Shown here piece after piece: positions 1-64,000 of a stretch of 64,000 nt of DNA. This stretch comes from Candidatus Micrarchaeia archaeon (lineage in GTDB: Archaea; Micrarchaeota; Micrarchaeia; Micrarchaeales; Micrarchaeaceae), in NCBI GenBank assembly GCA_049965095.1, contig JBMFWR010000003.1, positions 5,786 to 69,785 of the forward strand. Reading direction: 5' to 3'. The notes beneath the pieces were generated by a model. It did not search any database, was not told where the DNA came from, and was given only the letters and a program-made list of their open reading frames with translations. A program made the translations under genes and the position numbers. Each line of letters starts with the position of its first letter. Within the stretch, counting starts at the first letter, position 1.

Positions 1-498
1 TTCGGCATAGCCCTTTGTTGGGGATGTAGTGGATTCCTCGGTAAGCACTTCGCCAGGGCGCTTGTAGCCATATACGCTTGTCGTACTGCTGAATACGACA
101 TGCAAGGGCTTCTGCGAAGCTTTGTTTGCGTTAACATATGCTGAAACCATGTTCTCGGTGCCGATAACATTTGTATCTATGAGAATCTTGTACTTGTACT
201 GGTAGTTGTAATTCGCGCTGCCAAGATGGTATAAAACATCTACATCTCTGCAAGCATCAATAAGCACATCCATATCGCTTGGGTTCTTGAGGGTGAAATC
301 TCCCACGAAAGGCACGACTCCTGCGGGCAGCTTGCCCCACTCGCCACCATATTCAGGCCCTGAGGTAACCAGCACTCGAACTTCGCTGCCCATTGCCACG
401 AGTTTCCTTGCAAGGCTTATCCCGATAGGACTAGTTGCACCTGTAATGAGAACTTTCTCAGGCACATCGATGTCTTGCAATTTATTTTTTTCTGGCAT
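1..498 (-). CDS. NAD-dependent epimerase/dehydratase (extended SDR), 3' end cut by window edge
   Basis: Own translation of minus strand from ATG at 496-498: MPEKNKLQDIDVPEKVLITGATSPIGISLARKLVAMGSEVRVLV... has a Rossmann glycine motif (TGATSPIG). Later ...VVFSSTTSVYG...SPTKGYAE is typical of GalE/RmlB-like SDRs. The ORF runs off position 1. Confidence 0.7.
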   Translation of the reverse strand, partial: MPEKNKLQDIDVPEKVLITGATSPIGISLARKLVAMGSEVRVLVTSGPEYGGEWGKLPAGVVPFVGDFTLKNPSDMDVLIDACRDVDVLYHLGSANYNYQYKYKILIDTNVIGTENMVSAYVNANKASQKPLHVVFSSTTSVYGYKRPGEVLTEESTTSPTKGYAE

Positions 499-1342
499 TT
501 TCTTTACCTTCTTTGCTCTCCCCGTTCAAAAGGGCTGATGCGACCCTTTTCACCTTGCCCTCCGCAATTGTGCTTATTATATATGGAACCCAATCCTTCC
601 CATAAGGCACATAAACGCTCACATTTTGCACCTTTTTGCCAGCCAGATTCACCTTCCTTTCATAGCCTAATGGAAGTTCAAATATTAAATTACTTTTGCA
701 TTGGGGCAATGCTGCAAGCTTTTCTACCACCTTGTGGTTTTTTTCTATTATTTTAACAAAAACGCGCTTTGATACCATCCTATTTATGTATTCAGAATAG
801 GTCTTGACGATATTCTTAACATTGGGCTTTTCCACAATGCTCTTTATTGAAGTAAATCTTATCGCTACCTTGTCGCCAGCTCTGAGCATGTCTATCTCTT
901 CCGGCCTTATCTCGACGCCTATGTTGCTGTAAGTGTGCTTCAGCTTTGAGTATATCTTAAATGAAACGCCATCTATATTGCCGTTTTCGAGCCATAAAGT
1001 ACCATTTCCTTCCTTTATTGAATCCAGTATCTTGCCAAGGTTCCTAAGTGCTTCGTCTGTGCTGATATTGTATCCTACTTGGCCAGGTCTAACCGATATG
1101 TCAGCATTGAGATGAAGCCTGTAAAGTTCCCTTGCAAGCTGTATGTATGCGGTGGTATTATAGCGCGCCTTCAGCTGGTCTGTAGTATGCTCGTTCAGGA
1201 ATGTTATCGTAGAAAGCATGCCGCTTCCATTGAGGCTGCGCACCGCATCGAGAGCCGAGCTGGTAGTAAAACCTGCAAGGTGCTTTTTTGCAAGATGAAA
1301 TGCAAGCTTCTTTATTATATTGTCTTCGGCCATTGGAACCAT
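482..1342 (-). CDS. proline dehydrogenase family protein (divergent)
   Basis: 286 aa. The C-terminal pattern ...FELPLGY...VSVYVPYGKDWVPY... resembles the monofunctional PRODH signature (LYG...VY.PYG.dW..Y). The usual RRL.E tail is not conserved. Overlaps the downstream SDR gene by 17 nt. Confidence 0.5.
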   Translation of the reverse strand: MVPMAEDNIIKKLAFHLAKKHLAGFTTSSALDAVRSLNGSGMLSTITFLNEHTTDQLKARYNTTAYIQLARELYRLHLNADISVRPGQVGYNISTDEALRNLGKILDSIKEGNGTLWLENGNIDGVSFKIYSKLKHTYSNIGVEIRPEEIDMLRAGDKVAIRFTSIKSIVEKPNVKNIVKTYSEYINRMVSKRVFVKIIEKNHKVVEKLAALPQCKSNLIFELPLGYERKVNLAGKKVQNVSVYVPYGKDWVPYIISTIAEGKVKRVASALLNGESKEGKENARKK

Positions 1343-1452
1343 TTGCAGGCAATAGGATTTACTATTATGCCGTATATAAATGCAAAAGAAGGTATTAATA
1401 TTTGAGTGAAAACCTATAATAAATGCATTTTCATATTGATAACAGTGGTAGC

Positions 1453-2061
1453 ATGCTCAATTATGGCCTTGAAGAGGGGAGAGCGCTTGTGAAAGCGGCA
1501 AGAAATGCAATAGAGCTCAATATAATGAATCCACACTTTCAAAAGAACATTGTAGAGGATAGCATAAGCCACATAAAAGGCAAGCATGGGGTATTTGTTA
1601 CCATAGAACATTATCCAACAATGTCTCTGCGCGGCTGCATTGGCTTCCCACGGGCATCGCAGGAAACGAGCAAGCTGCTTGTTGAAGCTGCGCTCTCCGC
1701 AGCATTTGACGATCCAAGATTTATGCCATTGTCAAAAAACGAGCTAGACCAGGTAATAATAGAGGTAAGCATACTCTCAGACCCTGAAGAGCTTCCAAAA
1801 AGTCAGAAGAAGAGGCTAGGTAGCATTGTTGTCGGGAGAGATGGCCTTATTATAGAATATGGTTTCTACAGTGGCCTTCTGCTGCCAATAGTGCCGGTGG
1901 AGCAGGGCTGGACGAAGGAGCAGTTCCTTGAAGAGGTATGCGAAAAAGCGGGCTTGCCGCGAAGCTATTGGAAAAGGGAGGATGTTAAGCTTTATAAATT
2001 TGAGACCCAAATATTTAGAGAAAAGGAGCCGCGTGGCGAAGTTGAGGAAGTGCTGCTTTAA
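1453..2061 (+). CDS. AMMECR1 domain protein
   Basis: Motifs RGCIGF, AAFDDPRF and GLLLP..V are characteristic of AMMECR1. Start chosen at ATG 1453 (MLNYGLEEG...); the longer ORF begins at 1423. Confidence 0.85.
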   Translation: MLNYGLEEGRALVKAARNAIELNIMNPHFQKNIVEDSISHIKGKHGVFVTIEHYPTMSLRGCIGFPRASQETSKLLVEAALSAAFDDPRFMPLSKNELDQVIIEVSILSDPEELPKSQKKRLGSIVVGRDGLIIEYGFYSGLLLPIVPVEQGWTKEQFLEEVCEKAGLPRSYWKREDVKLYKFETQIFREKEPRGEVEEVLL

Positions 2062-2062
2062 T

Positions 2063-2172
2063 GGGCTTGTAGCTTAGCCTGGTTGGAGCGCCCGACTGAT
2101 ATGGCTTGCGCATTCAAATTCGTTAAGTGCGCAGAAATCGGGAGGTCGAGAGTTCAAATCTCTCCAGGCCCA
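2063..2172 (+). tRNA. tRNA-Ile (anticodon GAU) with canonical 35-nt intron after position 37 (about 2102..2136)
   Basis: Acceptor GGGCTTG/CAGGCCC plus discriminator A. D stem GCTT/GAGC. Anticodon stem CCCGA/TCGGG, with loop CTGATA+A once the insert TGGCTTGCGCATTCAAATTCGTTAAGTGCGCAGA is removed. T arm GAGAG-TTCAAAT-CTCTC. Mature length 75 nt. Confidence 0.85.
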
Positions 2173-2317
2173 TTTTCATTTGAATTATACAAACTCTGCA
2201 GAGGAACTATACAGAGGCAAACTTTAAAAGAAGGTAGCAGTTTAATATTAACGCATGATTTTGAACTGCGCTTATGCTTAAAAATTTATACCTGATGCTA
2301 CCTATATATATGATTAA

Positions 2318-2725
2318 ATGCTCGAACAAGAGTTGAAATCCTTTTCAATAAGCACCTTGATAAGTAAACTGCACAAAGCAGTACTTTTTATATCAAAGGA
2401 AGCTAGCGAAGTCTCTAAGAAAAATAATGAGATAAGCTTTTACGACATTAGGGAACTTAGAGACCATATAACAGAAAGGCTCAATTCCAAAGAGGACATA
2501 GAGGACAAAGAAAAGCTGCTCAAACTGCTTAATCTTTTTGCGACAGACAAGGAGGTAATAGAGTTTATGAAGGACGAGACGGAGGAATGGGCAAAGCTGC
2601 TCCAGGCAATAGAGGAAAGTCTCATAAGGAAGCAGGAGGGCTTAACCAATGAAGAAAAGCTTGAGATAGAAGAGATAGTAAAGCTTACAAGGGACATACG
2701 TGGGGTAATGAGAAAAGAAGAATAA
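2318..2725 (+). CDS. hypothetical acidic helical protein
   Basis: 135-aa ORF, K/E-rich with helical heptad-like composition. No recognisable motif. Confidence 0.45.
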   Translation: MLEQELKSFSISTLISKLHKAVLFISKEASEVSKKNNEISFYDIRELRDHITERLNSKEDIEDKEKLLKLLNLFATDKEVIEFMKDETEEWAKLLQAIEESLIRKQEGLTNEEKLEIEEIVKLTRDIRGVMRKEE

Positions 2726-2748
2726 TAATCATACTGACATCCTCCCAA

Positions 2749-2811
2749 CCTTCAACGAAGTTGAGGGAATTCTTTTAAGTATTAAAAAAGGAATGCGGGA
2801 TTCACCCCGCA
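2749..2811. terminator. two hairpins between convergent genes
   Basis: CCTTCAAC-GAA-GTTGAGGG (2749..2767, followed by TTCTTTT) and TGCGGG-ATTCAC-CCCGCA (2794..2811). They lie in the 113-nt spacer between convergent ORFs. Confidence 0.3.
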
Positions 2812-2838
2812 CCACTTAAGGAAAGATAAAGAATTGAT

Positions 2839-5145
2839 TTATGCCATTGGCGGCGGCGGTGGCTGTGTTATATCCTGTGAGATGCTGCTAGTCTGCGTTA
2901 TCTGGGGGCTGCTAGTGCCGCTGGTTGACGCTGCTGAAGGTGTGCTTGGCGGGGTTATCTTTTTCTTCTGTTCCTCTTCAAACTTCTTTAGCCTCTCGAG
3001 CATGTCAAGGTATGCATCTGGCCAGAATGTGCCGTCTTTTATGTATAATTCAGCTTCCATTTTGCTTAGTTCTGAATCAGAATAATTCAATTCTGATTGC
3101 TTGTGCTTTGCAAAAGAGGTCAGCTCCTCGCGCCATACTACTTCAAGCTCTTCTATTGTTGCGTTCTCTGAACGCTTCAGAAATGCTTCGGCTTCGCTTT
3201 TGTCGAGCACATTCTGGCTCTGGAGCCACATCTTGTTTATTTCATTCCACACTTTGAAAGCATTCGCCAATGTAGCTGTGCTTTTGTTCTTTTCAAGTTC
3301 TTTAAGGCCATTGTCTATGCTGACATTGCTAATATTTGCATCACTCTTGAGCTTGTTCCAGTAGGCCTTAGCTTCGTCTATCCACCTTTCATCTACATGC
3401 TGGCTTCCATCTATCTTGAATTGGGGCTTTTGAGTCTCATGCATGATTGTCGCATTGCCTGTAGATGTGCTTGTGCCAGTACCTTTCTCAGCAAGAGATT
3501 GCTTTGAGGCTCCAAGAGCATTGCCTACCAAGCCATTACTTTCAGCTATCTTGACAAGCTTCTCCGCATTCAACCCTTTCACCAATTGAATCGCACTTCC
3601 AAGGTTACCTTTGCTTAGGTATAATGTATTGTTTACTTCTGCAATTATCTCAGCCAAGAAAAGGCCAGAAAGCGCTTTGGTTAATCCTGCTTCCACGCCA
3701 TTAAGTTTTGCCAATTCTTTTGCATCTTCATTAACTAAAGCTTTGTATGCCTCATCCCCTGTTTTCCCGTTTACGATTACCTTAGCAGTATCGCGGTGGT
3801 AAGGGCTACTCACATCCTTTATGTGCTTTTGGTATCTTTCAAAATGCTCCAAAGCGGTCTGAAAGTCTAAGGCAAAATCGAATTTCACCTTAGACGAATT
3901 TTTGCTAATCGCATCTGCTTCTTTATGATACTTGTTGAAACTCTCTATGTCGCCATTTTCCAAAAGTTTGGTAAAAGAATCATTGAAAAATGAAAGCGCT
4001 TCTTTTGCGGCACTTTCTACGATTTCTTTATTTAATAAACCCTCGTTTTTACCGCCAAACATTTTGATAAAATTGGATATTTCAGTTTCTGCGCCATTTA
4101 TGGCTTCAAGCTGTCTATCTATCAATTTTATTTCATTTTTATATTTGTAATCGATGGATTTTCTCTTTTCCTCAAGTTCTAACGCAATTTGCTGGGTTAA
4201 CGCCTTTGTCTCTGGCAGATCTTTTAGATTGTCTTCCAATTTCTTTATTTGTGCTTCTAGATCAGGACGTTTCACATCAAGGTCCTTCAATTCCAACTGC
4301 AAATTATTCGCATCTCTATTGAGTTTAGATATATTGCCATTAGTAAGATCGATGGCTTCATTTATAAGGTCCTGAGGGCTTTTGCTGTAAAGGTTACCGT
4401 GACTCTCAGCCGTATACTTCTGGGCATTGTATTGAAAGTTTATTTCATCATATTTCTTCTTTAAGTCTGAGAAGCTTATAGAAGAGTTGTACTCTTTTAT
4501 GGATTTTTCCAGATTGATGATGCTTTCAACAGGCACCTTGCCCTCATTTATGAGCTCCAGATAAGAATAAACTGATAGATTCATACCTTTGGAGCCATTT
4601 TTCAAACTGGTAATAGCGCCAGTACTGCTATCCACCCAATAACTCGACAAAAGGCTATAAATTGATAGGTCTTTTGCATAGCCCATTATTTTAGAATTAA
4701 TTTCTGCAATTTTTGCTTCCTTTTCCTCTTTTTCGTCTTGCAGCTTGCTCAACTTCTCTTTTATATCATCAATCTCGGATTTTATGTGTTTCTTTTCTGC
4801 TTCTCCTTTCTCCTTGATTTCTTCATTTCTTTTATCATTCTCTTTTTTCAGCTTTTCGATTTCTTCTTCATACTGAGAATCAATGCCACTCTTCTGTTTT
4901 TCCATTTTAGATTTGGCTGCTTTATAAAAATTTTCTAAATCATGCAGTTTGTCTGCCATTGATTTAAGGTTTTTAAACTCCTCCACTACTTCCTTAATAA
5001 ATGTCTTCCCTTGCTGGTTCTCCTTAGTAGTAAAGCTGCCCCATGTAGGATTATAAGTTCCTTGTTTACTCACCATAATATCACTAATTTCATAATGAAT
5101 TAGGTAATATTTATAGGTTTTGAAAACAGCATTTTCCATTGGCAT
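2839..5145 (-). CDS. hypothetical large coiled-coil protein with Pro/Ser/Thr-rich C-terminal tail
   Basis: 768-aa uninterrupted ORF. Long K/E-rich heptad stretches (EEIEKLKKENDKRNEEIKEKGEAEKK...). No signal peptide, TM segment or NTPase motif seen. The tail is ...TPPSTPSAASTSGTSSPQITQTSSISQDITQPPPPPMA. Confidence 0.7.
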   Translation of the reverse strand: MPMENAVFKTYKYYLIHYEISDIMVSKQGTYNPTWGSFTTKENQQGKTFIKEVVEEFKNLKSMADKLHDLENFYKAAKSKMEKQKSGIDSQYEEEIEKLKKENDKRNEEIKEKGEAEKKHIKSEIDDIKEKLSKLQDEKEEKEAKIAEINSKIMGYAKDLSIYSLLSSYWVDSSTGAITSLKNGSKGMNLSVYSYLELINEGKVPVESIINLEKSIKEYNSSISFSDLKKKYDEINFQYNAQKYTAESHGNLYSKSPQDLINEAIDLTNGNISKLNRDANNLQLELKDLDVKRPDLEAQIKKLEDNLKDLPETKALTQQIALELEEKRKSIDYKYKNEIKLIDRQLEAINGAETEISNFIKMFGGKNEGLLNKEIVESAAKEALSFFNDSFTKLLENGDIESFNKYHKEADAISKNSSKVKFDFALDFQTALEHFERYQKHIKDVSSPYHRDTAKVIVNGKTGDEAYKALVNEDAKELAKLNGVEAGLTKALSGLFLAEIIAEVNNTLYLSKGNLGSAIQLVKGLNAEKLVKIAESNGLVGNALGASKQSLAEKGTGTSTSTGNATIMHETQKPQFKIDGSQHVDERWIDEAKAYWNKLKSDANISNVSIDNGLKELEKNKSTATLANAFKVWNEINKMWLQSQNVLDKSEAEAFLKRSENATIEELEVVWREELTSFAKHKQSELNYSDSELSKMEAELYIKDGTFWPDAYLDMLERLKKFEEEQKKKITPPSTPSAASTSGTSSPQITQTSSISQDITQPPPPPMA

Positions 5146-5300
5146 GTTTTAAAAATATGTCAAATATGTTGTTTTCGCAAATATCCAATCTACACAAAGG
5201 AAGTTAATCACAGCTATTCTCTGCACTAATTATCGCTTGCAGCTTCCTTGTTGGCTAGCATGCCCAATGCGACTACATATAGAACTGGCACGAATAGCTT

Positions 5301-7265
5301 TCAGCGCAGCCTTATCGAATCCAGGTTCATTGGCGCCCTTGCTTCAACGTGGAACGATCTGCTTATTGACCTTGCAAGATCCTCGCACTTCTGCTCTTCG
5401 CCATGCATTGTAAACACGCTTTTTGGCCTTGGCCTTAGATTTTCCATAAAGCTCATGAGCTGGCGCCTGTCGCTGTGACCCGAGAAGCCTTCCACTGTCT
5501 GTATATTGAGGTTTACTTTTACGGGCTGCAGCTTGCCCTCCTCATCAGGAAGAGGAACTTCCTTGAGGCCATTCTGGAGACGCCTGCCCAAGGAGTTTGC
5601 ACTGTTGTAGCCAACAAATATCATCGTGTTCTTCGGATCCTCGGCAAGCATACGGAAGTAATCAAGGCTAGCGCCGCCGTTTAGCATTCCGCCGCTTGCC
5701 AGTATGATTGCTGGGCCACGCTCGTTTATCTCTGAGCGCTCGCCTTTTATCACTTCGAATATCTCGCTTTCGAACGGCGACCTGTTATTGAGTATCCTGT
5801 TCTTCAGGCTTTCCTTAAGGTATTCCGGATAAGCAGTATGTATCGCGCTTGCTTCAAGTATCATGCCGTCAAGGAATACTGGAACGTCCATCTTGTATTT
5901 AGGGTTGCTTGTTATGTAGTTCTCAAGTATGAGCTGTACATCCTGGCTTCTACCCACTGCGAAAAGCGGTATCAGCACCTTGCCGTTGTTGTCTATTGTC
6001 CTTTTGATAACGTCCATGAGCTCTATTTCGGCGTCGTTCCTGTTCTGGGTTATGTCGTTTGCACCGCCATATGTGCTCTCTATAAACAACGAATCTATTC
6101 TAGGATATTTGGTGCTGGCAGGATCAAAAAGCCTTGTATAACCATATTTCATGTCTCCAGTATGAACTATGTTGTAAAGACCTTCACCGACATGAAGGTG
6201 CACTATTGCGCTGCCAAGTATGTGCCCTGCATTATGATAGGTAAGCTTTAGCTCGTCCGTTATGTTCGTTACTTCGTCATAATCCCTTGTAACCATATGC
6301 GTAAGCATCTTCCTTACGTCTTTTTCATCGTAAAGAGGGGTGCCTCCGTTTCTTTGTACCAACTTTACATAATCATTGAGTAGCAAGGCTGCCAGATCCC
6401 TTGTTGGAGGTGTGCAGTATACAGGCCCTTCGTAGCCGAACTTGTACAGGTAGGGTATGAAGCCAAGGTGGTCCATGTGTGCATGTGTAAGCACTACGGC
6501 ATCGAGCTCGTTTATGGAAATGTTTGCATTCTCAAGGTATGGAAAAGCTTTGTTGACACCTGAATCGCTGTTGGCGTCAAGCCCTTTTATCGATGGCTCT
6601 GGGCTCAGGCCACAATCTATTATCACTTTAGAGTTTGGAGTTTCTAAAAGCAGCGTGCTTCTGCCAACCTCACGAAAGCCACCAAGTGCGGTTGCCTTGA
6701 GCCATTCGCTCTTCATTATTACCTTGTTCACATTCTTGCCGACGCTTAGCAGAAACTTTTTCCTGAAATCTGCTTCGCTGAAAAGAAGCTGCCTCAAGCC
6801 TTTTATGGTCTCGCTGTTCATTGTGGGTGTCCTCAAAACCTTTGGCGTCCAGTTAGTCTGGACCGCTATAGATTTGAGTACTGAGCCACCTTTTCCTATT
6901 ACTAGGCCTGGCTTTAGCGCCTCTATGTACACTTCTGAGAATTCTGGCACGAATTTTATGCTTGCCACAACAGCCTCTTTCGGTATGAGCGAGTTTATTA
7001 CTTCAAGGGCCTTTTCGGGCTCCATAAGCGAAGAGCTGTCGCTCCTTATTATCAGCTTCTTCTTGATTGCAGATGCCGCGTTCCTTATTATGGAATCATT
7101 CTCGTAAAGCGGCTTGGGGTTTTTCATATATACTACAATATCTGGCCCCTCAAATTCCACCTTTACGAAGTTGACGCTGTCGGGCAACATAGAACGTATC
7201 TTTTCAGAAAGCTCTTCGAGCTTTGCCTTGCCGTTATTATTTGCATCAGTGCTTTTTGTCTCCAA
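5301..7265 (-). CDS. aCPSF1-type beta-CASP ribonuclease (KH domains + metallo-beta-lactamase; archaeal termination factor family)
   Basis: 654 aa. N-terminal KH-like region (VIGKGGSVLKSI), MBL motif THAHMDHLG, beta-CASP region, and C-terminal ...GFSGHSDRRQL...MHGE. TTG start as given by the ORF track. Confidence 0.9.
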   Translation of the reverse strand: METKSTDANNNGKAKLEELSEKIRSMLPDSVNFVKVEFEGPDIVVYMKNPKPLYENDSIIRNAASAIKKKLIIRSDSSSLMEPEKALEVINSLIPKEAVVASIKFVPEFSEVYIEALKPGLVIGKGGSVLKSIAVQTNWTPKVLRTPTMNSETIKGLRQLLFSEADFRKKFLLSVGKNVNKVIMKSEWLKATALGGFREVGRSTLLLETPNSKVIIDCGLSPEPSIKGLDANSDSGVNKAFPYLENANISINELDAVVLTHAHMDHLGFIPYLYKFGYEGPVYCTPPTRDLAALLLNDYVKLVQRNGGTPLYDEKDVRKMLTHMVTRDYDEVTNITDELKLTYHNAGHILGSAIVHLHVGEGLYNIVHTGDMKYGYTRLFDPASTKYPRIDSLFIESTYGGANDITQNRNDAEIELMDVIKRTIDNNGKVLIPLFAVGRSQDVQLILENYITSNPKYKMDVPVFLDGMILEASAIHTAYPEYLKESLKNRILNNRSPFESEIFEVIKGERSEINERGPAIILASGGMLNGGASLDYFRMLAEDPKNTMIFVGYNSANSLGRRLQNGLKEVPLPDEEGKLQPVKVNLNIQTVEGFSGHSDRRQLMSFMENLRPRPKSVFTMHGEEQKCEDLARSISRSFHVEARAPMNLDSIRLR

Positions 7266-7316
7266 TGAACCACTGCTTAAAGATCAGCCAAATTTAAAGA
7301 CAGGAATAAAAAATAA

Positions 7317-7955
7317 TTATTTTGCCGCAAGAATCTTCTCAAGATCCTTGCTTGTGTATTCTGTATAGCCTTCCTTTGTTATAGTCGCAATTATCATGTT
7401 GTCGCCAGTGGCAGAATCCCTGCGCATTGCTATCGCAAGGGCGCGTGCCACCCCTTTTATTGCTTCCTTTGTTGTTATGCCCTTTTTGTACATATCCTCT
7501 AGGTAGCCAAGTGCTGTAAGCGAACCAGAGCCGGTCGCAGTGAATTTCGTATCTTCAGAATACCCACCGAAAAAGTCCATATCGTAAAGCTGTGGAGTAT
7601 CTCCATCAAGGCCAGCAACTATAAGCTGCACAAAAAATGGCATCATCTTGTTCTCTTGAAGTATTATTGAAAGTAATGAGGCCGCGGATTTTGGTGACAT
7701 GGGTCTGCCCTCGTTCATCCTGTAAAGCTCGCTCTGCGCCTTGAGTATCCTTATTATTTCCTGCGCATCGCCAACAGACCCTGCAATTGTCATGCCAAGA
7801 TTATCACTTATCTTCCATACCTTCCTTGCCTCTGATGAAGCGATAAATGTGTCCATTGTAGCACGAGTATCTGCTCCAATAACTATGCCGTCGCTGCATA
7901 TCATACCTATTGTTGTTGTCCCTTTCATTATCTTAGAATAATCCATCTTATCCAT
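7317..7955 (-). CDS. psmB: proteasome subunit beta
   Basis: Short propeptide then GTTTIGMICSDGIVIGADTRAT (catalytic Thr). 212 aa. Confidence 0.9.
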   Translation of the reverse strand: MDKMDYSKIMKGTTTIGMICSDGIVIGADTRATMDTFIASSEARKVWKISDNLGMTIAGSVGDAQEIIRILKAQSELYRMNEGRPMSPKSAASLLSIILQENKMMPFFVQLIVAGLDGDTPQLYDMDFFGGYSEDTKFTATGSGSLTALGYLEDMYKKGITTKEAIKGVARALAIAMRRDSATGDNMIIATITKEGYTEYTSKDLEKILAAK

Positions 7956-8077
7956 CTATACACCCTAAATACAAAGCTCAGCACAAGCAAAAGCAAATTC
8001 TAGTCGCCACAAAAGAAAGGAATCATATAATATTTAACCAATAATTATATAAGGTTTTCTTTTGCACGTGTTGCCTG

Positions 8078-8347
8078 CTAGGCCGTAATTGTCAGGTCAA
8101 GCAGGCTGCCATTTCCTACGTACTTACCGCTATTATCGCTAAGCTCAGCGTAAGCGAAAGTCCTGTGCAGCTTTGTTATTTTCACCTTGTACTTGTTCCC
8201 AATGCGAGTTTTCGCATTTTGGACAAACACTGTTATTTCGCCAATCCTGCCGATACCTTCACCGTGGGCTCCCTTTGCATCCACCCTCAGTTCATACTCT
8301 ATTCCTTCCTCTATGCTTTCACCCATCATCCAAACACCTCTGGTCAT
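8078..8347 (-). CDS. TRAM domain protein
   Basis: 89 aa. ...YELRVDAKGAHGEGIGRIGEITVFVQNAKTRIGNKYKVKITKLHRTFAYAEL matches the stand-alone archaeal TRAM pattern. Confidence 0.75.
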   Translation of the reverse strand: MTRGVWMMGESIEEGIEYELRVDAKGAHGEGIGRIGEITVFVQNAKTRIGNKYKVKITKLHRTFAYAELSDNSGKYVGNGSLLDLTITA

Positions 8348-8426
8348 TTATAAAATCTAAAATTAGCTTTTTAAGCTTATTCTACAAAAACCTAAAATTT
8401 AGGCATTTGGCTAAATGCACCGAAAA

Positions 8427-8843
8427 TCATCGCCTTGCCTTTGTTGTTTTCTGATTTATTGGCTTCGCAAATAAATAGAGTATAATTGCAAGGATCAATG
8501 CAATCAAGGCTAGTGCAGCAACGGCTTCGCTCCTATATCTGTATATTGCATAAAGCTGCTGTGCTGCACTATCATGGGCTTTTTCAAGCATCGCCTCTGC
8601 TTCTTTGGGATTGCTTGCAGAAAGGTTCTTCGCTTTGTTTATATAGTAATAAGCGCCTGAAAGGTTTGGGTAGAATATTATGTATGCGCTTTTGTTTACC
8701 ATGTTTACATATGCCACAGTGGCGTTTATCTGATTGTTTATACTGGAATTGGCATACTGACCACTGCTAACCAAAGGCAAAAAAACAAAAACGGCAAGCG
8801 CCAATACAAGAAAAGGCGCTGCCGCAAGCCTTCTAAAGCGCAT
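8427..8843 (-). CDS. hypothetical secreted/membrane-anchored protein
   Basis: Start set at ATG 8843 (MRFRRLAAAPFLVLALAVFVFLPLVSSG = signal-like). C-terminal TM AVAALALIALILAIILYLF. Confidence 0.5.
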   Translation of the reverse strand: MRFRRLAAAPFLVLALAVFVFLPLVSSGQYANSSINNQINATVAYVNMVNKSAYIIFYPNLSGAYYYINKAKNLSASNPKEAEAMLEKAHDSAAQQLYAIYRYRSEAVAALALIALILAIILYLFAKPINQKTTKARR

Positions 8844-8847
8844 GCGC

Positions 8848-9987
8848 TCACAGATTGACATCTATGTTCAGCTGCTCCTTGAGCTCCCTGTACCTGTTCC
8901 TTATCGTAACTTCAGTAACGCCTGCCACATCGGCAACCTCCTTTTGGGTGCGCCTTTCGCCTGCCAGTGCACCCGCAATGTACACCGCTGCGGCACTAAC
9001 GCCCGTTGGACTTCTGCCGGATATGAGACCCCGCTTCATAGCTTCTTTGAGAAGTGATATGGCCTTCTCCTGCGCTTCGCTGCTCAGCTTGAGCGCATTT
9101 ACATATCTAGGTACATAGGCTATAGGATCTGTAAGTGGTATTTTGAGATCGAGCTCATGTGATATTACCCTGTATGCCCTACCTATCTCCTTCTTTGGCA
9201 AACCGGCTATGCTAGCTATCTCGTCAAGCGTTCTTGGCATTCCTGCTTCCCTGCAAGCCGCATATATAACAGCTTGGACTACTGTTTCTATGGGCCTGCC
9301 CCTAATCAGGTTGTTTTGAACGCACTTCCTGTAAAGCAGTGCCGCGCTCTCCCTTATGTTTTCTGGCAGCCCAAGGTAGCTTGAGACTCTATTAAGCTCT
9401 GGAAGCGCTATTAGGTAGTTCCTCTCACTTGAGCTCGCTATGCTTGCTCTCTTGTGCCACTTGCGCATCCTGTAGAGCTGTGCCTGCCTTTTTGAAGGTA
9501 TCCTTACTCCTCTTATGTCCTTGTTGTAAAGGTCTATTTCTGTAACGAGCCCCCTGTTTGATTTCGTGTATTTTATCGGGGCACCTGTCCTTGCTCTTGC
9601 GTTCCTCTGGTCGGAATCGAATGCTCTCCATTCGGGTCCGGTATCTGTCATATTTTCCTCTATCACCAGGCCGCAGTTGTTGCATATAAGCTCACCGCGC
9701 TCGCTGTCATACACCAGATCGGTGCTTCCGCAGCTTGGGCACTTCTTCACTGGCTCGCTGATGCTCATGCTATGCTCGTGCTCAACATGCTCTTCATCTT
9801 CGCTAAATGTATGCTTCGGCCTGCCCCTGCTGCGCTTTTCTGAAGAATCCTCTATGCTTATTTTATTGTCATTCAATACAAGCTTTTTTACTTCTGACTT
9901 TCCTTCTTTTGCTTCGCTTTCGCCATGCGAAGCTGCATTGCTTACCTGCTTATTTTGCGTTTTTTTGCTCTTGTTTTTCTTATCCAT
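8848..9987 (-). CDS. tfb: transcription initiation factor IIB (TFB) with about 77-aa basic/acidic N-terminal extension
   Basis: Zn ribbon CPSCGSTDLVYDSERGELICNNCG, B-reader/linker, and two cyclin-fold repeats to the C terminus. ATG at 9987 preferred over the GTG at 9996. The extension contains KRSRGRPKH. Confidence 0.9.
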   Translation of the reverse strand: MDKKNKSKKTQNKQVSNAASHGESEAKEGKSEVKKLVLNDNKISIEDSSEKRSRGRPKHTFSEDEEHVEHEHSMSISEPVKKCPSCGSTDLVYDSERGELICNNCGLVIEENMTDTGPEWRAFDSDQRNARARTGAPIKYTKSNRGLVTEIDLYNKDIRGVRIPSKRQAQLYRMRKWHKRASIASSSERNYLIALPELNRVSSYLGLPENIRESAALLYRKCVQNNLIRGRPIETVVQAVIYAACREAGMPRTLDEIASIAGLPKKEIGRAYRVISHELDLKIPLTDPIAYVPRYVNALKLSSEAQEKAISLLKEAMKRGLISGRSPTGVSAAAVYIAGALAGERRTQKEVADVAGVTEVTIRNRYRELKEQLNIDVNL

Positions 9988-10042
9988 TTGAACCACTTGA
10001 ACAGTCTAAGCATTTAACAGTCGAAAACTCTATAACAAAGCT

Positions 10043-10104
10043 TTTAAATCTTTCTAAAATAAGTTAAGTATATTACTGACAATTAGATATTTAAACCTTT
10101 CTAT
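10043..10104 (-). promoter_or_regulatory. two BRE/TATA-like motifs upstream of tfb
   Basis: Minus-strand reading gives TTTTAGAAAGATTTAAAA (10043..10060) and ATAGAAAGGTTTAAATATCT (10085..10104). Each is a purine-rich AGAAAG followed by TTTAAA. The same motif recurs upstream of three other genes in this window. Confidence 0.35.
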
Positions 10105-10195
10105 GCCAGGATTGCTTGCAAATGGCTACAAATACATATCTGTCTGCATTGCTTTATTAAAATCCATACATGTTTTCAATACCAATACATTATTG

Positions 10196-10987
10196 CTACA
10201 GGTGCTTGAAGGATTCGTAAAGCCTTTTTATTATAACAATAGTCTGGCTTGGATCCGCCACCATTATGCAATCGATGCCAGTATCAAGTGCTGCATGGTC
10301 GTTGCCACCTTCAAAAAGGGCGTCACCCACATAAAGCATTTGACTTATGCTTATATTAAGGTAGCCTGAAATCCTCTTAATGCCATAAGCCTTGTCGATG
10401 CCTTTTCTTGTTATGTCTATTGAGGTTGTGCCGCCAATTTTCACTTCGAATTGGGGTATTATCTTGTCCAATTCTGCTTTAATCTTCAGCCTCTTTGAAA
10501 GATCCGGATCCTAGAGTTTCTTTTCCTCAAGGGGAGCATCCTGGCCAAGTGCAGAAAATGTTATCTGGGTATTTCTGTCCTCTATTTGGCTCCCATAAAC
10601 CTTTTTGGGCCTTGCAAAGTCGAACATTGCGACTACCTTGCCCAAAGCATCCACTATTTTGGCTTTCTCCTCGCTGCTCATTGAAAGCTCGTACTCCTTG
10701 ACCCATATGTTGCCTCGATAGACGAATAATGAAGTGGCATTTATTGGAAATAGGTACAGATTATGCAAATTGCCTTTATTGAGCTTGCTGGAAAGCTGCT
10801 GCTCGAATTGCTTGTAGCTACCACCTCCAATTACTGCAACTTTCATGTGTTCAAGCAATTTAGCCAGTGCTGCAACCATCTCTTCGCTTATTGGTTGCTT
10901 GCTTGGCGCCAGAGTACCGTCAAGATCTGAGACAAGCAAAGCCTTTTGTGGAAGCTCATTAATGCTTTTTGGGTCTATTAGAGGCAT
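10196..10987 (-). pseudogene. HAD-IIB (phosphomannomutase-like) hydrolase interrupted by one in-frame TAG (10511..10513)
   Basis: The N-terminal ORF (LVSDLDGTLAPSK...GGGSYKQF...) and the C-terminal ORF (...GGTTSIDITRKGIDKAYG...YVGDALFEGGNDHA) are in the same frame. Own translation across the junction reads ...APLEEKKL*DPDLSKRLKIKAELDKIIPQFEV... Confidence 0.7.
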
Positions 10988-11008
10988 AATTCATACCTGT
11001 TTTACAGC

Positions 11009-11234
11009 GTGGCAGGCCGTAGCCCCCTTTTTGTTTTAGGCAGCATTCGTCTGAGCGGCTTAGCCTTGCATGCTCACTGCGCGTGCACCGGCGCGTTTCA
11101 CCCGCACCCCTGCGCTCGTGTTGTCACAGCTTTTGCAGGGCAGCGGTATCGTTTCTGTTCCGGATTAGGCCTTGGGCCATACGCGCTCTGCATGAGGGGA
11201 GCTTCCTCCTTTCGGTAAGCTGCCCGCCTGCCAC
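11009..11234 (-). ncRNA. rnpB: RNase P RNA (compact, about 226 nt)
   Basis: GC-rich island in AT-rich DNA. On the minus strand a terminal helix GUGGCAGGC/GCCUGCCAC (P1) and GGCAGC/GCUGCC (P2) can form. GGAGGAAGCUCCCC resembles CR-I GAGGAAAGUCC and pairs with GGGGGCU near the 3' end (P4). Also present: ACAGAAA, GGGUGAAAC, and CUCAGACGAAUGCUGCC (cf. bacterial CUAGAUGAAUGACUGUCC). Confidence 0.7.
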
Positions 11235-11245
11235 TGCTTTACATT

Positions 11246-11569
11246 TTGGCAGCCAATATTTATATTTATTCCATACATATGTCATTGATGGCAGCGATAT
11301 TTGGAAGTGCGCTCGTGAGCGAGATTATACTTGTAGCGCTCATAGCTATAGTGCTTTACATTGTTTTCAAGATAGGAAAGCTGCTGCTCAGGATAATATT
11401 CGGCATAATTGCAAACAGCATCCTAGGCATAATTGCGATATATGTCCTTGATTATACATTTGCGCTCGGCATACCAATCAGTACACCGGTTATTGCCTCT
11501 GCCGCATTGTTTGGATTACCAGCTGTCGGCACAATGGTAATATTCAGGCTTTTTGGCCTGCCCCTTTAA
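11246..11569 (+). CDS. small membrane protein, BofA-like
   Basis: ...KLLLRIIFGIIANSILGIIAIYVLDYTFALGIPISTPVIASAALFGLPAVGTMVIF resembles the BofA family pattern (N..G....N....GI.I..N......LG.PG). The start is uncertain (TTG 11246 or ATG 11279). Confidence 0.5.
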   Translation: MAANIYIYSIHMSLMAAIFGSALVSEIILVALIAIVLYIVFKIGKLLLRIIFGIIANSILGIIAIYVLDYTFALGIPISTPVIASAALFGLPAVGTMVIFRLFGLPL

Positions 11570-11824
11570 AAACCAGTTATCTGATTTTTCTTTGCACGTT
11601 ATTGTTAGAAGAATTTAGAAATTTTAGGATTTAGATAATTTAGTCAAGGAACTACAATAAATAGATAGGAATAGGCTTCACTTGTCAGCATAAACAACCT
11701 GCCATACGTTATTGCCAAGAGGCACAAACTTTACGGGCCTTGTTTCATCATCGCTGGAAACATACCTTTTTCGGTTCAAAAAATTAATCTTCATAGGAAC
11801 ACCATTTTATATTTTTATCACAAT

Positions 11825-11873
11825 GGCGGATTGGGTGCCTGGGTGGGTCAGACCTTGAGCACACGGCTCCGCC
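11825..11873. other. GC-rich stem-loop island in AT-rich spacer (possible small RNA)
   Basis: GGCGGA...TCCGCC closes a 49-nt GC-rich element with an inner GTGC/GCAC pairing. A TATA-like TTTTATATTTTTA lies about 10-20 nt upstream on the plus strand and a T-tract about 35 nt downstream. Confidence 0.25.
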
Positions 11874-11957
11874 AATATAAGAAACGATTAAGGCTATATA
11901 AAAAGGTTACTCTTTTTAAAATTTGCAACAATCTTTTTTGTTGTTTTGCAATCGCCC

Positions 11958-12167
11958 TTACTGTACTATTGCAAGCTTTACGTCTGATGCATCAACAGTC
12001 TTCCGCTTTGCGTGCCTTGATAATCTCACTGCCTTCTGAGCAACATCGAAAGCAACTTTGTTTACATAGCTTTGCATTGCCTCAACGGCTTCGGTGCTTG
12101 ACCTCTGCGCGCCAGCATCCTTGAGCATCTTTCTTATGACTGATCCGGATATGTACAATTTAAGCAC
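11958..12167 (-). CDS. archaeal histone (HMf family)
   Basis: ...SGSVIRKMLKDAGAQRSSTEAVEAMQSYVNKVAFDVAQKAVRLSRHAKRKTVDASDVKLAI matches the histone-fold pattern of HMfA/B (..R..K.AGA.RVS......L........I...A..LA.HAGRKT....D..LA). GTG start at 12167; TTG at 12158 is also possible. Confidence 0.85.
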   Translation of the reverse strand: MLKLYISGSVIRKMLKDAGAQRSSTEAVEAMQSYVNKVAFDVAQKAVRLSRHAKRKTVDASDVKLAIVQ

Positions 12168-12230
12168 CCCAAGATTTGGTAGTAGCTCTATATTAAATGA
12201 AAGGATTTAAAAGTTGCGCAGGCTTGCCAA

Positions 12231-14345
12231 TTAACGGAACTCTATACCATTTTCCCTAAATATCATCTCAGCAGTCTCTTTTCCTAGCAGAGCCTTCACC
12301 TTTTCTGTATTTTCCCTTACATCTTTTACGCTCCTTATGCCATTGTTGAAAAGGAGCCTTGCACGCACCCTTCCAACCTGATTTAGCCTAACAAGATCCA
12401 TGAGCTCCTCCTTAATTCCGTATCTGAGCCTTACCCTCATGTCTATCAGCTTGTTTGCAGGCTGATGCAATATTCGTGCTATTTCTATTGCTGAATAGAC
12501 AAGCCAATCCGCATTTGTTATCTTGCTGTAGAGCGCGCCAGGAGTTGTTGAGTACTTGCTTACTATATCCTGCTCTTTCGTTTCATCTACCCAATCGTTG
12601 AGCATCATTGCTGTGCTAAATGCTCCTATAGGATCTAGCATATCTAACGCCTCGCGGCTTATCTTGTGTCGGTGCATGTGCATGACATATTCAGCTTCAG
12701 CCTCCTCAGTAACCTTCACATAAGGCTTCATTTCTATTGTGTTTGTAAGCATAAATAGTATGCCTATGCTGTCGTTAGCCATTGGCATGTAGTCCATCAT
12801 TGTTTTGGCTGACAATGGATCTATGTAAAGCTCGCTTACCCTTTTCCCCAGCTTTGTTGCTTCGTATGCACCTGCGTGCTCCTTTATAAAACCCCATCCG
12901 AGCAGATCGTCTATTATGCTGTCTACCATATATGCAATATGCCTCTCGCTCCCAAACTGCATGCCATACAAGGTTTTTAGCATAAACTTGAGCATGCTGT
13001 CTTTGTCGTTGAGGAAGTATTCCGCTATGAAGGAAAGAATGTGAGCTCGAAGTATTGGCGCGATTCCAAGCGCAGACTCAATTGGTTCTGGCTCTGCATT
13101 TATATAATGCTTTGAAAGCTCCTCCATGCGCTCCTTCGTGCCAGCTATTAGCAATGCCCTACCTTCTGTATCGTATTTTGGCCTTCCAGCCCTGCCAAAA
13201 AGCTGCATTACCTCATTGGCGCTAAGCCTTTCGCTAATCCCGTTTTCATACCTGGTTATATCCCTGACAACAACAGTGTGAGCTGGCAGGTTTACGCCAA
13301 GGGCTAACGTAGGCGTGGCACATATGACCTTGACAAGGTTGCTCTTGAACGCATTCTCTATATAGGAGCGCTGCTGGTTCAGCAAGCCTGCATGATGAAA
13401 TGCAACACCTTTGCCCACAAGCGAAGCCAGCTTTGTGCACTGCTCTGTGGGCCTCTGAAGCACGTTAAGCACCTTGCCGCTTATTTCGGCAAGCTGTGCC
13501 TTCTCTTCATTTGCAAGCTTCTCTTCTACATACTGCGCAATCCTGTGTGCCCCAGACTCAGCATTCCTCTTTGTCGAATAGAATATTATTGCTTGCTTGC
13601 CCTTGAGTAGGGTATCCTGCACCACTCTTATTTCTGGTATGCTGCTCGTGCCTTCAAGCTCCGACTCTTCGTAATTATTTTCTTTGACGTAGTAAGCCTT
13701 TTTTCCATATACAACACCCTTGAGCAGCTTTACAGGGCGATAATCGCTTGTTATAAGTTTTGCCTTCAGCCACTTTGCAAGCTCTTCTGCATTGCCCATT
13801 GTAGCGCTCAATGCTATAAGCTGGGCTCTTGACGTGCTGAAAAGCTTTGTTATAAGCAGCTCAAGAGTGGGGCCTCTTGAAGAATCTCCTATCATGTGCA
13901 CCTCGTCAAAGACTATGCAGCCAACGCTGCCAAGCCAGTTTATGCCATGGCGTAGCAGGCTGTCAAACTTCTCGGTTGAGAAGAACATCATGTCGTAATC
14001 AGAGAGCCATGGATCGCTAGAGTCAAGATCACCTATTGATATTGCAGTCTTTATATAGGGATAACTAGTCTTGAACTCCTCGTACTTTTCGGTCGCAAGG
14101 GCGCGCAATGGCGCTATGTATATGGATTTCATACCTTTGCCTATTATGGAATTGGCGCAGGCGAGCTCTGCAATAAGAGTCTTGCCACTTGCCGTAGGAC
14201 TTGCTATGAGCATGTTTTTGCCTTCGAGAAGGCCGTTTCTTATTGCCAACTCCTGAGGCGGCGTGAATGAATATATGCCCCTCTTTGACAAGGATTCCAC
14301 AATCTCGCGCGGCACCTTGCCATCAAGATAAGAAAGTTCCATCAT
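12231..14345 (-). CDS. hel308: Hel308/Ski2-like DNA helicase
   Basis: Walker A ASPTASGKT, DEVH box, SAT, motif VI HHAGL..QR, about 700 aa with a C-terminal HhH-like domain. ATG at 14345 preferred over the TTG at 14363. Confidence 0.9.
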   Translation of the reverse strand: MMELSYLDGKVPREIVESLSKRGIYSFTPPQELAIRNGLLEGKNMLIASPTASGKTLIAELACANSIIGKGMKSIYIAPLRALATEKYEEFKTSYPYIKTAISIGDLDSSDPWLSDYDMMFFSTEKFDSLLRHGINWLGSVGCIVFDEVHMIGDSSRGPTLELLITKLFSTSRAQLIALSATMGNAEELAKWLKAKLITSDYRPVKLLKGVVYGKKAYYVKENNYEESELEGTSSIPEIRVVQDTLLKGKQAIIFYSTKRNAESGAHRIAQYVEEKLANEEKAQLAEISGKVLNVLQRPTEQCTKLASLVGKGVAFHHAGLLNQQRSYIENAFKSNLVKVICATPTLALGVNLPAHTVVVRDITRYENGISERLSANEVMQLFGRAGRPKYDTEGRALLIAGTKERMEELSKHYINAEPEPIESALGIAPILRAHILSFIAEYFLNDKDSMLKFMLKTLYGMQFGSERHIAYMVDSIIDDLLGWGFIKEHAGAYEATKLGKRVSELYIDPLSAKTMMDYMPMANDSIGILFMLTNTIEMKPYVKVTEEAEAEYVMHMHRHKISREALDMLDPIGAFSTAMMLNDWVDETKEQDIVSKYSTTPGALYSKITNADWLVYSAIEIARILHQPANKLIDMRVRLRYGIKEELMDLVRLNQVGRVRARLLFNNGIRSVKDVRENTEKVKALLGKETAEMIFRENGIEFR

Positions 14346-14380
14346 TATTGATTCTGCATGCAAATATTAAAAGCTCTCAT

Positions 14381-15271
14381 TTACATTGTGTCTTTGGTAC
14401 CAGATCCAAAGCTCAGCTGCTTGCCAACACGGCGATGCTTGAATATGATCATGTCATGGTCCGGATCAAGCTTGCCTTTCAATGCAAAAGGCACGGTATC
14501 TTCATGCGCTTCAGATTTTGACACCGAAGCATGGGTTATTATTGAATTGTCGTGCCTGACTAGATTGGACTCATTGATATTTGTGTTATATACAAAAACA
14601 TTACTACCTTTAAGGAAAACCTCGTGGGTTGGCGCTTCTACCACATGGCTGAAGGTTTTAAGGCCTTTGAAGTTGGCATCTTGGCTTGCTGGAATGCTGT
14701 TATTGCTGTTTATTCTAGCATGCATCGCCTTTTCTTCTGCATCCATGCCTTCTTTCCTCATTATGCTTTTAAGCACTGGGGATTTCCTGCTTTCTGCATT
14801 GAGCTCAACGCGCTTAAGCATTTCAGCAAACATTGCATTGCCAGCATCGATGCTTTCTACAACAAAGTTCTCGCTTGCCATGCTTTTGCGCTGCTGCAAA
14901 TCATTAAGATTGGTTTGATAAAGCTGCATGTCTGTTTTCGTGCTTACCTGGTTGCTCAATATGCTGAACAGCGACAAAGCCTGCAGTTTCTTTACAAAGC
15001 GCACCGATGAAAGTTTGGACTTGCCATCGCTGAGCGCCAGTATAATCTTTGAGCCCAGAATGCCTTTTCTCATTGAGACCATGCTAATGTTGCTGTAGAA
15101 TATTGAATTATAGGTGCTTGCAAAGAGGCGCTTGTTGGCTACTATCAGCCTCTTGTTTGTTGTTATGAGCCACGATGCCAAATTGAGCTTCGCTATGCCC
15201 CTCTTTGCCTTGTATATTACGTGCTCTCCCGGAAGCAGTACTAAATCTAGATGTTCGTAGTCGTTAGACAT
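14381..15271 (-). CDS. hypothetical protein with N-terminal PH-like (bPH/GRAM-like) segment
   Basis: 296 aa. The N terminus LLPGEHVIYKAKRG...WLITTNKRLIV...ISMVSMRKGILGSKIIL resembles bacterial/archaeal PH-like domains. The rest is unrecognised. Confidence 0.5.
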   Translation of the reverse strand: MSNDYEHLDLVLLPGEHVIYKAKRGIAKLNLASWLITTNKRLIVANKRLFASTYNSIFYSNISMVSMRKGILGSKIILALSDGKSKLSSVRFVKKLQALSLFSILSNQVSTKTDMQLYQTNLNDLQQRKSMASENFVVESIDAGNAMFAEMLKRVELNAESRKSPVLKSIMRKEGMDAEEKAMHARINSNNSIPASQDANFKGLKTFSHVVEAPTHEVFLKGSNVFVYNTNINESNLVRHDNSIITHASVSKSEAHEDTVPFALKGKLDPDHDMIIFKHRRVGKQLSFGSGTKDTM

Positions 15272-15326
15272 TAAATCCTCAGTGACCTTACCCCTATCAA
15301 AATGCGGTCAAAATATTTTCTTAACA

Positions 15327-15346
15327 AGATATTTAAACCTTTCTAT
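15327..15346 (-). promoter_or_regulatory. BRE/TATA-like motif, identical 20-mer to 10085..10104
   Basis: Plus strand AGATATTTAAACCTTTCTAT = minus strand ATAGAAAGGTTTAAATATCT. It lies about 60 nt upstream of the minus-strand gene starting at 15271 and in the divergent spacer before the pilin-like operon. Orientation is ambiguous because TTTAAA is palindromic. Confidence 0.35.
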
Positions 15347-15441
15347 AAAACATGCAAAATAAATTAAAAGTATGTTTCCGCATTGCTTTGGCATGCCAAC
15401 ACTACCTATTAATTTCTTTTTTGTTATATATTATTGATTTG

Positions 15442-18150
15442 ATGGCTAAAAGCACAGGCAAGGCACAGATAGCGCTTGAGTTCCTTATAGTTTATTCTTT
15501 CGTGCTGGTGATATTTGTAATACTTTTTGCGCTTGTTGCTTCACAGCGTGCAACTACCCTTAGCCAGCAGGAATATTCGGAATTGCAGCTTCAGGTGCAG
15601 AACATAGTGTATTATATAGACCAAGCAATGAACTCTGGAAGCGGTTATTATGCTTCTGTGCCTGTCCTTGGCGCAATAGGGGGCATACCCTATAATATAT
15701 CGATCTCAAGCTCTGGCGTTGTAATAGGATACATGCACATAGGAACCCAGAATATAACCACCTACGGATTTAGCGGAGGAAGGGACCTTGTTGTTAACGG
15801 CACGCTGGCACAGCAGGGAAATGGGGTAGCTGTTTACCAGGTTCCGATATACAAGGGTTTCATAACAGTTGCAAATTCACACGGCAGCATTTACATAGAC
15901 GAGAAGCCACAAAGCACCTTAAGCCTGACAGAAAATATAAACGTTCAAGCGCTCGCAAACCAGAAAGTAGGCAGCTTCGACGGCACCAACTACGCGTATG
16001 GCAGCCTTACCTCATATTTTGGCGGAAACCACCAAGTCACTGCTGTTGCATGGGCTTACATAACACCAAACGCGAATGGCCCTATCTTTGGAGTGACAAA
16101 TACACCACCAGGAAGCGGATGGAACAAGCCTTTTATTAGTGAGAAAGGCCTTGTTGTATTTGGCTTGATATGGGGTGCAAATTCCAACAACCCAATTAGC
16201 TACCCAATACAACATCCCGGATGGCACATGCTTGCCATAACATACAATCCCTCAGGTGCAGGAACTGAAACATTTTACGTTGACGGTGTAGAGGTAAGGA
16301 GCGGATCTGGGCGGTATTCATCATTTGGATCTACTGATTACTGGACAACCTATATAAGCGGGGCTAAGCCAGGAGGTATGAATAACTATTATAATAGTAT
16401 GATAGCAGATGTGCAAGCATATTCATCTGCGCTAACTCCGCAGCAGATAATGGAACTTTATAAGGAAGGCATTGCCGGAGCACCTGTGTCTAATACCATA
16501 ATATCATGGTGGCCGCTTAACGGCAATTTAAACGATTATAGCGGCAATGGCAATAATGGCATCGGCTCTGGCATGCTGTATGGAAGCGTCATGCAGTTCG
16601 AAGCAAAAGCGATAAATGGCGCAGGAAGCAACTCTTCATATGTACCAGTTGGATTTGTTACTGGCAAGGGAACGGTTGGTACAACAAGCAGCTTTATAGC
16701 CAATAATACAAACAGCACCGGAGCATTGAGTGAGTATATTACCGCAAATCAGGTTGTAGTAGGTGCTACCAATTTGACTATAACTGCATTCAATGGCAAT
16801 TCCACAATGGCTGCAAACCTGGTAGGGTGGTGGCCCCTTGATACTGGTTATGGCAGCACGTTCTATGATTTGAGCGGCTATGGTGCAACAGGATCAGGCT
16901 CCAATGTCAACTGGGTGCCAAAACCACTTGACGTGATTGCAGTAACAAGCGCGCAATTTAATAATGGTGCAAGTGCGATAACTGGTAATCTTTTGTTTGG
17001 CACTTCAAACCTTACAATCTCTGCATGGATTAACAACACAGGCACTGGCAGCTATTGGCAGAACATAGCTGAATTGTACGGCAATCAGAACACAAAAGAG
17101 ACTCTTGACATTGGAGTAACTGCTGCAAGCGGAAATGCTGTAATAAGATGGAGCAACCAAGCAAACTCTTTCCAAAACCAACCGGCTGGTGGCATAATAA
17201 AACCAAATACTTGGTATCTTGTTACTGGAGTATGGAATGGAAATAAGAACACGCTAAGCATTTACATTAATGGTACGCTTGTGGCAACAGGCGCCGGCAA
17301 CGGCACCATAGCCACTTTTGTAAACGGTTTTAATATAGGGGGTGCATATCTAGGAATGAGCACCTTCAATGGCCTCATCAGCAATGTGCAGGTATACAAT
17401 ACTGCGCTAACTCCACAGCAGATACTGCAGGAATACAAACTGGGTATAACTGCAACTCCAATAAGCCAGGCAGGTTTGATAGGTTGGTGGCCTTTGGCAG
17501 GAAATGCAAATGACTATTCATCAAGCGGCAATGATGGCCTTGCACAAGGAGTAGCTTATAAAAATACATATTTCACTGGCCATTCAAATCAAGAAGCAAC
17601 TTATTTTAATCCTGCACAAACATCTTGGATTGCTTCTACGAAATCGCCGCTTCCGAATGGCACCAACGTAGCAACGATAGTTGCATGGATTTATCCGAAG
17701 CCATTACAAGGTGACTCCACATATGCAGGAATTGTAAGGATAGACGGGGAAGCGTGCACGGGCAAAGGTTTGCTTTTAAGTCTGCAGGGCAGCAGCGGCC
17801 ATCTGAGCATGGCTACGTGGTGCAATGACTTTGTCCCGAATTCAGGACCAAAAATTGTTTACAACGCATGGAACTTTGTAGCTGTGGTATTGAACAAGCA
17901 ATCAGTTTCGTTGAACGCAAATGGCCAGTGGATAAACGGCACGCTACCAAATCTGCCAAGCCTCCAGGCAAATGCAGGCGCATGCCCTTATAACTTTGCA
18001 ATAGGCTCAACAGATTGCCCTGGAAGGCTATTCAATGGAAGCATAGAGGATGTTCAAATTTACAATGCTGCATTGACCCCTGCAGAGATAGAGGCACTTT
18101 ACCAGCAGGGTTTGCCTCCATTTGACAAGTTAAATATTTCATTGGGATAG
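15442..18150 (+). CDS. giant pilin-like protein: class III signal peptide + three LamG/concanavalin-like modules
   Basis: Start set at ATG 15442: MAKSTGKA/QIALEFLIVYSFVLVIFVILFALV (basic leader, KA-Q, E at +5, about 20 hydrophobic residues). Three module ends of type ..VQ.Y..ALTPQQI..LYK.G.., each followed by ..WWPL.GN.NDYSG.GN.G. S/T/N/G/Y-rich with very few K/R. Confidence 0.8.
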   Translation: MAKSTGKAQIALEFLIVYSFVLVIFVILFALVASQRATTLSQQEYSELQLQVQNIVYYIDQAMNSGSGYYASVPVLGAIGGIPYNISISSSGVVIGYMHIGTQNITTYGFSGGRDLVVNGTLAQQGNGVAVYQVPIYKGFITVANSHGSIYIDEKPQSTLSLTENINVQALANQKVGSFDGTNYAYGSLTSYFGGNHQVTAVAWAYITPNANGPIFGVTNTPPGSGWNKPFISEKGLVVFGLIWGANSNNPISYPIQHPGWHMLAITYNPSGAGTETFYVDGVEVRSGSGRYSSFGSTDYWTTYISGAKPGGMNNYYNSMIADVQAYSSALTPQQIMELYKEGIAGAPVSNTIISWWPLNGNLNDYSGNGNNGIGSGMLYGSVMQFEAKAINGAGSNSSYVPVGFVTGKGTVGTTSSFIANNTNSTGALSEYITANQVVVGATNLTITAFNGNSTMAANLVGWWPLDTGYGSTFYDLSGYGATGSGSNVNWVPKPLDVIAVTSAQFNNGASAITGNLLFGTSNLTISAWINNTGTGSYWQNIAELYGNQNTKETLDIGVTAASGNAVIRWSNQANSFQNQPAGGIIKPNTWYLVTGVWNGNKNTLSIYINGTLVATGAGNGTIATFVNGFNIGGAYLGMSTFNGLISNVQVYNTALTPQQILQEYKLGITATPISQAGLIGWWPLAGNANDYSSSGNDGLAQGVAYKNTYFTGHSNQEATYFNPAQTSWIASTKSPLPNGTNVATIVAWIYPKPLQGDSTYAGIVRIDGEACTGKGLLLSLQGSSGHLSMATWCNDFVPNSGPKIVYNAWNFVAVVLNKQSVSLNANGQWINGTLPNLPSLQANAGACPYNFAIGSTDCPGRLFNGSIEDVQIYNAALTPAEIEALYQQGLPPFDKLNISLG

Positions 18151-18153
18151 AAT

Positions 18154-18699
18154 ATGAAAGCGCAATTTTGGAGCTTTGACGTGATATTCGCGGTGGTAAT
18201 ATTTAGCATAGCCATTACAATACTCGCATTTACTTGGTATAATATAAACAACCAGCTTGCACTTGCTTATGGGGATAGTGCCACGATAATGCAGCTGCAA
18301 GCTGAATCGCTTGCAGATACGCTAATGTCGCAAGGAAACCCACCAAACTGGTACAGCATAATAAATACTACAAATGTGAACACATGGAACGATACGAGCG
18401 TTGGCATAGGAGAGGGAAATGGCAATGGCATATCTTCAGCCAGGCTGTATGCCCTAATGTCAATGGCAAGCAACAACTATCAAGCCACAAAGCAAGCCCT
18501 TGGCATAGGATTTGATTATTATATAAGGATAAACAGCACAGAAAATTCAGGCGCCAACATAAATATAGGGATAGGATCAAACCCCGCGACAGGGCATGCG
18601 CTTACCGTATACGTAGAGAAAAGGAGCAGCATTCTTGACGGTACTCCAGTGCAGGTTACGATAGATTTATGGACCAATACGTCGCTGGGTTTGGAGTGA
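18154..18699 (+). CDS. pilin-like protein (class III signal peptide), candidate structural pilin
   Basis: MKA/QFWSFDVIFAVVIFSIAITILAF then a 150-aa N/S/T-rich domain. 181 aa is normal pilin size. Starts 4 nt after the upstream stop. Confidence 0.65.
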   Translation: MKAQFWSFDVIFAVVIFSIAITILAFTWYNINNQLALAYGDSATIMQLQAESLADTLMSQGNPPNWYSIINTTNVNTWNDTSVGIGEGNGNGISSARLYALMSMASNNYQATKQALGIGFDYYIRINSTENSGANINIGIGSNPATGHALTVYVEKRSSILDGTPVQVTIDLWTNTSLGLE

Positions 18700-18703
18700 T
18701 TCA

Positions 18704-20884
18704 ATGAAAAATCTAAAAGGATTCATATTTACACTTGATGCAATATTCGCGCTTATAGTTGCAGTGGCTGGCATATCAATTTTGCTTTATGTGCACTCCA
18801 CAGTAAATACAGCATATTCAATACCGACTTCTGAGGCATCAAGCATTCTTGAAAACCTTATAAGCATGAAAGCAAGCGATTTGTACTCTTTGAGCATCGT
18901 GAACAATGTTTCAATGGGTAGCGAAGCAACTGCCACTTGGCCACAATTTGGAGGCAACCAGAGCATTGCATCTCATAGCGCCAAAGGGCCAAAAAATGCT
19001 TATACTATATTTGCATTCAACACAAGCAACGCTGTAATCCAATCTGTGATAGCAGGAAGAGGCATGGTTTTCGGCCCTGCAGGCAGTTATATATTCGCGC
19101 TTAATGGAACCAACGGCAGGCTCTTGTACACTATAAATGGAGGAAGCACTATTGATGGTGTGCCTGCCCTTTACAACAACGAGATTATCCTTGCAAATGC
19201 AAGCGGTTTCATTGCTGGGGCAAGCATATACAATGGCACGAAGTTGTGGAGCCACAACATAGGCGTCTCAGTTGACACTCCAATAGAAATTGAAGATGGC
19301 TATATAGCATTTGGAGCGGGTACAGGGATTTACCTGGCAAATCCTTATAATGGCAGCATAATGGCTTCAAATACTGTCGCAGTCACATCACCTCTTGAAG
19401 CCTCAGCACCTGTGTATTTTGATGGCGAGTTTCTAGTCACAGGGACGGGCTCTGGGGTGCAGAACTATATTTATGCGTATGCACTGGCAGGAAGCAGTCT
19501 TGTGCAGCTATGGAAATTACCATTAAGTACATCGCCGAGCACAGCACCTATGATAGCAAACAATACAATAATAGTAGGCAGCGGCAGCAGTCTTTATGCA
19601 ATATCTGCAAGCGGTACAGTAGTATCAAGCTATAGCTTGAGCGCCCAAGTGCTCGGACTCTCCTACGATGGCAGCAACATATACGCGGAAACTTCAAGCA
19701 GCATACAGGTGTTTAATTCATCAGGTGCCATGATATTCTCGCAGCCTACAGTAGCTCAAAACCAGTATACAACGCCTTCCACCGCACAAGGCAACATATA
19801 CACGCTTATCAACGGCTACATATACCAAGCGTACAATATTTCAACAGGCGCAATGCTTTGGAATACTACACTACCAACGCAGAGCGAATCTACTTATGCC
19901 AACATTGCACTGGCATATGGAAATGCATATATTGCAAGTGGAACAATGATTTATGCGCTTGGAAGCGTGCACATCAAGCCATATGAAAGCATGCTTGATG
20001 CGATTGTGCAGATGTACTTGAATGGGCAAGGAGAACTTGCAAACAACATACTGCACACAATATACCCTTCACAAAACATTGGAATATACATAAACAACAC
20101 ATACGGGCCATCTCTTAATATGGCAACTTTCAATGGTAGCTATTCATCTTCGGGCTTTTCATCTACAAGCTATATATTCGGGACAAGCCACCACATAGGA
20201 GGAACAAACTACAATTTTACCGTGACAATGTGGGTTAAACCTTATCCAAATCCTAGCACTGCAAACAGCTGGACCATACCGTTTTTCTCTATGGAAAGCT
20301 ACCAGGCGCTTGGATTCCTAAGCAGCGGTACTGGTCTGGTGCTACACAGGTGCACAAGCGCGGATACAGAAGGCTATGTCAAAGGCATGAGCCCCTCTAG
20401 TGTGTTCAACAACCAGTGGCATTTTGTCGCGGTATCGGTCTCATATCCAAATTATTATTGGCAGTTTGATGGCAACAATGTAACGGACTCAAACACAAAT
20501 TCATATTCAGGCAACTACCACATATCGATAGGCGCGCAATACATGCAATGCGACGGCAACCAGTTCAACGGCCAGATTGCAAATGTGCAGCTTTACAATA
20601 CGGCTCTAAAGCCCCAGCAGATAATGAGTATATACAAGGAAGGTATATTCGGCACGCCGATAGGCTACCAGAACCTAAGTGGGTGGTGGCCCCTTACTGA
20701 TAGCTTTAATGATTACAGTGGTAGTTATGGAGTTTCGGTAGCAAAAAGCGTTGCATCAAGTGTTGGACCATTGCCGCCAACGCTTTCTAACGCTTATCTA
20801 ATAAGCAAGGCATCAATGCCGTTAAGTATAAACGTAAACGGAACAAGCCACGTTTACAACGTGAGTGTGATAGTATGGCGCTAA
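18704..20884 (+). CDS. pilin-like N terminus + PQQ/BamB-like beta-propeller repeats + C-terminal LamG module
   Basis: MKNLKG/FIFTLDAIFALIVAVAGISILLY. Then WPQFGGN... and repeated blades of the type ..IFALNGTNGRLLY.., ..IYNGTKLWSHN.., ..LYAISASGTVV.., ..YNISTGAMLWN.., ..MIYALGS. The C-terminal module ends IANVQLYNTALKPQQIMSIYKEG...LSGWWPLTDSFNDYSG. Confidence 0.8.
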   Translation: MKNLKGFIFTLDAIFALIVAVAGISILLYVHSTVNTAYSIPTSEASSILENLISMKASDLYSLSIVNNVSMGSEATATWPQFGGNQSIASHSAKGPKNAYTIFAFNTSNAVIQSVIAGRGMVFGPAGSYIFALNGTNGRLLYTINGGSTIDGVPALYNNEIILANASGFIAGASIYNGTKLWSHNIGVSVDTPIEIEDGYIAFGAGTGIYLANPYNGSIMASNTVAVTSPLEASAPVYFDGEFLVTGTGSGVQNYIYAYALAGSSLVQLWKLPLSTSPSTAPMIANNTIIVGSGSSLYAISASGTVVSSYSLSAQVLGLSYDGSNIYAETSSSIQVFNSSGAMIFSQPTVAQNQYTTPSTAQGNIYTLINGYIYQAYNISTGAMLWNTTLPTQSESTYANIALAYGNAYIASGTMIYALGSVHIKPYESMLDAIVQMYLNGQGELANNILHTIYPSQNIGIYINNTYGPSLNMATFNGSYSSSGFSSTSYIFGTSHHIGGTNYNFTVTMWVKPYPNPSTANSWTIPFFSMESYQALGFLSSGTGLVLHRCTSADTEGYVKGMSPSSVFNNQWHFVAVSVSYPNYYWQFDGNNVTDSNTNSYSGNYHISIGAQYMQCDGNQFNGQIANVQLYNTALKPQQIMSIYKEGIFGTPIGYQNLSGWWPLTDSFNDYSGSYGVSVAKSVASSVGPLPPTLSNAYLISKASMPLSINVNGTSHVYNVSVIVWR

Positions 20885-22794
20885 AAAATAAGTTATTGCA
20901 TACAAGAAAGGGCATACTTCTAACGCTTGTAACTATAGTCTTGCTTATATTGATGGTTGGGGAGCTTATGTTATACACAATACTGAACATAGAATTCAAC
21001 ACTCTTGCAGTACAGTCAAGTATATCTTCTACAACCAAAGCTTTCTCTATATCTGTGGAAAGTGCAATGCCAGGATACCTGGAAAATAGCCTGCGCAACG
21101 CCATATATGCGCTTGCAACATACGAAGAAACACCATCTCTAAGGCACTGGCACTTTATAAACAACACAGGATATGCAATAGAGTCATTGATGTACAACGG
21201 CACCATATATGGAACAAATATGAGCAACTACATGAATGGAACCATAGCATCATATGAAAATTCTGTCAATGAAGAAGCTGCAATAGAGGGCTTTTCTTCC
21301 TCATTTACAAACACTTCAATTTTTGTGTTCCAGAGAGGCCCTTTCAACATAAGTGCCACCTATACGGGCTTGCTCACAACAAATTCCGTTTATGGCATAT
21401 TTACATACCCAATAAACGTGACTATAACAATACCGCTTAATGGCACGCCTGACTTGTATAGTGCGGAAGCAGCAAGTCCTAAAATCATAAAAGCAGCGCG
21501 AAAATTGCCCAGTGCTTTGCTCATAGGTGGAATGCATGCTTCTTCTGCTAATACAATGAGCACTGCATTCGTTTATGGCACGATTGTGCTGAACAACGGC
21601 CCAACGTGCAGCAGTGTACCTAGCCAATTCCAAAATCCATATTTCATACTTGCAATGCCTAACGCAAACGATATAAATAGCAACCTGTGCAATATGAGCG
21701 GCCTTGTTACCTCTACATTAAATTCCACGCCGCCAGCAAAGCCGTATTTGGTGTACCCCCAAAGCATATTCAATTACATAACAAACGGCACAAAAGTGCT
21801 GCTGCAGGGCCCAAGCAAATCGCTGCTAAGCATAGCACCAATAAAAGAAGCAATGCAGGAAGGCTACTATTACCCTTCACCATATGCGCCTCCTTACATG
21901 GATTGGGCAAACAGCACGTTTGAGCGATCACAATATGGGATCGTATCTTTTAATATTTTGCACAAAGAAGTCGCAAATTTAAATGCTAATGGTGCAACAG
22001 CACCTAGAACTTTTATAAATGTACCATCAGTAACTCCATTAAGTTATCCGATGTTTACATACACAGCATGGTTTTATCCAACATATCCAGAAAGTTATTC
22101 AAGAGTTCTTGCCACAAGCGCTGGGGATTCAGGGACAATCGAGCTATCCGTTGCTAATACAAATTATATATACATAAATGGTTATGGAACTAGCGGCTGG
22201 CTAAATACTGGAGCTAGCGTACCCATGGATGGTTGGAGTTTCATTGCTGGTGTATATAATGGAAGTGGCTATAGGGTTTATCTCAACGGTAGGCTTATTT
22301 GGAGCAAGGTAACCTCGTTATCAGGGGCCACTTCTGGCAATTTTCAAATTGGAGATACAACAGCATATGGGAATAGTGGCAACCAATTTTTTGGGAGCAT
22401 TGGAAATGTTCAGATATATAATACAGCACTTAATCCAGAACAGCTATACAATCTTTATATTAGGGGAATTAATGGACTACCAGAGACAAATTCCTCATTG
22501 ATAGGCTGGTGGCCTTTGGCAGGAAATGCAAATGATTATAGCGGCAATGGCAATAATGGCATTTCCTATAATGTTTCATACTCTGGCTTATATAATTACA
22601 GTGGGGATTCGCTACTTTGGGGCACATACTATTCCCTGCCCAACCAAGTGGAGGGGATAAACTGCATGAATGCAACTTCATGCGGCAAGCTCCCAGAGGA
22701 AAGCCTCTATCTTGGAAACCTTACTCTCTGGTCAAATTATACAGCAACAGAGAATGAGACAACAGCACTTGGCCTTCAGAATGCAACAAGGTAA
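20875..22794 (+). CDS. pilin-like/TM-anchored protein with C-terminal LamG module
   Basis: MALKNKLLHTRKG/ILLTLVTIVLLILMVGELMLY. The C-terminal module ends IGNVQIYNTALNPEQLYNLYIRG...LIGWWPLAGNANDYSGNGNNG. Overlaps the upstream gene by 10 nt. Confidence 0.75.
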   Translation: MALKNKLLHTRKGILLTLVTIVLLILMVGELMLYTILNIEFNTLAVQSSISSTTKAFSISVESAMPGYLENSLRNAIYALATYEETPSLRHWHFINNTGYAIESLMYNGTIYGTNMSNYMNGTIASYENSVNEEAAIEGFSSSFTNTSIFVFQRGPFNISATYTGLLTTNSVYGIFTYPINVTITIPLNGTPDLYSAEAASPKIIKAARKLPSALLIGGMHASSANTMSTAFVYGTIVLNNGPTCSSVPSQFQNPYFILAMPNANDINSNLCNMSGLVTSTLNSTPPAKPYLVYPQSIFNYITNGTKVLLQGPSKSLLSIAPIKEAMQEGYYYPSPYAPPYMDWANSTFERSQYGIVSFNILHKEVANLNANGATAPRTFINVPSVTPLSYPMFTYTAWFYPTYPESYSRVLATSAGDSGTIELSVANTNYIYINGYGTSGWLNTGASVPMDGWSFIAGVYNGSGYRVYLNGRLIWSKVTSLSGATSGNFQIGDTTAYGNSGNQFFGSIGNVQIYNTALNPEQLYNLYIRGINGLPETNSSLIGWWPLAGNANDYSGNGNNGISYNVSYSGLYNYSGDSLLWGTYYSLPNQVEGINCMNATSCGKLPEESLYLGNLTLWSNYTATENETTALGLQNATR

Positions 22795-22833
22795 ATGACC
22801 TTCCCTAGTATGTTCAAACGTGTACGTCGTAAT

Positions 22834-22864
22834 ATTGCTTTAATGCTCTGAGTTATAAAGCAAT
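22834..22864. terminator. hairpin between convergent pilin and pilus-assembly operons
   Basis: ATTGCTTTA-(13 nt)-TAAAGCAAT, a perfect 9-bp stem in the 253-nt convergent spacer. Confidence 0.25.
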
Positions 22865-23047
22865 GCACTTATACTCTTTTAGTTATTATAAAAATACATA
22901 TTACAATTATTCACTACAACACGATGGATAAGAGACCAAACATTATCGTTAAAAAGTACATACTAGATAATATATTGTGTAGCCCTAAATGGTGGCAAGC
23001 AAGTATTACTGCACAATGTTAATTACAAGTTGCTATGCTCGTGTTTG

Positions 23048-24040
23048 TCATGCTCCAGTGCCTATGCTTGCAAACAGTGCACCGATTACGGAATGCATTA
23101 TTATGAATATTACCAAGCCCACAACAATGAATACTGGAAGGTATTTCATTCCTTTAATCACAGACCCTGACATAATTGCGCTCATTATCAGCGCGGCGAA
23201 AGCGGTTATTATTACTATGGCTGCTATTGAAAAGTCATGATAAACTTGCGGGCTTATTTTTGGCGGGCTGGGCTTCAGGAAAGACAAACCGGTAGTGGGC
23301 AGTCCGCCAGGGTTGCTTGCCAATATTCCCTTCCACACAGTATCTGTGACAATAATCATCTGGCTAGTGAGTCCATAAAGCACCGGCGCCGCTACAAGGC
23401 CGGCAAATGCAATAAAGATGCTGTACATGAAAAGCTGTCCTGAAACCTCCTTCTGGATCATCTGCTGGTTTCTCATGTCCTTTGATATCTGCTCTATGAG
23501 GTCGGCCATCGCTCCTCCGAATCTCATCGCTTCTATCATCATCCTTATTGCGTGGCTAAGCTGATACGATCTGTAGCGTGTGCCAAGTTTTCTCAGCGCG
23601 TCTTCAAAATTTTCTCCACCGAATACACTCCTGCTCGTTATCTTTATGTCTGTTGTGATAGGTTCAAATTCAGGCCTTGCAGCAAGAAGCATTGCCCTGT
23701 CAAGCGCGATTCCGCTCCTCAGGTTTGCCGAAACGATCTGAAGATAATCAGGCAGCACTATTTCCATTTTTGTCTTCCTTTTGTCTATCATGTATTCAAG
23801 CAGCATGTAGAGCACTAGAAGATACACTGCTGCAGAGCCTATGCCTCCAAAAAACGCGATAAGCGCACCCATCTTGAGCAGGTATATGAGGAAAGTGACA
23901 ACTATAAAAATGCCAATGCTTCCGATTATTGCAATCTGCAGGAATTTCTCAACGGTGATCTTTAGCCCTGCCAGGTCTATCTCGCTCGACACGAACAGCG
24001 CGACGCGCCTTGACACAAGCCTTTCGAATTTTATTGCCAT
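23048..24040 (-). CDS. type II secretion system F-domain membrane protein (TadC/PilC-like)
   Basis: 330 aa. TM - cytoplasmic helical domain (LPDYLQIVSANLRSGIALDRAM...AIRMMIEAMRFGG) - TMs, the typical T2SSF/FlaJ-half topology. Confidence 0.8.
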   Translation of the reverse strand: MAIKFERLVSRRVALFVSSEIDLAGLKITVEKFLQIAIIGSIGIFIVVTFLIYLLKMGALIAFFGGIGSAAVYLLVLYMLLEYMIDKRKTKMEIVLPDYLQIVSANLRSGIALDRAMLLAARPEFEPITTDIKITSRSVFGGENFEDALRKLGTRYRSYQLSHAIRMMIEAMRFGGAMADLIEQISKDMRNQQMIQKEVSGQLFMYSIFIAFAGLVAAPVLYGLTSQMIIVTDTVWKGILASNPGGLPTTGLSFLKPSPPKISPQVYHDFSIAAIVIITAFAALIMSAIMSGSVIKGMKYLPVFIVVGLVIFIIMHSVIGALFASIGTGA

Positions 24041-24044
24041 AATA

Positions 24045-25085
24045 TCACATGCTGAAGACAGGCCTTGAGCTTCTTATCATCATCAGGAACACTATCTGCA
24101 GGAATACCAAGCCAACTAGCACAAAAGCAAGCAATGATGTCGTAACAGTAAACAGCGCTATGAATGTGGTCAGTATTGTGACAACAGCTATTCCCATGCT
24201 CGGCAGTATTATTCCGAAAAGCATGTAGAACATTGCTATTGCATTGAGCCTCTGGCCGTATCTTCTAAGCTCTATGATGCGTTCCTGCGATATCTGGTCT
24301 ATTACGCTCTGTAAAGCGGAAACGACATCAGCTCCTGCTCTTATGCTCACAGAAGCTTGTAGCATTATCCTCCTGAATGAGAGGCTCTTTGTTTCAGCAA
24401 CAGTCTCATCTATTGCATCCTCAAGAGGCATGCCAAGCTGCACCCTCTCTACTATCCTGCTGAATTCCTTGCTTGCGGCACCATAGCCAGTACTTATTGA
24501 CGCCAAGGCGTTGAAAAGGGGCATGCCTGAACGCAGCGATATTATCATATCTCTTGCCGCAAAAAGTATGTCACGCTCAACACCCTTGGAATCTGCAACG
24601 CTTTTCCTTGCAGGAAAATTGAGAAATGTTTGGAATGATATCCTGAATACAACTATACCTAGAAGTATAGCAAAAAGTGCGCTGTATGCCATTGACAAAC
24701 CAACACGGGAGAACAGTAGGAATACTGTAAGGGCTATTATCACGCCGAAAATCGAAGATGCTATAAGCATCCTCTTTATGAAATCGTAAAGCGTGCCTTT
24801 TATGCCGTGCTCCTTCAAAGCGGTTTCAAGACCTTTGTGCTTCGCACCTATGCCTTCAATGTAAAGTTTGAAGGCACTCTGCTTGCGTGCTCCTGCAACG
24901 GGTTTTTGAAAAGGCTGGATTTGGGGCTCTGCAGCCTGCACAGCTTGAGCCTGAGGCTGCTGAACAGAAGTTTTTTGCGGGGCTTGGGGTTTTCTTGAAG
25001 GCCTTGAAAATATTCCAGGCTTCGGCTCCAGCTCTATTGTCTGGTCGCCCACCTTTATTACGCGCTTCTTGCTCCCAAACATCAT
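24045..25085 (-). CDS. type II secretion system F-domain membrane protein (TadB/PilC-like)
   Basis: 346 aa. After a Q/P-rich N terminus it has the same TM - helical domain (DILFAARDMIISLRSGMPLFNAL...) - TM layout. Its ATG overlaps the upstream stop (ATGA). Confidence 0.8.
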   Translation of the reverse strand: MMFGSKKRVIKVGDQTIELEPKPGIFSRPSRKPQAPQKTSVQQPQAQAVQAAEPQIQPFQKPVAGARKQSAFKLYIEGIGAKHKGLETALKEHGIKGTLYDFIKRMLIASSIFGVIIALTVFLLFSRVGLSMAYSALFAILLGIVVFRISFQTFLNFPARKSVADSKGVERDILFAARDMIISLRSGMPLFNALASISTGYGAASKEFSRIVERVQLGMPLEDAIDETVAETKSLSFRRIMLQASVSIRAGADVVSALQSVIDQISQERIIELRRYGQRLNAIAMFYMLFGIILPSMGIAVVTILTTFIALFTVTTSLLAFVLVGLVFLQIVFLMMIRSSRPVFSM

Positions 25086-25798
25086 TCATTACCTCCTGGC
25101 AGCAGTGCCAAAGCTTCTATCAGTCTTTCGTCCCTAAGATTTATTAATGACTGCTCCAGCTCGCTTTTCGAAGCTGTGCCCTTCTTTTTCATATCATTGA
25201 CAACTTGATTAAGCCCTGTAAGTTCCTCTACCACTATCTGCATGTGCTCATTATCGAATACGTTCTCCTTCAAGCCTTCTATTATGCGCTCCAGCTCTGC
25301 TATCTGATCAGCAAGCGTAAGATTTGGAAGCACCAGCTGGCTTGTATTGACGCGCTTTATTTTTATACCACCAAGTTTCTTTATTGGGCCGAGGTTCCTT
25401 ACAATCGAGCCTAGCTCAACTTTTGCCTTCTGCTCCGGCGCCTGTTGTACTGTTGCAGCTTCGTTTATGTGCCCGCTTTCACGGATGCCTTGAACTTCTA
25501 CTTGAGATGGTTCTGCATTAGCAGACGCAATAGGGCTTTGCACTATTGGCTGTGCATATGAAGCCTGCTCAACTCCAGAAGTAATCAAGTGTGATGGAGC
25601 TCTTGGTTTCTGCTCTTCTGCTACTTCCCTGAATTTCTGCACGTTCATGCTCGATATCATTTTCAAAAGATCATTGTAGGTGACCTTGCTCTCGCCATGG
25701 CCTTCCATAATACTGGTTATATCGACAAAAGCAGTATCGCTCTTTTTGGATTCGCGCTCCACCTGCTCCACGAGCTCCAGTAGGTCTTTGTATTCCAT
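25082..25798 (-). CDS. hypothetical protein in pilus operon
   Basis: 238-aa ORF tightly packed between the ATPase and TadB-like genes. Acidic helical ends flank a Q/A/P-rich middle. No recognisable motif. Confidence 0.55.
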   Translation of the reverse strand: MEYKDLLELVEQVERESKKSDTAFVDITSIMEGHGESKVTYNDLLKMISSMNVQKFREVAEEQKPRAPSHLITSGVEQASYAQPIVQSPIASANAEPSQVEVQGIRESGHINEAATVQQAPEQKAKVELGSIVRNLGPIKKLGGIKIKRVNTSQLVLPNLTLADQIAELERIIEGLKENVFDNEHMQIVVEELTGLNQVVNDMKKKGTASKSELEQSLINLRDERLIEALALLPGGNE

Positions 25799-25811
25799 CT
25801 ATAAAACACCA

Positions 25812-27317
25812 TCATTTAAACATGTTGTGGTCGTAAGGCACATCGTTGTTTACTATATCTAGCACCTTTGACTTTCTTGCGTAATAGCTAGCCACAACCA
25901 AGCCCGCATCGTTCACATCTATGACGTTGTGCTTAACCATCCAATTCAGCACTTTGCTTTTCTCCTCTATCTCAGCACTTATTTCAGTTTTCGTAAGCCC
26001 GCCGTATAGGTTAAGCGTTTCAAGCAGGCGACTCATGTCATTTATGTGCGTAAAAGTGTCATCGTGCATGTTCCACTTGTAGAGCACGTTTACATCTCCA
26101 TCCCTGAGTATTTCACCGAACTCTAATACTCTTCTTATGCCCTTGCTCCTGTGCCTAAACAAGACAACAACGCCGCCAAGTGCGTTGAGCATTATTTTCG
26201 GTATAGCTATTGGTGGGTTAGTCATTCTTACAATTGTATCCTGGGCATTATCGGCGTGGACCGTGCCGTATACGGCGTGACCCGTGTGTATGGCTTCGAA
26301 CAGGGTTTCCGCATCTTTTTCGGTTCTTATTTCTCCTACTACAACTATATCGGGCCTTTGCCTCAATGCGTTTATCATCAAATTGTAAAGTGTTATTTCA
26401 CCCTTGCCTTCTGGATTAGGTTGCCTGCTTATCATTGGTACCCACTGCAGAAATGATGGCAATGTAAGCTCTCTTGTTTCCTCTATTGATATTACCCTTC
26501 TGTTTGCAGGATAGAATATGCTGGAAGCATTGAGAAAGCTTGTTTTTCCGCTTGCTGTACCTCCAGAGAACAGCAGGCTTATTTCGTACTGTATGCAAAG
26601 CCACACCAACGAAGCGAGCTCCACGCTTATTGAGCCATTCTTTACAAGCGCAGGCATTGTCCACGGGTTCTTTGAAAACTTTCTTATTGTGATGGTGTTG
26701 CCGCTCTGCGATACTGGGTAAAGTGTAGCATTAACTCTCGAACCGTCAGGCAGCTCAGCGTCCATCAGCGGCACAAGGTTGTTTATCTCCCTGCCGACAC
26801 GCCTTCCTATCTGCTCCGATTGCTCGTAGATGCTGTCTTCGCTTTGCGGCATTATGTTTGTCTTGCACCACCCGTATTTCTTGTGGAATACAAATATGAA
26901 GCTCTTTGATCCATTTACAGTAACCTCTTCGAGATTTTCATCCGCAAGAGGGCCTTCCAAATCGCCAAGGCCAAGCATCATGTTGAGTATGTATGATATG
27001 AGAAGCTTCTTTGTATCGCTCGAAGTGCCTGGCAGATATTTGTCGATGAGCAAGCTGCTTGCCTGTATGTATTTGTTGTTGAGCTCTTCGGCATATATTT
27101 TGTCTTCTACCCTGGAAGGATCTACAGGCACCAGCGCCATGAGCTCCTTCCTTAGCGAAAGCAGGAGCAGCTTTGTGGCTTCCCCTATACCAGGTATAGT
27201 TACTTCGTATGTGGGCACGAAGTCAGCGCTCTGGTATATTCTAATGTGCACAGGCATGCCATGTGTTTCTAGATCATATTCAGCCAAAATATTTTGCACA
27301 TTATCTTTTTCGGCCAT
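25812..27317 (-). CDS. type IV pilus/archaellum-family secretion ATPase (PilB/FlaI/VirB11 superfamily)
   Basis: Walker A GGTASGKTS, Walker B RPDIVVVGEIR, His box GHAVYGTVHA. 501 aa. Confidence 0.9.
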   Translation of the reverse strand: MAEKDNVQNILAEYDLETHGMPVHIRIYQSADFVPTYEVTIPGIGEATKLLLLSLRKELMALVPVDPSRVEDKIYAEELNNKYIQASSLLIDKYLPGTSSDTKKLLISYILNMMLGLGDLEGPLADENLEEVTVNGSKSFIFVFHKKYGWCKTNIMPQSEDSIYEQSEQIGRRVGREINNLVPLMDAELPDGSRVNATLYPVSQSGNTITIRKFSKNPWTMPALVKNGSISVELASLVWLCIQYEISLLFSGGTASGKTSFLNASSIFYPANRRVISIEETRELTLPSFLQWVPMISRQPNPEGKGEITLYNLMINALRQRPDIVVVGEIRTEKDAETLFEAIHTGHAVYGTVHADNAQDTIVRMTNPPIAIPKIMLNALGGVVVLFRHRSKGIRRVLEFGEILRDGDVNVLYKWNMHDDTFTHINDMSRLLETLNLYGGLTKTEISAEIEEKSKVLNWMVKHNVIDVNDAGLVVASYYARKSKVLDIVNNDVPYDHNMFK

Positions 27318-27325
27318 TCAAATCA

Positions 27326-28606
27326 TTATTTTGTAAGTTTTTTAGAGACATCCTGCACGTTGCCTTTTATTTTTGATATGGAGTTCTTCGTGCGCTTGCT
27401 CTTTTTCTCTATTGCTTTGACTTTGCTTATCTTGCTTGATATAGGCTCATTCTTAGCTACATCAAGAGCGTGCAGCTGTAGCTCCAATGATTCTATCTCT
27501 TTCTTGGTCGCATCAATCTGCTTTTGTATCTCTTCAACTTCGCCCTTTAGCCCGCTTATCTTGTCGCTCACCTGGGCGGTCTCTCCAAACGAGCTCTTTA
27601 GCTCATTTATTTTGCTTATCAGCTCTGCTGAATTTTTATTGACTTCATCCTTGCCGCTAAGCAGCGTTTTATGAACCTTTTGGTAAAAGTCGTTGAACTC
27701 TGTTTTTTCTATGTTCAATGCGCGCCTGGCGCTTTCCCTGTGCAGCTTGAAGTTGTTGAGCTCTGCAACAGTGCCTTTAACTTCTCTTCCCTTTTCCTGT
27801 ATCTGCTTTGAAACGGCATCAAGCTCTGAATCGCCAGCCTTGAGCTGGTTTATTATGGCCTGCTTCTTTGCAAAAGCCTGCTTTTTCAGCTCTTCTGCCT
27901 GCATGTCTATATTCTTAAAAAGGGCTTTGAAGGATTCGTCAACGCTCGCCTCAATAGCGTGTATTGCGCTGTGAGCCTCGTTTATCTCTTTTGTCAAGGC
28001 TATAATCTTCTGTTTGCTTTCCTCTACGGTGCGGTCAAACGCGGTGGTGCTTAGCGTATCAACCTTCTTTGAAAGCTCGTCCGCTTTCTTGTTGACTTCT
28101 TCATACGTGCTTTCTACTTTCTTTGTCAAATCATCAAAGCGCTTCATGCTGGAAGTTGCTATGTTATTGTATTTGTTGATCGGCACAAGAAGGGATTCTA
28201 TCCCTGGGAGCGAACGCCTGTATAGCTCTTCTATTTGGGATATGTTTACGTTTATGTTTTTTATTGCCTCCTGCAGCTTGTCCAAAGACACTGCTTGAGA
28301 GGATAGATCTTCTTCTATTATGCTTTTTTGGTCGTTAAGCTTTTTCTCTGCAACCTCCACCTCTTCTTTCCCTATCTGGGAGTAGGTTACGAACATTTTG
28401 CCCATTTCATAGCTTATTTTTACTATACCCCCACTTTCAAGTATCTTGGCCCATGATTCTACAACTTTTGGGTCTACAGACAAAGACAATGCAATACTGT
28501 TTAGATCCATTTTGCCCTTTTCTTTTAGCAGATCGACTAGGTTGTCTATTGAGGTTTTCGTCGCATTTGCCTGCTCCTTATCCATGTCACCGGCCACCAC
28601 AATCAC
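27326..28606 (-). CDS. hypothetical coiled-coil protein, first gene of pilus operon (N-terminal wHTH-like segment)
   Basis: 426 aa. The N terminus ...LVDLLKEKGKMDLNSIALSLSVDPKVVESWAKILESGGIVKISYEMGKMFV is wHTH-like, followed by about 330 aa of continuous heptad-rich sequence. Start is GTG 28606 or ATG 28585. Confidence 0.6.
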   Translation of the reverse strand: MIVVAGDMDKEQANATKTSIDNLVDLLKEKGKMDLNSIALSLSVDPKVVESWAKILESGGIVKISYEMGKMFVTYSQIGKEEVEVAEKKLNDQKSIIEEDLSSQAVSLDKLQEAIKNINVNISQIEELYRRSLPGIESLLVPINKYNNIATSSMKRFDDLTKKVESTYEEVNKKADELSKKVDTLSTTAFDRTVEESKQKIIALTKEINEAHSAIHAIEASVDESFKALFKNIDMQAEELKKQAFAKKQAIINQLKAGDSELDAVSKQIQEKGREVKGTVAELNNFKLHRESARRALNIEKTEFNDFYQKVHKTLLSGKDEVNKNSAELISKINELKSSFGETAQVSDKISGLKGEVEEIQKQIDATKKEIESLELQLHALDVAKNEPISSKISKVKAIEKKSKRTKNSISKIKGNVQDVSKKLTK

Positions 28607-28620
28607 ACATATAATTGAAT

Positions 28621-28644
28621 ATTAATATTTTTAACCTTATCTAT
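28621..28644 (-). promoter_or_regulatory. BRE/TATA-like motif upstream of pilus-assembly operon
   Basis: Minus strand ATAGATAAGGTTAAAAATATTAAT is the same family as ATAGAAAGGTTTAAATATCT. It lies 20-60 nt upstream of the candidate starts. Confidence 0.35.
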
Positions 28645-28749
28645 GCTTCATTAGAGCTTGCACACTAAATGTGCTTCAGCTTGTTGCTTTGCTTTCCAAG
28701 CTTGCTTGCAAGGCGTGTTTTTGATGGACATTATTATACCTGTGATGCC

Positions 28750-29445
28750 TTACAGCACATTCCTGTAAAACATTGAGAACATGAGCGCTATGAAAATCAT
28801 AAATATTATTGATGTTATTGGTATGCCCGTAAAAAGGAACATCAATACGAATATGATACCCATTGAAATCATATACGCGTTTTTATTCCATGCGAGTACC
28901 TTGCTCCCGTCAAGAGGGGGTATTGGAAGCATGTTGAAGAAAGCAAGAAGTATGCTTATGAATATGGTAAACGAAAATGCATTATATAGGTAACTTCCTC
29001 TCTGTACTCCAGATAATATCAACAGTGCAAGGAAAAAGGCGAAAACGGCAAAGTTTGTCAGAGGCCCAGCAATCGATACTATTCCTTCCTCGTGCTTTGT
29101 GAACCTGTTTGTATATATCATTGTCGCTCCAGGGATTCCAAGAAGGAAGCCGAAGAATCCAGTTGTGACAGTGATCATAAGCCCCATCGTTGAAGACCTA
29201 AAGGCAGCCACAGCACCAAAATGCTCTGCAACAAACTTGTGCATCAGCTCGTGCAGTATGAAGCTCAGAGTAACGCCTAGTGCAACTATCGGCAACAAGT
29301 ATATGAAATGAGATATAAAGCTGCTCGCATTGGCCATGCCTTCTATTCCGCCATCAAGAGTCATCGTGAAAGCGAATATCAGGGCTATGTCTGCAATTAT
29401 TATCTCCTTTGCTTCAAGCTTTGCGTCTATGTTCTCCCTAAGCAT
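28750..29445 (-). CDS. site-2 protease family (M50) membrane metalloprotease
   Basis: HELMHKF (HExxH) in a TM segment and NMLPIPPLDGSKV (LDG motif). Polytopic, 231 aa. Confidence 0.8.
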   Translation of the reverse strand: MLRENIDAKLEAKEIIIADIALIFAFTMTLDGGIEGMANASSFISHFIYLLPIVALGVTLSFILHELMHKFVAEHFGAVAAFRSSTMGLMITVTTGFFGFLLGIPGATMIYTNRFTKHEEGIVSIAGPLTNFAVFAFFLALLILSGVQRGSYLYNAFSFTIFISILLAFFNMLPIPPLDGSKVLAWNKNAYMISMGIIFVLMFLFTGIPITSIIFMIFIALMFSMFYRNVL

Positions 29446-29507
29446 ATGCTACAATTTTCACTAAGCATATAAAAAACTTTCACATTAATATATAACAGGA
29501 AGAACAA

Positions 29508-29580
29508 AGCTCCATCGTCTAGCGGTCAAGGATAGCGGGCTCTGGACCCGCCGACGCCAGTTCGAATCTGGCTGGAGCTA
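29508..29580 (+). tRNA. tRNA-Gln (anticodon CUG)
   Basis: Acceptor AGCTCCA/TGGAGCT plus A. Anticodon stem GCGGG/CCCGC with loop CTCTGGA. T arm GCCAG-TTCGAAT-CTGGC. 73 nt, no intron. Confidence 0.9.
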
Positions 29581-29701
29581 TAACAAGGCTTTAAAATTGA
29601 TTTGTTTGAGCCTCTATTCATGATATCTTTATAAACATTTTCTGATATATCTACCTGATGGACTTGCCAGCATTATATGCACGGCTTGGCTGTTTGATAT
29701 T

Positions 29702-30121
29702 ATGATGGGCAAAAACCTTTCTGGGCACGTAATTGTATGCGGTTATGGTATTTTGGGGCAGAAGGTAGTCGACGTTATGGTGGAGCACAATATACCTTTT
29801 GTGGTAATAGACATAGATTCCAAAGTTGTTGGCACAATAAAGGAATATGGCTACAATGTTGTGGAAGGAGATGCAACACATTCCAAAACACTAAGGATGG
29901 CAGGCATAGAAACCGCAAAAGCCATCGCGATAGCGCTTGACGACGACGCAAAGAACCTCTTTACGGTGCTTACGGCAAGGGATCTTAATAGCTCGATATT
30001 CATTGCGGCAAGAGCCAACGACGAATTTGTGAGGAACAAGCTTGTCGAAGCCGGGGCAGACTACGTGGTAATGCCCCATAAAGCGGCAAGCAAAGAAATT
30101 ATAGAGGAACTGCTTAAGTGA
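29702..30121 (+). CDS. soluble TrkA-N/RCK (KTN) NAD-binding domain protein
   Basis: GHVIVCGYGILGQKV Rossmann motif, ...EGDATHSKTL...A, 139 aa, no TM segment. Confidence 0.85.
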   Translation: MMGKNLSGHVIVCGYGILGQKVVDVMVEHNIPFVVIDIDSKVVGTIKEYGYNVVEGDATHSKTLRMAGIETAKAIAIALDDDAKNLFTVLTARDLNSSIFIAARANDEFVRNKLVEAGADYVVMPHKAASKEIIEELLK

Positions 30122-30125
30122 TGGA

Positions 30126-30899
30126 ATGGCGATGCCAACCGAAGCAGAGGAGGTTACAACAAGGCTTGTTCTCCTTGTGCTTGCGGCAACAATTGTAGTA
30201 GTTACGCTTTCCATTTATTACATATACGGGATAACCCATAACGCATATGCGGCTGGCTATTTTACCCTTGCTTCGCTTTTCGACTTTAGCACGGTTACAG
30301 GAAGCAGCGTGATAAGCGCTTACGCACCGCTCTATTCAAGCAGATTCTTCGGCCTCTTCGCCATTGCAATAATTGATGGCTTGGCAAAAGCGGTGCTTAT
30401 AGGTTTTGTAATTGCAGCATTCATAAACGCACTCATGGCCCTAGACCTGAGGTCCAGGATAGGGATACTCGGTACAAGGAATGCAACTAATAAAATTATA
30501 ATAGCAGGTTATTCTCAACTTGCTGAGAGGCTTGTACATGAGCTGCTTAAGAGAAAGATGCACTTTGTGATTATCGAAAAGTCTCAAGAGAAAGCGGACA
30601 TGCTTGCAGATGCAGGCTATCCTGTTGTCATAGGGGACATGACAAAAGATGAAACGTATGAAAGCATAAGGATAGCACATGCAAAAGCTATAGTGCTTGC
30701 ATCAGACAACGAGTATACAAACCTTCTCGGTGTGATAACAGTGCATCATAGGTACCCAGAGTTGCGCATCATAACAAAAGCATCGCTTGAGTCCACAGCG
30801 ACAAAAATGCACAGGGCAGGGGCTGAGCTTTGCATTGTACCAGAGGTGCTTGCCGGGATAGATATGGGTTTGAACATTTTAAAGGCAATGGCAAAGTGA
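30126..30899 (+). CDS. 2-TM channel-like membrane protein fused to RCK/TrkA-N domain (non-canonical pore loop)
   Basis: TM1 LVLLVLAATIVVVTLSIYYIY, pore-loop-like LFDFSTVTGSSV, TM2 FGLFAIAIIDGLAKAVLIGFVIAAF, then an RCK domain (IIIAGYSQLAERL...IGDMTKDE). Confidence 0.7.
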   Translation: MAMPTEAEEVTTRLVLLVLAATIVVVTLSIYYIYGITHNAYAAGYFTLASLFDFSTVTGSSVISAYAPLYSSRFFGLFAIAIIDGLAKAVLIGFVIAAFINALMALDLRSRIGILGTRNATNKIIIAGYSQLAERLVHELLKRKMHFVIIEKSQEKADMLADAGYPVVIGDMTKDETYESIRIAHAKAIVLASDNEYTNLLGVITVHHRYPELRIITKASLESTATKMHRAGAELCIVPEVLAGIDMGLNILKAMAK

Positions 30900-30903
30900 T
30901 TTG

Positions 30904-31632
30904 ATGGTTTCAGCAAAAATGGCAAGATATGAGCTTGTTGCGATAGCAATAATCATGTTTGGAGCTGCAGTATTGCTTACCATTGCAAGTGGGATAGGCC
31001 TCAAGGTGGCCCTCTTACAGAATACGCTGGGCTCGCTCGAAATAGATTATTCTCTGGTCAACTTTAACGCTGCAGAGAGCACACTGATGCTTGTTGCTGC
31101 GTTCCTTGACACAATAGTATTTGCGCTTATAACGGTAGTATTTGCAAGCATGTTCTTCAGCTTCATAACAAAAATAAACATTAGGGAGGGAATAGCAATA
31201 TCAAGGATAAAGAAGCTGAAAAACCATGTCATAATAATACCATACAACACCTTCGCACTTGAGGTTGCCAAGGGCTTATCTGGAAAAGGAAAGCATGTTG
31301 TGCTTGCAGCGAGCACCAGGAAGGAGTTCGACTTTCTTTACAGGCAGGGATTCCTTTCTGTGATAGGAGACCCAAAAGATGTTGAACTTTTTGAATCCGC
31401 AAACATTAAGGAAGCTTCGCACGTGATAGCGTGCAGCGAAAATGACATGATTAATACTCTTATTACAATAACCGCAAAAAGTGCCAACCAGCACGCCAAG
31501 ATAGTGGCCAGGGTAAGCAGCGAATCAAGCATATCAAAGCTTGGCATGGCAGGCGCATACAGGATGATAATGCCAGAGATCACCGCAGGAGAGCTTATTG
31601 GGGAAGAGATATCAAGGCGCGTCGCGCTGTAA
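30904..31632 (+). CDS. 2-TM membrane protein fused to degenerate RCK/TrkA-N domain
   Basis: Two TM segments then HVIIIPYNTFALEV...IGDPKDVELFE... The RCK fold pattern is present but the glycine motif is lost. No pore-loop signature. Confidence 0.65.
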   Translation: MVSAKMARYELVAIAIIMFGAAVLLTIASGIGLKVALLQNTLGSLEIDYSLVNFNAAESTLMLVAAFLDTIVFALITVVFASMFFSFITKINIREGIAISRIKKLKNHVIIIPYNTFALEVAKGLSGKGKHVVLAASTRKEFDFLYRQGFLSVIGDPKDVELFESANIKEASHVIACSENDMINTLITITAKSANQHAKIVARVSSESSISKLGMAGAYRMIMPEITAGELIGEEISRRVAL

Positions 31633-31649
31633 ACAGAAATTCAATAAAT

Positions 31650-33425
31650 TCATTTTCTTTTTTTGTATTGCTCTCTAAAAACTTTCTGATGAATGCGCCA
31701 TTGCTTGGCATAGAAATCATTTTCGCTTGGAATATCTCCTTTAGGTGTGCTCGGGTTAGGCGAACTGAAGTTCATGTATGTGGGCACAGCCCCAAAATCC
31801 CAATAATATCTTTTTACATCCTCCTTAGATGGCTTGTTTACATTATCGTAATTTTCCCTGATGTAGGCGCCAGGCTCATTGAAGTGCTCATAGATTAGTT
31901 TCTGCTTCAATGGAAAGACAAGGTTCTCGTAATATTCTTTCTTTTCATTAAGTTTCTCTATTTTATCTTCTTCTGCCTTCCTTTTAGCTGCCCATGCGCT
32001 GGCATGACTTTCCAAACCTTCCGCAGATGTGCTATTTGCCTTCTCACTATATTTTGATATGTTTTCTGTAGCCTTTTGAATGTCTCGCTCTGTATCTTCT
32101 ATCTTTTTGGCCATTATGCCAAGATACTCTTGACCGCTAATACTCGCATAAGCATCAACCTTTTCGCGGTATGCCTTCTCATATTCATCTTGCATTGCCT
32201 TGAGCTTCTCTTCGTGCTCCTTCTTCAGCGCAGACATTTTTTCGCTAGATTTCCTAAGCTCTTCCTGAGCATCAGGGGTATTAACCTTTTTAAGCGCATC
32301 TATCCTTAATTGAAGATCATTCTCTTCCTTTGAGAATTCCTCTTTCTTCTTTGCTAGTTCTTTGCGCCTCACGTATTCGTTTTTAGTTGCTGCATTAATA
32401 TCAACTGGAAGGGGTATCCATGGTACTCTTGGTAATATGAATGGCCTGCCTTTATCTTCTTCTGTCTCCATTCCAGTTGCGTAGTAGTTTTCAGACCTTT
32501 TTGCCCTCCACATGTCAGCAGCACGGTGAAGATGCTCGTTAAAGTCATTCTTAGAGTGTATGCTTGCAAGAAATCCTGTACCTTTTTTGGCATAGCTATA
32601 CAATTCGTAATAAGGACCTATTATTGGGGTTTTTTTGTTTGGATGGATGAATGATTCTTTTAGGTCTTTGTATCCAGGGTGCTTTTTTGCAATATCTTTA
32701 ATTTGATCTAAATCGTTTTTTGCCCCTTTTGATATCATACTAGCAGGCACAATACCAAGAGCGGTGACAAGAGAAGATGCCCTTATGCCCCACCCTTTCT
32801 CATCAATTAGATGCTGATTTGCAATGCCCTTTTTGCTTATGCTGACTACTTTCTCAGCTGCACGCTGCTTTGTGCCTTTTATGATGCCCGCAGAAGCTGC
32901 ATTCAAAACGTCGCGAGCACCCACACCGTTACCCTGCATTTTATTGATGTTCTTTTGCAGCCTTTTTGCCGCTGATGGGCTCAGTGACATCTTTATGCCC
33001 TTTTGATTGCCTGCTTGCTTGGGCTGCGGTGATACCAATGGAGTTTTAGTATTGGTTACAACCGGGACGCCATTTACTATTATGCTACCACTTTTAATCA
33101 GATCATTTATAGTATTAGCTTGTATTTTTTTGTTTTCTTTTTGGGTTTTTTGTATGGCCTTTACACCCTTGCCTGCCGAAGCAAAAGCAGCCACAGAAGT
33201 GTACTTTGCGGGGGTCGCTTTGTATTTGTTTCCACCCGTAAGACCTTTACCGGCACCCCTGCTTCCTCCACTAGCCATGCCCATCAATGTGCCTATTCCA
33301 AAAAGCGCGAATACATCCATGCCCCTTGTCAAGCCAGCTGCTGCGGCTATAAGTATGAGTATTATTATTATCGGTATGAACGTGTATATGGCGCCTAGGC
33401 TTAGCAAAGGCAGCAGGGCAAGCAT
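31650..33425 (-). CDS. hypothetical membrane-anchored coiled-coil protein
   Basis: 591 aa. N-terminal hydrophobic segments (LALLPLLSLGAIYTFIPIIIILILIAAAAGL; VFALFGIGTLMGMA), then a basic G/K-rich linker, a globular part, and a long K/E coiled coil. Lies 65 nt downstream of the giant surface-protein gene on the same strand. Confidence 0.6.
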   Translation of the reverse strand: MLALLPLLSLGAIYTFIPIIIILILIAAAAGLTRGMDVFALFGIGTLMGMASGGSRGAGKGLTGGNKYKATPAKYTSVAAFASAGKGVKAIQKTQKENKKIQANTINDLIKSGSIIVNGVPVVTNTKTPLVSPQPKQAGNQKGIKMSLSPSAAKRLQKNINKMQGNGVGARDVLNAASAGIIKGTKQRAAEKVVSISKKGIANQHLIDEKGWGIRASSLVTALGIVPASMISKGAKNDLDQIKDIAKKHPGYKDLKESFIHPNKKTPIIGPYYELYSYAKKGTGFLASIHSKNDFNEHLHRAADMWRAKRSENYYATGMETEEDKGRPFILPRVPWIPLPVDINAATKNEYVRRKELAKKKEEFSKEENDLQLRIDALKKVNTPDAQEELRKSSEKMSALKKEHEEKLKAMQDEYEKAYREKVDAYASISGQEYLGIMAKKIEDTERDIQKATENISKYSEKANSTSAEGLESHASAWAAKRKAEEDKIEKLNEKKEYYENLVFPLKQKLIYEHFNEPGAYIRENYDNVNKPSKEDVKRYYWDFGAVPTYMNFSSPNPSTPKGDIPSENDFYAKQWRIHQKVFREQYKKRK

Positions 33426-33490
33426 TTTACCACATTAATATTATGGCTTTTTTGATATATATAATTTTGCATGTTGCTTTGAGAGGTTTT

Positions 33491-36400
33491 TCACTGCCTA
33501 TTTTTGCGCCAAAAACTTATTGCAATCATTGCAGCTATTGATGCAACAACAAGTATGATGTAATAAGCGCTGATGTTTCCTATAGGCAACATAAAATTGC
33601 CTATCTGGGTATTGACAACCTGTGTTGAAGGCGATGTCGTATAGTTGAACTCTAGCGTGACTAAAGGCGATCCCCCAGCATTTGGAGTTGAGAAGCTAAG
33701 CCCTGGCTGGTACACATATAAAGGTTCAGGAGGCGGGTTGCCATAATATTGGGCTATTATTTTTGCATCGCCTGTGCCACATGCTGGTATCTTTGCCTGA
33801 AATTCGCCGTTAGCATTAGTTTTTGCTATTTTTGCCAATCCAAGCTGGGTAGTAAATACGCCTGTGCCATTGTCAAAATAGGGCACGCAATATTCATATT
33901 GACCATTTATCGAGTTTACAGCTTGAAGCCCGTTGTCGCCAAAAATATTGCAGTTGAAGACTCCTGGCCCTTGGAGAAGGCTGCTTGGCTCTGGTGGGCA
34001 AGAATCAGAAGATGCTTGGGAAAAATAATCTATCAGTTTAGCTTCCGCTGGACCGTCATGTTTTGCTTGGGTCACAGTGGCAAGAGGATTTGCAAGGGTG
34101 CAAGACTTTGAGCTAAAGCCAAAAGCGCATTTAAGCGAATTTGTATAATATGCCAGATCGTTAGATGGGTAACTGCTGTTGTAGTAGTTTATATTTGTAT
34201 CATAATAAAGGTATACATCGGCGTTAGGGACAGGATAGGTGCCGATAGGAGTTGCTGAAAGCAATGTGCCATTTATATATATTGTGGTGCTGTTCGAATT
34301 TGTTGGATCCACAACCGGATTTGCATTAGCTATTAGGGTCGTAATGTTTGAAAAGTCTACATCAAGCGGCATGTATATTGTATTGTTGAAGCTGTCTACA
34401 TATGTAAACACAAGCCGATTATAACCCAATATAGAATGGCTTTTAGCCAAAATAAGGACCATATTATTTAGATATGATGCCCTTTGGTATACCTCAAAAA
34501 GCTGCTGGAAGTTTGTCGAGGGGTTTTCAGAATATAAAAACACGCTTGGTCCACTAAACAGGTTCTGGGCATAATAATACGGTGATGGGCAATAACCTCC
34601 GCAGTTTGCACCGGGTACTTGCTGTGTAGTAGCAGTCTGTGCTGCGTAAGCAGCAAAAAATTGGGTATTAGAATAAGCGCTCTGATCGTATATGTTTTCA
34701 TTATATACGTAATTTCTTGCTGCATTTATTACCAGTTGCGGATTAAGCATATTATCTGGCGAGTCCATGCCACCTGTTGTATTTACGGTCTGATTTACGA
34801 ATATTTCGCCAAAATTCCTGTTCGTTGACATCTCATAGTTAATGTATGGGAACATTATTGCGCCGGCATCTGAAAGATTGGGTATATAGTAAGTGTTTTG
34901 TCCCCTGTACTGGAGATATGTTGGGCCACCTTGCACAGTGACATTTAGGCTTGAGCTTGATACAGGAACTTCAGCAGTAGTGTATCCAGCATATACATTA
35001 CTTGTGCTGGTGCTTATGCTGCCGCACGCCAGTGGAGTGCCATATGCGGGCTCGTCTGTGCTACTAGTTGTTATGTCAACTGCTTGCTCGCTCGTCTGCT
35101 GCCAGTTTTGATTGAGGTAATAGCTATAGTTGTATGGAACTAGCACGTAGCCAGCTATGTTGCTATTCAGGAATGTAATTGGCTGCTTGGATAATAAAGC
35201 GCCTGTGGTAGATGGTGTTGTATAACCAATTGTATTTGGTGACACGCTATTAGGATTCGTGATGCCGTTGTTATTGAAGCTGTTTGCTGCTGACGAAGAG
35301 GACGAGCTTGACGTCTGCTGCGGGAATAGCGCTGAGAAGGTATTTGTAAGTGTTAGATAGGCTTCAGGCGAGCCTTCCCCTTCTACATATGAGAAGGAAC
35401 TTGGCACCAATTCGAATGGAGGCCATATGTCAGTGATGACATTTGCAATTATTGTATTGTAAGTACATGCACCACTGTAGCTTTCATTAATATAACAAGA
35501 ATATGGAGTATCTGCAGCAAATAACAACTTTGTATAGTTATCTACTTTTGGATAGAAAGACAAGAATTCTGTGTAAAGCGGATTCCCGAATGTGCCGGAA
35601 TAGGGCCATTGCCATATGTGAGCAACCATATTGAATGTACCGTTAAAGCTTGTAGATACGCTTATGTTGTATGGATTTAGTGTAGTGATGCCAAAAGCAC
35701 TTATTTGAGGACCTATTGGAGGATAATCCGTATGCATTTTATTTGGAGTGTATGTGCAATCTGCAGCACAATATGATATATATTGGTTGTTGCCTATGCT
35801 GATATTTGCAGAAAGGACCCAGCCGTAAGGAGGATCTACTATCTGCTGCCCAGTGCCCTGTGACGTGCTTATTGCTTGGCTGTTAACAGGAAACATTGTA
35901 GTATAATTCTGTGGATTTATCGGAAGCTCGGTATTATTGGCAGAAAAAACGCGCATTATTAGAAATGATGATGGGTTTCCATCAACGCTAAAGTTCCATA
36001 TGTCAAAAACATACAATAATCCTTTATCGTCACTGATTGCTATTGGGTAGTGGAATCCTTGTATATCATTTACAGTAGGCATGCCATTGTAGACACTTGC
36101 GATTTGGGCATTATCGAATGGCCCACCATTTGCCAAGTACGCAGTTATGTTCATATTGTATGTACTGTTTGAATAGGTCAGATTAATTTCGCCTTCATAA
36201 TTAAAAGAAGGGCTCTGGTACAGCACAATGTTGCCCGGATAGTATTGGTTTGCAAGATAGATATTTTGGCCGCCAGGCGACACTGCAAACTCGCTGCTTG
36301 GCAAAAAGCCCGCAGGCTGGGTTTCGCCTTGCCCTTCTTTTATGCCATTTGAGAAGAATGCTCCAAGGAAAAATCGTTTGTTGGTCCATTTGTAATCTCC

Positions 36401-38260
36401 TGTAAAGAAGACATCATTCGAGTAATCCGATGTTACGGCTGTAGGTATTATACCGTAATTATAGAATCCCCACCATGATGAGCGGGACTGCGCCAGATCA
36501 ACAACATTTACCAGATAAAGATCGGTAGACTGCTCCTTTAGCACGTTGTTCCAATAGTTTACCCAGAGTGAATTCCATGTGCTCCAGTCAAGCGATGATG
36601 ATTGCAATGCATTTGGCTGGTCGTTGGATATGTTATAGTAGCCTGTTGGTATAAATCTAAAAATGTATAGATAAGCATTAGACTTCTGATTGAAGTTTAA
36701 AAAGCCGCTAGATGTGTCTGTATAATTTATCACATATATGTAATCATTTGGCGATGCTGAAATAAACTGAGGGTCTCTTATACTAAGATACGCATAATTG
36801 CCGGCGCTGCCAAGCTCGTCAATTATGTTGTTGAATATGTTACTTATACTACTTAAAGAGCCAGCATTCATGTTGCTCAGGAAGAAATTAGCTTCAGGCA
36901 CAAAGTCACTCACCGTAGACGAAATAGAAGAGATTCCAGAAGGGAAAATGGAGAGGCTATCGCTATAATTTGCAAAAAATCCAGAATTGGTGTATATTGG
37001 GAAAGAATCGAGATAGTTCGCGGGTGCAAGATAATTGTGTGGGCTGTACATATCGAAAGAGAGGTTTAAGAATTCTGTTGTGTTAGAAACCGTGCTGAAT
37101 AATGCTGGCATAGTTATATTGTAAAGAAAATATGGAAGTATTGGTACTCTTGAATATAAAGTTGATTCTATTGGAGCTTCAACTGTGCATGTGTTAACCC
37201 AGCAGGAGTATGCTGCAATGTAATTACCTGGTAAACCGGTATAGGTATATATTGTAGCTGAGCCGGTGTAGTAGCTTGTATCTACTGTACCAGTACCTAC
37301 CTCAGACCATCCAGATTCCCAGAAAGGAGGAAAGCTTAAAATTGATAAATAGTAGGTATGATAGTAATGCACTGGTGTAAAATATTGGCCTAAATATTCT
37401 ATATAGTTGTTTTGGGGAGGGTTGAGGAGCGAAACGGGTATTGTAACGTTTGTATTGTTTAGCTTCGTCAAATCAGAATTAAATTGATAGTTGTATGTGT
37501 AGTCGCAGTACCATACTGTTAGGGTGTTCGATGGGGTGCCTTGGGTAACTGCAGTAAACGGCCCATCAGAGTACTGCAATCCGCTAAAGCTATCAGATAG
37601 GTGAAAGTCGCCATTTTGTATGGCATTTTTAAATTCAGAGAGCTTTGCGTACTCCGCACTCCATGACCATATTGAAGACTGATTCACTGATGGAACACTT
37701 TCATATATGTAGCTATTTGAATCGTAGCCATTTGATATGTTATACATGGCGCCATTCAATGATGACTCGCCTGAGTATGCGATGTTTTGTACCTGTGCAA
37801 TTCCTGGATTGTCCAGACTGAATGAAACGGAGGTGCTGGCAAGGGAGTAGGTGCTCCAGGAAGTATAGCTTGTCAATTGTGCTGACGTTTGCAAAGGCTG
37901 GGTACTTGCCAGGCAGCTATCTCCGCCAATGAAGGAATTTGGAGTAGTATAAAAATATTCGGTTGTGTCAAGAGGATTTGGCTGTGAAGGGCATGTTATA
38001 AGCCATTGCGCATAATTAGAGTTGTATTTAAGTACAGAGGATGTTGTGGGCATGTCGCTTTGAGTGGAAGAGCTTTGGACAATGCTGCCACCACCAGCAT
38101 CAGGGTAATAGGTTGTTATGCTGCTACTCCCGGTGCCATCGCAGAACCCATAGATGGGGGTATCAGCATGGCACACAACATTTGTTGTTGAATACGAAAC
38201 ACTTGCAAAAAGGCTAAGCAATAAAATTGAATACAGCAGCACAACAAAGATTCTATTCAT
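33491..38260 (-). CDS. giant surface protein (S-layer/adhesin candidate): signal peptide + about 1530-aa ectodomain + C-terminal TM anchor
   Basis: MNRIFVVLLYSILLLSLFASVSYS signal. C-terminal ISAYYIILVVASIAAMIAISFWRKNRQ anchor. Extreme S/T/N/Y richness, very few K/R, many N-x-S/T sequons (NIS, NVT, NTT, NYT, NST...), and a poly-Ser tract QQTSSSSSSSAANS. Confidence 0.8.
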   Translation of the reverse strand: MNRIFVVLLYSILLLSLFASVSYSTTNVVCHADTPIYGFCDGTGSSSITTYYPDAGGGSIVQSSSTQSDMPTTSSVLKYNSNYAQWLITCPSQPNPLDTTEYFYTTPNSFIGGDSCLASTQPLQTSAQLTSYTSWSTYSLASTSVSFSLDNPGIAQVQNIAYSGESSLNGAMYNISNGYDSNSYIYESVPSVNQSSIWSWSAEYAKLSEFKNAIQNGDFHLSDSFSGLQYSDGPFTAVTQGTPSNTLTVWYCDYTYNYQFNSDLTKLNNTNVTIPVSLLNPPQNNYIEYLGQYFTPVHYYHTYYLSILSFPPFWESGWSEVGTGTVDTSYYTGSATIYTYTGLPGNYIAAYSCWVNTCTVEAPIESTLYSRVPILPYFLYNITMPALFSTVSNTTEFLNLSFDMYSPHNYLAPANYLDSFPIYTNSGFFANYSDSLSIFPSGISSISSTVSDFVPEANFFLSNMNAGSLSSISNIFNNIIDELGSAGNYAYLSIRDPQFISASPNDYIYVINYTDTSSGFLNFNQKSNAYLYIFRFIPTGYYNISNDQPNALQSSSLDWSTWNSLWVNYWNNVLKEQSTDLYLVNVVDLAQSRSSWWGFYNYGIIPTAVTSDYSNDVFFTGDYKWTNKRFFLGAFFSNGIKEGQGETQPAGFLPSSEFAVSPGGQNIYLANQYYPGNIVLYQSPSFNYEGEINLTYSNSTYNMNITAYLANGGPFDNAQIASVYNGMPTVNDIQGFHYPIAISDDKGLLYVFDIWNFSVDGNPSSFLIMRVFSANNTELPINPQNYTTMFPVNSQAISTSQGTGQQIVDPPYGWVLSANISIGNNQYISYCAADCTYTPNKMHTDYPPIGPQISAFGITTLNPYNISVSTSFNGTFNMVAHIWQWPYSGTFGNPLYTEFLSFYPKVDNYTKLLFAADTPYSCYINESYSGACTYNTIIANVITDIWPPFELVPSSFSYVEGEGSPEAYLTLTNTFSALFPQQTSSSSSSSAANSFNNNGITNPNSVSPNTIGYTTPSTTGALLSKQPITFLNSNIAGYVLVPYNYSYYLNQNWQQTSEQAVDITTSSTDEPAYGTPLACGSISTSTSNVYAGYTTAEVPVSSSSLNVTVQGGPTYLQYRGQNTYYIPNLSDAGAIMFPYINYEMSTNRNFGEIFVNQTVNTTGGMDSPDNMLNPQLVINAARNYVYNENIYDQSAYSNTQFFAAYAAQTATTQQVPGANCGGYCPSPYYYAQNLFSGPSVFLYSENPSTNFQQLFEVYQRASYLNNMVLILAKSHSILGYNRLVFTYVDSFNNTIYMPLDVDFSNITTLIANANPVVDPTNSNSTTIYINGTLLSATPIGTYPVPNADVYLYYDTNINYYNSSYPSNDLAYYTNSLKCAFGFSSKSCTLANPLATVTQAKHDGPAEAKLIDYFSQASSDSCPPEPSSLLQGPGVFNCNIFGDNGLQAVNSINGQYEYCVPYFDNGTGVFTTQLGLAKIAKTNANGEFQAKIPACGTGDAKIIAQYYGNPPPEPLYVYQPGLSFSTPNAGGSPLVTLEFNYTTSPSTQVVNTQIGNFMLPIGNISAYYIILVVASIAAMIAISFWRKNRQ

Positions 38261-38297
38261 CACTATCAGTAGGATATTGCAAATAATATATTTATAG

Positions 38298-38390
38298 TTT
38301 TATGCCATCTTTTATGCCATTCTGTTATTGCGATGAATAACCGCCATTTGGACTGCGTGGCATTTACTCCAGATAAACCATTTGACTGCG
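38298..38390. repeat. two pairs of short direct repeats in divergent promoter spacer
   Basis: TTTTATGCCAT at 38298..38308 and 38310..38320. CCATTTGGACTGCG at 38344..38357 and CCATTTGACTGCG at 38378..38390. Confidence 0.6.
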
Positions 38391-38432
38391 CATGTTAAAA
38401 TTTCTTTTTATACCATATTGCTATGTGGTACT

Positions 38433-39092
38433 ATGTTCGAAAATGTTCATTGGATAGGGCATGCCAGTTTCTATCTCGAGGCAAGCGGAATTGTTATCTA
38501 CATAGATCCTTTTAGGGTTTCTAATGCTGTGGCAAGTGAAAAAGCAGACTTGATACTGATAACCCACGCGCATTTTGACCATTTCAGCAAAGAAGATATA
38601 GAAAAAATAAGAGACAGCAACACCCAAATAATTGCTTCGACGCAAACCCTGCAGGAAGGCGGCAGCATAAGGATTGCAACGCCTGGTTTCAAGCATAATT
38701 TTAACGGGGTAAAGATTGAAGCAGTCCCTGCATATAATATCGCCAAGGAGAGACTTGCATTTCATCCGAAGGAGAACAATTGGGTAGGCTATGTAATAGA
38801 AGCAGATGGTATGCGTATATACCATGCAGGAGATACGGACTTTATACCAGAGATGAAGGATCTGAAAGATATCGATCTTGCCTTAATACCCATAGGCGGC
38901 ACATATACAATGGACGTGGATGAAGCGATAACAGCAGCAAAAAGCATTGATGCACGCAGCATAACGCCGATGCATTACAAGAATCTGCTTGGCAGGGATG
39001 GAAGCGCGAAGGCGGAGCAGAAGTTTGCTAAAGGCGTAAAGAATGCGCTCATAATGAAGGAAGTGCAGGAGCCAACCTATTCGTTCAAATAG
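38433..39092 (+). CDS. metal-dependent hydrolase, MBL fold (UPF0173-like)
   Basis: MFENVHWIGHASFYLE..., motif LILITHAHFDHF, ...YHAGDT...PIGG. Start set at ATG 38433. Confidence 0.85.
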   Translation: MFENVHWIGHASFYLEASGIVIYIDPFRVSNAVASEKADLILITHAHFDHFSKEDIEKIRDSNTQIIASTQTLQEGGSIRIATPGFKHNFNGVKIEAVPAYNIAKERLAFHPKENNWVGYVIEADGMRIYHAGDTDFIPEMKDLKDIDLALIPIGGTYTMDVDEAITAAKSIDARSITPMHYKNLLGRDGSAKAEQKFAKGVKNALIMKEVQEPTYSFK

Positions 39093-39096
39093 CACA

Positions 39097-39906
39097 TCAT
39101 TTCTTGCGCTTTTTAACCTCTCTGCTTATCTCATCGGCTATTTCTTCAAGCTTTTCAGGGCTTATCTTGAAAACGCGCTCACTGCTATGCGCAACAGAAT
39201 CTGCTATGCTTGAGGCTTCCTCCTCTGTAATGCCCAATGCGCTTCTTGAATCTATTATGGCATTGCGCAGTTTCTTCTTTTTGTGGTTCATCAGTAGGCC
39301 TATAGTGCCTGAAACGCCGCCTTTCACAGCATGGCTTTTGGGCTTTATGAACACAATTGAAGAATCCACCTTTGGCATTGGATAAAAGTTACCTGCTTTG
39401 ACGTCCATTATTTTGTATATACTGAATTCCAACTCAGACAATACGCTAAGCTTTGAATATTTCCTTGTATTAGAATGGGCAAGCATGTGCTCCACAAACT
39501 CCTTCTGCAGGCACAACAGGGCGGGCATGCGCGCCTTTGAAAGCCATGCTATGACCTTGCTTGAAAGATTGTACGGCACGTTTGATATCATTATGTCATT
39601 GTTGCTGAGCTCCTCAAAGCTGATGTTAAAGAAATCGTCATTTATAAGCTTGATGCGATCCCCGCAATCGAGCATGCCATTGAGCATCATATATACTCTA
39701 CCATCTTTTTCAACCGCAGTTACGCTCTTTGCGACCTTGCAAAGCTCCTTGGTAAGTATGCCAAGCCCTGGCCCAAGCTCCAAAACGCGCTTTCCTATAC
39801 CATAGGCAGCCTCCTTTCTGGCTATTTCTTCGTTTATAAGGAAGCTTTGCCCAAGCCGCTTTGAAGGCCTTATGCTTTTTGCAATTTGGATATATTCATT
39901 AGGCAT
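39097..39906 (-). CDS. rsmA: 16S rRNA (adenine1518/1519-N6)-dimethyltransferase
   Basis: LGQSFL, SAM motif VLELGPGLGILT, ISNVPYN. Start set at ATG 39906. Confidence 0.85.
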   Translation of the reverse strand: MPNEYIQIAKSIRPSKRLGQSFLINEEIARKEAAYGIGKRVLELGPGLGILTKELCKVAKSVTAVEKDGRVYMMLNGMLDCGDRIKLINDDFFNISFEELSNNDIMISNVPYNLSSKVIAWLSKARMPALLCLQKEFVEHMLAHSNTRKYSKLSVLSELEFSIYKIMDVKAGNFYPMPKVDSSIVFIKPKSHAVKGGVSGTIGLLMNHKKKKLRNAIIDSRSALGITEEEASSIADSVAHSSERVFKISPEKLEEIADEISREVKKRKK

Positions 39907-39972
39907 CTCGTTCTTAGATATTTTAACAACAAAATTTATATTGGTTGCATGCCATATTAGCAATGTGATTCA

Positions 39973-41457
39973 ATGCAAAAAGCGCAGAGCGCCATAGAGT
40001 TTCTCTCTACATATGCTTTTATGATACTTATAATATCAATAGCGTTGCTGTTGCTTTTCATGTTTTTCTCCATACCTAGAACAATATTGCCTCCTTCCTG
40101 CAACTTTTATAGTGGCTTTGGATGCAGCGACGCCATTTACATTAATACAACACACGGCTCTGAACTGCTAATTATGGCAACAGATATGGAGCCGGGAATT
40201 ATAAACGTAAGCAACCAAAGCGGTTTTACCGCGTATCTAGGATACAGAAATAGCACTTCTGGGTATTGCACGCCGAGGGTAGCAACAGCGGGCCAGCGCA
40301 TCTACTGCATCGCAAATTTCACTTCGCATGTAAAGCTTGGCAGCACCTATTCAGGTGTATTCAGGATCAAGGCAAACTACTGCGCCGTAGCACCGTCAAT
40401 GCTTTCTAACTCTACCTGCCCCGCAAATGCAACAACTTCCAACTATACATTTGGCGGCTATCTAACAGTAAGTTCATCAATCGGTAACATAGGAGCACAA
40501 CAATCAGGCTCCTATTATGTACCAATAACCATTACAAACACGCAAAACAAGGTGGTTCCTTCGCAGTTCCAACAGATGATAGAATTCAATCCCAGCACAT
40601 ATGCAACATACGAAAGGAGCGACCTTGGAAACATAAGATTCTACTACAAGGGCACAGAGATGTACAGCTGGTGCGAAGCCAATTGCAGTTCTTCATCCAC
40701 AGGCAACGCCATATTTTGGGTAAAAACTCCACACGCAATACCGCCTGGCAAGAATATAACAATTGACATGTACTTCTTGCCAGCTGTAGTTGAGTACGAT
40801 GGTGATTTTGCAGGAGAGGCGCCACAACTAAGCACCACATACGGCCAATATGACAATGGTGCCAAGGTGTTTGAATTCTATGAAGGTTTTGAAGGAGCGA
40901 CATTGCCGCCTGAGCTCAACCAATACGCACCTTCAGGAGCCGCTATCTCAGTAAACAAAGGCTTGACGATTAATACAGGTACGGCAAGCTGGGCAGGAGT
41001 AATAACTACCTCTAATTTTGCTCCTCCAGTAATATTTGATGCATATGTTGCATCGCAATCCGGAGGCGCCCTGTCTGGGGGCATTGCCGAGCAGGCAGGA
41101 TCGCTGCCCTCTTCGCCAGGCTATGATTTCAACGGATGGAGTGGAAGCATAGGCGAGGGGACAATGCAAAACGGCATGTCTGGAACGCAGAACATAAATC
41201 TCCAGATTGCAGCACCAGGAGTAGATAGTCAAACATGGTTATCATCAAGCAGCCAGATTTACTACAAGAATTATGTTGCATACCCTGCCACTTCCACAGA
41301 TATTAGCATGCCAAGCAAGGTGTATCTTTCTGCCGGAGTATACTGCTGCAGCGGCGGCGACACCATCACATTTTACTGGATACGGGCAAGGGATTATCCT
41401 CCAAACGGAGTGATGCCAAGCTACAGTCTCGGTTCTCTTATAAACGCGCAGGCCTGA
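39973..41457 (+). CDS. pilin-like protein: class III signal peptide + DUF2341-like + LamG-like domains
   Basis: MQKA/QSAIEFLSTYAFMILIISIALLLLF. Then ...YYVPITITNTQNKVVPSQFQQMIEF...GNIRFYYKGTEMYSWCE...AIFWVKTP.AIPPGKNITIDMYF (DUF2341-like pattern). The C-terminal jelly-roll-like domain ends ...ITFYWIRARDYPPNG. Confidence 0.7.
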   Translation: MQKAQSAIEFLSTYAFMILIISIALLLLFMFFSIPRTILPPSCNFYSGFGCSDAIYINTTHGSELLIMATDMEPGIINVSNQSGFTAYLGYRNSTSGYCTPRVATAGQRIYCIANFTSHVKLGSTYSGVFRIKANYCAVAPSMLSNSTCPANATTSNYTFGGYLTVSSSIGNIGAQQSGSYYVPITITNTQNKVVPSQFQQMIEFNPSTYATYERSDLGNIRFYYKGTEMYSWCEANCSSSSTGNAIFWVKTPHAIPPGKNITIDMYFLPAVVEYDGDFAGEAPQLSTTYGQYDNGAKVFEFYEGFEGATLPPELNQYAPSGAAISVNKGLTINTGTASWAGVITTSNFAPPVIFDAYVASQSGGALSGGIAEQAGSLPSSPGYDFNGWSGSIGEGTMQNGMSGTQNINLQIAAPGVDSQTWLSSSSQIYYKNYVAYPATSTDISMPSKVYLSAGVYCCSGGDTITFYWIRARDYPPNGVMPSYSLGSLINAQA

Positions 41458-41505
41458 ATATAGCAAGTTCTATAAACTTTTATTCATCAATTTAGATTGG
41501 TAAAA

Positions 41506-41757
41506 ATGGCAAAAATACGCATTGGTGTTGTAGACCACTATTATGATAAATCCGGAGTGGTAGTAGTGACGCTCGAAGGGGAAGTTGGTATAGGAGACAG
41601 GATATATTTCAGGAAAGGGGAAAAAGAGATAGAGCAGAAAGTCGCTAGCATACAGGTCAACCATATCAATGTGGAAAGAGGTTTTAAAGGGGATTCTGTA
41701 GGAATAAAAGTTGACCAGCCAGTGGAAGACGGAAGCGAAGTATACAAGGAAGTTTAA
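41506..41757 (+). CDS. small beta-barrel protein (EF-Tu domain-2-like)
   Basis: 83 aa. ...IGVVDHYYDKSGVVVVTLEGEVGIGDRIYF....EQKVASIQVNHINVERGFKGDSVGIKV resembles translation-factor domain II. Confidence 0.5.
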   Translation: MAKIRIGVVDHYYDKSGVVVVTLEGEVGIGDRIYFRKGEKEIEQKVASIQVNHINVERGFKGDSVGIKVDQPVEDGSEVYKEV

Positions 41758-41767
41758 TACTGTTTGT

Positions 41768-41874
41768 GCCCCAGTAGCTCAGTGGTATGCTTAAGCACAC
41801 TAAAGAGCGTCTGCATGGTAACCATGCAGAGACCATAAAGCAGAAGGTCGAGGGTTCAATTCCCTCCTGGGGCT
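41768..41874 (+). tRNA. tRNA-Thr (anticodon GGU) with two insertions: 18-nt canonical intron (41821..41838) and about 15-nt D-loop insertion (about 41788..41802)
   Basis: Acceptor GCCCCAG/CTGGGGC plus U73. D stem GCTC/GAGC enclosing a 24-nt loop. Anticodon stem TCTGC/GCAGA enclosing 25 nt (ATGGTA + intron + A). Intron segment ACCAT pairs with ATGGT. T arm GAGGG-TTCAATT-CCCTC. 107 nt minus 33 gives 74 nt mature. Confidence 0.75.
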
Positions 41875-41920
41875 TTACTTTTGATATTTAACTCTCATCC
41901 GGGCCTTGTTGATTTAGTCT

Positions 41921-41973
41921 GACTTTATCAACATTTTTAAGACTTTTTCAACAAAATTGACTTTTTCAACAAA
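41921..41973. repeat. three direct repeats GACTTT(A/T)TCAACA(AA)
   Basis: GACTTTATCAACA 41921..41933, GACTTTTTCAACAAA 41941..41955, GACTTTTTCAACAAA 41959..41973. They sit in the 285-nt spacer between the 3' ends of tRNA-Thr and the Lrp gene. Confidence 0.7.
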
Positions 41974-42159
41974 GCCTCCCATCCGCAAAGATTTAAAAAT
42001 TGAAGAAGAAATTCAAATGCAGAGAGTATATTATACAAGATAAGGAATATGGATCTCCACAATATTATACCTGGGCATTTCAGCTTAGCAGCATAGTACT
42101 TCAGTTATAATTCATATATGTATTCCTTTCTGTAGGATTTGCAATTTTAAAAGTACAGG

Positions 42160-42567
42160 TTATTTCTCAATTTCCTCAACAAATGCTGGATATATGTTGC
42201 TTACGCCACTTATGTTTCTTATCTTTTGCAAGTCTTCCGCAACTTCATCGCCTTTGCCGGATATTACGGCAACAAGAACATGATCACCTGAAGTCCTGTA
42301 AAGTTCCTTGACAGAATTTATTTTTTTTATAGCGATTATGGCGTCAATTAGAAATTCTGGCCTTACCTCAAGGCCTAGTATAACCTGCTGCATCCCTAAA
42401 AGCTTATATCTAATTCTGTATCTTTTGTCAACAAGTATTTTCCCGTCTTTAAGCTTCTTCAAGTGGTTCCTTATGGTAGGGATGGAAACATTGTGGTGCT
42501 TTGCGATTGCACTTATATTTTTGCCATCTTGAATCTCAAATATTATTGTGCTGTCTATATCGTGCAT
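42160..42567 (-). CDS. Lrp/AsnC family transcriptional regulator
   Basis: N-terminal HTH (ISAIAKHHNVSIPTIRNHLKKLKDGKIL) plus a C-terminal RAM-like domain. 135 aa. Confidence 0.85.
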   Translation of the reverse strand: MHDIDSTIIFEIQDGKNISAIAKHHNVSIPTIRNHLKKLKDGKILVDKRYRIRYKLLGMQQVILGLEVRPEFLIDAIIAIKKINSVKELYRTSGDHVLVAVISGKGDEVAEDLQKIRNISGVSNIYPAFVEEIEK

Positions 42568-42601
42568 TTTATCATTTTTTAAAATTTATCATTTTTTAAA
42601 A
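42568..42601. repeat. perfect 17-bp tandem duplication abutting the Lrp start codon
   Basis: TTTATCATTTTTTAAAA x2 (42568..42584, 42585..42601). On the Lrp sense strand this reads TTTTAAAAAATGATAAA x2 followed directly by ATG. Confidence 0.8.
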
Positions 42602-42635
42602 TTTAATTTTATTTTTATATTGATATATTATTAAA

Positions 42636-42653
42636 ATAGAAAGATATTTAATC
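42636..42653 (+). promoter_or_regulatory. BRE/TATA-like motif upstream of peroxiredoxin gene
   Basis: ATAGAAAGATATTTAATC, followed by the SD-like GGTGAT (42674..42679) and ATG 42683. Confidence 0.4.
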
Positions 42654-42682
42654 TTTTTTGATAAAACATATATGGTGATATT

Positions 42683-43261
42683 ATGGAAATTGGAGCAAAA
42701 GTGCCAGAATTCAATGCAAGAACTTACTTCCCAAAGGAAGACAAGATAGAGGTAACTAAAATACCAATACCAGGCAAGTGGAACATAATAACATTCCATC
42801 CTGGTGATTTTACCTTTGTTTGTGCGACAGACATTGAGGTATTTGGAGCAATGCAGAGCCAGTTTGAGCAGAATGGAGCGGTAGTGCTTGCGGTAAGCAC
42901 AGACAGCATTTTTGCACACAAAATATGGCACCAGACTTCGCCTAGGGTGAGCAAAACAAACATACCTCTGGTAGAGGATGCAAACAAAACAATAAGCTCT
43001 GCTTACGGCCTTCTTAACAGCACGGGTTCAGCAAGGAGAGGTACTGTAATAATAGATCCTGAAGGTAATTTGCAATACTTTTCCGTATTCAACGACGCGC
43101 TTGGCAAAGACGCAAGGCACATATTCAATGCGTTTATGGGCTTGAAGAGTATACATGATACACCGAAGAAGGAGGGCAAGCTAAATATTGCACCTGCAGG
43201 ATGGGAGGTAGGCAAGCCACTCATGGAAGTTGATACAACAAAAGACATAGGCAAACTCTAA
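42683..43261 (+). CDS. peroxiredoxin (AhpC/TSA family)
   Basis: HPGDFTFVCATD (P..T..C peroxidatic motif, variant of FTFVCPTE), ...RGTVIIDPEG... 192 aa. Confidence 0.85.
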   Translation: MEIGAKVPEFNARTYFPKEDKIEVTKIPIPGKWNIITFHPGDFTFVCATDIEVFGAMQSQFEQNGAVVLAVSTDSIFAHKIWHQTSPRVSKTNIPLVEDANKTISSAYGLLNSTGSARRGTVIIDPEGNLQYFSVFNDALGKDARHIFNAFMGLKSIHDTPKKEGKLNIAPAGWEVGKPLMEVDTTKDIGKL

Positions 43262-43408
43262 TCTTGCTGCTTTCTATTTCTTTTTTTATTTTGCATTAGT
43301 TCTTTGTTATACTCATTTATGCTTTTTCTTATAGGAGATTTAGGAAGTAATTAAAAGCCAAAAAGAAACCTTTTATAACTTCTTTCACTAGTTCTTAATG
43401 GTGTAAAA

Positions 43409-44386
43409 ATGGATATTGCAGACCTTATATCAAACAACTACAAGATTGCGTTTGATGCAATACTGCATCCAGGCACGTCTACGAAAAAGGCAATGAGCAT
43501 AGGCGATGCGATTAAATTCTATTACAGCATTGCAATAATACCGCTTGTTCTTGGCATAATAATAAGCATTGCAATTGGAACACACGTTTCGAAGCTTATG
43601 CCTTTCGGAGCTGTTGCAGGACTGGCCATGGCCGCGCTGCTTTTTGCGATGTATGCAGTAATTATGCCAATAGGGATTGTAATAGACAGTGGAGTATACC
43701 ATATAGTGATAAAGCGCCTCTTCAACATGTACAACAAAGATTATAGAGCGGTTTTCTCTGCTTTTACCTATGCGATGATTCCAGCAATATTATTTTACTG
43801 GCTCATTATGATACCCGTGCTTGGGTTTGTGGTCTTGCTCCTAATGGGCGTATGGAGCTTTATTATCGAGATTATTGCACTGGCAAACCTTCTTTCAATG
43901 AGCAGGCTTAAGGCATTGGGCACGATCATACTAGAAGGCATAGTAGTTGGCATAATTGTCTTTATTATAGCGCTTGTAGTAGGTGGCGTGATGGCTGCCC
44001 TGCTATTGCATGGAAGTGCAAGCTCAAACGTATTTCCAGCATTCCAGAATTCAAGCGCAATTGTGCCAAGCGGCTATGCAACATCTGCAAATTATTCATC
44101 ATGCAACAACTTTACTATAGTAGATAGTACATTTGGGAGCAATCAAAGTGGCGTATGCAACTGGAATGGTGGCACGCTCAATGTTAGCATTGCGGGAGGC
44201 AACTCAGGCTACGCAACAGTGAGCATTACTGGCAGCAACGGCAAGTTATATTACTATAAGGGAACTGATTCCAGGTGCATTACAAGCTCAGGCTCGTTCT
44301 ATGCACCAGCACAGCAGTATATAGTAAAGATTTATACAGGAAATGGTGGTGGAGCCTGCGGTCCAAGCATAATACACCTTTCTTAA
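43409..44386 (+). CDS. polytopic membrane protein (Yip1-like N-terminal half) with Cys-containing extracellular C-terminal domain
   Basis: Five hydrophobic segments followed by an N/S/G/Y-rich tail with 4 Cys. Confidence 0.55.
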   Translation: MDIADLISNNYKIAFDAILHPGTSTKKAMSIGDAIKFYYSIAIIPLVLGIIISIAIGTHVSKLMPFGAVAGLAMAALLFAMYAVIMPIGIVIDSGVYHIVIKRLFNMYNKDYRAVFSAFTYAMIPAILFYWLIMIPVLGFVVLLLMGVWSFIIEIIALANLLSMSRLKALGTIILEGIVVGIIVFIIALVVGGVMAALLLHGSASSNVFPAFQNSSAIVPSGYATSANYSSCNNFTIVDSTFGSNQSGVCNWNGGTLNVSIAGGNSGYATVSITGSNGKLYYYKGTDSRCITSSGSFYAPAQQYIVKIYTGNGGGACGPSIIHLS

Positions 44387-44393
44387 TGAGTCG

Positions 44394-44876
44394 ATGCAGA
44401 AGCAAATCAAGTTAGAGGCAGCTTTCTTAAGCTCCGAGTTTGGGCCGCACGAAAAGATACTCGACATAGGATCTAGAGACGGAAAGCTTGAGGTGGAGCT
44501 AAAGCGCTTCGACATTACAGGTGTAGAAAGCTCAAAAGACATGCTTATACAAGCGAGAAAGAGCTCAAAAAAGCTTTTTGTAAAAGGAGTTGCTGCCAAC
44601 CTGCCTTTTTTGCAGAATGAATTCAGCGGCGCAATAATGCATATTCCTTCAAGATATATTGAAAACTGCGAGAGAGCAGTGGCAGAAATTTATACTGTGC
44701 TTGAAAAAAGAGGGAAGCTTGTTGTATTTGTATCTGGTCATGCTAAGCTTCCTTTAAGCGAAAAAGACAGCAGCATCGCTTCTATGCTTCTGGAGTGCAT
44801 GGGAGGCAAATTCTCAAACACAAAAATAGTAGAGCTTGATAAATCCTTATTTGCAATGGTGTTTGTTAAGGCCTGA
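44394..44876 (+). CDS. putative class I SAM-dependent methyltransferase (small, divergent)
   Basis: ILDIGSRDGKL (motif I-like), ...ITGVESSKDML, ...FSGAIM. 160 aa. Confidence 0.45.
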   Translation: MQKQIKLEAAFLSSEFGPHEKILDIGSRDGKLEVELKRFDITGVESSKDMLIQARKSSKKLFVKGVAANLPFLQNEFSGAIMHIPSRYIENCERAVAEIYTVLEKRGKLVVFVSGHAKLPLSEKDSSIASMLLECMGGKFSNTKIVELDKSLFAMVFVKA

Positions 44877-45152
44877 TTATGCAAGCCTCTTTATGATATG
44901 GTAACCGAATTGCGTTTTCACTATACCAGATATTTCTCCAGGTTTTAGGGCAAATGCAGCATTCTCGAATTCCTTGACCATTATGCCGCGGCCAAAGTAG
45001 CCCAGATCGCCACCACGGCGCCTTGAGCCGTCAATCGAATACTCTGCCGCAAGCTTTTCGAAGCTTTCGCCTTTCCCCAATTTTTCAAGAACTTCCTTGG
45101 CTTTTGACTCTTTTTCAACCAGAATATGCGCGCATCTTATCTTATCTGCCAT
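44877..45152 (-). CDS. parvulin-type peptidyl-prolyl cis-trans isomerase
   Basis: 91 aa. CAHILV..., [25 protein letters not shown]. Confidence 0.85.
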
Positions 45153-45184
45153 TTTACCACATAAGCTTTATGTATGCAACTTTT

Positions 45185-45850
45185 TTATTCCTTGCCAACA
45201 AGCTCCGCCTCGTCTATTATGTAATTGCCTACCATGCCATGCCATTCAACATGCGCTTTTGCTATGCGTATTCTCTTCTTGAAAAGAGGGGCGTCTAGCA
45301 CAAAGGATTCGGCTTCACCCCCTTCAAAGAGCATGTTTATACCGTATTTTGCGCTTAAGCCAGAGAGCCTGTTTATCATCTGCTCGTCTATAAGGGCACC
45401 GAGATAGGTGTCATCAAAGCCTTCAGCCGCCACTTTTGTTATTATGGCCTTGTAATCCCTGCTAAGCTCCCTGAGCTCGTCAAGCGGATCAATATGCCAT
45501 AGCGGCGCTATGTGCCTTATGCCATGCCTATTGCATATGTCTTCTATTCTTTTGCGCTGGTATTCGCTTGCCGTAGCACCAGTAACAAGCTCGCTAACTC
45601 CATATTCCACAACTGCCCTTTCCAAATCTGCAAGCTCTTCTTCCTTCCTGCCCTCAGTAACGACCATTTTCTGCTCTATTCCCATTGCTAGGGCCTGCAG
45701 CTGCGTATACATTATGTTGGCTTTGTGGAACATGTAGCTGTCATCATTGCTCGGGATCATAGTTACAAGAAGCTCCACAGGGCTTTCTGCATGCACCTTG
45801 TGCAAGGCAAGCGTTGAATCCTTACCACCACTGAAAAGAGCAGCTCTCAT
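45185..45850 (-). CDS. diphthine-ammonia ligase (MJ0570/Dph6 family ATP pyrophosphatase)
   Basis: MRAALFSGGKDS PP-loop, ...VTGATASEYQRKRIE..., ...PLW... Start ATG 45850 overlaps the nth stop (ATGA). Confidence 0.75.
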   Translation of the reverse strand: MRAALFSGGKDSTLALHKVHAESPVELLVTMIPSNDDSYMFHKANIMYTQLQALAMGIEQKMVVTEGRKEEELADLERAVVEYGVSELVTGATASEYQRKRIEDICNRHGIRHIAPLWHIDPLDELRELSRDYKAIITKVAAEGFDDTYLGALIDEQMINRLSGLSAKYGINMLFEGGEAESFVLDAPLFKKRIRIAKAHVEWHGMVGNYIIDEAELVGKE

Positions 45851-46506
45851 TTGCGCACCTCTTTCAAAGCAACGGTGCTTGAAGGGCATATGTCTTTAAG
45901 GACGCACTTGCTGCAATGCCTATTTTTTGCTGTGCAGGTATCTCTTCCAAGTGCTATGAAAAGATTTGTAATAGAACCCCATTCGTTATTAGGCACTATA
46001 TCCATCAAAACCCTCTCTATCTTTTCAGGATTTTTAGAATCTGTCAGCCCGAGCCTGTTAGAGACTGTTATACAATGCGTATCTATAGCTATACCCTCAT
46101 TTATTCCATAAGCTTCAGAGAGCACAACATTGGCAGTCTTGCGCCCAACTCCAGGTAGCAAGACAAGCTTGCTTATGCTCTTTGGCACTTTTGAATTGAA
46201 ATTCTTTACAAGAATTTTTGCGGTTTTTATTATATTTGAGCTCTTGCCCTTATATAGACCAATGGATTTTGTAAATGCATAAAGCTGGGATGGCTTAAGC
46301 TTTGCAAAATCCTCAGGGGTTTTGTACAGCTTGAAGAGCCTTGAGGTTGCCTTATTTACCGAAGCATCTGTAGCCTGGGCAGAAAGAATCGTAGAAACAA
46401 GAAGCTGCCAAGGAGTCAAGAATTTTAGTCTAGTTTTGGGCCTATTGCCATACTTGCGTTTAAGCCTACTGAGCACAACCAAGATAAACTTCTGCTTTTC
46501 CTGCAT
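45847..46506 (-). CDS. nth: endonuclease III (HhH-GPD, Fe-S)
   Basis: LPGVGRKTANVVL hairpin-helix-hairpin with catalytic Lys, IAIDTH, and the cluster C-x6-C-x2-C-x5-C (CTAKNRHCSKCVLKDIC). Confidence 0.85.
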   Translation of the reverse strand: MQEKQKFILVVLSRLKRKYGNRPKTRLKFLTPWQLLVSTILSAQATDASVNKATSRLFKLYKTPEDFAKLKPSQLYAFTKSIGLYKGKSSNIIKTAKILVKNFNSKVPKSISKLVLLPGVGRKTANVVLSEAYGINEGIAIDTHCITVSNRLGLTDSKNPEKIERVLMDIVPNNEWGSITNLFIALGRDTCTAKNRHCSKCVLKDICPSSTVALKEVRK

Positions 46507-46564
46507 TGCAAAACCTCAAATTATTCTCAAAAAGCGTATAAATGTTTTTAGGTAAAGTTTATGT

Positions 46565-47218
46565 ATGCCTGTGCAAAGATTTACAAAACTCAAAGACAAT
46601 GAGGCTTTGGAAGTCATAGAAAGGCTCGAAAAAATTTATGGAGATGCTAGTTATTTCCTAAAATTTGACACCAAAGTAAACCTGCTGGTAGGGGCAATAA
46701 TAGAAGCAAGAACAAAAGATGAGGTGGTGAAAGAGATTACATCGGAGCTGTTCAAGCGCTTCCATAGCGCAGCTGATTATTCAAGGATGAGCGAGCAGGA
46801 GCTGCTTGGGTATATAAAGAAATCGACATTCGCCAGCAATAAGGCAAAAAACATAATAAACGCCTGCAAAATTATCGAACGCGATTATGGAGGTAATGTC
46901 CCACAAAACATGGAAGAACTAGTAAAGCTTCCAGGAGTGGGAAGAAAAACTGCCAATACGATACTCATAAACGGCTTCAACATAGTTGAAGGCATGCCTA
47001 TAGACACATGGGCGATAAGGGTTTCTTACAGGCTTGGCTTGACAAGCAATGAGGATCCTGACGATGTGGAAGAGGATCTCAAGCGCATAGTGCCAAAAAA
47101 GTATTGGCGCAATTTTGCCTATGTGCTCAAGGCGCACGGCAAAGCAGTATGCAATGTCACGCCAAAATGCGAGGTTTGCCCGATTAATGACATCTGCCCC
47201 AAAAACCAGCATGGATGA
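46565..47218 (+). CDS. endonuclease III-like paralogue (HhH-GPD, Fe-S)
   Basis: LPGVGRKTANTIL, MPIDTW, CNVTPKCEVCPINDIC. Divergently transcribed from nth. Confidence 0.8.
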   Translation: MPVQRFTKLKDNEALEVIERLEKIYGDASYFLKFDTKVNLLVGAIIEARTKDEVVKEITSELFKRFHSAADYSRMSEQELLGYIKKSTFASNKAKNIINACKIIERDYGGNVPQNMEELVKLPGVGRKTANTILINGFNIVEGMPIDTWAIRVSYRLGLTSNEDPDDVEEDLKRIVPKKYWRNFAYVLKAHGKAVCNVTPKCEVCPINDICPKNQHG

Positions 47219-47222
47219 TTAG

Positions 47223-48488
47223 ATGCTTGCAATAGCTGACTTGCACATACATTCAAGATTCTCCAGGGCGTGCAGCAGCGACATTACAGTAAAAGGTCTT
47301 GAGAATGCGGCAGTCCAGAAAGGCATTAGGATTCTCGCTTCAGGGGATCCTGTCAATGCAAACTGGCTTTCCGAGCTCAAACTTAATCTGGAAGAGGATG
47401 GAACAGGCCTATTCAAGGTAAAGGGCAGCAATACTAGAGTAAGATTCATGCTTGGAGGAGAGCTTTCAACCATTTATGAGTATGGCGGAAAGTCCCGCAG
47501 AATACACCACTGTGTTTTTGTAAGGAGCTTCGAGGCAATTGACCAGCTCAGAGAATTGCTCATGCCAAAAGGTAGCCTGGATTCAGATGGCAGGCCGACT
47601 CTTATGATGAGCTCTGCAGAGCTTGTTGAAAGCGCGCTTGAAGCGGACAGCAAAGCTTTTATATTTCCAGCACATGCGTGGACACCATACTTCGGTGTTC
47701 TGGGCTCCATAACGGGCTTCGATTCCATTGAAGAGGCTTACGAGGACCAGGCAAAACACATACATGCGCTTGAAACTGGTTTGAGCAGCGATCCGGAAAT
47801 GAACTGGAGACTCTCCAAGCTTGACAAGTACGCGCTTGTTTCCAACAGCGACATGCATTCAATGCAAAAGATGGGAAGAGAAGCAAACGCATTTGAGCTT
47901 GACAAGCTTACATATAACAATATTGTTGATTCGATATCAAAAAAAGACTCAAGGCACTTTAAGTTTACCATAGAATATTATCCTGAAGAGGGCAAATACC
48001 ATTATGACGGCCACAGGCAGTGCAACTTCTCCGCAAATCCGGAAACATACAAGAGCAGCATCTGCCCCGTGTGCGGAAAAAAGCTTGTAATTGGGGTATT
48101 GCACAGAGTGGAGGAGCTTGCCGACAGGCCCAAAGGATTTGTCCCAAAAAACGCCATACCTTACAAAAAAACAGTACCGCTGATTGAGGTGCTTGCTTAC
48201 GTTATGCACAAGAGCAGTTACAGCAGCGCGGTAAAAGAAGCATATGGCAAAATGATAGCTGAGCTTGGATCTGAATTTCATATACTGCTTGAAGAGGGAA
48301 TTGAAAACATTGCCGCAAGCATGGGCAGCGAAGTTGCCGCGGCAATAGACAACATCAGAAAAGGAAACGTTCACATTGAACCTGGATACGACGGCGTATT
48401 TGGAGTAATAGACCTATTGAACAGGGAAAAGCAAAAGCAAGAAGTCAAAAGACAGAAGACACTGTTCAGCAATCATGATCGCTTGTGA
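47223..48488 (+). CDS. endonuclease Q (PHP-domain deaminated-base endonuclease family)
   Basis: Collinear with remembered Pyrococcus EndoQ motifs: DLHIHS, SGD, HH, PAHAWTP, ETGLSSD, SNSDMHS, GREAN, GKYH, Zn-finger CPVCGKK, C-terminal GYDGVFG. Confidence 0.8.
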   Translation: MLAIADLHIHSRFSRACSSDITVKGLENAAVQKGIRILASGDPVNANWLSELKLNLEEDGTGLFKVKGSNTRVRFMLGGELSTIYEYGGKSRRIHHCVFVRSFEAIDQLRELLMPKGSLDSDGRPTLMMSSAELVESALEADSKAFIFPAHAWTPYFGVLGSITGFDSIEEAYEDQAKHIHALETGLSSDPEMNWRLSKLDKYALVSNSDMHSMQKMGREANAFELDKLTYNNIVDSISKKDSRHFKFTIEYYPEEGKYHYDGHRQCNFSANPETYKSSICPVCGKKLVIGVLHRVEELADRPKGFVPKNAIPYKKTVPLIEVLAYVMHKSSYSSAVKEAYGKMIAELGSEFHILLEEGIENIAASMGSEVAAAIDNIRKGNVHIEPGYDGVFGVIDLLNREKQKQEVKRQKTLFSNHDRL

Positions 48489-48823
48489 TGCCTCATTTTG
48501 AACATGGCAATGTTGAAGCTGCGCAATATCTTGTCGTAGTATTTCATCGTGACAAGCATTGCAACAAGGATGCCAGCTATTACGACCTCTATGAATATCA
48601 AGTAGTCGCTTATCATAAGAAGTGAAGAAAAAGATCTTATAGTTGTGCGCACTGCAAAGAAAGTAGCAACTGCAGCCATAACATCGAACGCAACAGACAG
48701 GTATGCAAGTTTCTCTAGCATCCTCTCGGTAAGCCGTATCTTTTCAAAATCGCTGTAGTACACCCTTCCACCTCTGGTCGCGATAAACATTTTTTTAAAA
48801 GGATTTTTAAAGTTTTTGCACAA
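48473..48823 (-). CDS. hypothetical small membrane protein
   Basis: 116 aa with two hydrophobic segments. The 3' end overlaps the endoQ 3' end by 16 nt. Confidence 0.4.
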   Translation of the reverse strand: MCKNFKNPFKKMFIATRGGRVYYSDFEKIRLTERMLEKLAYLSVAFDVMAAVATFFAVRTTIRSFSSLLMISDYLIFIEVVIAGILVAMLVTMKYYDKILRSFNIAMFKMRHHKRS

Positions 48824-48866
48824 CTCCTATTATTGGAAGTTTCATGGGCGCACTTAATCGCAATTT

Positions 48867-50099
48867 TCAAACATCGATTAATTCGCGCAAGAGTACAGTC
48901 GCATAAGAACCAGAAGGAAGCGAAAAGCGGATCTCCGCGGTGGAGCTTTTTTCATCATAATTCATGGTAAATGCTGCATAAGGAGCAAACAACACCCTTG
49001 TAGTGCCCTTGCAATTTAGCTCAGGCATTCCCTTAACCTTGAAATCCTCGGTGCTTATCCCGAGTTTCTCCAGTATACTTTTTTCGAACTGATTTGGCGT
49101 GGTGTTATAGCCGACCAAATTACCCACAGGATATGATTTAAATTTACCGTTGTAAACATGCGCAGCATTCTGGTCAAAAAACAATTCTGAAGCATCAAAC
49201 ACAATGTCACCTTCACCCGGAGCTACAAGGCCAGCCTTGACCCTTTCCTCCACTTCCATATTGAATATCTCGCTTTCAACCGAATGCACGAACATTAGTA
49301 GGAGCGAGCGAGGAAGCTTGCGCATCGCATTTGCATAATTTTCAGGAAATCTTGCAAGATAATCTATTACTGTGCGCTCATATTTCAGATACTTTGGAAA
49401 ATATTCCAAAGCTTTCCTGAAATCATGCTCGCGCTCTAACCTTTCGCGCGCTTCAACCGCTTCTATACTTATCTCGTTTGAGTGGTCAGTAAGGAAAAGC
49501 ATTGCCGCGCGCTCGAAATCGCCTTTCAATATGCTTATACCGATATCAATGTTGTTTCCGCGATTGCCAAAACGCTGTTCCCCAAAATAGTTAGGAAAAA
49601 CTCCGTGCACCTCGAGCTCGCCTCGAGACGCTTTCATATTTTCAAAATCTGCAGCACTTACGTCCCTCACTTTTATGGCAAACCTATTGCCAGCCAAATC
49701 CCCGAGCTTGATAGGGCTTGCGGCACGCCATGCACCGTTTATGCTTATATCCTTGATGTGAAGGCTCAAAAGCTGCTCAGGTGCAACACCATGAATGCTA
49801 CACAGCTGCGCTGTTACTGCAATGCGATCTTTTGTTCCGGCAAAATTTACAGATTTTATTCCCTTCCTAAATATCCTGGCAACCTGTTTGAGTGCTTGAA
49901 TTGTATTCCAATTCCGCTTCTGGAGCACAAAAAAAGAGAACGCTCCTTCGGCGCTTTCCTTGAAGCCGAGCTCTTCACCCGTATAATGCTTTCCAATCCC
50001 TATTGGGAAACCTTGCTTCGTTATCTCCTCAACTACGAAATCCTCTGGCACTGATTTTATTGTGCCGTTTGCCTTTGGGGATTTTGTCAGGGTCAGCAT
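48867..50099 (-). CDS. truD: tRNA pseudouridine synthase D (Pus7/TruD family)
   Basis: PEDFVVEEI N terminus, catalytic FAGTKDRIAVTAQ, NYFGEQRFG. Confidence 0.85.
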   Translation of the reverse strand: MLTLTKSPKANGTIKSVPEDFVVEEITKQGFPIGIGKHYTGEELGFKESAEGAFSFFVLQKRNWNTIQALKQVARIFRKGIKSVNFAGTKDRIAVTAQLCSIHGVAPEQLLSLHIKDISINGAWRAASPIKLGDLAGNRFAIKVRDVSAADFENMKASRGELEVHGVFPNYFGEQRFGNRGNNIDIGISILKGDFERAAMLFLTDHSNEISIEAVEARERLEREHDFRKALEYFPKYLKYERTVIDYLARFPENYANAMRKLPRSLLLMFVHSVESEIFNMEVEERVKAGLVAPGEGDIVFDASELFFDQNAAHVYNGKFKSYPVGNLVGYNTTPNQFEKSILEKLGISTEDFKVKGMPELNCKGTTRVLFAPYAAFTMNYDEKSSTAEIRFSLPSGSYATVLLRELIDV

Positions 50100-50113
50100 C
50101 GTTAACGCATCTT

Positions 50114-51424
50114 TTATACTTCGTATTCATCTCCTATGGCAGGCACGTGCGCATTAAACCTTTCTTTTATGTCGTTCATGAATTCTTCAGACTTGCGCTT
50201 CTCCCCGTGCATTATGAATACGTTTTTGAGTCCTTTTATCTTGGAGAGCAGCTGCTCTAGCTGGCGCCTGTCTGCGTGCGCTGATAGATGAAAATTTTCT
50301 ACCTTGAGCTTTACCTCTATTTCCTTGTTGTTGATTCTTATCTTATTAGATCCTTCAAGCAGCGCTCTACCCAGCGTGCCCTCGGCCTGATAGCCGACAA
50401 GTATGAGCTTGTTAGCAGAATTGCCTGCCATCTTTGACAGGTAATACATTACAGGGCCGCCAGTAAGCATGCCGCTTGTCGTAACTATTATATTGCTCTG
50501 ATCCTCGCTTACGATCTTGCTACGCATGCTTTTCTTTTCCACTGGCACGAAATTGCTGCTCTTGAAGGGATCATAATCGCTCATCAGGATCTTCTTTTGA
50601 AGTTCGTCCCTGCAGTATATTACGTTGTGCCTGTATATGCGCATTGACTTGTTTATCATGCCGTCAACGTATATTGGCACTTTTCTCATTATGCCCGAAT
50701 TTATGTAATCATCCAGGAATAGGAGCACCTCTTGCGCCCTCCCGACTGCGAATGAGGGTATTATGATTTTGCCTCCAGCGTCTATCGTGTCGTTTATGCT
50801 CTTCAGCATGCTCTTTGCTATTGCAGATTCCTTCTCAAAGACGTCGTTCTTGCTAGCATATGTGCTTTCCGTTACAAGCGTATCGCTGCTGATACCATCA
50901 ACAGTTGCACCGTCGAGAAGCCTAGTCTTGGCGAGATGAATGTCTCCAGTATACAATATGCTCTTTTTGCCATCGCTTACCTTTATCATGGCGCTGCCAA
51001 CTATGTGCCCAGCAGGAATGAACGTAATCTCAAGGTCATTCAATTTGAATGGCTTGTTGTATTCTATTATCTTGTAGCTTTTGCGGAGCTTCTCGAGCCC
51101 TTCCTTTGTGACATTCTGAGGATTTGATATGTGCATGTAGTCGCTCAGGAGCACATTGGTAAGCTCTATAGTCGGCTTGGTTGCATATACGGTCTTGCTG
51201 TAACCTGCAGTATATATGTGCGGCAGGTATCCGCAATGGTCCAGATGTGCATGTGTTATGAATATGCCATCTATTTCGCTGAATTTGCTGTCTTCTATCA
51301 TTGGGTACTCTTCTTTTTCCCCAAGCTTTACTCCTGCATCGAGGAGTATCTTTGTTTTTTCTGTACTTATCATTATGCAGCTGCGGCCTACTTCGCCCGC
51401 ACCTCCATAGAAAGAGATTTTCAC
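50114..51424 (-). CDS. beta-CASP MBL-fold ribonuclease (aCPSF2-like, no KH domains)
   Basis: GGAGEVGRSC, THAHLDHCG, beta-CASP region, ...SAHADRRQL...MHGE. GTG start. Confidence 0.85.
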   Translation of the reverse strand: MKISFYGGAGEVGRSCIMISTEKTKILLDAGVKLGEKEEYPMIEDSKFSEIDGIFITHAHLDHCGYLPHIYTAGYSKTVYATKPTIELTNVLLSDYMHISNPQNVTKEGLEKLRKSYKIIEYNKPFKLNDLEITFIPAGHIVGSAMIKVSDGKKSILYTGDIHLAKTRLLDGATVDGISSDTLVTESTYASKNDVFEKESAIAKSMLKSINDTIDAGGKIIIPSFAVGRAQEVLLFLDDYINSGIMRKVPIYVDGMINKSMRIYRHNVIYCRDELQKKILMSDYDPFKSSNFVPVEKKSMRSKIVSEDQSNIIVTTSGMLTGGPVMYYLSKMAGNSANKLILVGYQAEGTLGRALLEGSNKIRINNKEIEVKLKVENFHLSAHADRRQLEQLLSKIKGLKNVFIMHGEKRKSEEFMNDIKERFNAHVPAIGDEYEV

Positions 51425-51542
51425 TTTTACACCTTTCCTATATTTTAATTACTTCTTTTTATTATTTTCTTTTACTGTTTCCTAATTTACATTGACTTTA
51501 TAGTCAAAAGCATTATGGGCGTGCAAAAACAGCAATTGCACG

Positions 51543-52220
51543 CTACTTGCTCTGCTTCCTCTTTATTACTGCTATGTCTTCTATGTTTATATCCTGCTGG
51601 GGCTTCTCCCTGTGGACAGGTTTCTCAGGCTTGCGCCTTGTCTGCCACCTGCCAAGCCTCAGGATCTTCCTTAGCTCCATGTACAACGAGTCTATCTTGC
51701 CGTCCTTCTCGCCTATTTCTGCATTGTACTTGGACAAGCTTTCAGAATAAGCCTCTATGTCCTTCTTCATCAGGTCTATCTTTCTTTCAAGCCTGACAAA
51801 AGAAAAAGCTTCATCAAGTTCAGCATCAATCTGGTTTATTTTCCTGACAAGTTCCTTTTCATCAGCAAGCGATGACGCCTCAGTGGATATCTTGAATTCA
51901 AGGGTTCGCTTCATATGCTTGAGATAGCCAATGCGCTTGCTATCAAATTTAGAAGTGCTTTTTTTCATTTCAAGCAGCTTCGAGAGCGCTGCCAGCTCGG
52001 CCTCTTTGTAGCTTATGCGCCTTCTTAAATCTTTTATCTTTGATATTATCGCGCTTCTCTCCTTCTTTAGCGAGTCTATTTCGGTTTTTATCTTTTCGGC
52101 TTCAGGATTATGCGCCTCCTTTATTATGTCGTTAAGGGAGCGCCTCTGCTCCTCACCATTTGCACTTGCTACTGCATTCGGCTTCTGTGCACTGCTAAGG
52201 GCACCATTGCCCTCTGCCAA
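51543..52220 (-). CDS. hypothetical archaeal coiled-coil protein
   Basis: 225 aa, continuous heptad K/E-rich sequence with a basic C terminus. Confidence 0.5.
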   Translation of the reverse strand: MAEGNGALSSAQKPNAVASANGEEQRRSLNDIIKEAHNPEAEKIKTEIDSLKKERSAIISKIKDLRRRISYKEAELAALSKLLEMKKSTSKFDSKRIGYLKHMKRTLEFKISTEASSLADEKELVRKINQIDAELDEAFSFVRLERKIDLMKKDIEAYSESLSKYNAEIGEKDGKIDSLYMELRKILRLGRWQTRRKPEKPVHREKPQQDINIEDIAVIKRKQSK

Positions 52221-52278
52221 TTTGCTTTCCTGTTGTGCTTGGATGTTGCTGTCCAGTCAATCGCCTATATAAACTAAG

Positions 52279-53439
52279 TCAATTATTATTTAACATTTCC
52301 TTATATAAATCAATAAGTTTGCTTGCAATGTTCTCTACAGAGTACATCTTTGCAGTACTTACTGTTTCTTTATATGCATCAATATTATTTATAACCTTTT
52401 CTATTTTTGATGCGCAGCTTACTGCATCGCCAGGCTTGAACTTTTCCCCGTTTTTGCCGTTTTTTATCATCTCGTGCAGCGCCAAATAGTCAGCACCTAC
52501 TACCGGTTTTCCGACTGCCATTGCTTCAAGAGATACGATGCCCTGCGTTTCAAACGTAGATGGCAGGCACAACAAATCAGCAGCCTTGTAGTATTTTGGA
52601 AGAAGCTTGTCGTCTATAAAGCCAACAAACTTAACCCTGTCGTGCATGTTCAGCCTGCCAACAAGATTCTTATAGTAATCCATTGCCGGACCCGTACCCC
52701 CGACAACAAGCATATAGTCGCTGTCAAGGCGCTTTATCGCTTTTATCAAAACATCAAGATGCTTTTCCTTGCTGAGCCTGCCTACGTAAAAAACAATCTT
52801 CTTCTTGCTGTGCCCAAGCAGGTGCTCCCTTATTGCGCTGCCGTCCACGCTGGGATTGAACCTCTTTGTGTCTATGCCGTTTGGTATCGTAACAGCATTC
52901 CTTATGCCTTTTCTGCTTACCAGCGCCTTTATTGCCTCGCTCGGCACTATAGTCTTATCGCACCTGTTGTAGAAGTATCTGGCATACTTCCAAGAGTACT
53001 TTACTGCATAACGCTTCAGCATTGGCGATGCGGGAAAATACTCGTTTATCACGCTCTTCTCTGTAAAAAGCGTATGGAATGACCCTACTACAGGCATTCT
53101 GTTCAGCTTTCCAAGCAATAGGGCATATGCACCCATGCTAAACGGCGTATGCGTATGCAGTATATCTGGCTTTATCTTCTTGAATTTGAAGTATGTAATG
53201 AAAGGAAAAAGCGCTATGTTGTATTGAGGGTACTTTTTGAACTTCGCGCTAGGCACCACAAATATTCCAGGATCCTTTGATACAAGCCTCTTTGTGTGCT
53301 CATTGCCGCTTACAAACAGGTAAACATTATGACCTCTTCGCTCAAGCTCGCTACGCATGCTTGTTATCGAAGTAACTACGCCATCAACAGCAGGTAGATA
53401 AGTATCGCTATAAAATGCTATGTTGAGCGTTTCCATCAT
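52279..53439 (-). CDS. glycosyltransferase family 4 (GT-B fold)
   Basis: N-terminal IAFYSDTYLPAVDGV, C-terminal EX7E-type region PSTFETQGIVSLEAMAVGKPVV. Confidence 0.85.
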   Translation of the reverse strand: MMETLNIAFYSDTYLPAVDGVVTSITSMRSELERRGHNVYLFVSGNEHTKRLVSKDPGIFVVPSAKFKKYPQYNIALFPFITYFKFKKIKPDILHTHTPFSMGAYALLLGKLNRMPVVGSFHTLFTEKSVINEYFPASPMLKRYAVKYSWKYARYFYNRCDKTIVPSEAIKALVSRKGIRNAVTIPNGIDTKRFNPSVDGSAIREHLLGHSKKKIVFYVGRLSKEKHLDVLIKAIKRLDSDYMLVVGGTGPAMDYYKNLVGRLNMHDRVKFVGFIDDKLLPKYYKAADLLCLPSTFETQGIVSLEAMAVGKPVVGADYLALHEMIKNGKNGEKFKPGDAVSCASKIEKVINNIDAYKETVSTAKMYSVENIASKLIDLYKEMLNNN

Positions 53440-53466
53440 TATACCTTGAGCACCTTAAAAGCCCAA

Positions 53467-53868
53467 TCACAAAGAGATTGCGTCTCCGCCGCCACTTTTT
53501 ATTTTCTCTATGGCGGCTTTTGAAAAGCCTGATGCTTTTATAATTGCAGGCTTGTCAAGCGTGCCATTGCTCAGCACCTTATAACCCTTCAGTTCTATTG
53601 TGGGCTTCTCCTCGCTGCGCGAGCTTATCATGCTGTTTACGCTATTAAGGCTTATGCTTTTCAATTTCTTCGGCTTCCATGGAGTAAATCCGTGGCTTTT
53701 CTTGAGCTCCGGATGCTTTGCCGTCATATAGGTAAACTTGTGCTTCCTTGAGCCGGCGTTTCCAACTCCGCCCCTATCTCCCGCACCTCTGGCATTCTTT
53801 ATGTTTCCAACGCCCCAATGCCTCGTGCCGAAATACTTTCTGTTCCTTTTGCCTTTTCTAACTACCAT
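53467..53868 (-). CDS. rpl15: 50S ribosomal protein uL15
   Basis: RKYFGTRHWGVGNIKNARGAGDRGGVGNAG... 133 aa. Confidence 0.9.
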   Translation of the reverse strand: MVVRKGKRNRKYFGTRHWGVGNIKNARGAGDRGGVGNAGSRKHKFTYMTAKHPELKKSHGFTPWKPKKLKSISLNSVNSMISSRSEEKPTIELKGYKVLSNGTLDKPAIIKASGFSKAAIEKIKSGGGDAISL

Positions 53869-53870
53869 TT

Positions 53871-54281
53871 TTACACCATCCGCTTTATAAGATCGTTAAT
53901 CTGCGCGCCCATGTAGCCCAGATCGCCGCCCTGTGCAAAGCCCTTTTTCGTGTTTTTATAACCGCGCTTTGGAGGATGCAGCTTTATTGGCATGCTCTCC
54001 TTGAGTTTCTTTTCGAAATCAGGCTGCTTTAAATCTATGCCTTCTATCCCTTTTGCCTTGAGCACGGCGGAAAGCACGCTGTCATCTATTTCGCCATAAG
54101 CTATGTAGTTGTTGCACTTGTTTAACATACCCATATATGATGGCGTAGCCTTTATTATCGAGCAGTTGTTTACGTGCGGCAGGTTAAGCCTGGCAAGCGT
54201 TTCTTTTATATCGGATCTTACATTCACGCCGCCCCTTATCCTGACAACGGCCACTAATTTGTTCATCAATTCTTTCTTCAT
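53871..54281 (-). CDS. rpl30: 50S ribosomal protein uL30
   Basis: VVRIRGGVNVRSDIKETLARLNLPHVNN... 136 aa. Ends 2 nt before the uL15 start. Confidence 0.85.
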   Translation of the reverse strand: MKKELMNKLVAVVRIRGGVNVRSDIKETLARLNLPHVNNCSIIKATPSYMGMLNKCNNYIAYGEIDDSVLSAVLKAKGIEGIDLKQPDFEKKLKESMPIKLHPPKRGYKNTKKGFAQGGDLGYMGAQINDLIKRMV

Positions 54282-54452
54282 AAAAACACGCTTTTCATGT
54301 TTATAATAAATGCTGACTTATACGGATTAACTTATAGATATCAAGCATTAAATATATATTTCTTGCTAATCTATTGGCACAAGCGTTCAATTTAGCTTGT
54401 ACAACACTTCATTTATATTTTTGTGTCACCATTTAAAATACTATGCATATGT

Positions 54453-55550
54453 TCAGAAAAACCATTTCTTCTTCTTAGAATCATCAAGCTCGGCAAACCT
54501 ACGCATCAGCTCCTTTTGCTCCTTGGAGAGGTGCTGCGGTATATCTACCTCTAGCTCAACGATTTCATCTCCGCGCCTTCCTCCTCTAAATTGAGGCATG
54601 CCTGCGCCGTGGATTGTTATCCTTGTGCCGCTTTGCGTGCCCTCTTCTATGTAAACCTTTTTGCTGCCTTCTATTGTGGGCACTTCTATCTCTCCTCCAA
54701 GCACCATCACGTAAAGAGGCACTTTTGCTTTTGTATAGATGTTGTCTCCATCACGCTCAAAGCGCTTGTCCTGCTGAACATGTATTTCTACGTAAAGATC
54801 GCCAACCCTGTCCTTACCATAATCACCCATCCCTTTGAGCCTGAGGCGCATGCCAGAATCGACTCCTGGAGGTATCTTAACTTCAACCTTCTCTTCCGCA
54901 CTGATGCTTCCAGAGCCGTTGCAAACTCTGCACGCCTTCTCGTATATCCTACCTGTACCTCTGCACTTTGGACACGTGCTTATTGTTTGCATCATGCCGA
55001 ATGGGGTCCTGCGTGTCTGGCGAACCTGGCCTGTGCCATTGCACATATCACATTTTACCACTTTGCTTCCGGGTTCATAGCCGTGACCCCCACAATGATC
55101 GCACACTTTTGTATGCCTTACTGAAAGAGTCTTTGTTGTACCATGAACCGCTTCTTCAAGTGTTATGTTGACCCTTGCAAGAATGTCGTTGCCTGCATCG
55201 TAATTGCCGCGCGGGGAAAAACCAAATATGTTCTCAAACAGGTCTTGAGAGCCAAAGTTGCCCCCAAATAGGTCGCTGAATATGTCTTCGAAATCGAAGT
55301 TCCTGAATATGTCTTCAGGAGAGTACTTCTGGCTGAAGCCCTCTGGACCAAATGAATCGTACTGCTTGCGCTTCTCTGGATCGCTAAGCACAGCATAAGC
55401 CTCATTTATCTCCTTGAATTTCTCTTCAGCATCAGGGCTTTTGTTCCTGTCGGGGTGGTACTTGAGCGCCAGCTCCCTGTAAGCCTTCTTTATATCGTCT
55501 ATGCTGGCGTCTTTGCCAACCCCCAATATGCTATAATAATCCTTTGCCAT
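54453..55550 (-). CDS. dnaJ: chaperone DnaJ
   Basis: J domain DYYSILGV...HPD, a G/F region, and four CxxCxGxG repeats ([32 protein letters not shown]). Confidence 0.92.
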
Positions 55551-55588
55551 TTATTCGCCCTATAGGCTTCTCGTTGCTTTTATAGTGG

Positions 55589-57445
55589 TTACTTTTTAAC
55601 CTTGAAGTCTGCATCTGTTGGTCCTGCGCCTTCGCCGCCTTGCTGATCTGAACCTGAGCCTCCGGCACCAGTGCCAGAGCCATCTCCTGCTCCGGCTCCC
55701 GGAGTGCCCTTATACATTGCACTGCCGATTTCTTCCAATGCATTCTTTAACTCTTCCGTTTTCTGCTTGATCTTGTCGAAATCCTCGGTTTTCAGGGTCT
55801 CCTCGAGCTCTGCTTTTGCCTTCTCCACTTTGTCCTTGACATCAGCCGGCACTTTGTCCTTGTATTCTTCAAGAGTCCTTTCGGCAGTGTATATCATTGA
55901 TTCAGCACCGTTCTTTATTTCTATGCGCTCCCTTGTCTTTTTGTCTTCTTCCTCGAAACGCTGTGCCTCCTGTATTTTCTTGTCGATGTCTTCCTTGCTC
56001 ATTTTGTGAGGAGCTACTATGTCCATGCTCTGCGCTTTGCCAGAAGCTTTGTCTTTTGCGGTTACGTGCAGTATGCCGTTCGAATCTATGTCAAAAGTAA
56101 CTTCTATCTGTGGCACTCCGCGCCTTGCCGGGGGTATTCCTGTAAGGGTAAACCTTCCTAGGTCTATGTTGTCCTTTGCAAGAGGTCTTTCTCCCTGCGT
56201 TATGTGTATATCTACGCTTGTCTGGAAATCCTCTGCAGTGGTAAATATCTGCGAGCGCTTTATTGGTATTGTCGTATTCCTTTCAATTATTGGAGTTGCA
56301 ACGCCACCAAGGGTCTCAATGCTCAAAGTCAATGGAGTAACATCAAGTAGCACTATATCCTTCACTTCACCAGTGAGCACACCTGCTTGTATTGCCGCAC
56401 CGAGCGCCACCGCTTCCATCGGGTCAACGCCGCGCTCTATCTTCTTGCCTAAGAGCTGCTCGATGTACCTCTGCACGATGGGCATGCGCGTAGGCCCTCC
56501 TACAAGTATTACCTTGTCCAGATCTGAAGGCTCCAACTTTGCATCCTTGAGCGCTTGCGTTATTGGCTTTGCAGTACGTTCAACTATTGGAAGCACTATG
56601 CTCTCAAGCTTTGCCCTAGTCATTGTATAGCTGAAATGCACAGGATTGCCTTTGTTCTGGGCCAGGAATGGAAGGTTTATTTCAGTTGATAAAGTTGTAG
56701 AGAGCTCTATCTTCGCCTTCTCTGCAGCTTCCTTGAGCCTCTGCATAGCCTGGGGGTCGCTGCTTATGTCTATGCCGTTCTTTGACTTGATCTCCTCTAC
56801 AAGGAACTTGACAATCGCATTGTCCATGTCTGTTCCTCCAAGCTGGGTATCGCCGTTCGTAGCTTTGACTTCAAATACACCCTTTCCGAACTCCATGATA
56901 GTTACGTCAAGAGTGCCTCCTCCAAAATCGTATACAAGTATTTTCATCTCCTTGTCTGATTTGTCAAGGCCGTATGCCAGGCACGCTGCGGTAGGCTCAT
57001 TGACAAGCCTCACTACTTCAAGCCCAGCAATCTCGCCGGCATCCTTTGTTGCCTGCCTTTGGTTGTCGTCAAAATAAGCAGGCACTGTTATGACTGCTTT
57101 CTTGACCTCTTCGCCAAGAAAAGCCTCAGCATCGTGCTTTATCTTCTGCAAAAGCATTGCTGAAAGCTCCTGCGGCTTGTATTCCTTGCCGAATATCTTG
57201 TAAACGTAATCAGTACCCATTTTCCTTTTGAAAGCGCTAACGGTGCCTTCAGGGTTTGCAACTGCCTGCCTTCTGGCCGGCTCTCCTATAAGCCTCTGGC
57301 CATCCTTTGTAAACGCTACATAGCTTGGAAAAGCCTTGCCATAGAGGGTAGTGCCTTCGCTGCTCGGTATTATTACTGGCCTGCCACCTTCCAAAACGGC
57401 AGCAGCCGAATTTGATGTACCTAGATCTATTCCTATTATCTTCAT
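55589..57445 (-). CDS. dnaK: chaperone DnaK (Hsp70)
   Basis: [19 protein letters not shown], substrate-binding and lid domains, G/A-rich tail. ATG 57445 preferred over the GTG at 57454. Confidence 0.95.
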
Positions 57446-57490
57446 ATATATCACTTGTTTCGCTTTTTGTTTTTTTTTATTTAATACAAA

Positions 57491-58102
57491 TTATTCCTTT
57501 TTTTCCTTTTTTCCTTCATTTGCTGAACTCTGTTCAGCCTTCTTTGATATTATTACGCTTGCAGGCCTCAGCATTATTTCTCCATACATGTATCCTTTCT
57601 TTACCACTTCGATTATCGAGCCATCATCGACGTTGCTCTCCTTTACGAGCATGATCTCATGTTTGTATGGATCAAATTTCCCCTTTGTGTCTATCTCGCT
57701 AAGCCCTTCTTTTTTCAGGACTTCCATCATGTTTGAATAGACCATTTTGATGCCCCTTGCAACATCAGAAGCTGCACCATCGCTGCCATGCTCGCCTGCA
57801 TTTTTATCAGCAGCAATTATCGCAAGCTCGAATTCATCTATTATTGGAAGCAGACTTTTTATCAGTTCTGCCTTGCCCACTTTTTTAGCATTGTCTATTT
57901 CCTGGCGTGTGCGCTTCTTGTAGTTGTCAAATTCAGCTATCGCTCTTAGGAGCTTTTCCTTGAGTTCCTGTGCATTTTCGACATCTGGTTTTTCGCCTTC
58001 GTGGCTGGTGTTATGTGCAGTAGCACTATCATTCTTACCGTTTCTGTTGCCAGGATTTGCTTGACCTGCATTGCTGTTGTTATCCTGCTTTTGTTCTGCC
58101 AT
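57491..58102 (-). CDS. grpE: nucleotide exchange factor GrpE
   Basis: N-terminal low-complexity region, then LLRAIAEFDNYKKR...LLPIIDEFE... and a C-terminal beta domain ...KKGYMYGEIMLRPA.V. Confidence 0.85.
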   Translation of the reverse strand: MAEQKQDNNSNAGQANPGNRNGKNDSATAHNTSHEGEKPDVENAQELKEKLLRAIAEFDNYKKRTRQEIDNAKKVGKAELIKSLLPIIDEFELAIIAADKNAGEHGSDGAASDVARGIKMVYSNMMEVLKKEGLSEIDTKGKFDPYKHEIMLVKESNVDDGSIIEVVKKGYMYGEIMLRPASVIISKKAEQSSANEGKKEKKE

Positions 58103-58107
58103 AAGTA

Positions 58108-58524
58108 TCACTTCAACCTTTTCCTCTCTTTGCTGTTAAACTCTAGCTTTTTACTTTCTTTACTGTCAAACTCCCGCGCCAAGTCAAGCATTCTTTGCAT
58201 CTCCCTATTAATGTCATATTCCATCTCCTCTATTAGAGATGATAGACTTGAACCCCTGAACATGTACTTCCTGCCCTTTCGCACCACGAGCCCTGCATCT
58301 ATGAACCTATTAAGATGATAAATGACTGTGCTCCTGGCGATAGAGCTGAAAGAAAGTTCCGAGCTTGTTATGGGTTTGTTCCGCCTAGCCGCACTAATGA
58401 ACTTCTTCATCAGCTCTGTCTCTATTTCTGAATCAAGATCAAACACCTTGCAGAACCACCTGATTATTGCATCAGGATTCTCCTCGCGCGGGCGCTCTAT
58501 GCTCTTGATTACTATCTTTCCCAT
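58108..58524 (-). CDS. winged-HTH (ArsR-like) protein, first gene of grpE-dnaK-dnaJ operon; candidate heat-shock regulator
   Basis: ITSSELSFSSIARSTVIYHLNRFIDAGLVVRKGRKY is HTH plus wing. The stop is 5 nt before the grpE ATG. Confidence 0.6.
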   Translation of the reverse strand: MGKIVIKSIERPREENPDAIIRWFCKVFDLDSEIETELMKKFISAARRNKPITSSELSFSSIARSTVIYHLNRFIDAGLVVRKGRKYMFRGSSLSSLIEEMEYDINREMQRMLDLAREFDSKESKKLEFNSKERKRLK

Positions 58525-58586
58525 GATTATATATTTGTGTAGCGATATGTTTAAATAACTTTCGTTTTATATAAATAATAATTGAA

Positions 58587-58607
58587 TTGTCAAAAAAAAT
58601 TTGACAA
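58587..58607. promoter_or_regulatory. perfect palindrome TTGTCAAA-N5-TTTGACAA between hsp20 TATA box and SD; candidate operator
   Basis: The inverted repeat is centred about 26 nt downstream of the TATA-like TTTTATATAAATAA (58565..58578) and 11 nt upstream of ATG 58618 (SD-like AGGTGAT). Confidence 0.45.
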
Positions 58608-58617
58608 AGGTGATACC

Positions 58618-59076
58618 ATGAAGGAGAAGAGGAACCTTGCAAGAACCGATATAAACTGGCTAGACCTAGACCCATTTAGAGCATTTACCACGATGGTGAG
58701 GGAGCCGCTGTTTGAATATCCTAGAAGGCTCAGGGAGATGCTCAACGAAGGCTACGAAATGCCCAAGGTAGATATAGAGGACAAAGGCAATTCGTTCAAT
58801 ATTAGAGTGGATATACCAGCAGTAGACAAGAAGGACATAAAGCTGAAGGTCACAGACAACACTATAACAATACGCGCAGAGAAGACAGAGGAAAAAGAAA
58901 AGGAAGGCGCAGACTACTACGCAAAAGAACGCTCTTCTGTAGGTTTCTACAGGGTCATAGAGCTGCCTGATGAAGTGAAGGGCAACACAGCAAAAGCAAA
59001 GTACAACAACGGGACATTAAGTATAGAGGTAGAGAAGGCAAAGAAGGAAGAGGGCTCAGAAGTAAAAATAGATTAG
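58618..59076 (+). CDS. small heat-shock protein (Hsp20/alpha-crystallin)
   Basis: ...VDIEDKGNSFNIRVDIPAVDKKDIKLKVTDNTITIRAE...FYRVIELP..V....AKAKYNNGTLSIEV. Confidence 0.85.
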   Translation: MKEKRNLARTDINWLDLDPFRAFTTMVREPLFEYPRRLREMLNEGYEMPKVDIEDKGNSFNIRVDIPAVDKKDIKLKVTDNTITIRAEKTEEKEKEGADYYAKERSSVGFYRVIELPDEVKGNTAKAKYNNGTLSIEVEKAKKEEGSEVKID

Positions 59077-59080
59077 AATT

Positions 59081-59428
59081 TCAGCGCCCAAACACCCCAA
59101 AGAAACTCCAGGGGGTTCTTAATTGATCCATTTTTTTCTGGTTTTCTTGATGATATTTTTCTCTAGCAATTCGTGCTGAGAATATCTTCAATTCATTAAC
59201 ATCAATTGGTTTTTTGAATACGACTTGGCTTGTATGCTCTTCTGCCTTACTCCCTGAAGGTCTAATCTTTACTCCTGTAGCTGGTATATACACATTAGGT
59301 AGTATATACCCATTTCGTAGCAATAAATACAAGTGATTGTTGAATAGGCCTTTTGTTGGGGCAGATTCATTTTCATTATTCCTTAAAAGGCCAATATATT
59401 GCTTTTGATATTGATTCATTTTTACCAT
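59081..59428 (-). CDS. hypothetical protein
   Basis: 115-aa ORF with no recognisable motif. Coding status is supported only by length and lack of a competing gene. Confidence 0.35.
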   Translation of the reverse strand: MVKMNQYQKQYIGLLRNNENESAPTKGLFNNHLYLLLRNGYILPNVYIPATGVKIRPSGSKAEEHTSQVVFKKPIDVNELKIFSARIAREKYHQENQKKMDQLRTPWSFFGVFGR

Positions 59429-59521
59429 GCCTTTAAACTTTTACCAACATATAGCGCTCTTCCCCATATTTAAAGGTTTCGCTTTCCAGCAAAAACATGA
59501 CGTCGTATTGTAATTTTGCAA

Positions 59522-60304
59522 CTACGCGTTATGCTGAACCAAAGAGAAGGTTCCGGCAGGCAAAGAACGCATTATGTCATCGATGTTTTCATATCCTAGA
59601 AAAGAGCTGAGCCTTTTTGCAGCGTCGGATTTTTTGATATTTCCCTGGCTTACTTCAACGTATGCACCTTTGAAGCCCACCCTTTCAAACGAGGACCTTG
59701 GATAAATGCAAAACCTTTCTTTTTCCACGAAGGCAACGAGCTGCAACTTTGCACCCTTAAACCATTCGCGCTCGCCTTTTAGAAGGAAGCTCCCGGTGCC
59801 AAGGGAACCCTTGTTGGTTGATTTGGTAACCTGTTCTTTCTTTAAGGCGTATACATCTACGCTGCTGAGCATGCGCTCCCACGCGCTGGAAAAACATGCT
59901 GCAAATTGGGCTGCTTCCTCTTTTGCGTTTTGGCTTGCGTTGGTACCGTTTTTGAGTACAACTGCAGAAGCTCCAAATATATCTGCATGGAAGAATAGAT
60001 CATTGTCTTCAAAATAGCGCGAGTTTATGAGCTCGTTCTGGTGGGCATCCCTGCCACCTATGGCAAGAAGGGAATCGCTTGTAAAAAACCAGTGGAACTT
60101 CTCGTACCACTCCTTTTGCCTCGTTACTACAAGCTTGCGCTTCTCTTCATTGGAGCTCTTTTCCCGTTCTTCGGCAAGCCGCTTGCTCAGCTCTTCTATT
60201 GCCTTTTCAGCGCCCTCTTTTTTTGCCATCAGCTTCTTTGAGCGCTTGTAGTAGTTGTCAGCGTTCTGCTGGGCAGACAGGGTGAAATCAATTCTTATTT
60301 CCAT
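59522..60304 (-). CDS. NFACT-R (DUF814) domain protein, short form lacking NFACT-N
   Basis: A coiled-coil lead-in then WFFTSDSLLAIGGRDAHQNELINSRYFEDNDLFFHADIFGASAVVLK (DUF814 core). 260 aa. Confidence 0.7.
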   Translation of the reverse strand: MEIRIDFTLSAQQNADNYYKRSKKLMAKKEGAEKAIEELSKRLAEEREKSSNEEKRKLVVTRQKEWYEKFHWFFTSDSLLAIGGRDAHQNELINSRYFEDNDLFFHADIFGASAVVLKNGTNASQNAKEEAAQFAACFSSAWERMLSSVDVYALKKEQVTKSTNKGSLGTGSFLLKGEREWFKGAKLQLVAFVEKERFCIYPRSSFERVGFKGAYVEVSQGNIKKSDAAKRLSSFLGYENIDDIMRSLPAGTFSLVQHNA

Positions 60305-60319
60305 AAAAAAACTTCAAGA

Positions 60320-60517
60320 TCAGATAAACGCTAATGAGCCTGTTACGAGCAGTGATACTACAACAGCTATAGCTAAGCCGAGGAAGCCTAAAAGCAGGAT
60401 CCCTATTATTATGAGCTTTGCACTCTTGTTGAATTCCTCTGCGCTGGGCTTGTAGCTGACGCTCAGCACATGTCTTGAATTGTCTACGAATTGGCGGAAC
60501 TTGCCCCTTATTGACAT
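60320..60517 (-). CDS. secE: protein translocase subunit SecE/Sec61-gamma
   Basis: MSIRGKFRQFVDNSRHVLSVSYKPSAEEFNKSAKLIIIGILLLGFLGLAIAVVV: basic amphipathic N terminus, K-P-(x)3-E-F, single TM. Start set at ATG 60517 (65 aa). Confidence 0.7.
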   Translation of the reverse strand: MSIRGKFRQFVDNSRHVLSVSYKPSAEEFNKSAKLIIIGILLLGFLGLAIAVVVSLLVTGSLAFI

Positions 60518-60594
60518 TAAAACACTCAGATTGGCTTTTATAAATTTGCAAAACATATTTATAAAGATATCGCTAACTTTAGAGAGTGCAGGCA

Positions 60595-61746
60595 ATGGAA
60601 AACTACATAGAGGTACATTTTGGGGAGATATGGCTCAGAGGAAGGAACAGGCCAGATTTTATAAACGCCCTGATTTCAAACATCAGCAAAGCGCTTGAGG
60701 GAGAGCGCTATGGCAGCATTATAGACGCAAGGGACAGGCTGCTTATAAAGCCTAAAGGTGTGCCAAAGCAGAGCATTTATGAGAAGCTGGGAAAGGTTTT
60801 CGGAATCAGCTGGTACGCAAAATCAATCCTTGTGGGGAATTCTATTGAAGAGATAATAGAAGGCGCATGCAAGCTTGCAAAAGAGCAGAAAATTAACAAG
60901 CTTAAGATAGTGGCACACAGGAGCGCAAAAATAACCCCTTTTAATTCATATCAGATTGTAAGCGAATTCATAAAGAATAATCAAAAGTTAAACTTTACTC
61001 CTGCTAGAGAAGCTAATGACACGCTTTACATCAACATAACGGGAAAAGGCGCATTTATGCACATAAACAGGTTCGAAGGTGCTGGCGGCATACCTGTTGG
61101 CACTGAGGGAAGAGCTATAGTCCTACTTTCCGGAGGGATCGATTCGCCTGTTGCTGCTTACATGGCAATGAAGAGGGGCATCAAGCCCGTTTACCTGCAT
61201 GTGCACCCCTTTCAGAATTGCGAAGAAGCAAAAAGCTCTAAGATAGCAAAGCTTGTAGGCATTATGGCGCAATACGGCAATGGCGCCAAGGTCTATTACG
61301 CACCAGCGCACATATTCCAATCTTCTGTCCTCTCCCTTGGCAAAAAATATGGAAGGTATGAGACGATAGTATTCAAGAGGTTCCTGTTCAAGCTTGCAGA
61401 GAAGATTGCTGTAGTTGAAGGAGCTGAAGCAATAGTGACTGGAGAGAGCCTCGGCCAGGTTTCATCCCAAACAGCATCAAACATGAATGCAGCATCATAC
61501 GGCATAAAAGCCCTCATATTGCGGCCGCTCGTTACATACGATAAGAACGACATTGTTGAAAACGCCAGGAAGATAGGAACGTTTAACATATCCACAATAC
61601 CCTACAAAGATGTATGCTCCATAACAGCGCGAAACCCTAAAACAAGGGCAGAACCTGAGCTTATAGAAGAGCTTTGCTCAAAGGCCAGGATTGATCAAGC
61701 TGTAGAAAGGACAATGGAAAAAATGTGCTTTGACACGTTTGGCTAG
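60595..61746 (+). CDS. thiI: tRNA 4-thiouridine synthase ThiI (THUMP + PP-loop, no rhodanese domain)
   Basis: N-terminal ferredoxin-like/THUMP region, PP-loop LLSGGIDSPVAA, ...TGESLGQVSSQT... Confidence 0.85.
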   Translation: MENYIEVHFGEIWLRGRNRPDFINALISNISKALEGERYGSIIDARDRLLIKPKGVPKQSIYEKLGKVFGISWYAKSILVGNSIEEIIEGACKLAKEQKINKLKIVAHRSAKITPFNSYQIVSEFIKNNQKLNFTPAREANDTLYINITGKGAFMHINRFEGAGGIPVGTEGRAIVLLSGGIDSPVAAYMAMKRGIKPVYLHVHPFQNCEEAKSSKIAKLVGIMAQYGNGAKVYYAPAHIFQSSVLSLGKKYGRYETIVFKRFLFKLAEKIAVVEGAEAIVTGESLGQVSSQTASNMNAASYGIKALILRPLVTYDKNDIVENARKIGTFNISTIPYKDVCSITARNPKTRAEPELIEELCSKARIDQAVERTMEKMCFDTFG

Positions 61747-62534
61747 AAAACAGCATCTGCTTCCGCTTTTCCGGCAATTTTCTCGAATATCTGCTTCGGA
61801 TCTCTTTCTATGCCGTAGCGCTTGTAGAAATAGCTGCATATGTTGCTTATATCCCTCATAAGGAAAGGCATTGCGTTTGGATGTTTTATTGTCACTGCCT
61901 GCCCGAAATCTATCACATATAGCCTGCCTTCTTTTACCAGTATGTTGTATTCGCTCATGTCTGCATGTATAAGCCTGTAATTATAGAGTTTTCCAATGTC
62001 TGCAATTATCTCATCAAGCGCAGCGCTTGGATCATCAAGCTCCACATCCTTGAGCATTGGTGCAGGAGTGCCGCCATTATCCCCTATAAACTCCATTGCA
62101 AGCACGGAACCGCTGAACATGTACGGTGAAGGGACAGGAACGCCAGCGCTCTGTGCAATCCTCAGATTGCCATACTCTTTTTTGCACCATGTTGATACGA
62201 TGAAGCGCTTGCTGCTTCTTATGCGGCTAAATCGCTCATCACCTACTATATAATCAGTCATGCTGGAAAAAGAGGATGTTTCAACCCTGAAGAACTTGAC
62301 AGCAACGTAATTGCCTCGCACCTTGTCGCTTTTGCCAGCATCAGCTATGTATATGTCAGCTTCTTTTCCTCTCGCAACAGGATGCTCAAGCTTGCTTATT
62401 ATGCCAGCATTGAAAAGCTTGCTCAGGTAGAGCATTGCCTGCTTGTCAAAAACCCCGCCTTCGGTTTTCTCATACTCCTTAAGCTTATAGAGTGCTATGT
62501 CTGGCATCTTCCTTTTGCCTACGCGCCTTGCCAT
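61743..62534 (-). CDS. RIO-type serine/threonine protein kinase (Rio1-like, no N-terminal wHTH)
   Basis: GKEADIY, VAVKFFR, LIHADMSEYNIL, IDFGQAV. Confidence 0.85.
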   Translation of the reverse strand: MARRVGKRKMPDIALYKLKEYEKTEGGVFDKQAMLYLSKLFNAGIISKLEHPVARGKEADIYIADAGKSDKVRGNYVAVKFFRVETSSFSSMTDYIVGDERFSRIRSSKRFIVSTWCKKEYGNLRIAQSAGVPVPSPYMFSGSVLAMEFIGDNGGTPAPMLKDVELDDPSAALDEIIADIGKLYNYRLIHADMSEYNILVKEGRLYVIDFGQAVTIKHPNAMPFLMRDISNICSYFYKRYGIERDPKQIFEKIAGKAEADAVF

Positions 62535-62542
62535 TCATACAC

Positions 62543-64000
62543 CTATTTTGAGGATTTTCGCGCCGGGCTTGCGCTCAGGCTTGCAAGCGCACCCATCAAT
62601 GGTAACATCATTATCTCAGCGCAAGCAACAGGCTCGCCTATGCTAAAGCCCTCTATTACTGCAGGTGACAGTTCTCCAAAAAGCCCTATTGCCATACCAT
62701 CAGAGATTATTGACGCGCACCTGCCTTCTATGAAAGATGGATCGCTGCATTCCTTGAGTGAATACTTAATCCCACACAATCCAAGCAATGATTCTACAGA
62801 TGCTTTTATATAAGAGAAACTTGCCTTTGCATCAACTATCGCAAATGCGATGGAATCATTCTCTATCGCCCGACCATTTTCAACAGAAAAAACCTTACCT
62901 ATCTCAAAAATCCTGAAGGGCATTGGTTCATGTCCTGATGCACCAATATTCTTAAGTATGCTTGGAAGAACCGATGTACGTAGCATTGTAAAAGTTTCTA
63001 CCTTTGAATATGCAATGCGCACAACTTTTTCTGGGTCGAAAGCCTTCTGCATTTTTGCAAAATTGGTTTCCTGATTGGTAAGATAGGGGTTTATTGCCTC
63101 GCTAAAGCCCAATCCCACCATTATGTTTGCTATCTTATTAGATAGAACCTTTGATTCCTCCTCGAGGCCTATTGAAGAGCCAAACACAGGATAGGGATTT
63201 ATTTTGGAGTAGCCATAGCCTATTGCTGTATCTTCTATTATGTCCCGCTCTCCAAGGATATCAACTCGGTAAGGAGGAACAAAAGCAAGGATTTTGCTTC
63301 CGTATAAAGCGGAATCTATTCCCATTCTTGCCAAAGCATTTGTCATTTGGCTACTGTCAATTCTTGCGCCTATGGCCTGCATTGCTGCCCTTGGTCGCAT
63401 TGTAACTCGCATATAACTAATTTGCGGCGTTACGGTTTCACCATCGCTTTTTATTATGCAAGGCTCGACCGTTGCACCCAAATCCACAAAGCTGCACGCC
63501 AGCATATTTATTACATTTGCAACTGCAGTATTTGAAGAGCCCGTAACATCGATCAGCAGGTTCTTTGTGCTTTCCTTGACCTTTGTAAGCGAGGAATTGA
63601 TTATAGGTATTAAGGACATTATTCTTCCTTTAGAATCCATAAGCACAGGGTATGCTCCCTTGCCCTCTATCGTGTACCCATAATCTATTCCCTTTGCATG
63701 CTCTTTCATTATCTGCTCTATTTCCATCTCTGTTTCAAAACCAAGAGGCACAAAGCTGCCTGCGCTTATCGCATCGTATTTGAAAGGGGGATTTACAGCA
63801 TCTATATTATGCATGCCCATCGCTATTTTGCGCCTTTTCCTTCCGTATGTTTCTGATATTTTTTCCATGAAGTTTATCATCTGCTTTAGCATGCCCCCTT
63901 TTAGATCTATGTTTCTTATTACCATTGCAGCTATTACGGGCCTGATGCGCCTTGCCGATTCGGTGACTTCCACATATGTGGCAGGATCCGCCTTTATAGA
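62543..64000 (-). CDS. pheT: phenylalanine--tRNA ligase beta subunit (archaeal type), 5' end outside window
   Basis: B3_4 region ...RPVIAAMVIRNI...INFMEKISETYGRKRRKIAMGMHNID, then B5 and the catalytic-like C-terminal domain. The reading frame stays open upstream of 63973 to the window end (...IKADPATYVEVTES...). Confidence 0.85.
   Translation of the reverse strand, partial: SIKADPATYVEVTESARRIRPVIAAMVIRNIDLKGGMLKQMINFMEKISETYGRKRRKIAMGMHNIDAVNPPFKYDAISAGSFVPLGFETEMEIEQIMKEHAKGIDYGYTIEGKGAYPVLMDSKGRIMSLIPIINSSLTKVKESTKNLLIDVTGSSNTAVANVINMLACSFVDLGATVEPCIIKSDGETVTPQISYMRVTMRPRAAMQAIGARIDSSQMTNALARMGIDSALYGSKILAFVPPYRVDILGERDIIEDTAIGYGYSKINPYPVFGSSIGLEEESKVLSNKIANIMVGLGFSEAINPYLTNQETNFAKMQKAFDPEKVVRIAYSKVETFTMLRTSVLPSILKNIGASGHEPMPFRIFEIGKVFSVENGRAIENDSIAFAIVDAKASFSYIKASVESLLGLCGIKYSLKECSDPSFIEGRCASIISDGMAIGLFGELSPAVIEGFSIGEPVACAEIMMLPLMGALASLSASPARKSSK

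Follow-up and report, generated by a model that had tools for sequence, protein, structure and literature searches.

A 64-kb stretch of Micrarchaeota (DPANN) DNA, hereafter the window, contains a nine-gene block in which type IV pilus motor genes lie next to genes for four pilin-like surface proteins. Do these genes form one filament system, and what would such a filament be for? We favor, with a probability of about 0.6, the reading that the block encodes an archaeal T4P-like type IV filament system found across the Micrarchaeota, with a pilin set made up of modular adhesins. The block is a good, testable candidate for the host attachment of these tiny symbiotic archaea.

Organization of the block and its assembly genes

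The open reading frames and spacing agreed with the original prediction (Table 1). Genes A to D are packed tightly, with gaps of 3 nt (A/B) and 4 nt (B/C), C and D overlapping by 10 nt, and the operon of genes E to I is convergent to them. The start of A is ambiguous (in-frame starts at 15352, 15388, 15421 and 15442), with the K-A/Q site unaffected by the choice. No compositional anomaly was seen in the block.

Table 1. Genes of the block and the domains mapped within them (positions in the 64-kb window).
Feature	Description	Positions	Strand	Domain or motif
Gene A	Modular pilin-like, 902 aa	15442-18150	+	Three Laminin_G_3 stretches
A, module 1	LamG/ConA-like, ~aa 175-346	15964-16479	+	
A, module 2	LamG/ConA-like, ~aa 463-671	16828-17454	+	
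A, module 3	LamG/ConA-like, ~aa 682-892	17485-18117	+	
Gene B	Pilin-sized, 181 aa	18154-18699	+	MKA/QFWSFD; no Pfam match
Gene C	Modular pilin-like, 726 aa	18704-20884	+	PQQ_2/beta-propeller and Laminin_G_3
C, propeller	Best Pfam stretch, aa 118-365	19055-19798	+	PQQ_2/beta-propeller
C, LamG module	aa 469-650	20108-20653	+	Laminin_G_3
Gene D	Modular pilin-like, 639 aa	20875-22794	+	Laminin_G_3
D, LamG module	Jelly roll, aa 381-534	22015-22476	+	Laminin_G_3
Gene E	TadC/PilC-family platform protein, 330 aa	23048-24040	-	Single T2SSF
Gene F	Second TadC/PilC-family platform protein, 346 aa	24045-25085	-	Single T2SSF
Gene G	Acidic cytoplasmic orphan, 238 aa	25082-25798	-	No relative in Pfam, NCBIfam or PDB
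Gene H	PilB/FlaI/GspE2-family assembly ATPase, 501 aa	25812-27317	-	T2SSE
Gene I	Cytoplasmic coiled-coil protein, 426 aa	27326-28606	-	SMC-like coiled-coil matches

The predicted composition of the convergent operon (coiled coil, PilB/FlaI-family ATPase, orphan and two platform genes) was confirmed, and judging from the sequences E to I appear to be a true assembly module for type IV filaments of the archaeal kind. H matched T2SSE (E = 2.9e-33) and carries a Walker A motif, GGTASGKT, at aa 252. Its matches were led by Archaeoglobus fulgidus GspE2 (2OAP, 1.9e-63), followed by FlaI (5.8e-54) and CpaF (1.8e-44), so that the name "Tad" is loose; the FlaI model scored 251 bits, under its cutoff of 550. 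Among the 120 best hits listed for H, identity was 66-98%, and the named ones were mostly Micrarchaeota or Micrarchaeia. The expected pair of platform genes was found as two single-T2SSF membrane proteins (E, 1.6e-14; F, 3.7e-17), both TadC-like, with orthologues in the cultivated Ca. Micrarchaeum harzensis A_DKE assigned to arCOG01811 and arCOG01812, respectively. E has a median identity of 58% across species, and F has an N-terminal extension rich in Q, P and A. G, presumed to be an accessory subunit, holds a constant position between the ATPase and platform genes in 49 loci at a median identity of 36%. I, the first gene of the operon, keeps its position while its sequence is poorly conserved; a weak, below-cutoff Sul12a-like match at aa 21-116 points to a possible N-terminal winged-helix domain.

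As predicted, the window has no prepilin peptidase: Peptidase_A24 was absent from all of its ORFs of at least 150 aa. In A_DKE, an arCOG02300 EppA/PulO-type peptidase (Micr_00634) is encoded away from the block, and a FlaK-like peptidase is present in Mia14 (PMC5498576). A small, obviously major pilin was likewise not seen in the locus or window.

Prepilin-like N-termini and phylum-wide conservation

The N-termini of A to D share a short leader and K-A/G, followed by about 20 hydrophobic residues. The expected acidic residue at +5/+6 was present in three of the four, namely A (MAKSTGKA/QIALEF, E at +5), B (D at +6) and C (MKNLKG/FIFTLD, D at +6), and missing from D (MALKNKLLHTRKG/ILLTLV, with TRKG before the site), which has a conserved Glu (E30) deeper in the helix. 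In orthologues from about 80 species the K/R-G/A pair and the hydrophobic segment after it are kept while leader length varies, and the pattern therefore goes beyond chance; conservation begins exactly at +1. Position -2 is K/R in 194/196 orthologues of A to D, and -1 is G, A or S in 169/196. Orthologues of C have K/R at -2 in 49/49 cases and G (38) or A (11) at -1; for A the figures are 46/47 and A (21), G (8), S (6) or L (12). Elsewhere in the window, a fifth protein with a like N-terminus (MQKA/QSAIEF) is encoded at 39973-41457, outside the block.

The prepilin-like N-termini were thus borne out, while their designation as class III signals needs care. Curated pilin or class III signal HMMs matched none of A to D, so the call is based on the motif, on conservation and on the predicted fold and context. 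A FlaFind-style pattern fitted strictly only A and D by motif scan and inspection. Some species have L, M or V at -1 (12/47 for A, 15/66 for B), residues that known prepilin peptidases do not usually accept there, and this counts against processing. A to D have an extracellular-type composition: N-glycosylation sequons number 1.8-3.3 per 100 aa and K+R make up 2.5-4.1%, as compared to at most 1.0 sequons and 10-17% K+R in cytoplasmic proteins.

Co-conservation of the two operons in related genomes had been set beforehand as a refutation test, which the prediction survived: we found the machinery kept convergent in 49 of 55 sufficiently long loci of Micrarchaeota species representatives, with variable outer flanks; in the other six the cassette has no adjacent machinery. 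A is kept in 60/63 loci, and C and D in 61/65. The block is a core locus with phylum-wide synteny. Of the four pilin-like proteins, B shows the highest conservation and the tightest linkage to the machinery, which it adjoins alone, without A, C and D, in two loci (L058 and L068). Relatives of B fell into 88 clusters, all from Micrarchaeota, with conservation starting exactly at the Q. In its wider family (890 representatives) Q at +1 is invariant and D at +6 invariant or nearly so; 18/55 match DUF7287, to which B appears only distantly related.

These data bear on whether A to D could be ordinary type II (N-terminally anchored) or S-layer-associated adhesins, unprocessed and independent of the ATPase operon, their adjacency reflecting co-regulation or history. 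The lack of curated HMM matches, the L, M or V residues at -1 and the six loci without adjacent machinery speak for this reading, which we nonetheless regard as very improbable, given the K/R-G/A pair ahead of the helix in four families despite variable leaders, the invariant residues of the B family, the conserved convergent order and the persistence of B beside the machinery. The ordinary giant surface protein of the locus, moreover, uses a Sec-type signal and a C-terminal anchor instead.

Modules and predicted folds of the pilin-like proteins

The predicted LamG/ConA-like modules in A, C and D were recovered as Laminin_G_3 matches (E = 2.7e-52, 1.1e-14 and 1.7e-21, respectively), as was the propeller of C (1.4e-10). 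In A, the three modules follow an N-terminal module of ~210 aa. In one locus (L062) this module occurs without LamG (E = 8e-25), and small class-III-like pilin genes stand in for the giant genes. The number of LamG modules differs among orthologues; those of D extend 360-1092 aa past the predicted cleavage site (the shortest, at 360 aa, being cut at a contig end) and include proteins with more LamG modules. The N-terminal segment of C is homologous to B (hhalign probability 94%, E = 1.2e-7; hmmsearch 5.8e-8).

AlphaFold models of B and D gave the anticipated long N-terminal helix followed by beta-sheet. For B (pLDDT 84) helix 8-57 is followed by a helical loop region and four beta-strands, and a Foldseek comparison with the PDB found no solved pilin alike (best match ribosomal protein S3, TM ~0.25). 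The D model (pLDDT 76.5) has a helix at 11-85, a pilin-like alpha/beta part up to ~aa 187 and a beta domain at 232-383, and its LamG module is predicted to fold as the expected ConA/pentraxin-like jelly roll. This module matched pentraxins, PAPP-A and carbohydrate-binding modules (E = 1e-12 to 1e-8, TM ~0.7 on target), including NanA CBM40 with sialyllactose and BACOVA_03559. Since modules with the LamG fold may also bind proteins or act in other ways, "lectin" here denotes a fold class, with the activity only putative.

Expression and the nature of the assembly

The nine genes correspond to Micr_00441-00449 in A_DKE, where all are transcribed, gene I most highly. B, at 0.69 TPM, is at about the level of A, C and D (0.70-0.92 TPM), unlike a typical abundant major pilin. 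This low, even transcription and the lack of a small major-pilin-like gene in the locus would suit a bindosome-like surface assembly, in which the machinery processes the four class III proteins and arranges them in a short membrane-anchored complex or pseudopilus, beneath or inside the S-layer, that does not extend into a long filament. Its role might be to capture glycans or nutrients and not to attach the cell. In the Sulfolobus bindosome, too, class III signals are borne by proteins with large functional domains, and the authors of the cryo-ET work assigned the filaments at A_DKE host contacts to the host. We consider such an assembly unlikely: the block has no substrate-binding-protein domains, the BasE model reached 125.6 bits where its cutoff is 1000, B has the conserved pilin-like helix and acidic +6 expected for polymer packing, and host contact must bridge a 20-25 nm gap plus the S-layer.

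In the favored filament reading, the four precursors would enter the membrane via their N-terminal hydrophobic helices, and a prepilin peptidase (EppA/FlaK type, encoded elsewhere as in relatives) would trim the leader after K-A/G. ATPase H, acting through the half-size platform proteins E and F with accessories G and I, would then pull the mature proteins from the membrane and stack their helices into a filament or short stalk across the sub-S-layer space. B, pilin-sized and most conserved, would be the core subunit. A, C and D would be modular pilins, their pilin modules bearing the jelly rolls and, in C, the propeller; their most likely place would be the tip or its vicinity, and there these modules may bind glycans or glycoproteins of the wall-less Thermoplasmatales host or of the biofilm matrix. 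D, without the acidic residue at +5/+6, may occupy the very tip, as an analogue of bacterial GspK/PilX.

Such a pilus might mainly serve another role, such as DNA uptake or exchange, biofilm-matrix anchoring or the recognition of proteins through its LamG and propeller modules. DNA import or the exchange of material has been put forward as a function of DPANN pili (PMC5498576; PMC9563170), A_DKE depends on biofilm, and the D matches include protein-binding folds (PAPP-A, pentraxins). A main role other than glycan-based host adhesion nevertheless seems decidedly unlikely to us, as domains for DNA binding or nuclease activity are absent from the locus, D also matches carbohydrate-binding modules, and the precedent from bacteria that shares this module is an adhesin that binds glycans (PMC9934059).

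Comparison with known systems

The suggested resemblance to the Methanococcus Epd pilus holds in part. A and B share Q at +1 and the QxxxE motif with EppA substrates (PMC4858521), and the cultivated relative has an EppA/PulO-type peptidase; on the other hand, +1 is F in C and I in D, and two tadC genes are common in archaeal T4P loci, a VirB11-family ATPase with two tadC-like genes occurring in clade 2 euryarchaeal as well as clade 1 Methanococcus Epd systems (PMC4858521). Other archaeal T4P features with counterparts here are operon sets of predicted minor pilins of up to ~550 aa, major pilins and peptidase often encoded in trans, and a cytoplasmic coiled-coil partner in clade 4F loci (PMC4858521). 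The pilin families differ, with no arCOG or Pfam pilin family matched, and LamG and propeller modules are not described in that survey by Makarova et al. 2016, which mentions the bindosome and does not extend to DPANN (PMC4858521).

The Sulfolobus bindosome (Bas) also combines large extracellular class III-bearing proteins with a dedicated PilB/PilC-like pair. Its cargo consists of ABC-transporter sugar-binding proteins, which are missing here, and the pilin-like proteins of our block form a fixed four-gene cassette.

The statement that no characterised system of this composition is known needs qualifying on two counts, the first being bacterial. Bacterial modular pilins have a class III-type N-terminus, a short pilin module and a bulky functional module, and PF13385 is one of their commonest extra modules (PMC8179133). 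Several pilin genes may share an operon adjoining assembly genes, and pilins with PF13385 are often found among the ultra-small CPR bacteria, a parallel to DPANN. In Streptococcus sanguinis the tip complex PilA/PilB/PilC includes a lectin-module pilin, PilC, with a ConA-like module of the same family (PMC9934059), and a small non-modular pilin is encoded beside large ones. The signal in our block is archaeal, with no bacterial IPR012902/TIGR02532-type methylation motif detected in A to D, and so is the machinery, with its GspE2/FlaI-like ATPase and its two TadC proteins of half size. A single protein can carry up to three or more LamG modules, and a propeller is fused to the pilin-like C, whereas the bacterial propeller sits on the non-pilin PilY1. 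The S. sanguinis system is experimentally characterised, while the filament encoded here is a predicted one.

The second count is within the phylum, where Golyshina et al. 2017 reported LamG-like proteins linked to type IV pili loci in the Micrarchaeon Mia14 (PMC5498576). The Mia14 locus, probably the nine genes MIA14_0252-0260, is almost certainly orthologous to our block. That paper did not describe the LamG proteins as class III-bearing or as pilins, nor report the small pilin B or conservation of the four-gene cassette, and placed the LamG genes in a genomic island (PMC5498576), in contrast to the syntenic core locus found here. The parts of the nine-gene block are of known kinds, and both the LamG-pilus link and lectin-bearing modular pilins have precedents.

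Organization of the nine-gene block

All nine open reading frames were recovered at the coordinates and with the spacing of the original prediction. Four genes with prepilin-like N-termini, encoding proteins A (902 aa), B (181 aa), C (726 aa) and D (639 aa), form a cassette on the plus strand; the start codon of gene A is ambiguous between 15352, 15388, 15421 and 15442. The predicted convergent operon is present on the opposite strand, encoding two proteins with a single T2SSF domain each (E and F), a 238-aa orphan (G), a T2SSE ATPase (H) and a coiled-coil protein (I). GC and skew show nothing anomalous across the block, which is flanked by housekeeping genes (a Hel308-like helicase, TFB, a proteasome subunit, RsmA, DnaK/DnaJ/GrpE and PheT). 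Given these properties and the phylum-wide synteny described below, we reject for this locus the genomic-island idea of the paper on Mia14, the Micrarchaeon of Golyshina et al. 2017; the nine-gene block belongs to the core chromosome of a DPANN archaeon.

Features with coordinates in the window (E, expectation value; sequon, N-glycosylation sequon)
Feature	Position	Strand	Content
Gene A	15442-18150	+	Three Laminin_G_3 stretches (E 2.7e-52); jelly rolls at about aa 175-346, 463-671 and 682-892
Gene B	18154-18699	+	No family match
Gene C	18704-20884	+	PQQ_2/beta-propeller, then Laminin_G_3
Gene D	20875-22794	+	Laminin_G_3
M50 membrane protease gene	28750-29445	-	Site-2 protease-like
Three consecutive TrkA_N-domain genes	29702-31632	+	
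591-aa protein gene	31650-33425	-	Lys-rich; N-terminal membrane segment
1590-aa protein gene	33491-38263	-	No Pfam match; Sec-type signal, C-terminal TM anchor, 34 sequons, 20 Cys
494-aa protein gene	39973-41457	+	DUF2341 just above cutoff; 10 Cys, 10 sequons, low K+R
Archaeal RNase P RNA	11009-11234	-	Rfam, 88 bits (gathering score 84)
tRNA gene	2063-2172	+	Rfam yes, ARAGORN no
tRNA gene	41768-41874	+	Rfam yes, ARAGORN no

The surroundings of the block hold further features. The M50 protease, which is not a prepilin peptidase, is encoded directly upstream of the machinery operon and is followed by the TrkA_N-domain genes; both keep this position in seven of the homologous loci (L001-L007) and in A_DKE, the cultivated Ca. 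Micrarchaeum harzensis. The adjoining genes for the 1590-aa and 591-aa proteins are likewise kept beside the pilus operon in these loci and in A_DKE (Micr_00434 and Micr_00435), and may represent a further surface component tied to the pilus system. The 1590-aa giant was considered as an S-layer protein and rejected, because the S-layer protein of A_DKE is Micr_00292 and the orthologue of the giant is Micr_00434. The two tRNA genes, about 107-110 nt long, probably contain introns; with the RNase P RNA they mark the window as archaeal. For protein B, a MAG labelled 'Candidatus Micrarchaeia archaeon' supplies an entry of 100% identity.

A standard archaeal assembly machinery

Protein H contains a T2SSE domain (2.9e-33) with a Walker A motif and is an assembly ATPase of the PilB/GspE/FlaI family. 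Among solved structures it is closest to GspE2 of A. fulgidus (2OAP, 1.9e-63), with FlaI next (5.8e-54) and then CpaF; the 120 relatives listed are 66-98% identical to it, and the named ones are mostly labelled Candidatus Micrarchaeia or Micrarchaeota. The T2SSF domains of E and F (1.6e-14 and 3.7e-17) identify both as platform proteins, and their orthologues in A_DKE are classified as arCOG01811 and arCOG01812 TadC. Sequence and profile searches with G against the PDB gave no match.

As predicted, no A24, FlaK, PibD or EppA prepilin peptidase was found among the window ORFs of at least 150 aa. The A_DKE genome encodes an arCOG02300 'EppA/PulO' prepilin peptidase (Micr_00634), and that of Mia14 is Mia14_0570 (PMC5498576). 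Two tadC genes and a peptidase encoded in trans are ordinary in archaeal loci (Makarova 2016, PMC4858521), and the E-F-H machinery is a standard archaeal T4P module. DPANN and LamG are absent from that survey, and its main text assigns no clade to arCOG01819, the class of the A_DKE ATPase.

Prepilin-like N-termini

The N-termini of the four cassette proteins read MAKSTGKA/QIALEF (A), MKA/QFWSFD (B), MKNLKG/FIFTLD (C) and ...TRKG/ILLTLV (D), with the slash marking the predicted cleavage site. Class III signals had been proposed for all four; the motif is indeed there in each and is kept in orthologues, but curated Pfam and NCBIfam models gave no pilin or class III match among A-D, and Pfam scans of the four isolated N-termini at E<=10 returned no such family either. 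Since the curated models were silent, we tested the signals by cross-species comparison. Searching with a profile of B turned up relatives in 107 species-representative genomes, of which the best 80 were kept as loci; nearly all of these are labelled Micrarchaeota, and the others look like mislabelled bins.

Within these best 80 of 107 loci, 194 of 196 orthologues of A-D carry a basic residue, K or R, at position -2. Position -1 is G or A in every orthologue of C (49) and D (34), G, A or S in 35/47 for A, and G or A in 51/66 for B. The remaining A and B orthologues have L, M or V at -1 (for example MKL/QFWSFD and MKL/QLALEY), a substitution never seen in C or D. These variants belong to a sub-lineage (orthologues in L012-L091), and their sequences suggest that in those species the peptidase has changed its specificity or that cleavage does not occur. 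The leader varies from 2 to more than 20 residues, and conservation begins exactly at +1. An acidic residue at +5 or +6 was correctly predicted for three of the four proteins: Glu at +5 in A and Asp at +6 in B and C are conserved, and protein D has none.

The composition of A-D resembles that of exported acidophile proteins, with 1.8-3.3 sequons per 100 aa and 2.5-4.1% K+R; in the window's cytoplasmic proteins, sequons do not exceed 1.0 per 100 aa and K+R makes up 10-17%. The 1590-aa surface protein nearby carries a Sec-type signal and a C-terminal anchor instead. Judged from sequences and models, the predicted prepilin nature of A-D is well supported in silico. A fifth prepilin-like N-terminus, MQKA/QSAIEFLSTYAFMILIISIALLLLF (reading QSAIEF after the predicted cleavage site), belongs to the 494-aa protein, encoded 17 kb from the cassette and adjoining RsmA; homology between this protein and the N-terminal module of A was undetectable.

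Conserved synteny and variant loci

Whether loci were retrieved through the ATPase or through B, the order A-B-C-D converging on E-F-G-H-I was found. Genes E, F and H lie convergent downstream in 49/55 of the loci that reach at least 10 kb past the start of B, so that the co-conservation of the two operons, a test set in advance, held; A is upstream of B in 60/63 loci, and C and D are downstream in 61/65. The outer flank on the A side varies (ribosomal genes, Hel308, CBS proteins), and the nine genes therefore behave as a unit. Median identity is highest in the machinery (H 67%, E 58%, F 57%), followed by B (50%) and the N-terminal modules of A (43%), C (35%) and D (34%). Orthologues of D extend 360-1092 aa past the predicted cleavage site, the shortest coming from a gene truncated by the end of its contig and the longer ones having more LamG modules.

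Three of the exceptions to this arrangement are informative. In L058 (9992-16746) and L068 (6042-6891), B stands alone beside the machinery, with A, C and D absent from the locus, pointing to B as the pilin with the closest tie to the motor. In L062 (MAG MAS4.bin50, 6532-10531), B is preceded by several genes of 90-170 aa, some with N-termini such as KA/QLSLEF, RA/QISLEV and KA/QFATFE, and by the gene of a 447-aa protein that matches the N-terminal module of A (E 8e-25) without LamG. By its sequences, this locus has the look of a pilin set, un-grafted or ancestral, beside TadC-like genes. Such exceptions are expected if the pilins existed first and acquired LamG modules by grafting.

Folds of the cassette proteins

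The AlphaFold2 model of B (pLDDT 84) has a helix at residues 8-57, a helical loop region and a four-stranded sheet, and that of D (pLDDT 76.5) has a helix at 11-85, more helices and three long strands ahead of its other domains; the topology of both models is that of a generic type IV pilin. A Foldseek search of the PDB with the B model found no solved pilin alike, only insignificant matches resembling ribosomal protein S3, and sequence and profile searches of the PDB with B returned nothing. The wider family of B comprises 890 matches at E<=1e-3 in a profile search of 1.84 billion representative proteins. Its members are about 160-190 aa long and start K-G/Q-x-x-S-x-D, with Gln at +1 invariant and Asp at +6 nearly so; 18 of 55 sampled distant members match Pfam DUF7287. 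B represents a widespread, uncharacterised pilin-like family, distantly DUF7287-related; no relative of its predicted head is found among solved structures.

B and C are homologous over about 90 N-terminal residues (hhalign 94%, E 1.2e-7). The same comparison of N-terminal modules was not significant for A-B, A-C, A-D, B-D or C-D, so that A-D are not demonstrably one paralogous family.

The prediction of jelly-roll modules in A, C and D and of a beta-propeller in one protein was borne out: PF13385 (Laminin_G_3) matches all three at 1e-14 to 3e-52, and C has the PQQ_2 propeller. The D model is ConA/LamG-like, matching pentraxins, the LamG domain of PAPP-A, a putative carbohydrate-binding protein of Bacteroides and the sialic-acid-binding CBM40 of NanA (E 1e-12 to 1e-8, TM about 0.7 normalised on the target). 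The LamG fold is confirmed, and lectin activity is a candidate function.

The locus in a cultivated relative

A_DKE carries the locus as Micr_00441-00449 (Supplementary Data S5, Krause et al. 2022). In co-culture the TPM values are 5.0 for the coiled-coil gene, 2.5 for the arCOG01819 'CpaF' ATPase, 1.5 for the orphan, 2.0 and 1.6 for the arCOG01812 and arCOG01811 TadC genes, and 0.69-0.92 for the cassette genes, none of which was called a pilin in the annotation of Krause et al. 2022. The low TPM of B, equal to that of A, C and D, argues against B as an abundant major pilin.

About ten genes away, A_DKE has a second T4P locus (Micr_00422-00431) with a FlaI-type ATPase, a 68-aa Flp-like pilin and several small hypothetical genes, which is about ten-fold less transcribed in co-culture than the LamG-pilin locus. 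Its genes precede RsmA (Micr_00433), and no counterpart was seen in the window.

A candidate host-recognition organelle

In the mechanism that we propose, a peptidase encoded in trans would cleave the precursors after K-G/A, and H, E and F would assemble the mature proteins via their N-terminal helices, with G and I as putative cytoplasmic accessories. B would be the core subunit, and A, C and D modular pilins displaying their LamG and propeller modules, probably at the tip. Bacterial pilus assembly uses a helix-helix salt bridge through a conserved acidic residue, which Glu+5 in A and Asp+6 in B and C would fit. The tip-most GspK/PilX lacks this residue, as does D, which may be likened to it by analogy only. 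The polymer might be formed by B alone or by a major pilin supplied in trans, an arrangement often met with in archaea (PMC4858521).

It is an open question by what means DPANN archaea find their hosts and hold on to them; the Micrarchaeota now have a cultivated representative in A_DKE. We tentatively suggest, giving it about one chance in three, that the nine-gene block encodes a Micrarchaeota host-recognition organelle, a filament tipped by a four-pilin complex of B with A, C and D. Such a tip would be an independently evolved counterpart of the bacterial minor-pilin/PilY1 tip complexes and of PilABC of S. sanguinis. The thin filaments seen by cryo-ET at Micrarchaeum-Thermoplasmatales contacts would then be these pili and not host structures; the main text of Krause et al. 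2022 does not mention pili, and suggests the host as the maker of the filaments at contact sites. The S-layer of A_DKE lies 20-25 nm above the membrane, a gap from which we infer that displaying adhesins beyond this layer would take a stalk or filament. If the organelle exists as proposed, host range would be set by the LamG modules, which vary in number and sequence.

Essentially all sampled species of Micrarchaeota have the locus, and its genes are transcribed in co-culture; published annotation lists them only as 'hypothetical' or 'LamG' proteins. Reading the four proteins as a conserved pilin cassette with a dedicated motor turns a vague idea of contact through pili or LamG proteins into experiments on Micr_00441-00449 and Micr_00634, feasible in the existing co-culture and bearing on DPANN host attachment.

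Comparison with known systems

Several known systems were considered and rejected as the identity of the locus. The Tad label of the original prediction does not hold: H is closer to GspE2 and FlaI than to CpaF, TadA scores 160 bits against a cutoff of 373, and Pfam found no Flp pilin, TadZ or secretin among the window ORFs. For an archaellum, FlaI reaches 251 bits and FlaJ 24 against cutoffs of 550, with no archaellin or FlaH domains. The likeness to the Sulfolobus bindosome does not amount to membership, as the BasE model reaches 125.6 bits where its cutoff is 1000, and SBP domains are absent. The resemblance to the Epd pilus is at most partial: Gln stands at +1 in A and B, but C and D have Phe and Ile there, the EppA/PulO assignment concerns the peptidase of a relative, and no Epd-type small (about 70 aa) major pilin was found in the locus or the window. 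The 68-aa Flp-like pilin of A_DKE belongs to its second T4P locus and not to the LamG-pilin locus.

The closest parallel is with the bacterial modular pilins (Raynaud/Pelicic), whose design A, C and D share: a pilin-like N-terminus is followed by PF13385 and, in C, also by PQQ_2; in L062 the N-terminal module of A also stands alone. No NCBIfam or Pfam match to the bacterial prepilin N-methylation motif (IPR012902/TIGR02532) was found in A-D, as expected for archaeal signals, so that the likeness to the published bacterial set is one of design and not of membership. PF13385 is among the commonest modules grafted onto pilins, notably in CPR bacteria, in a survey that relied on the bacterial motif and did not cover archaea (PMC8179133). 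The locus would extend this design, hitherto defined by that motif, to archaea, and it points to a parallel between two ultra-small symbiotic radiations, CPR bacteria and DPANN archaea, in the grafting of PF13385 onto pilins.

Full-text literature searches found no paper that calls A-D class III or pilin proteins or describes the four-gene cassette. The claim that no characterised system has this composition was nevertheless too strong, since PilC of S. sanguinis is a lectin pilin of the ConA-like type, which the small pilin PilA stabilises within a tip complex (PMC9934059), and a link of some of the expanded LamG-like genes of Mia14 to its T4P loci was noted earlier (Golyshina et al. 2017, PMC5498576). 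The original interpretation is therefore largely right and less unprecedented than claimed: the locus probably encodes an archaeal DPANN type IV filament with modular lectin-type pilins, a variant of a known design and not a categorically new one.
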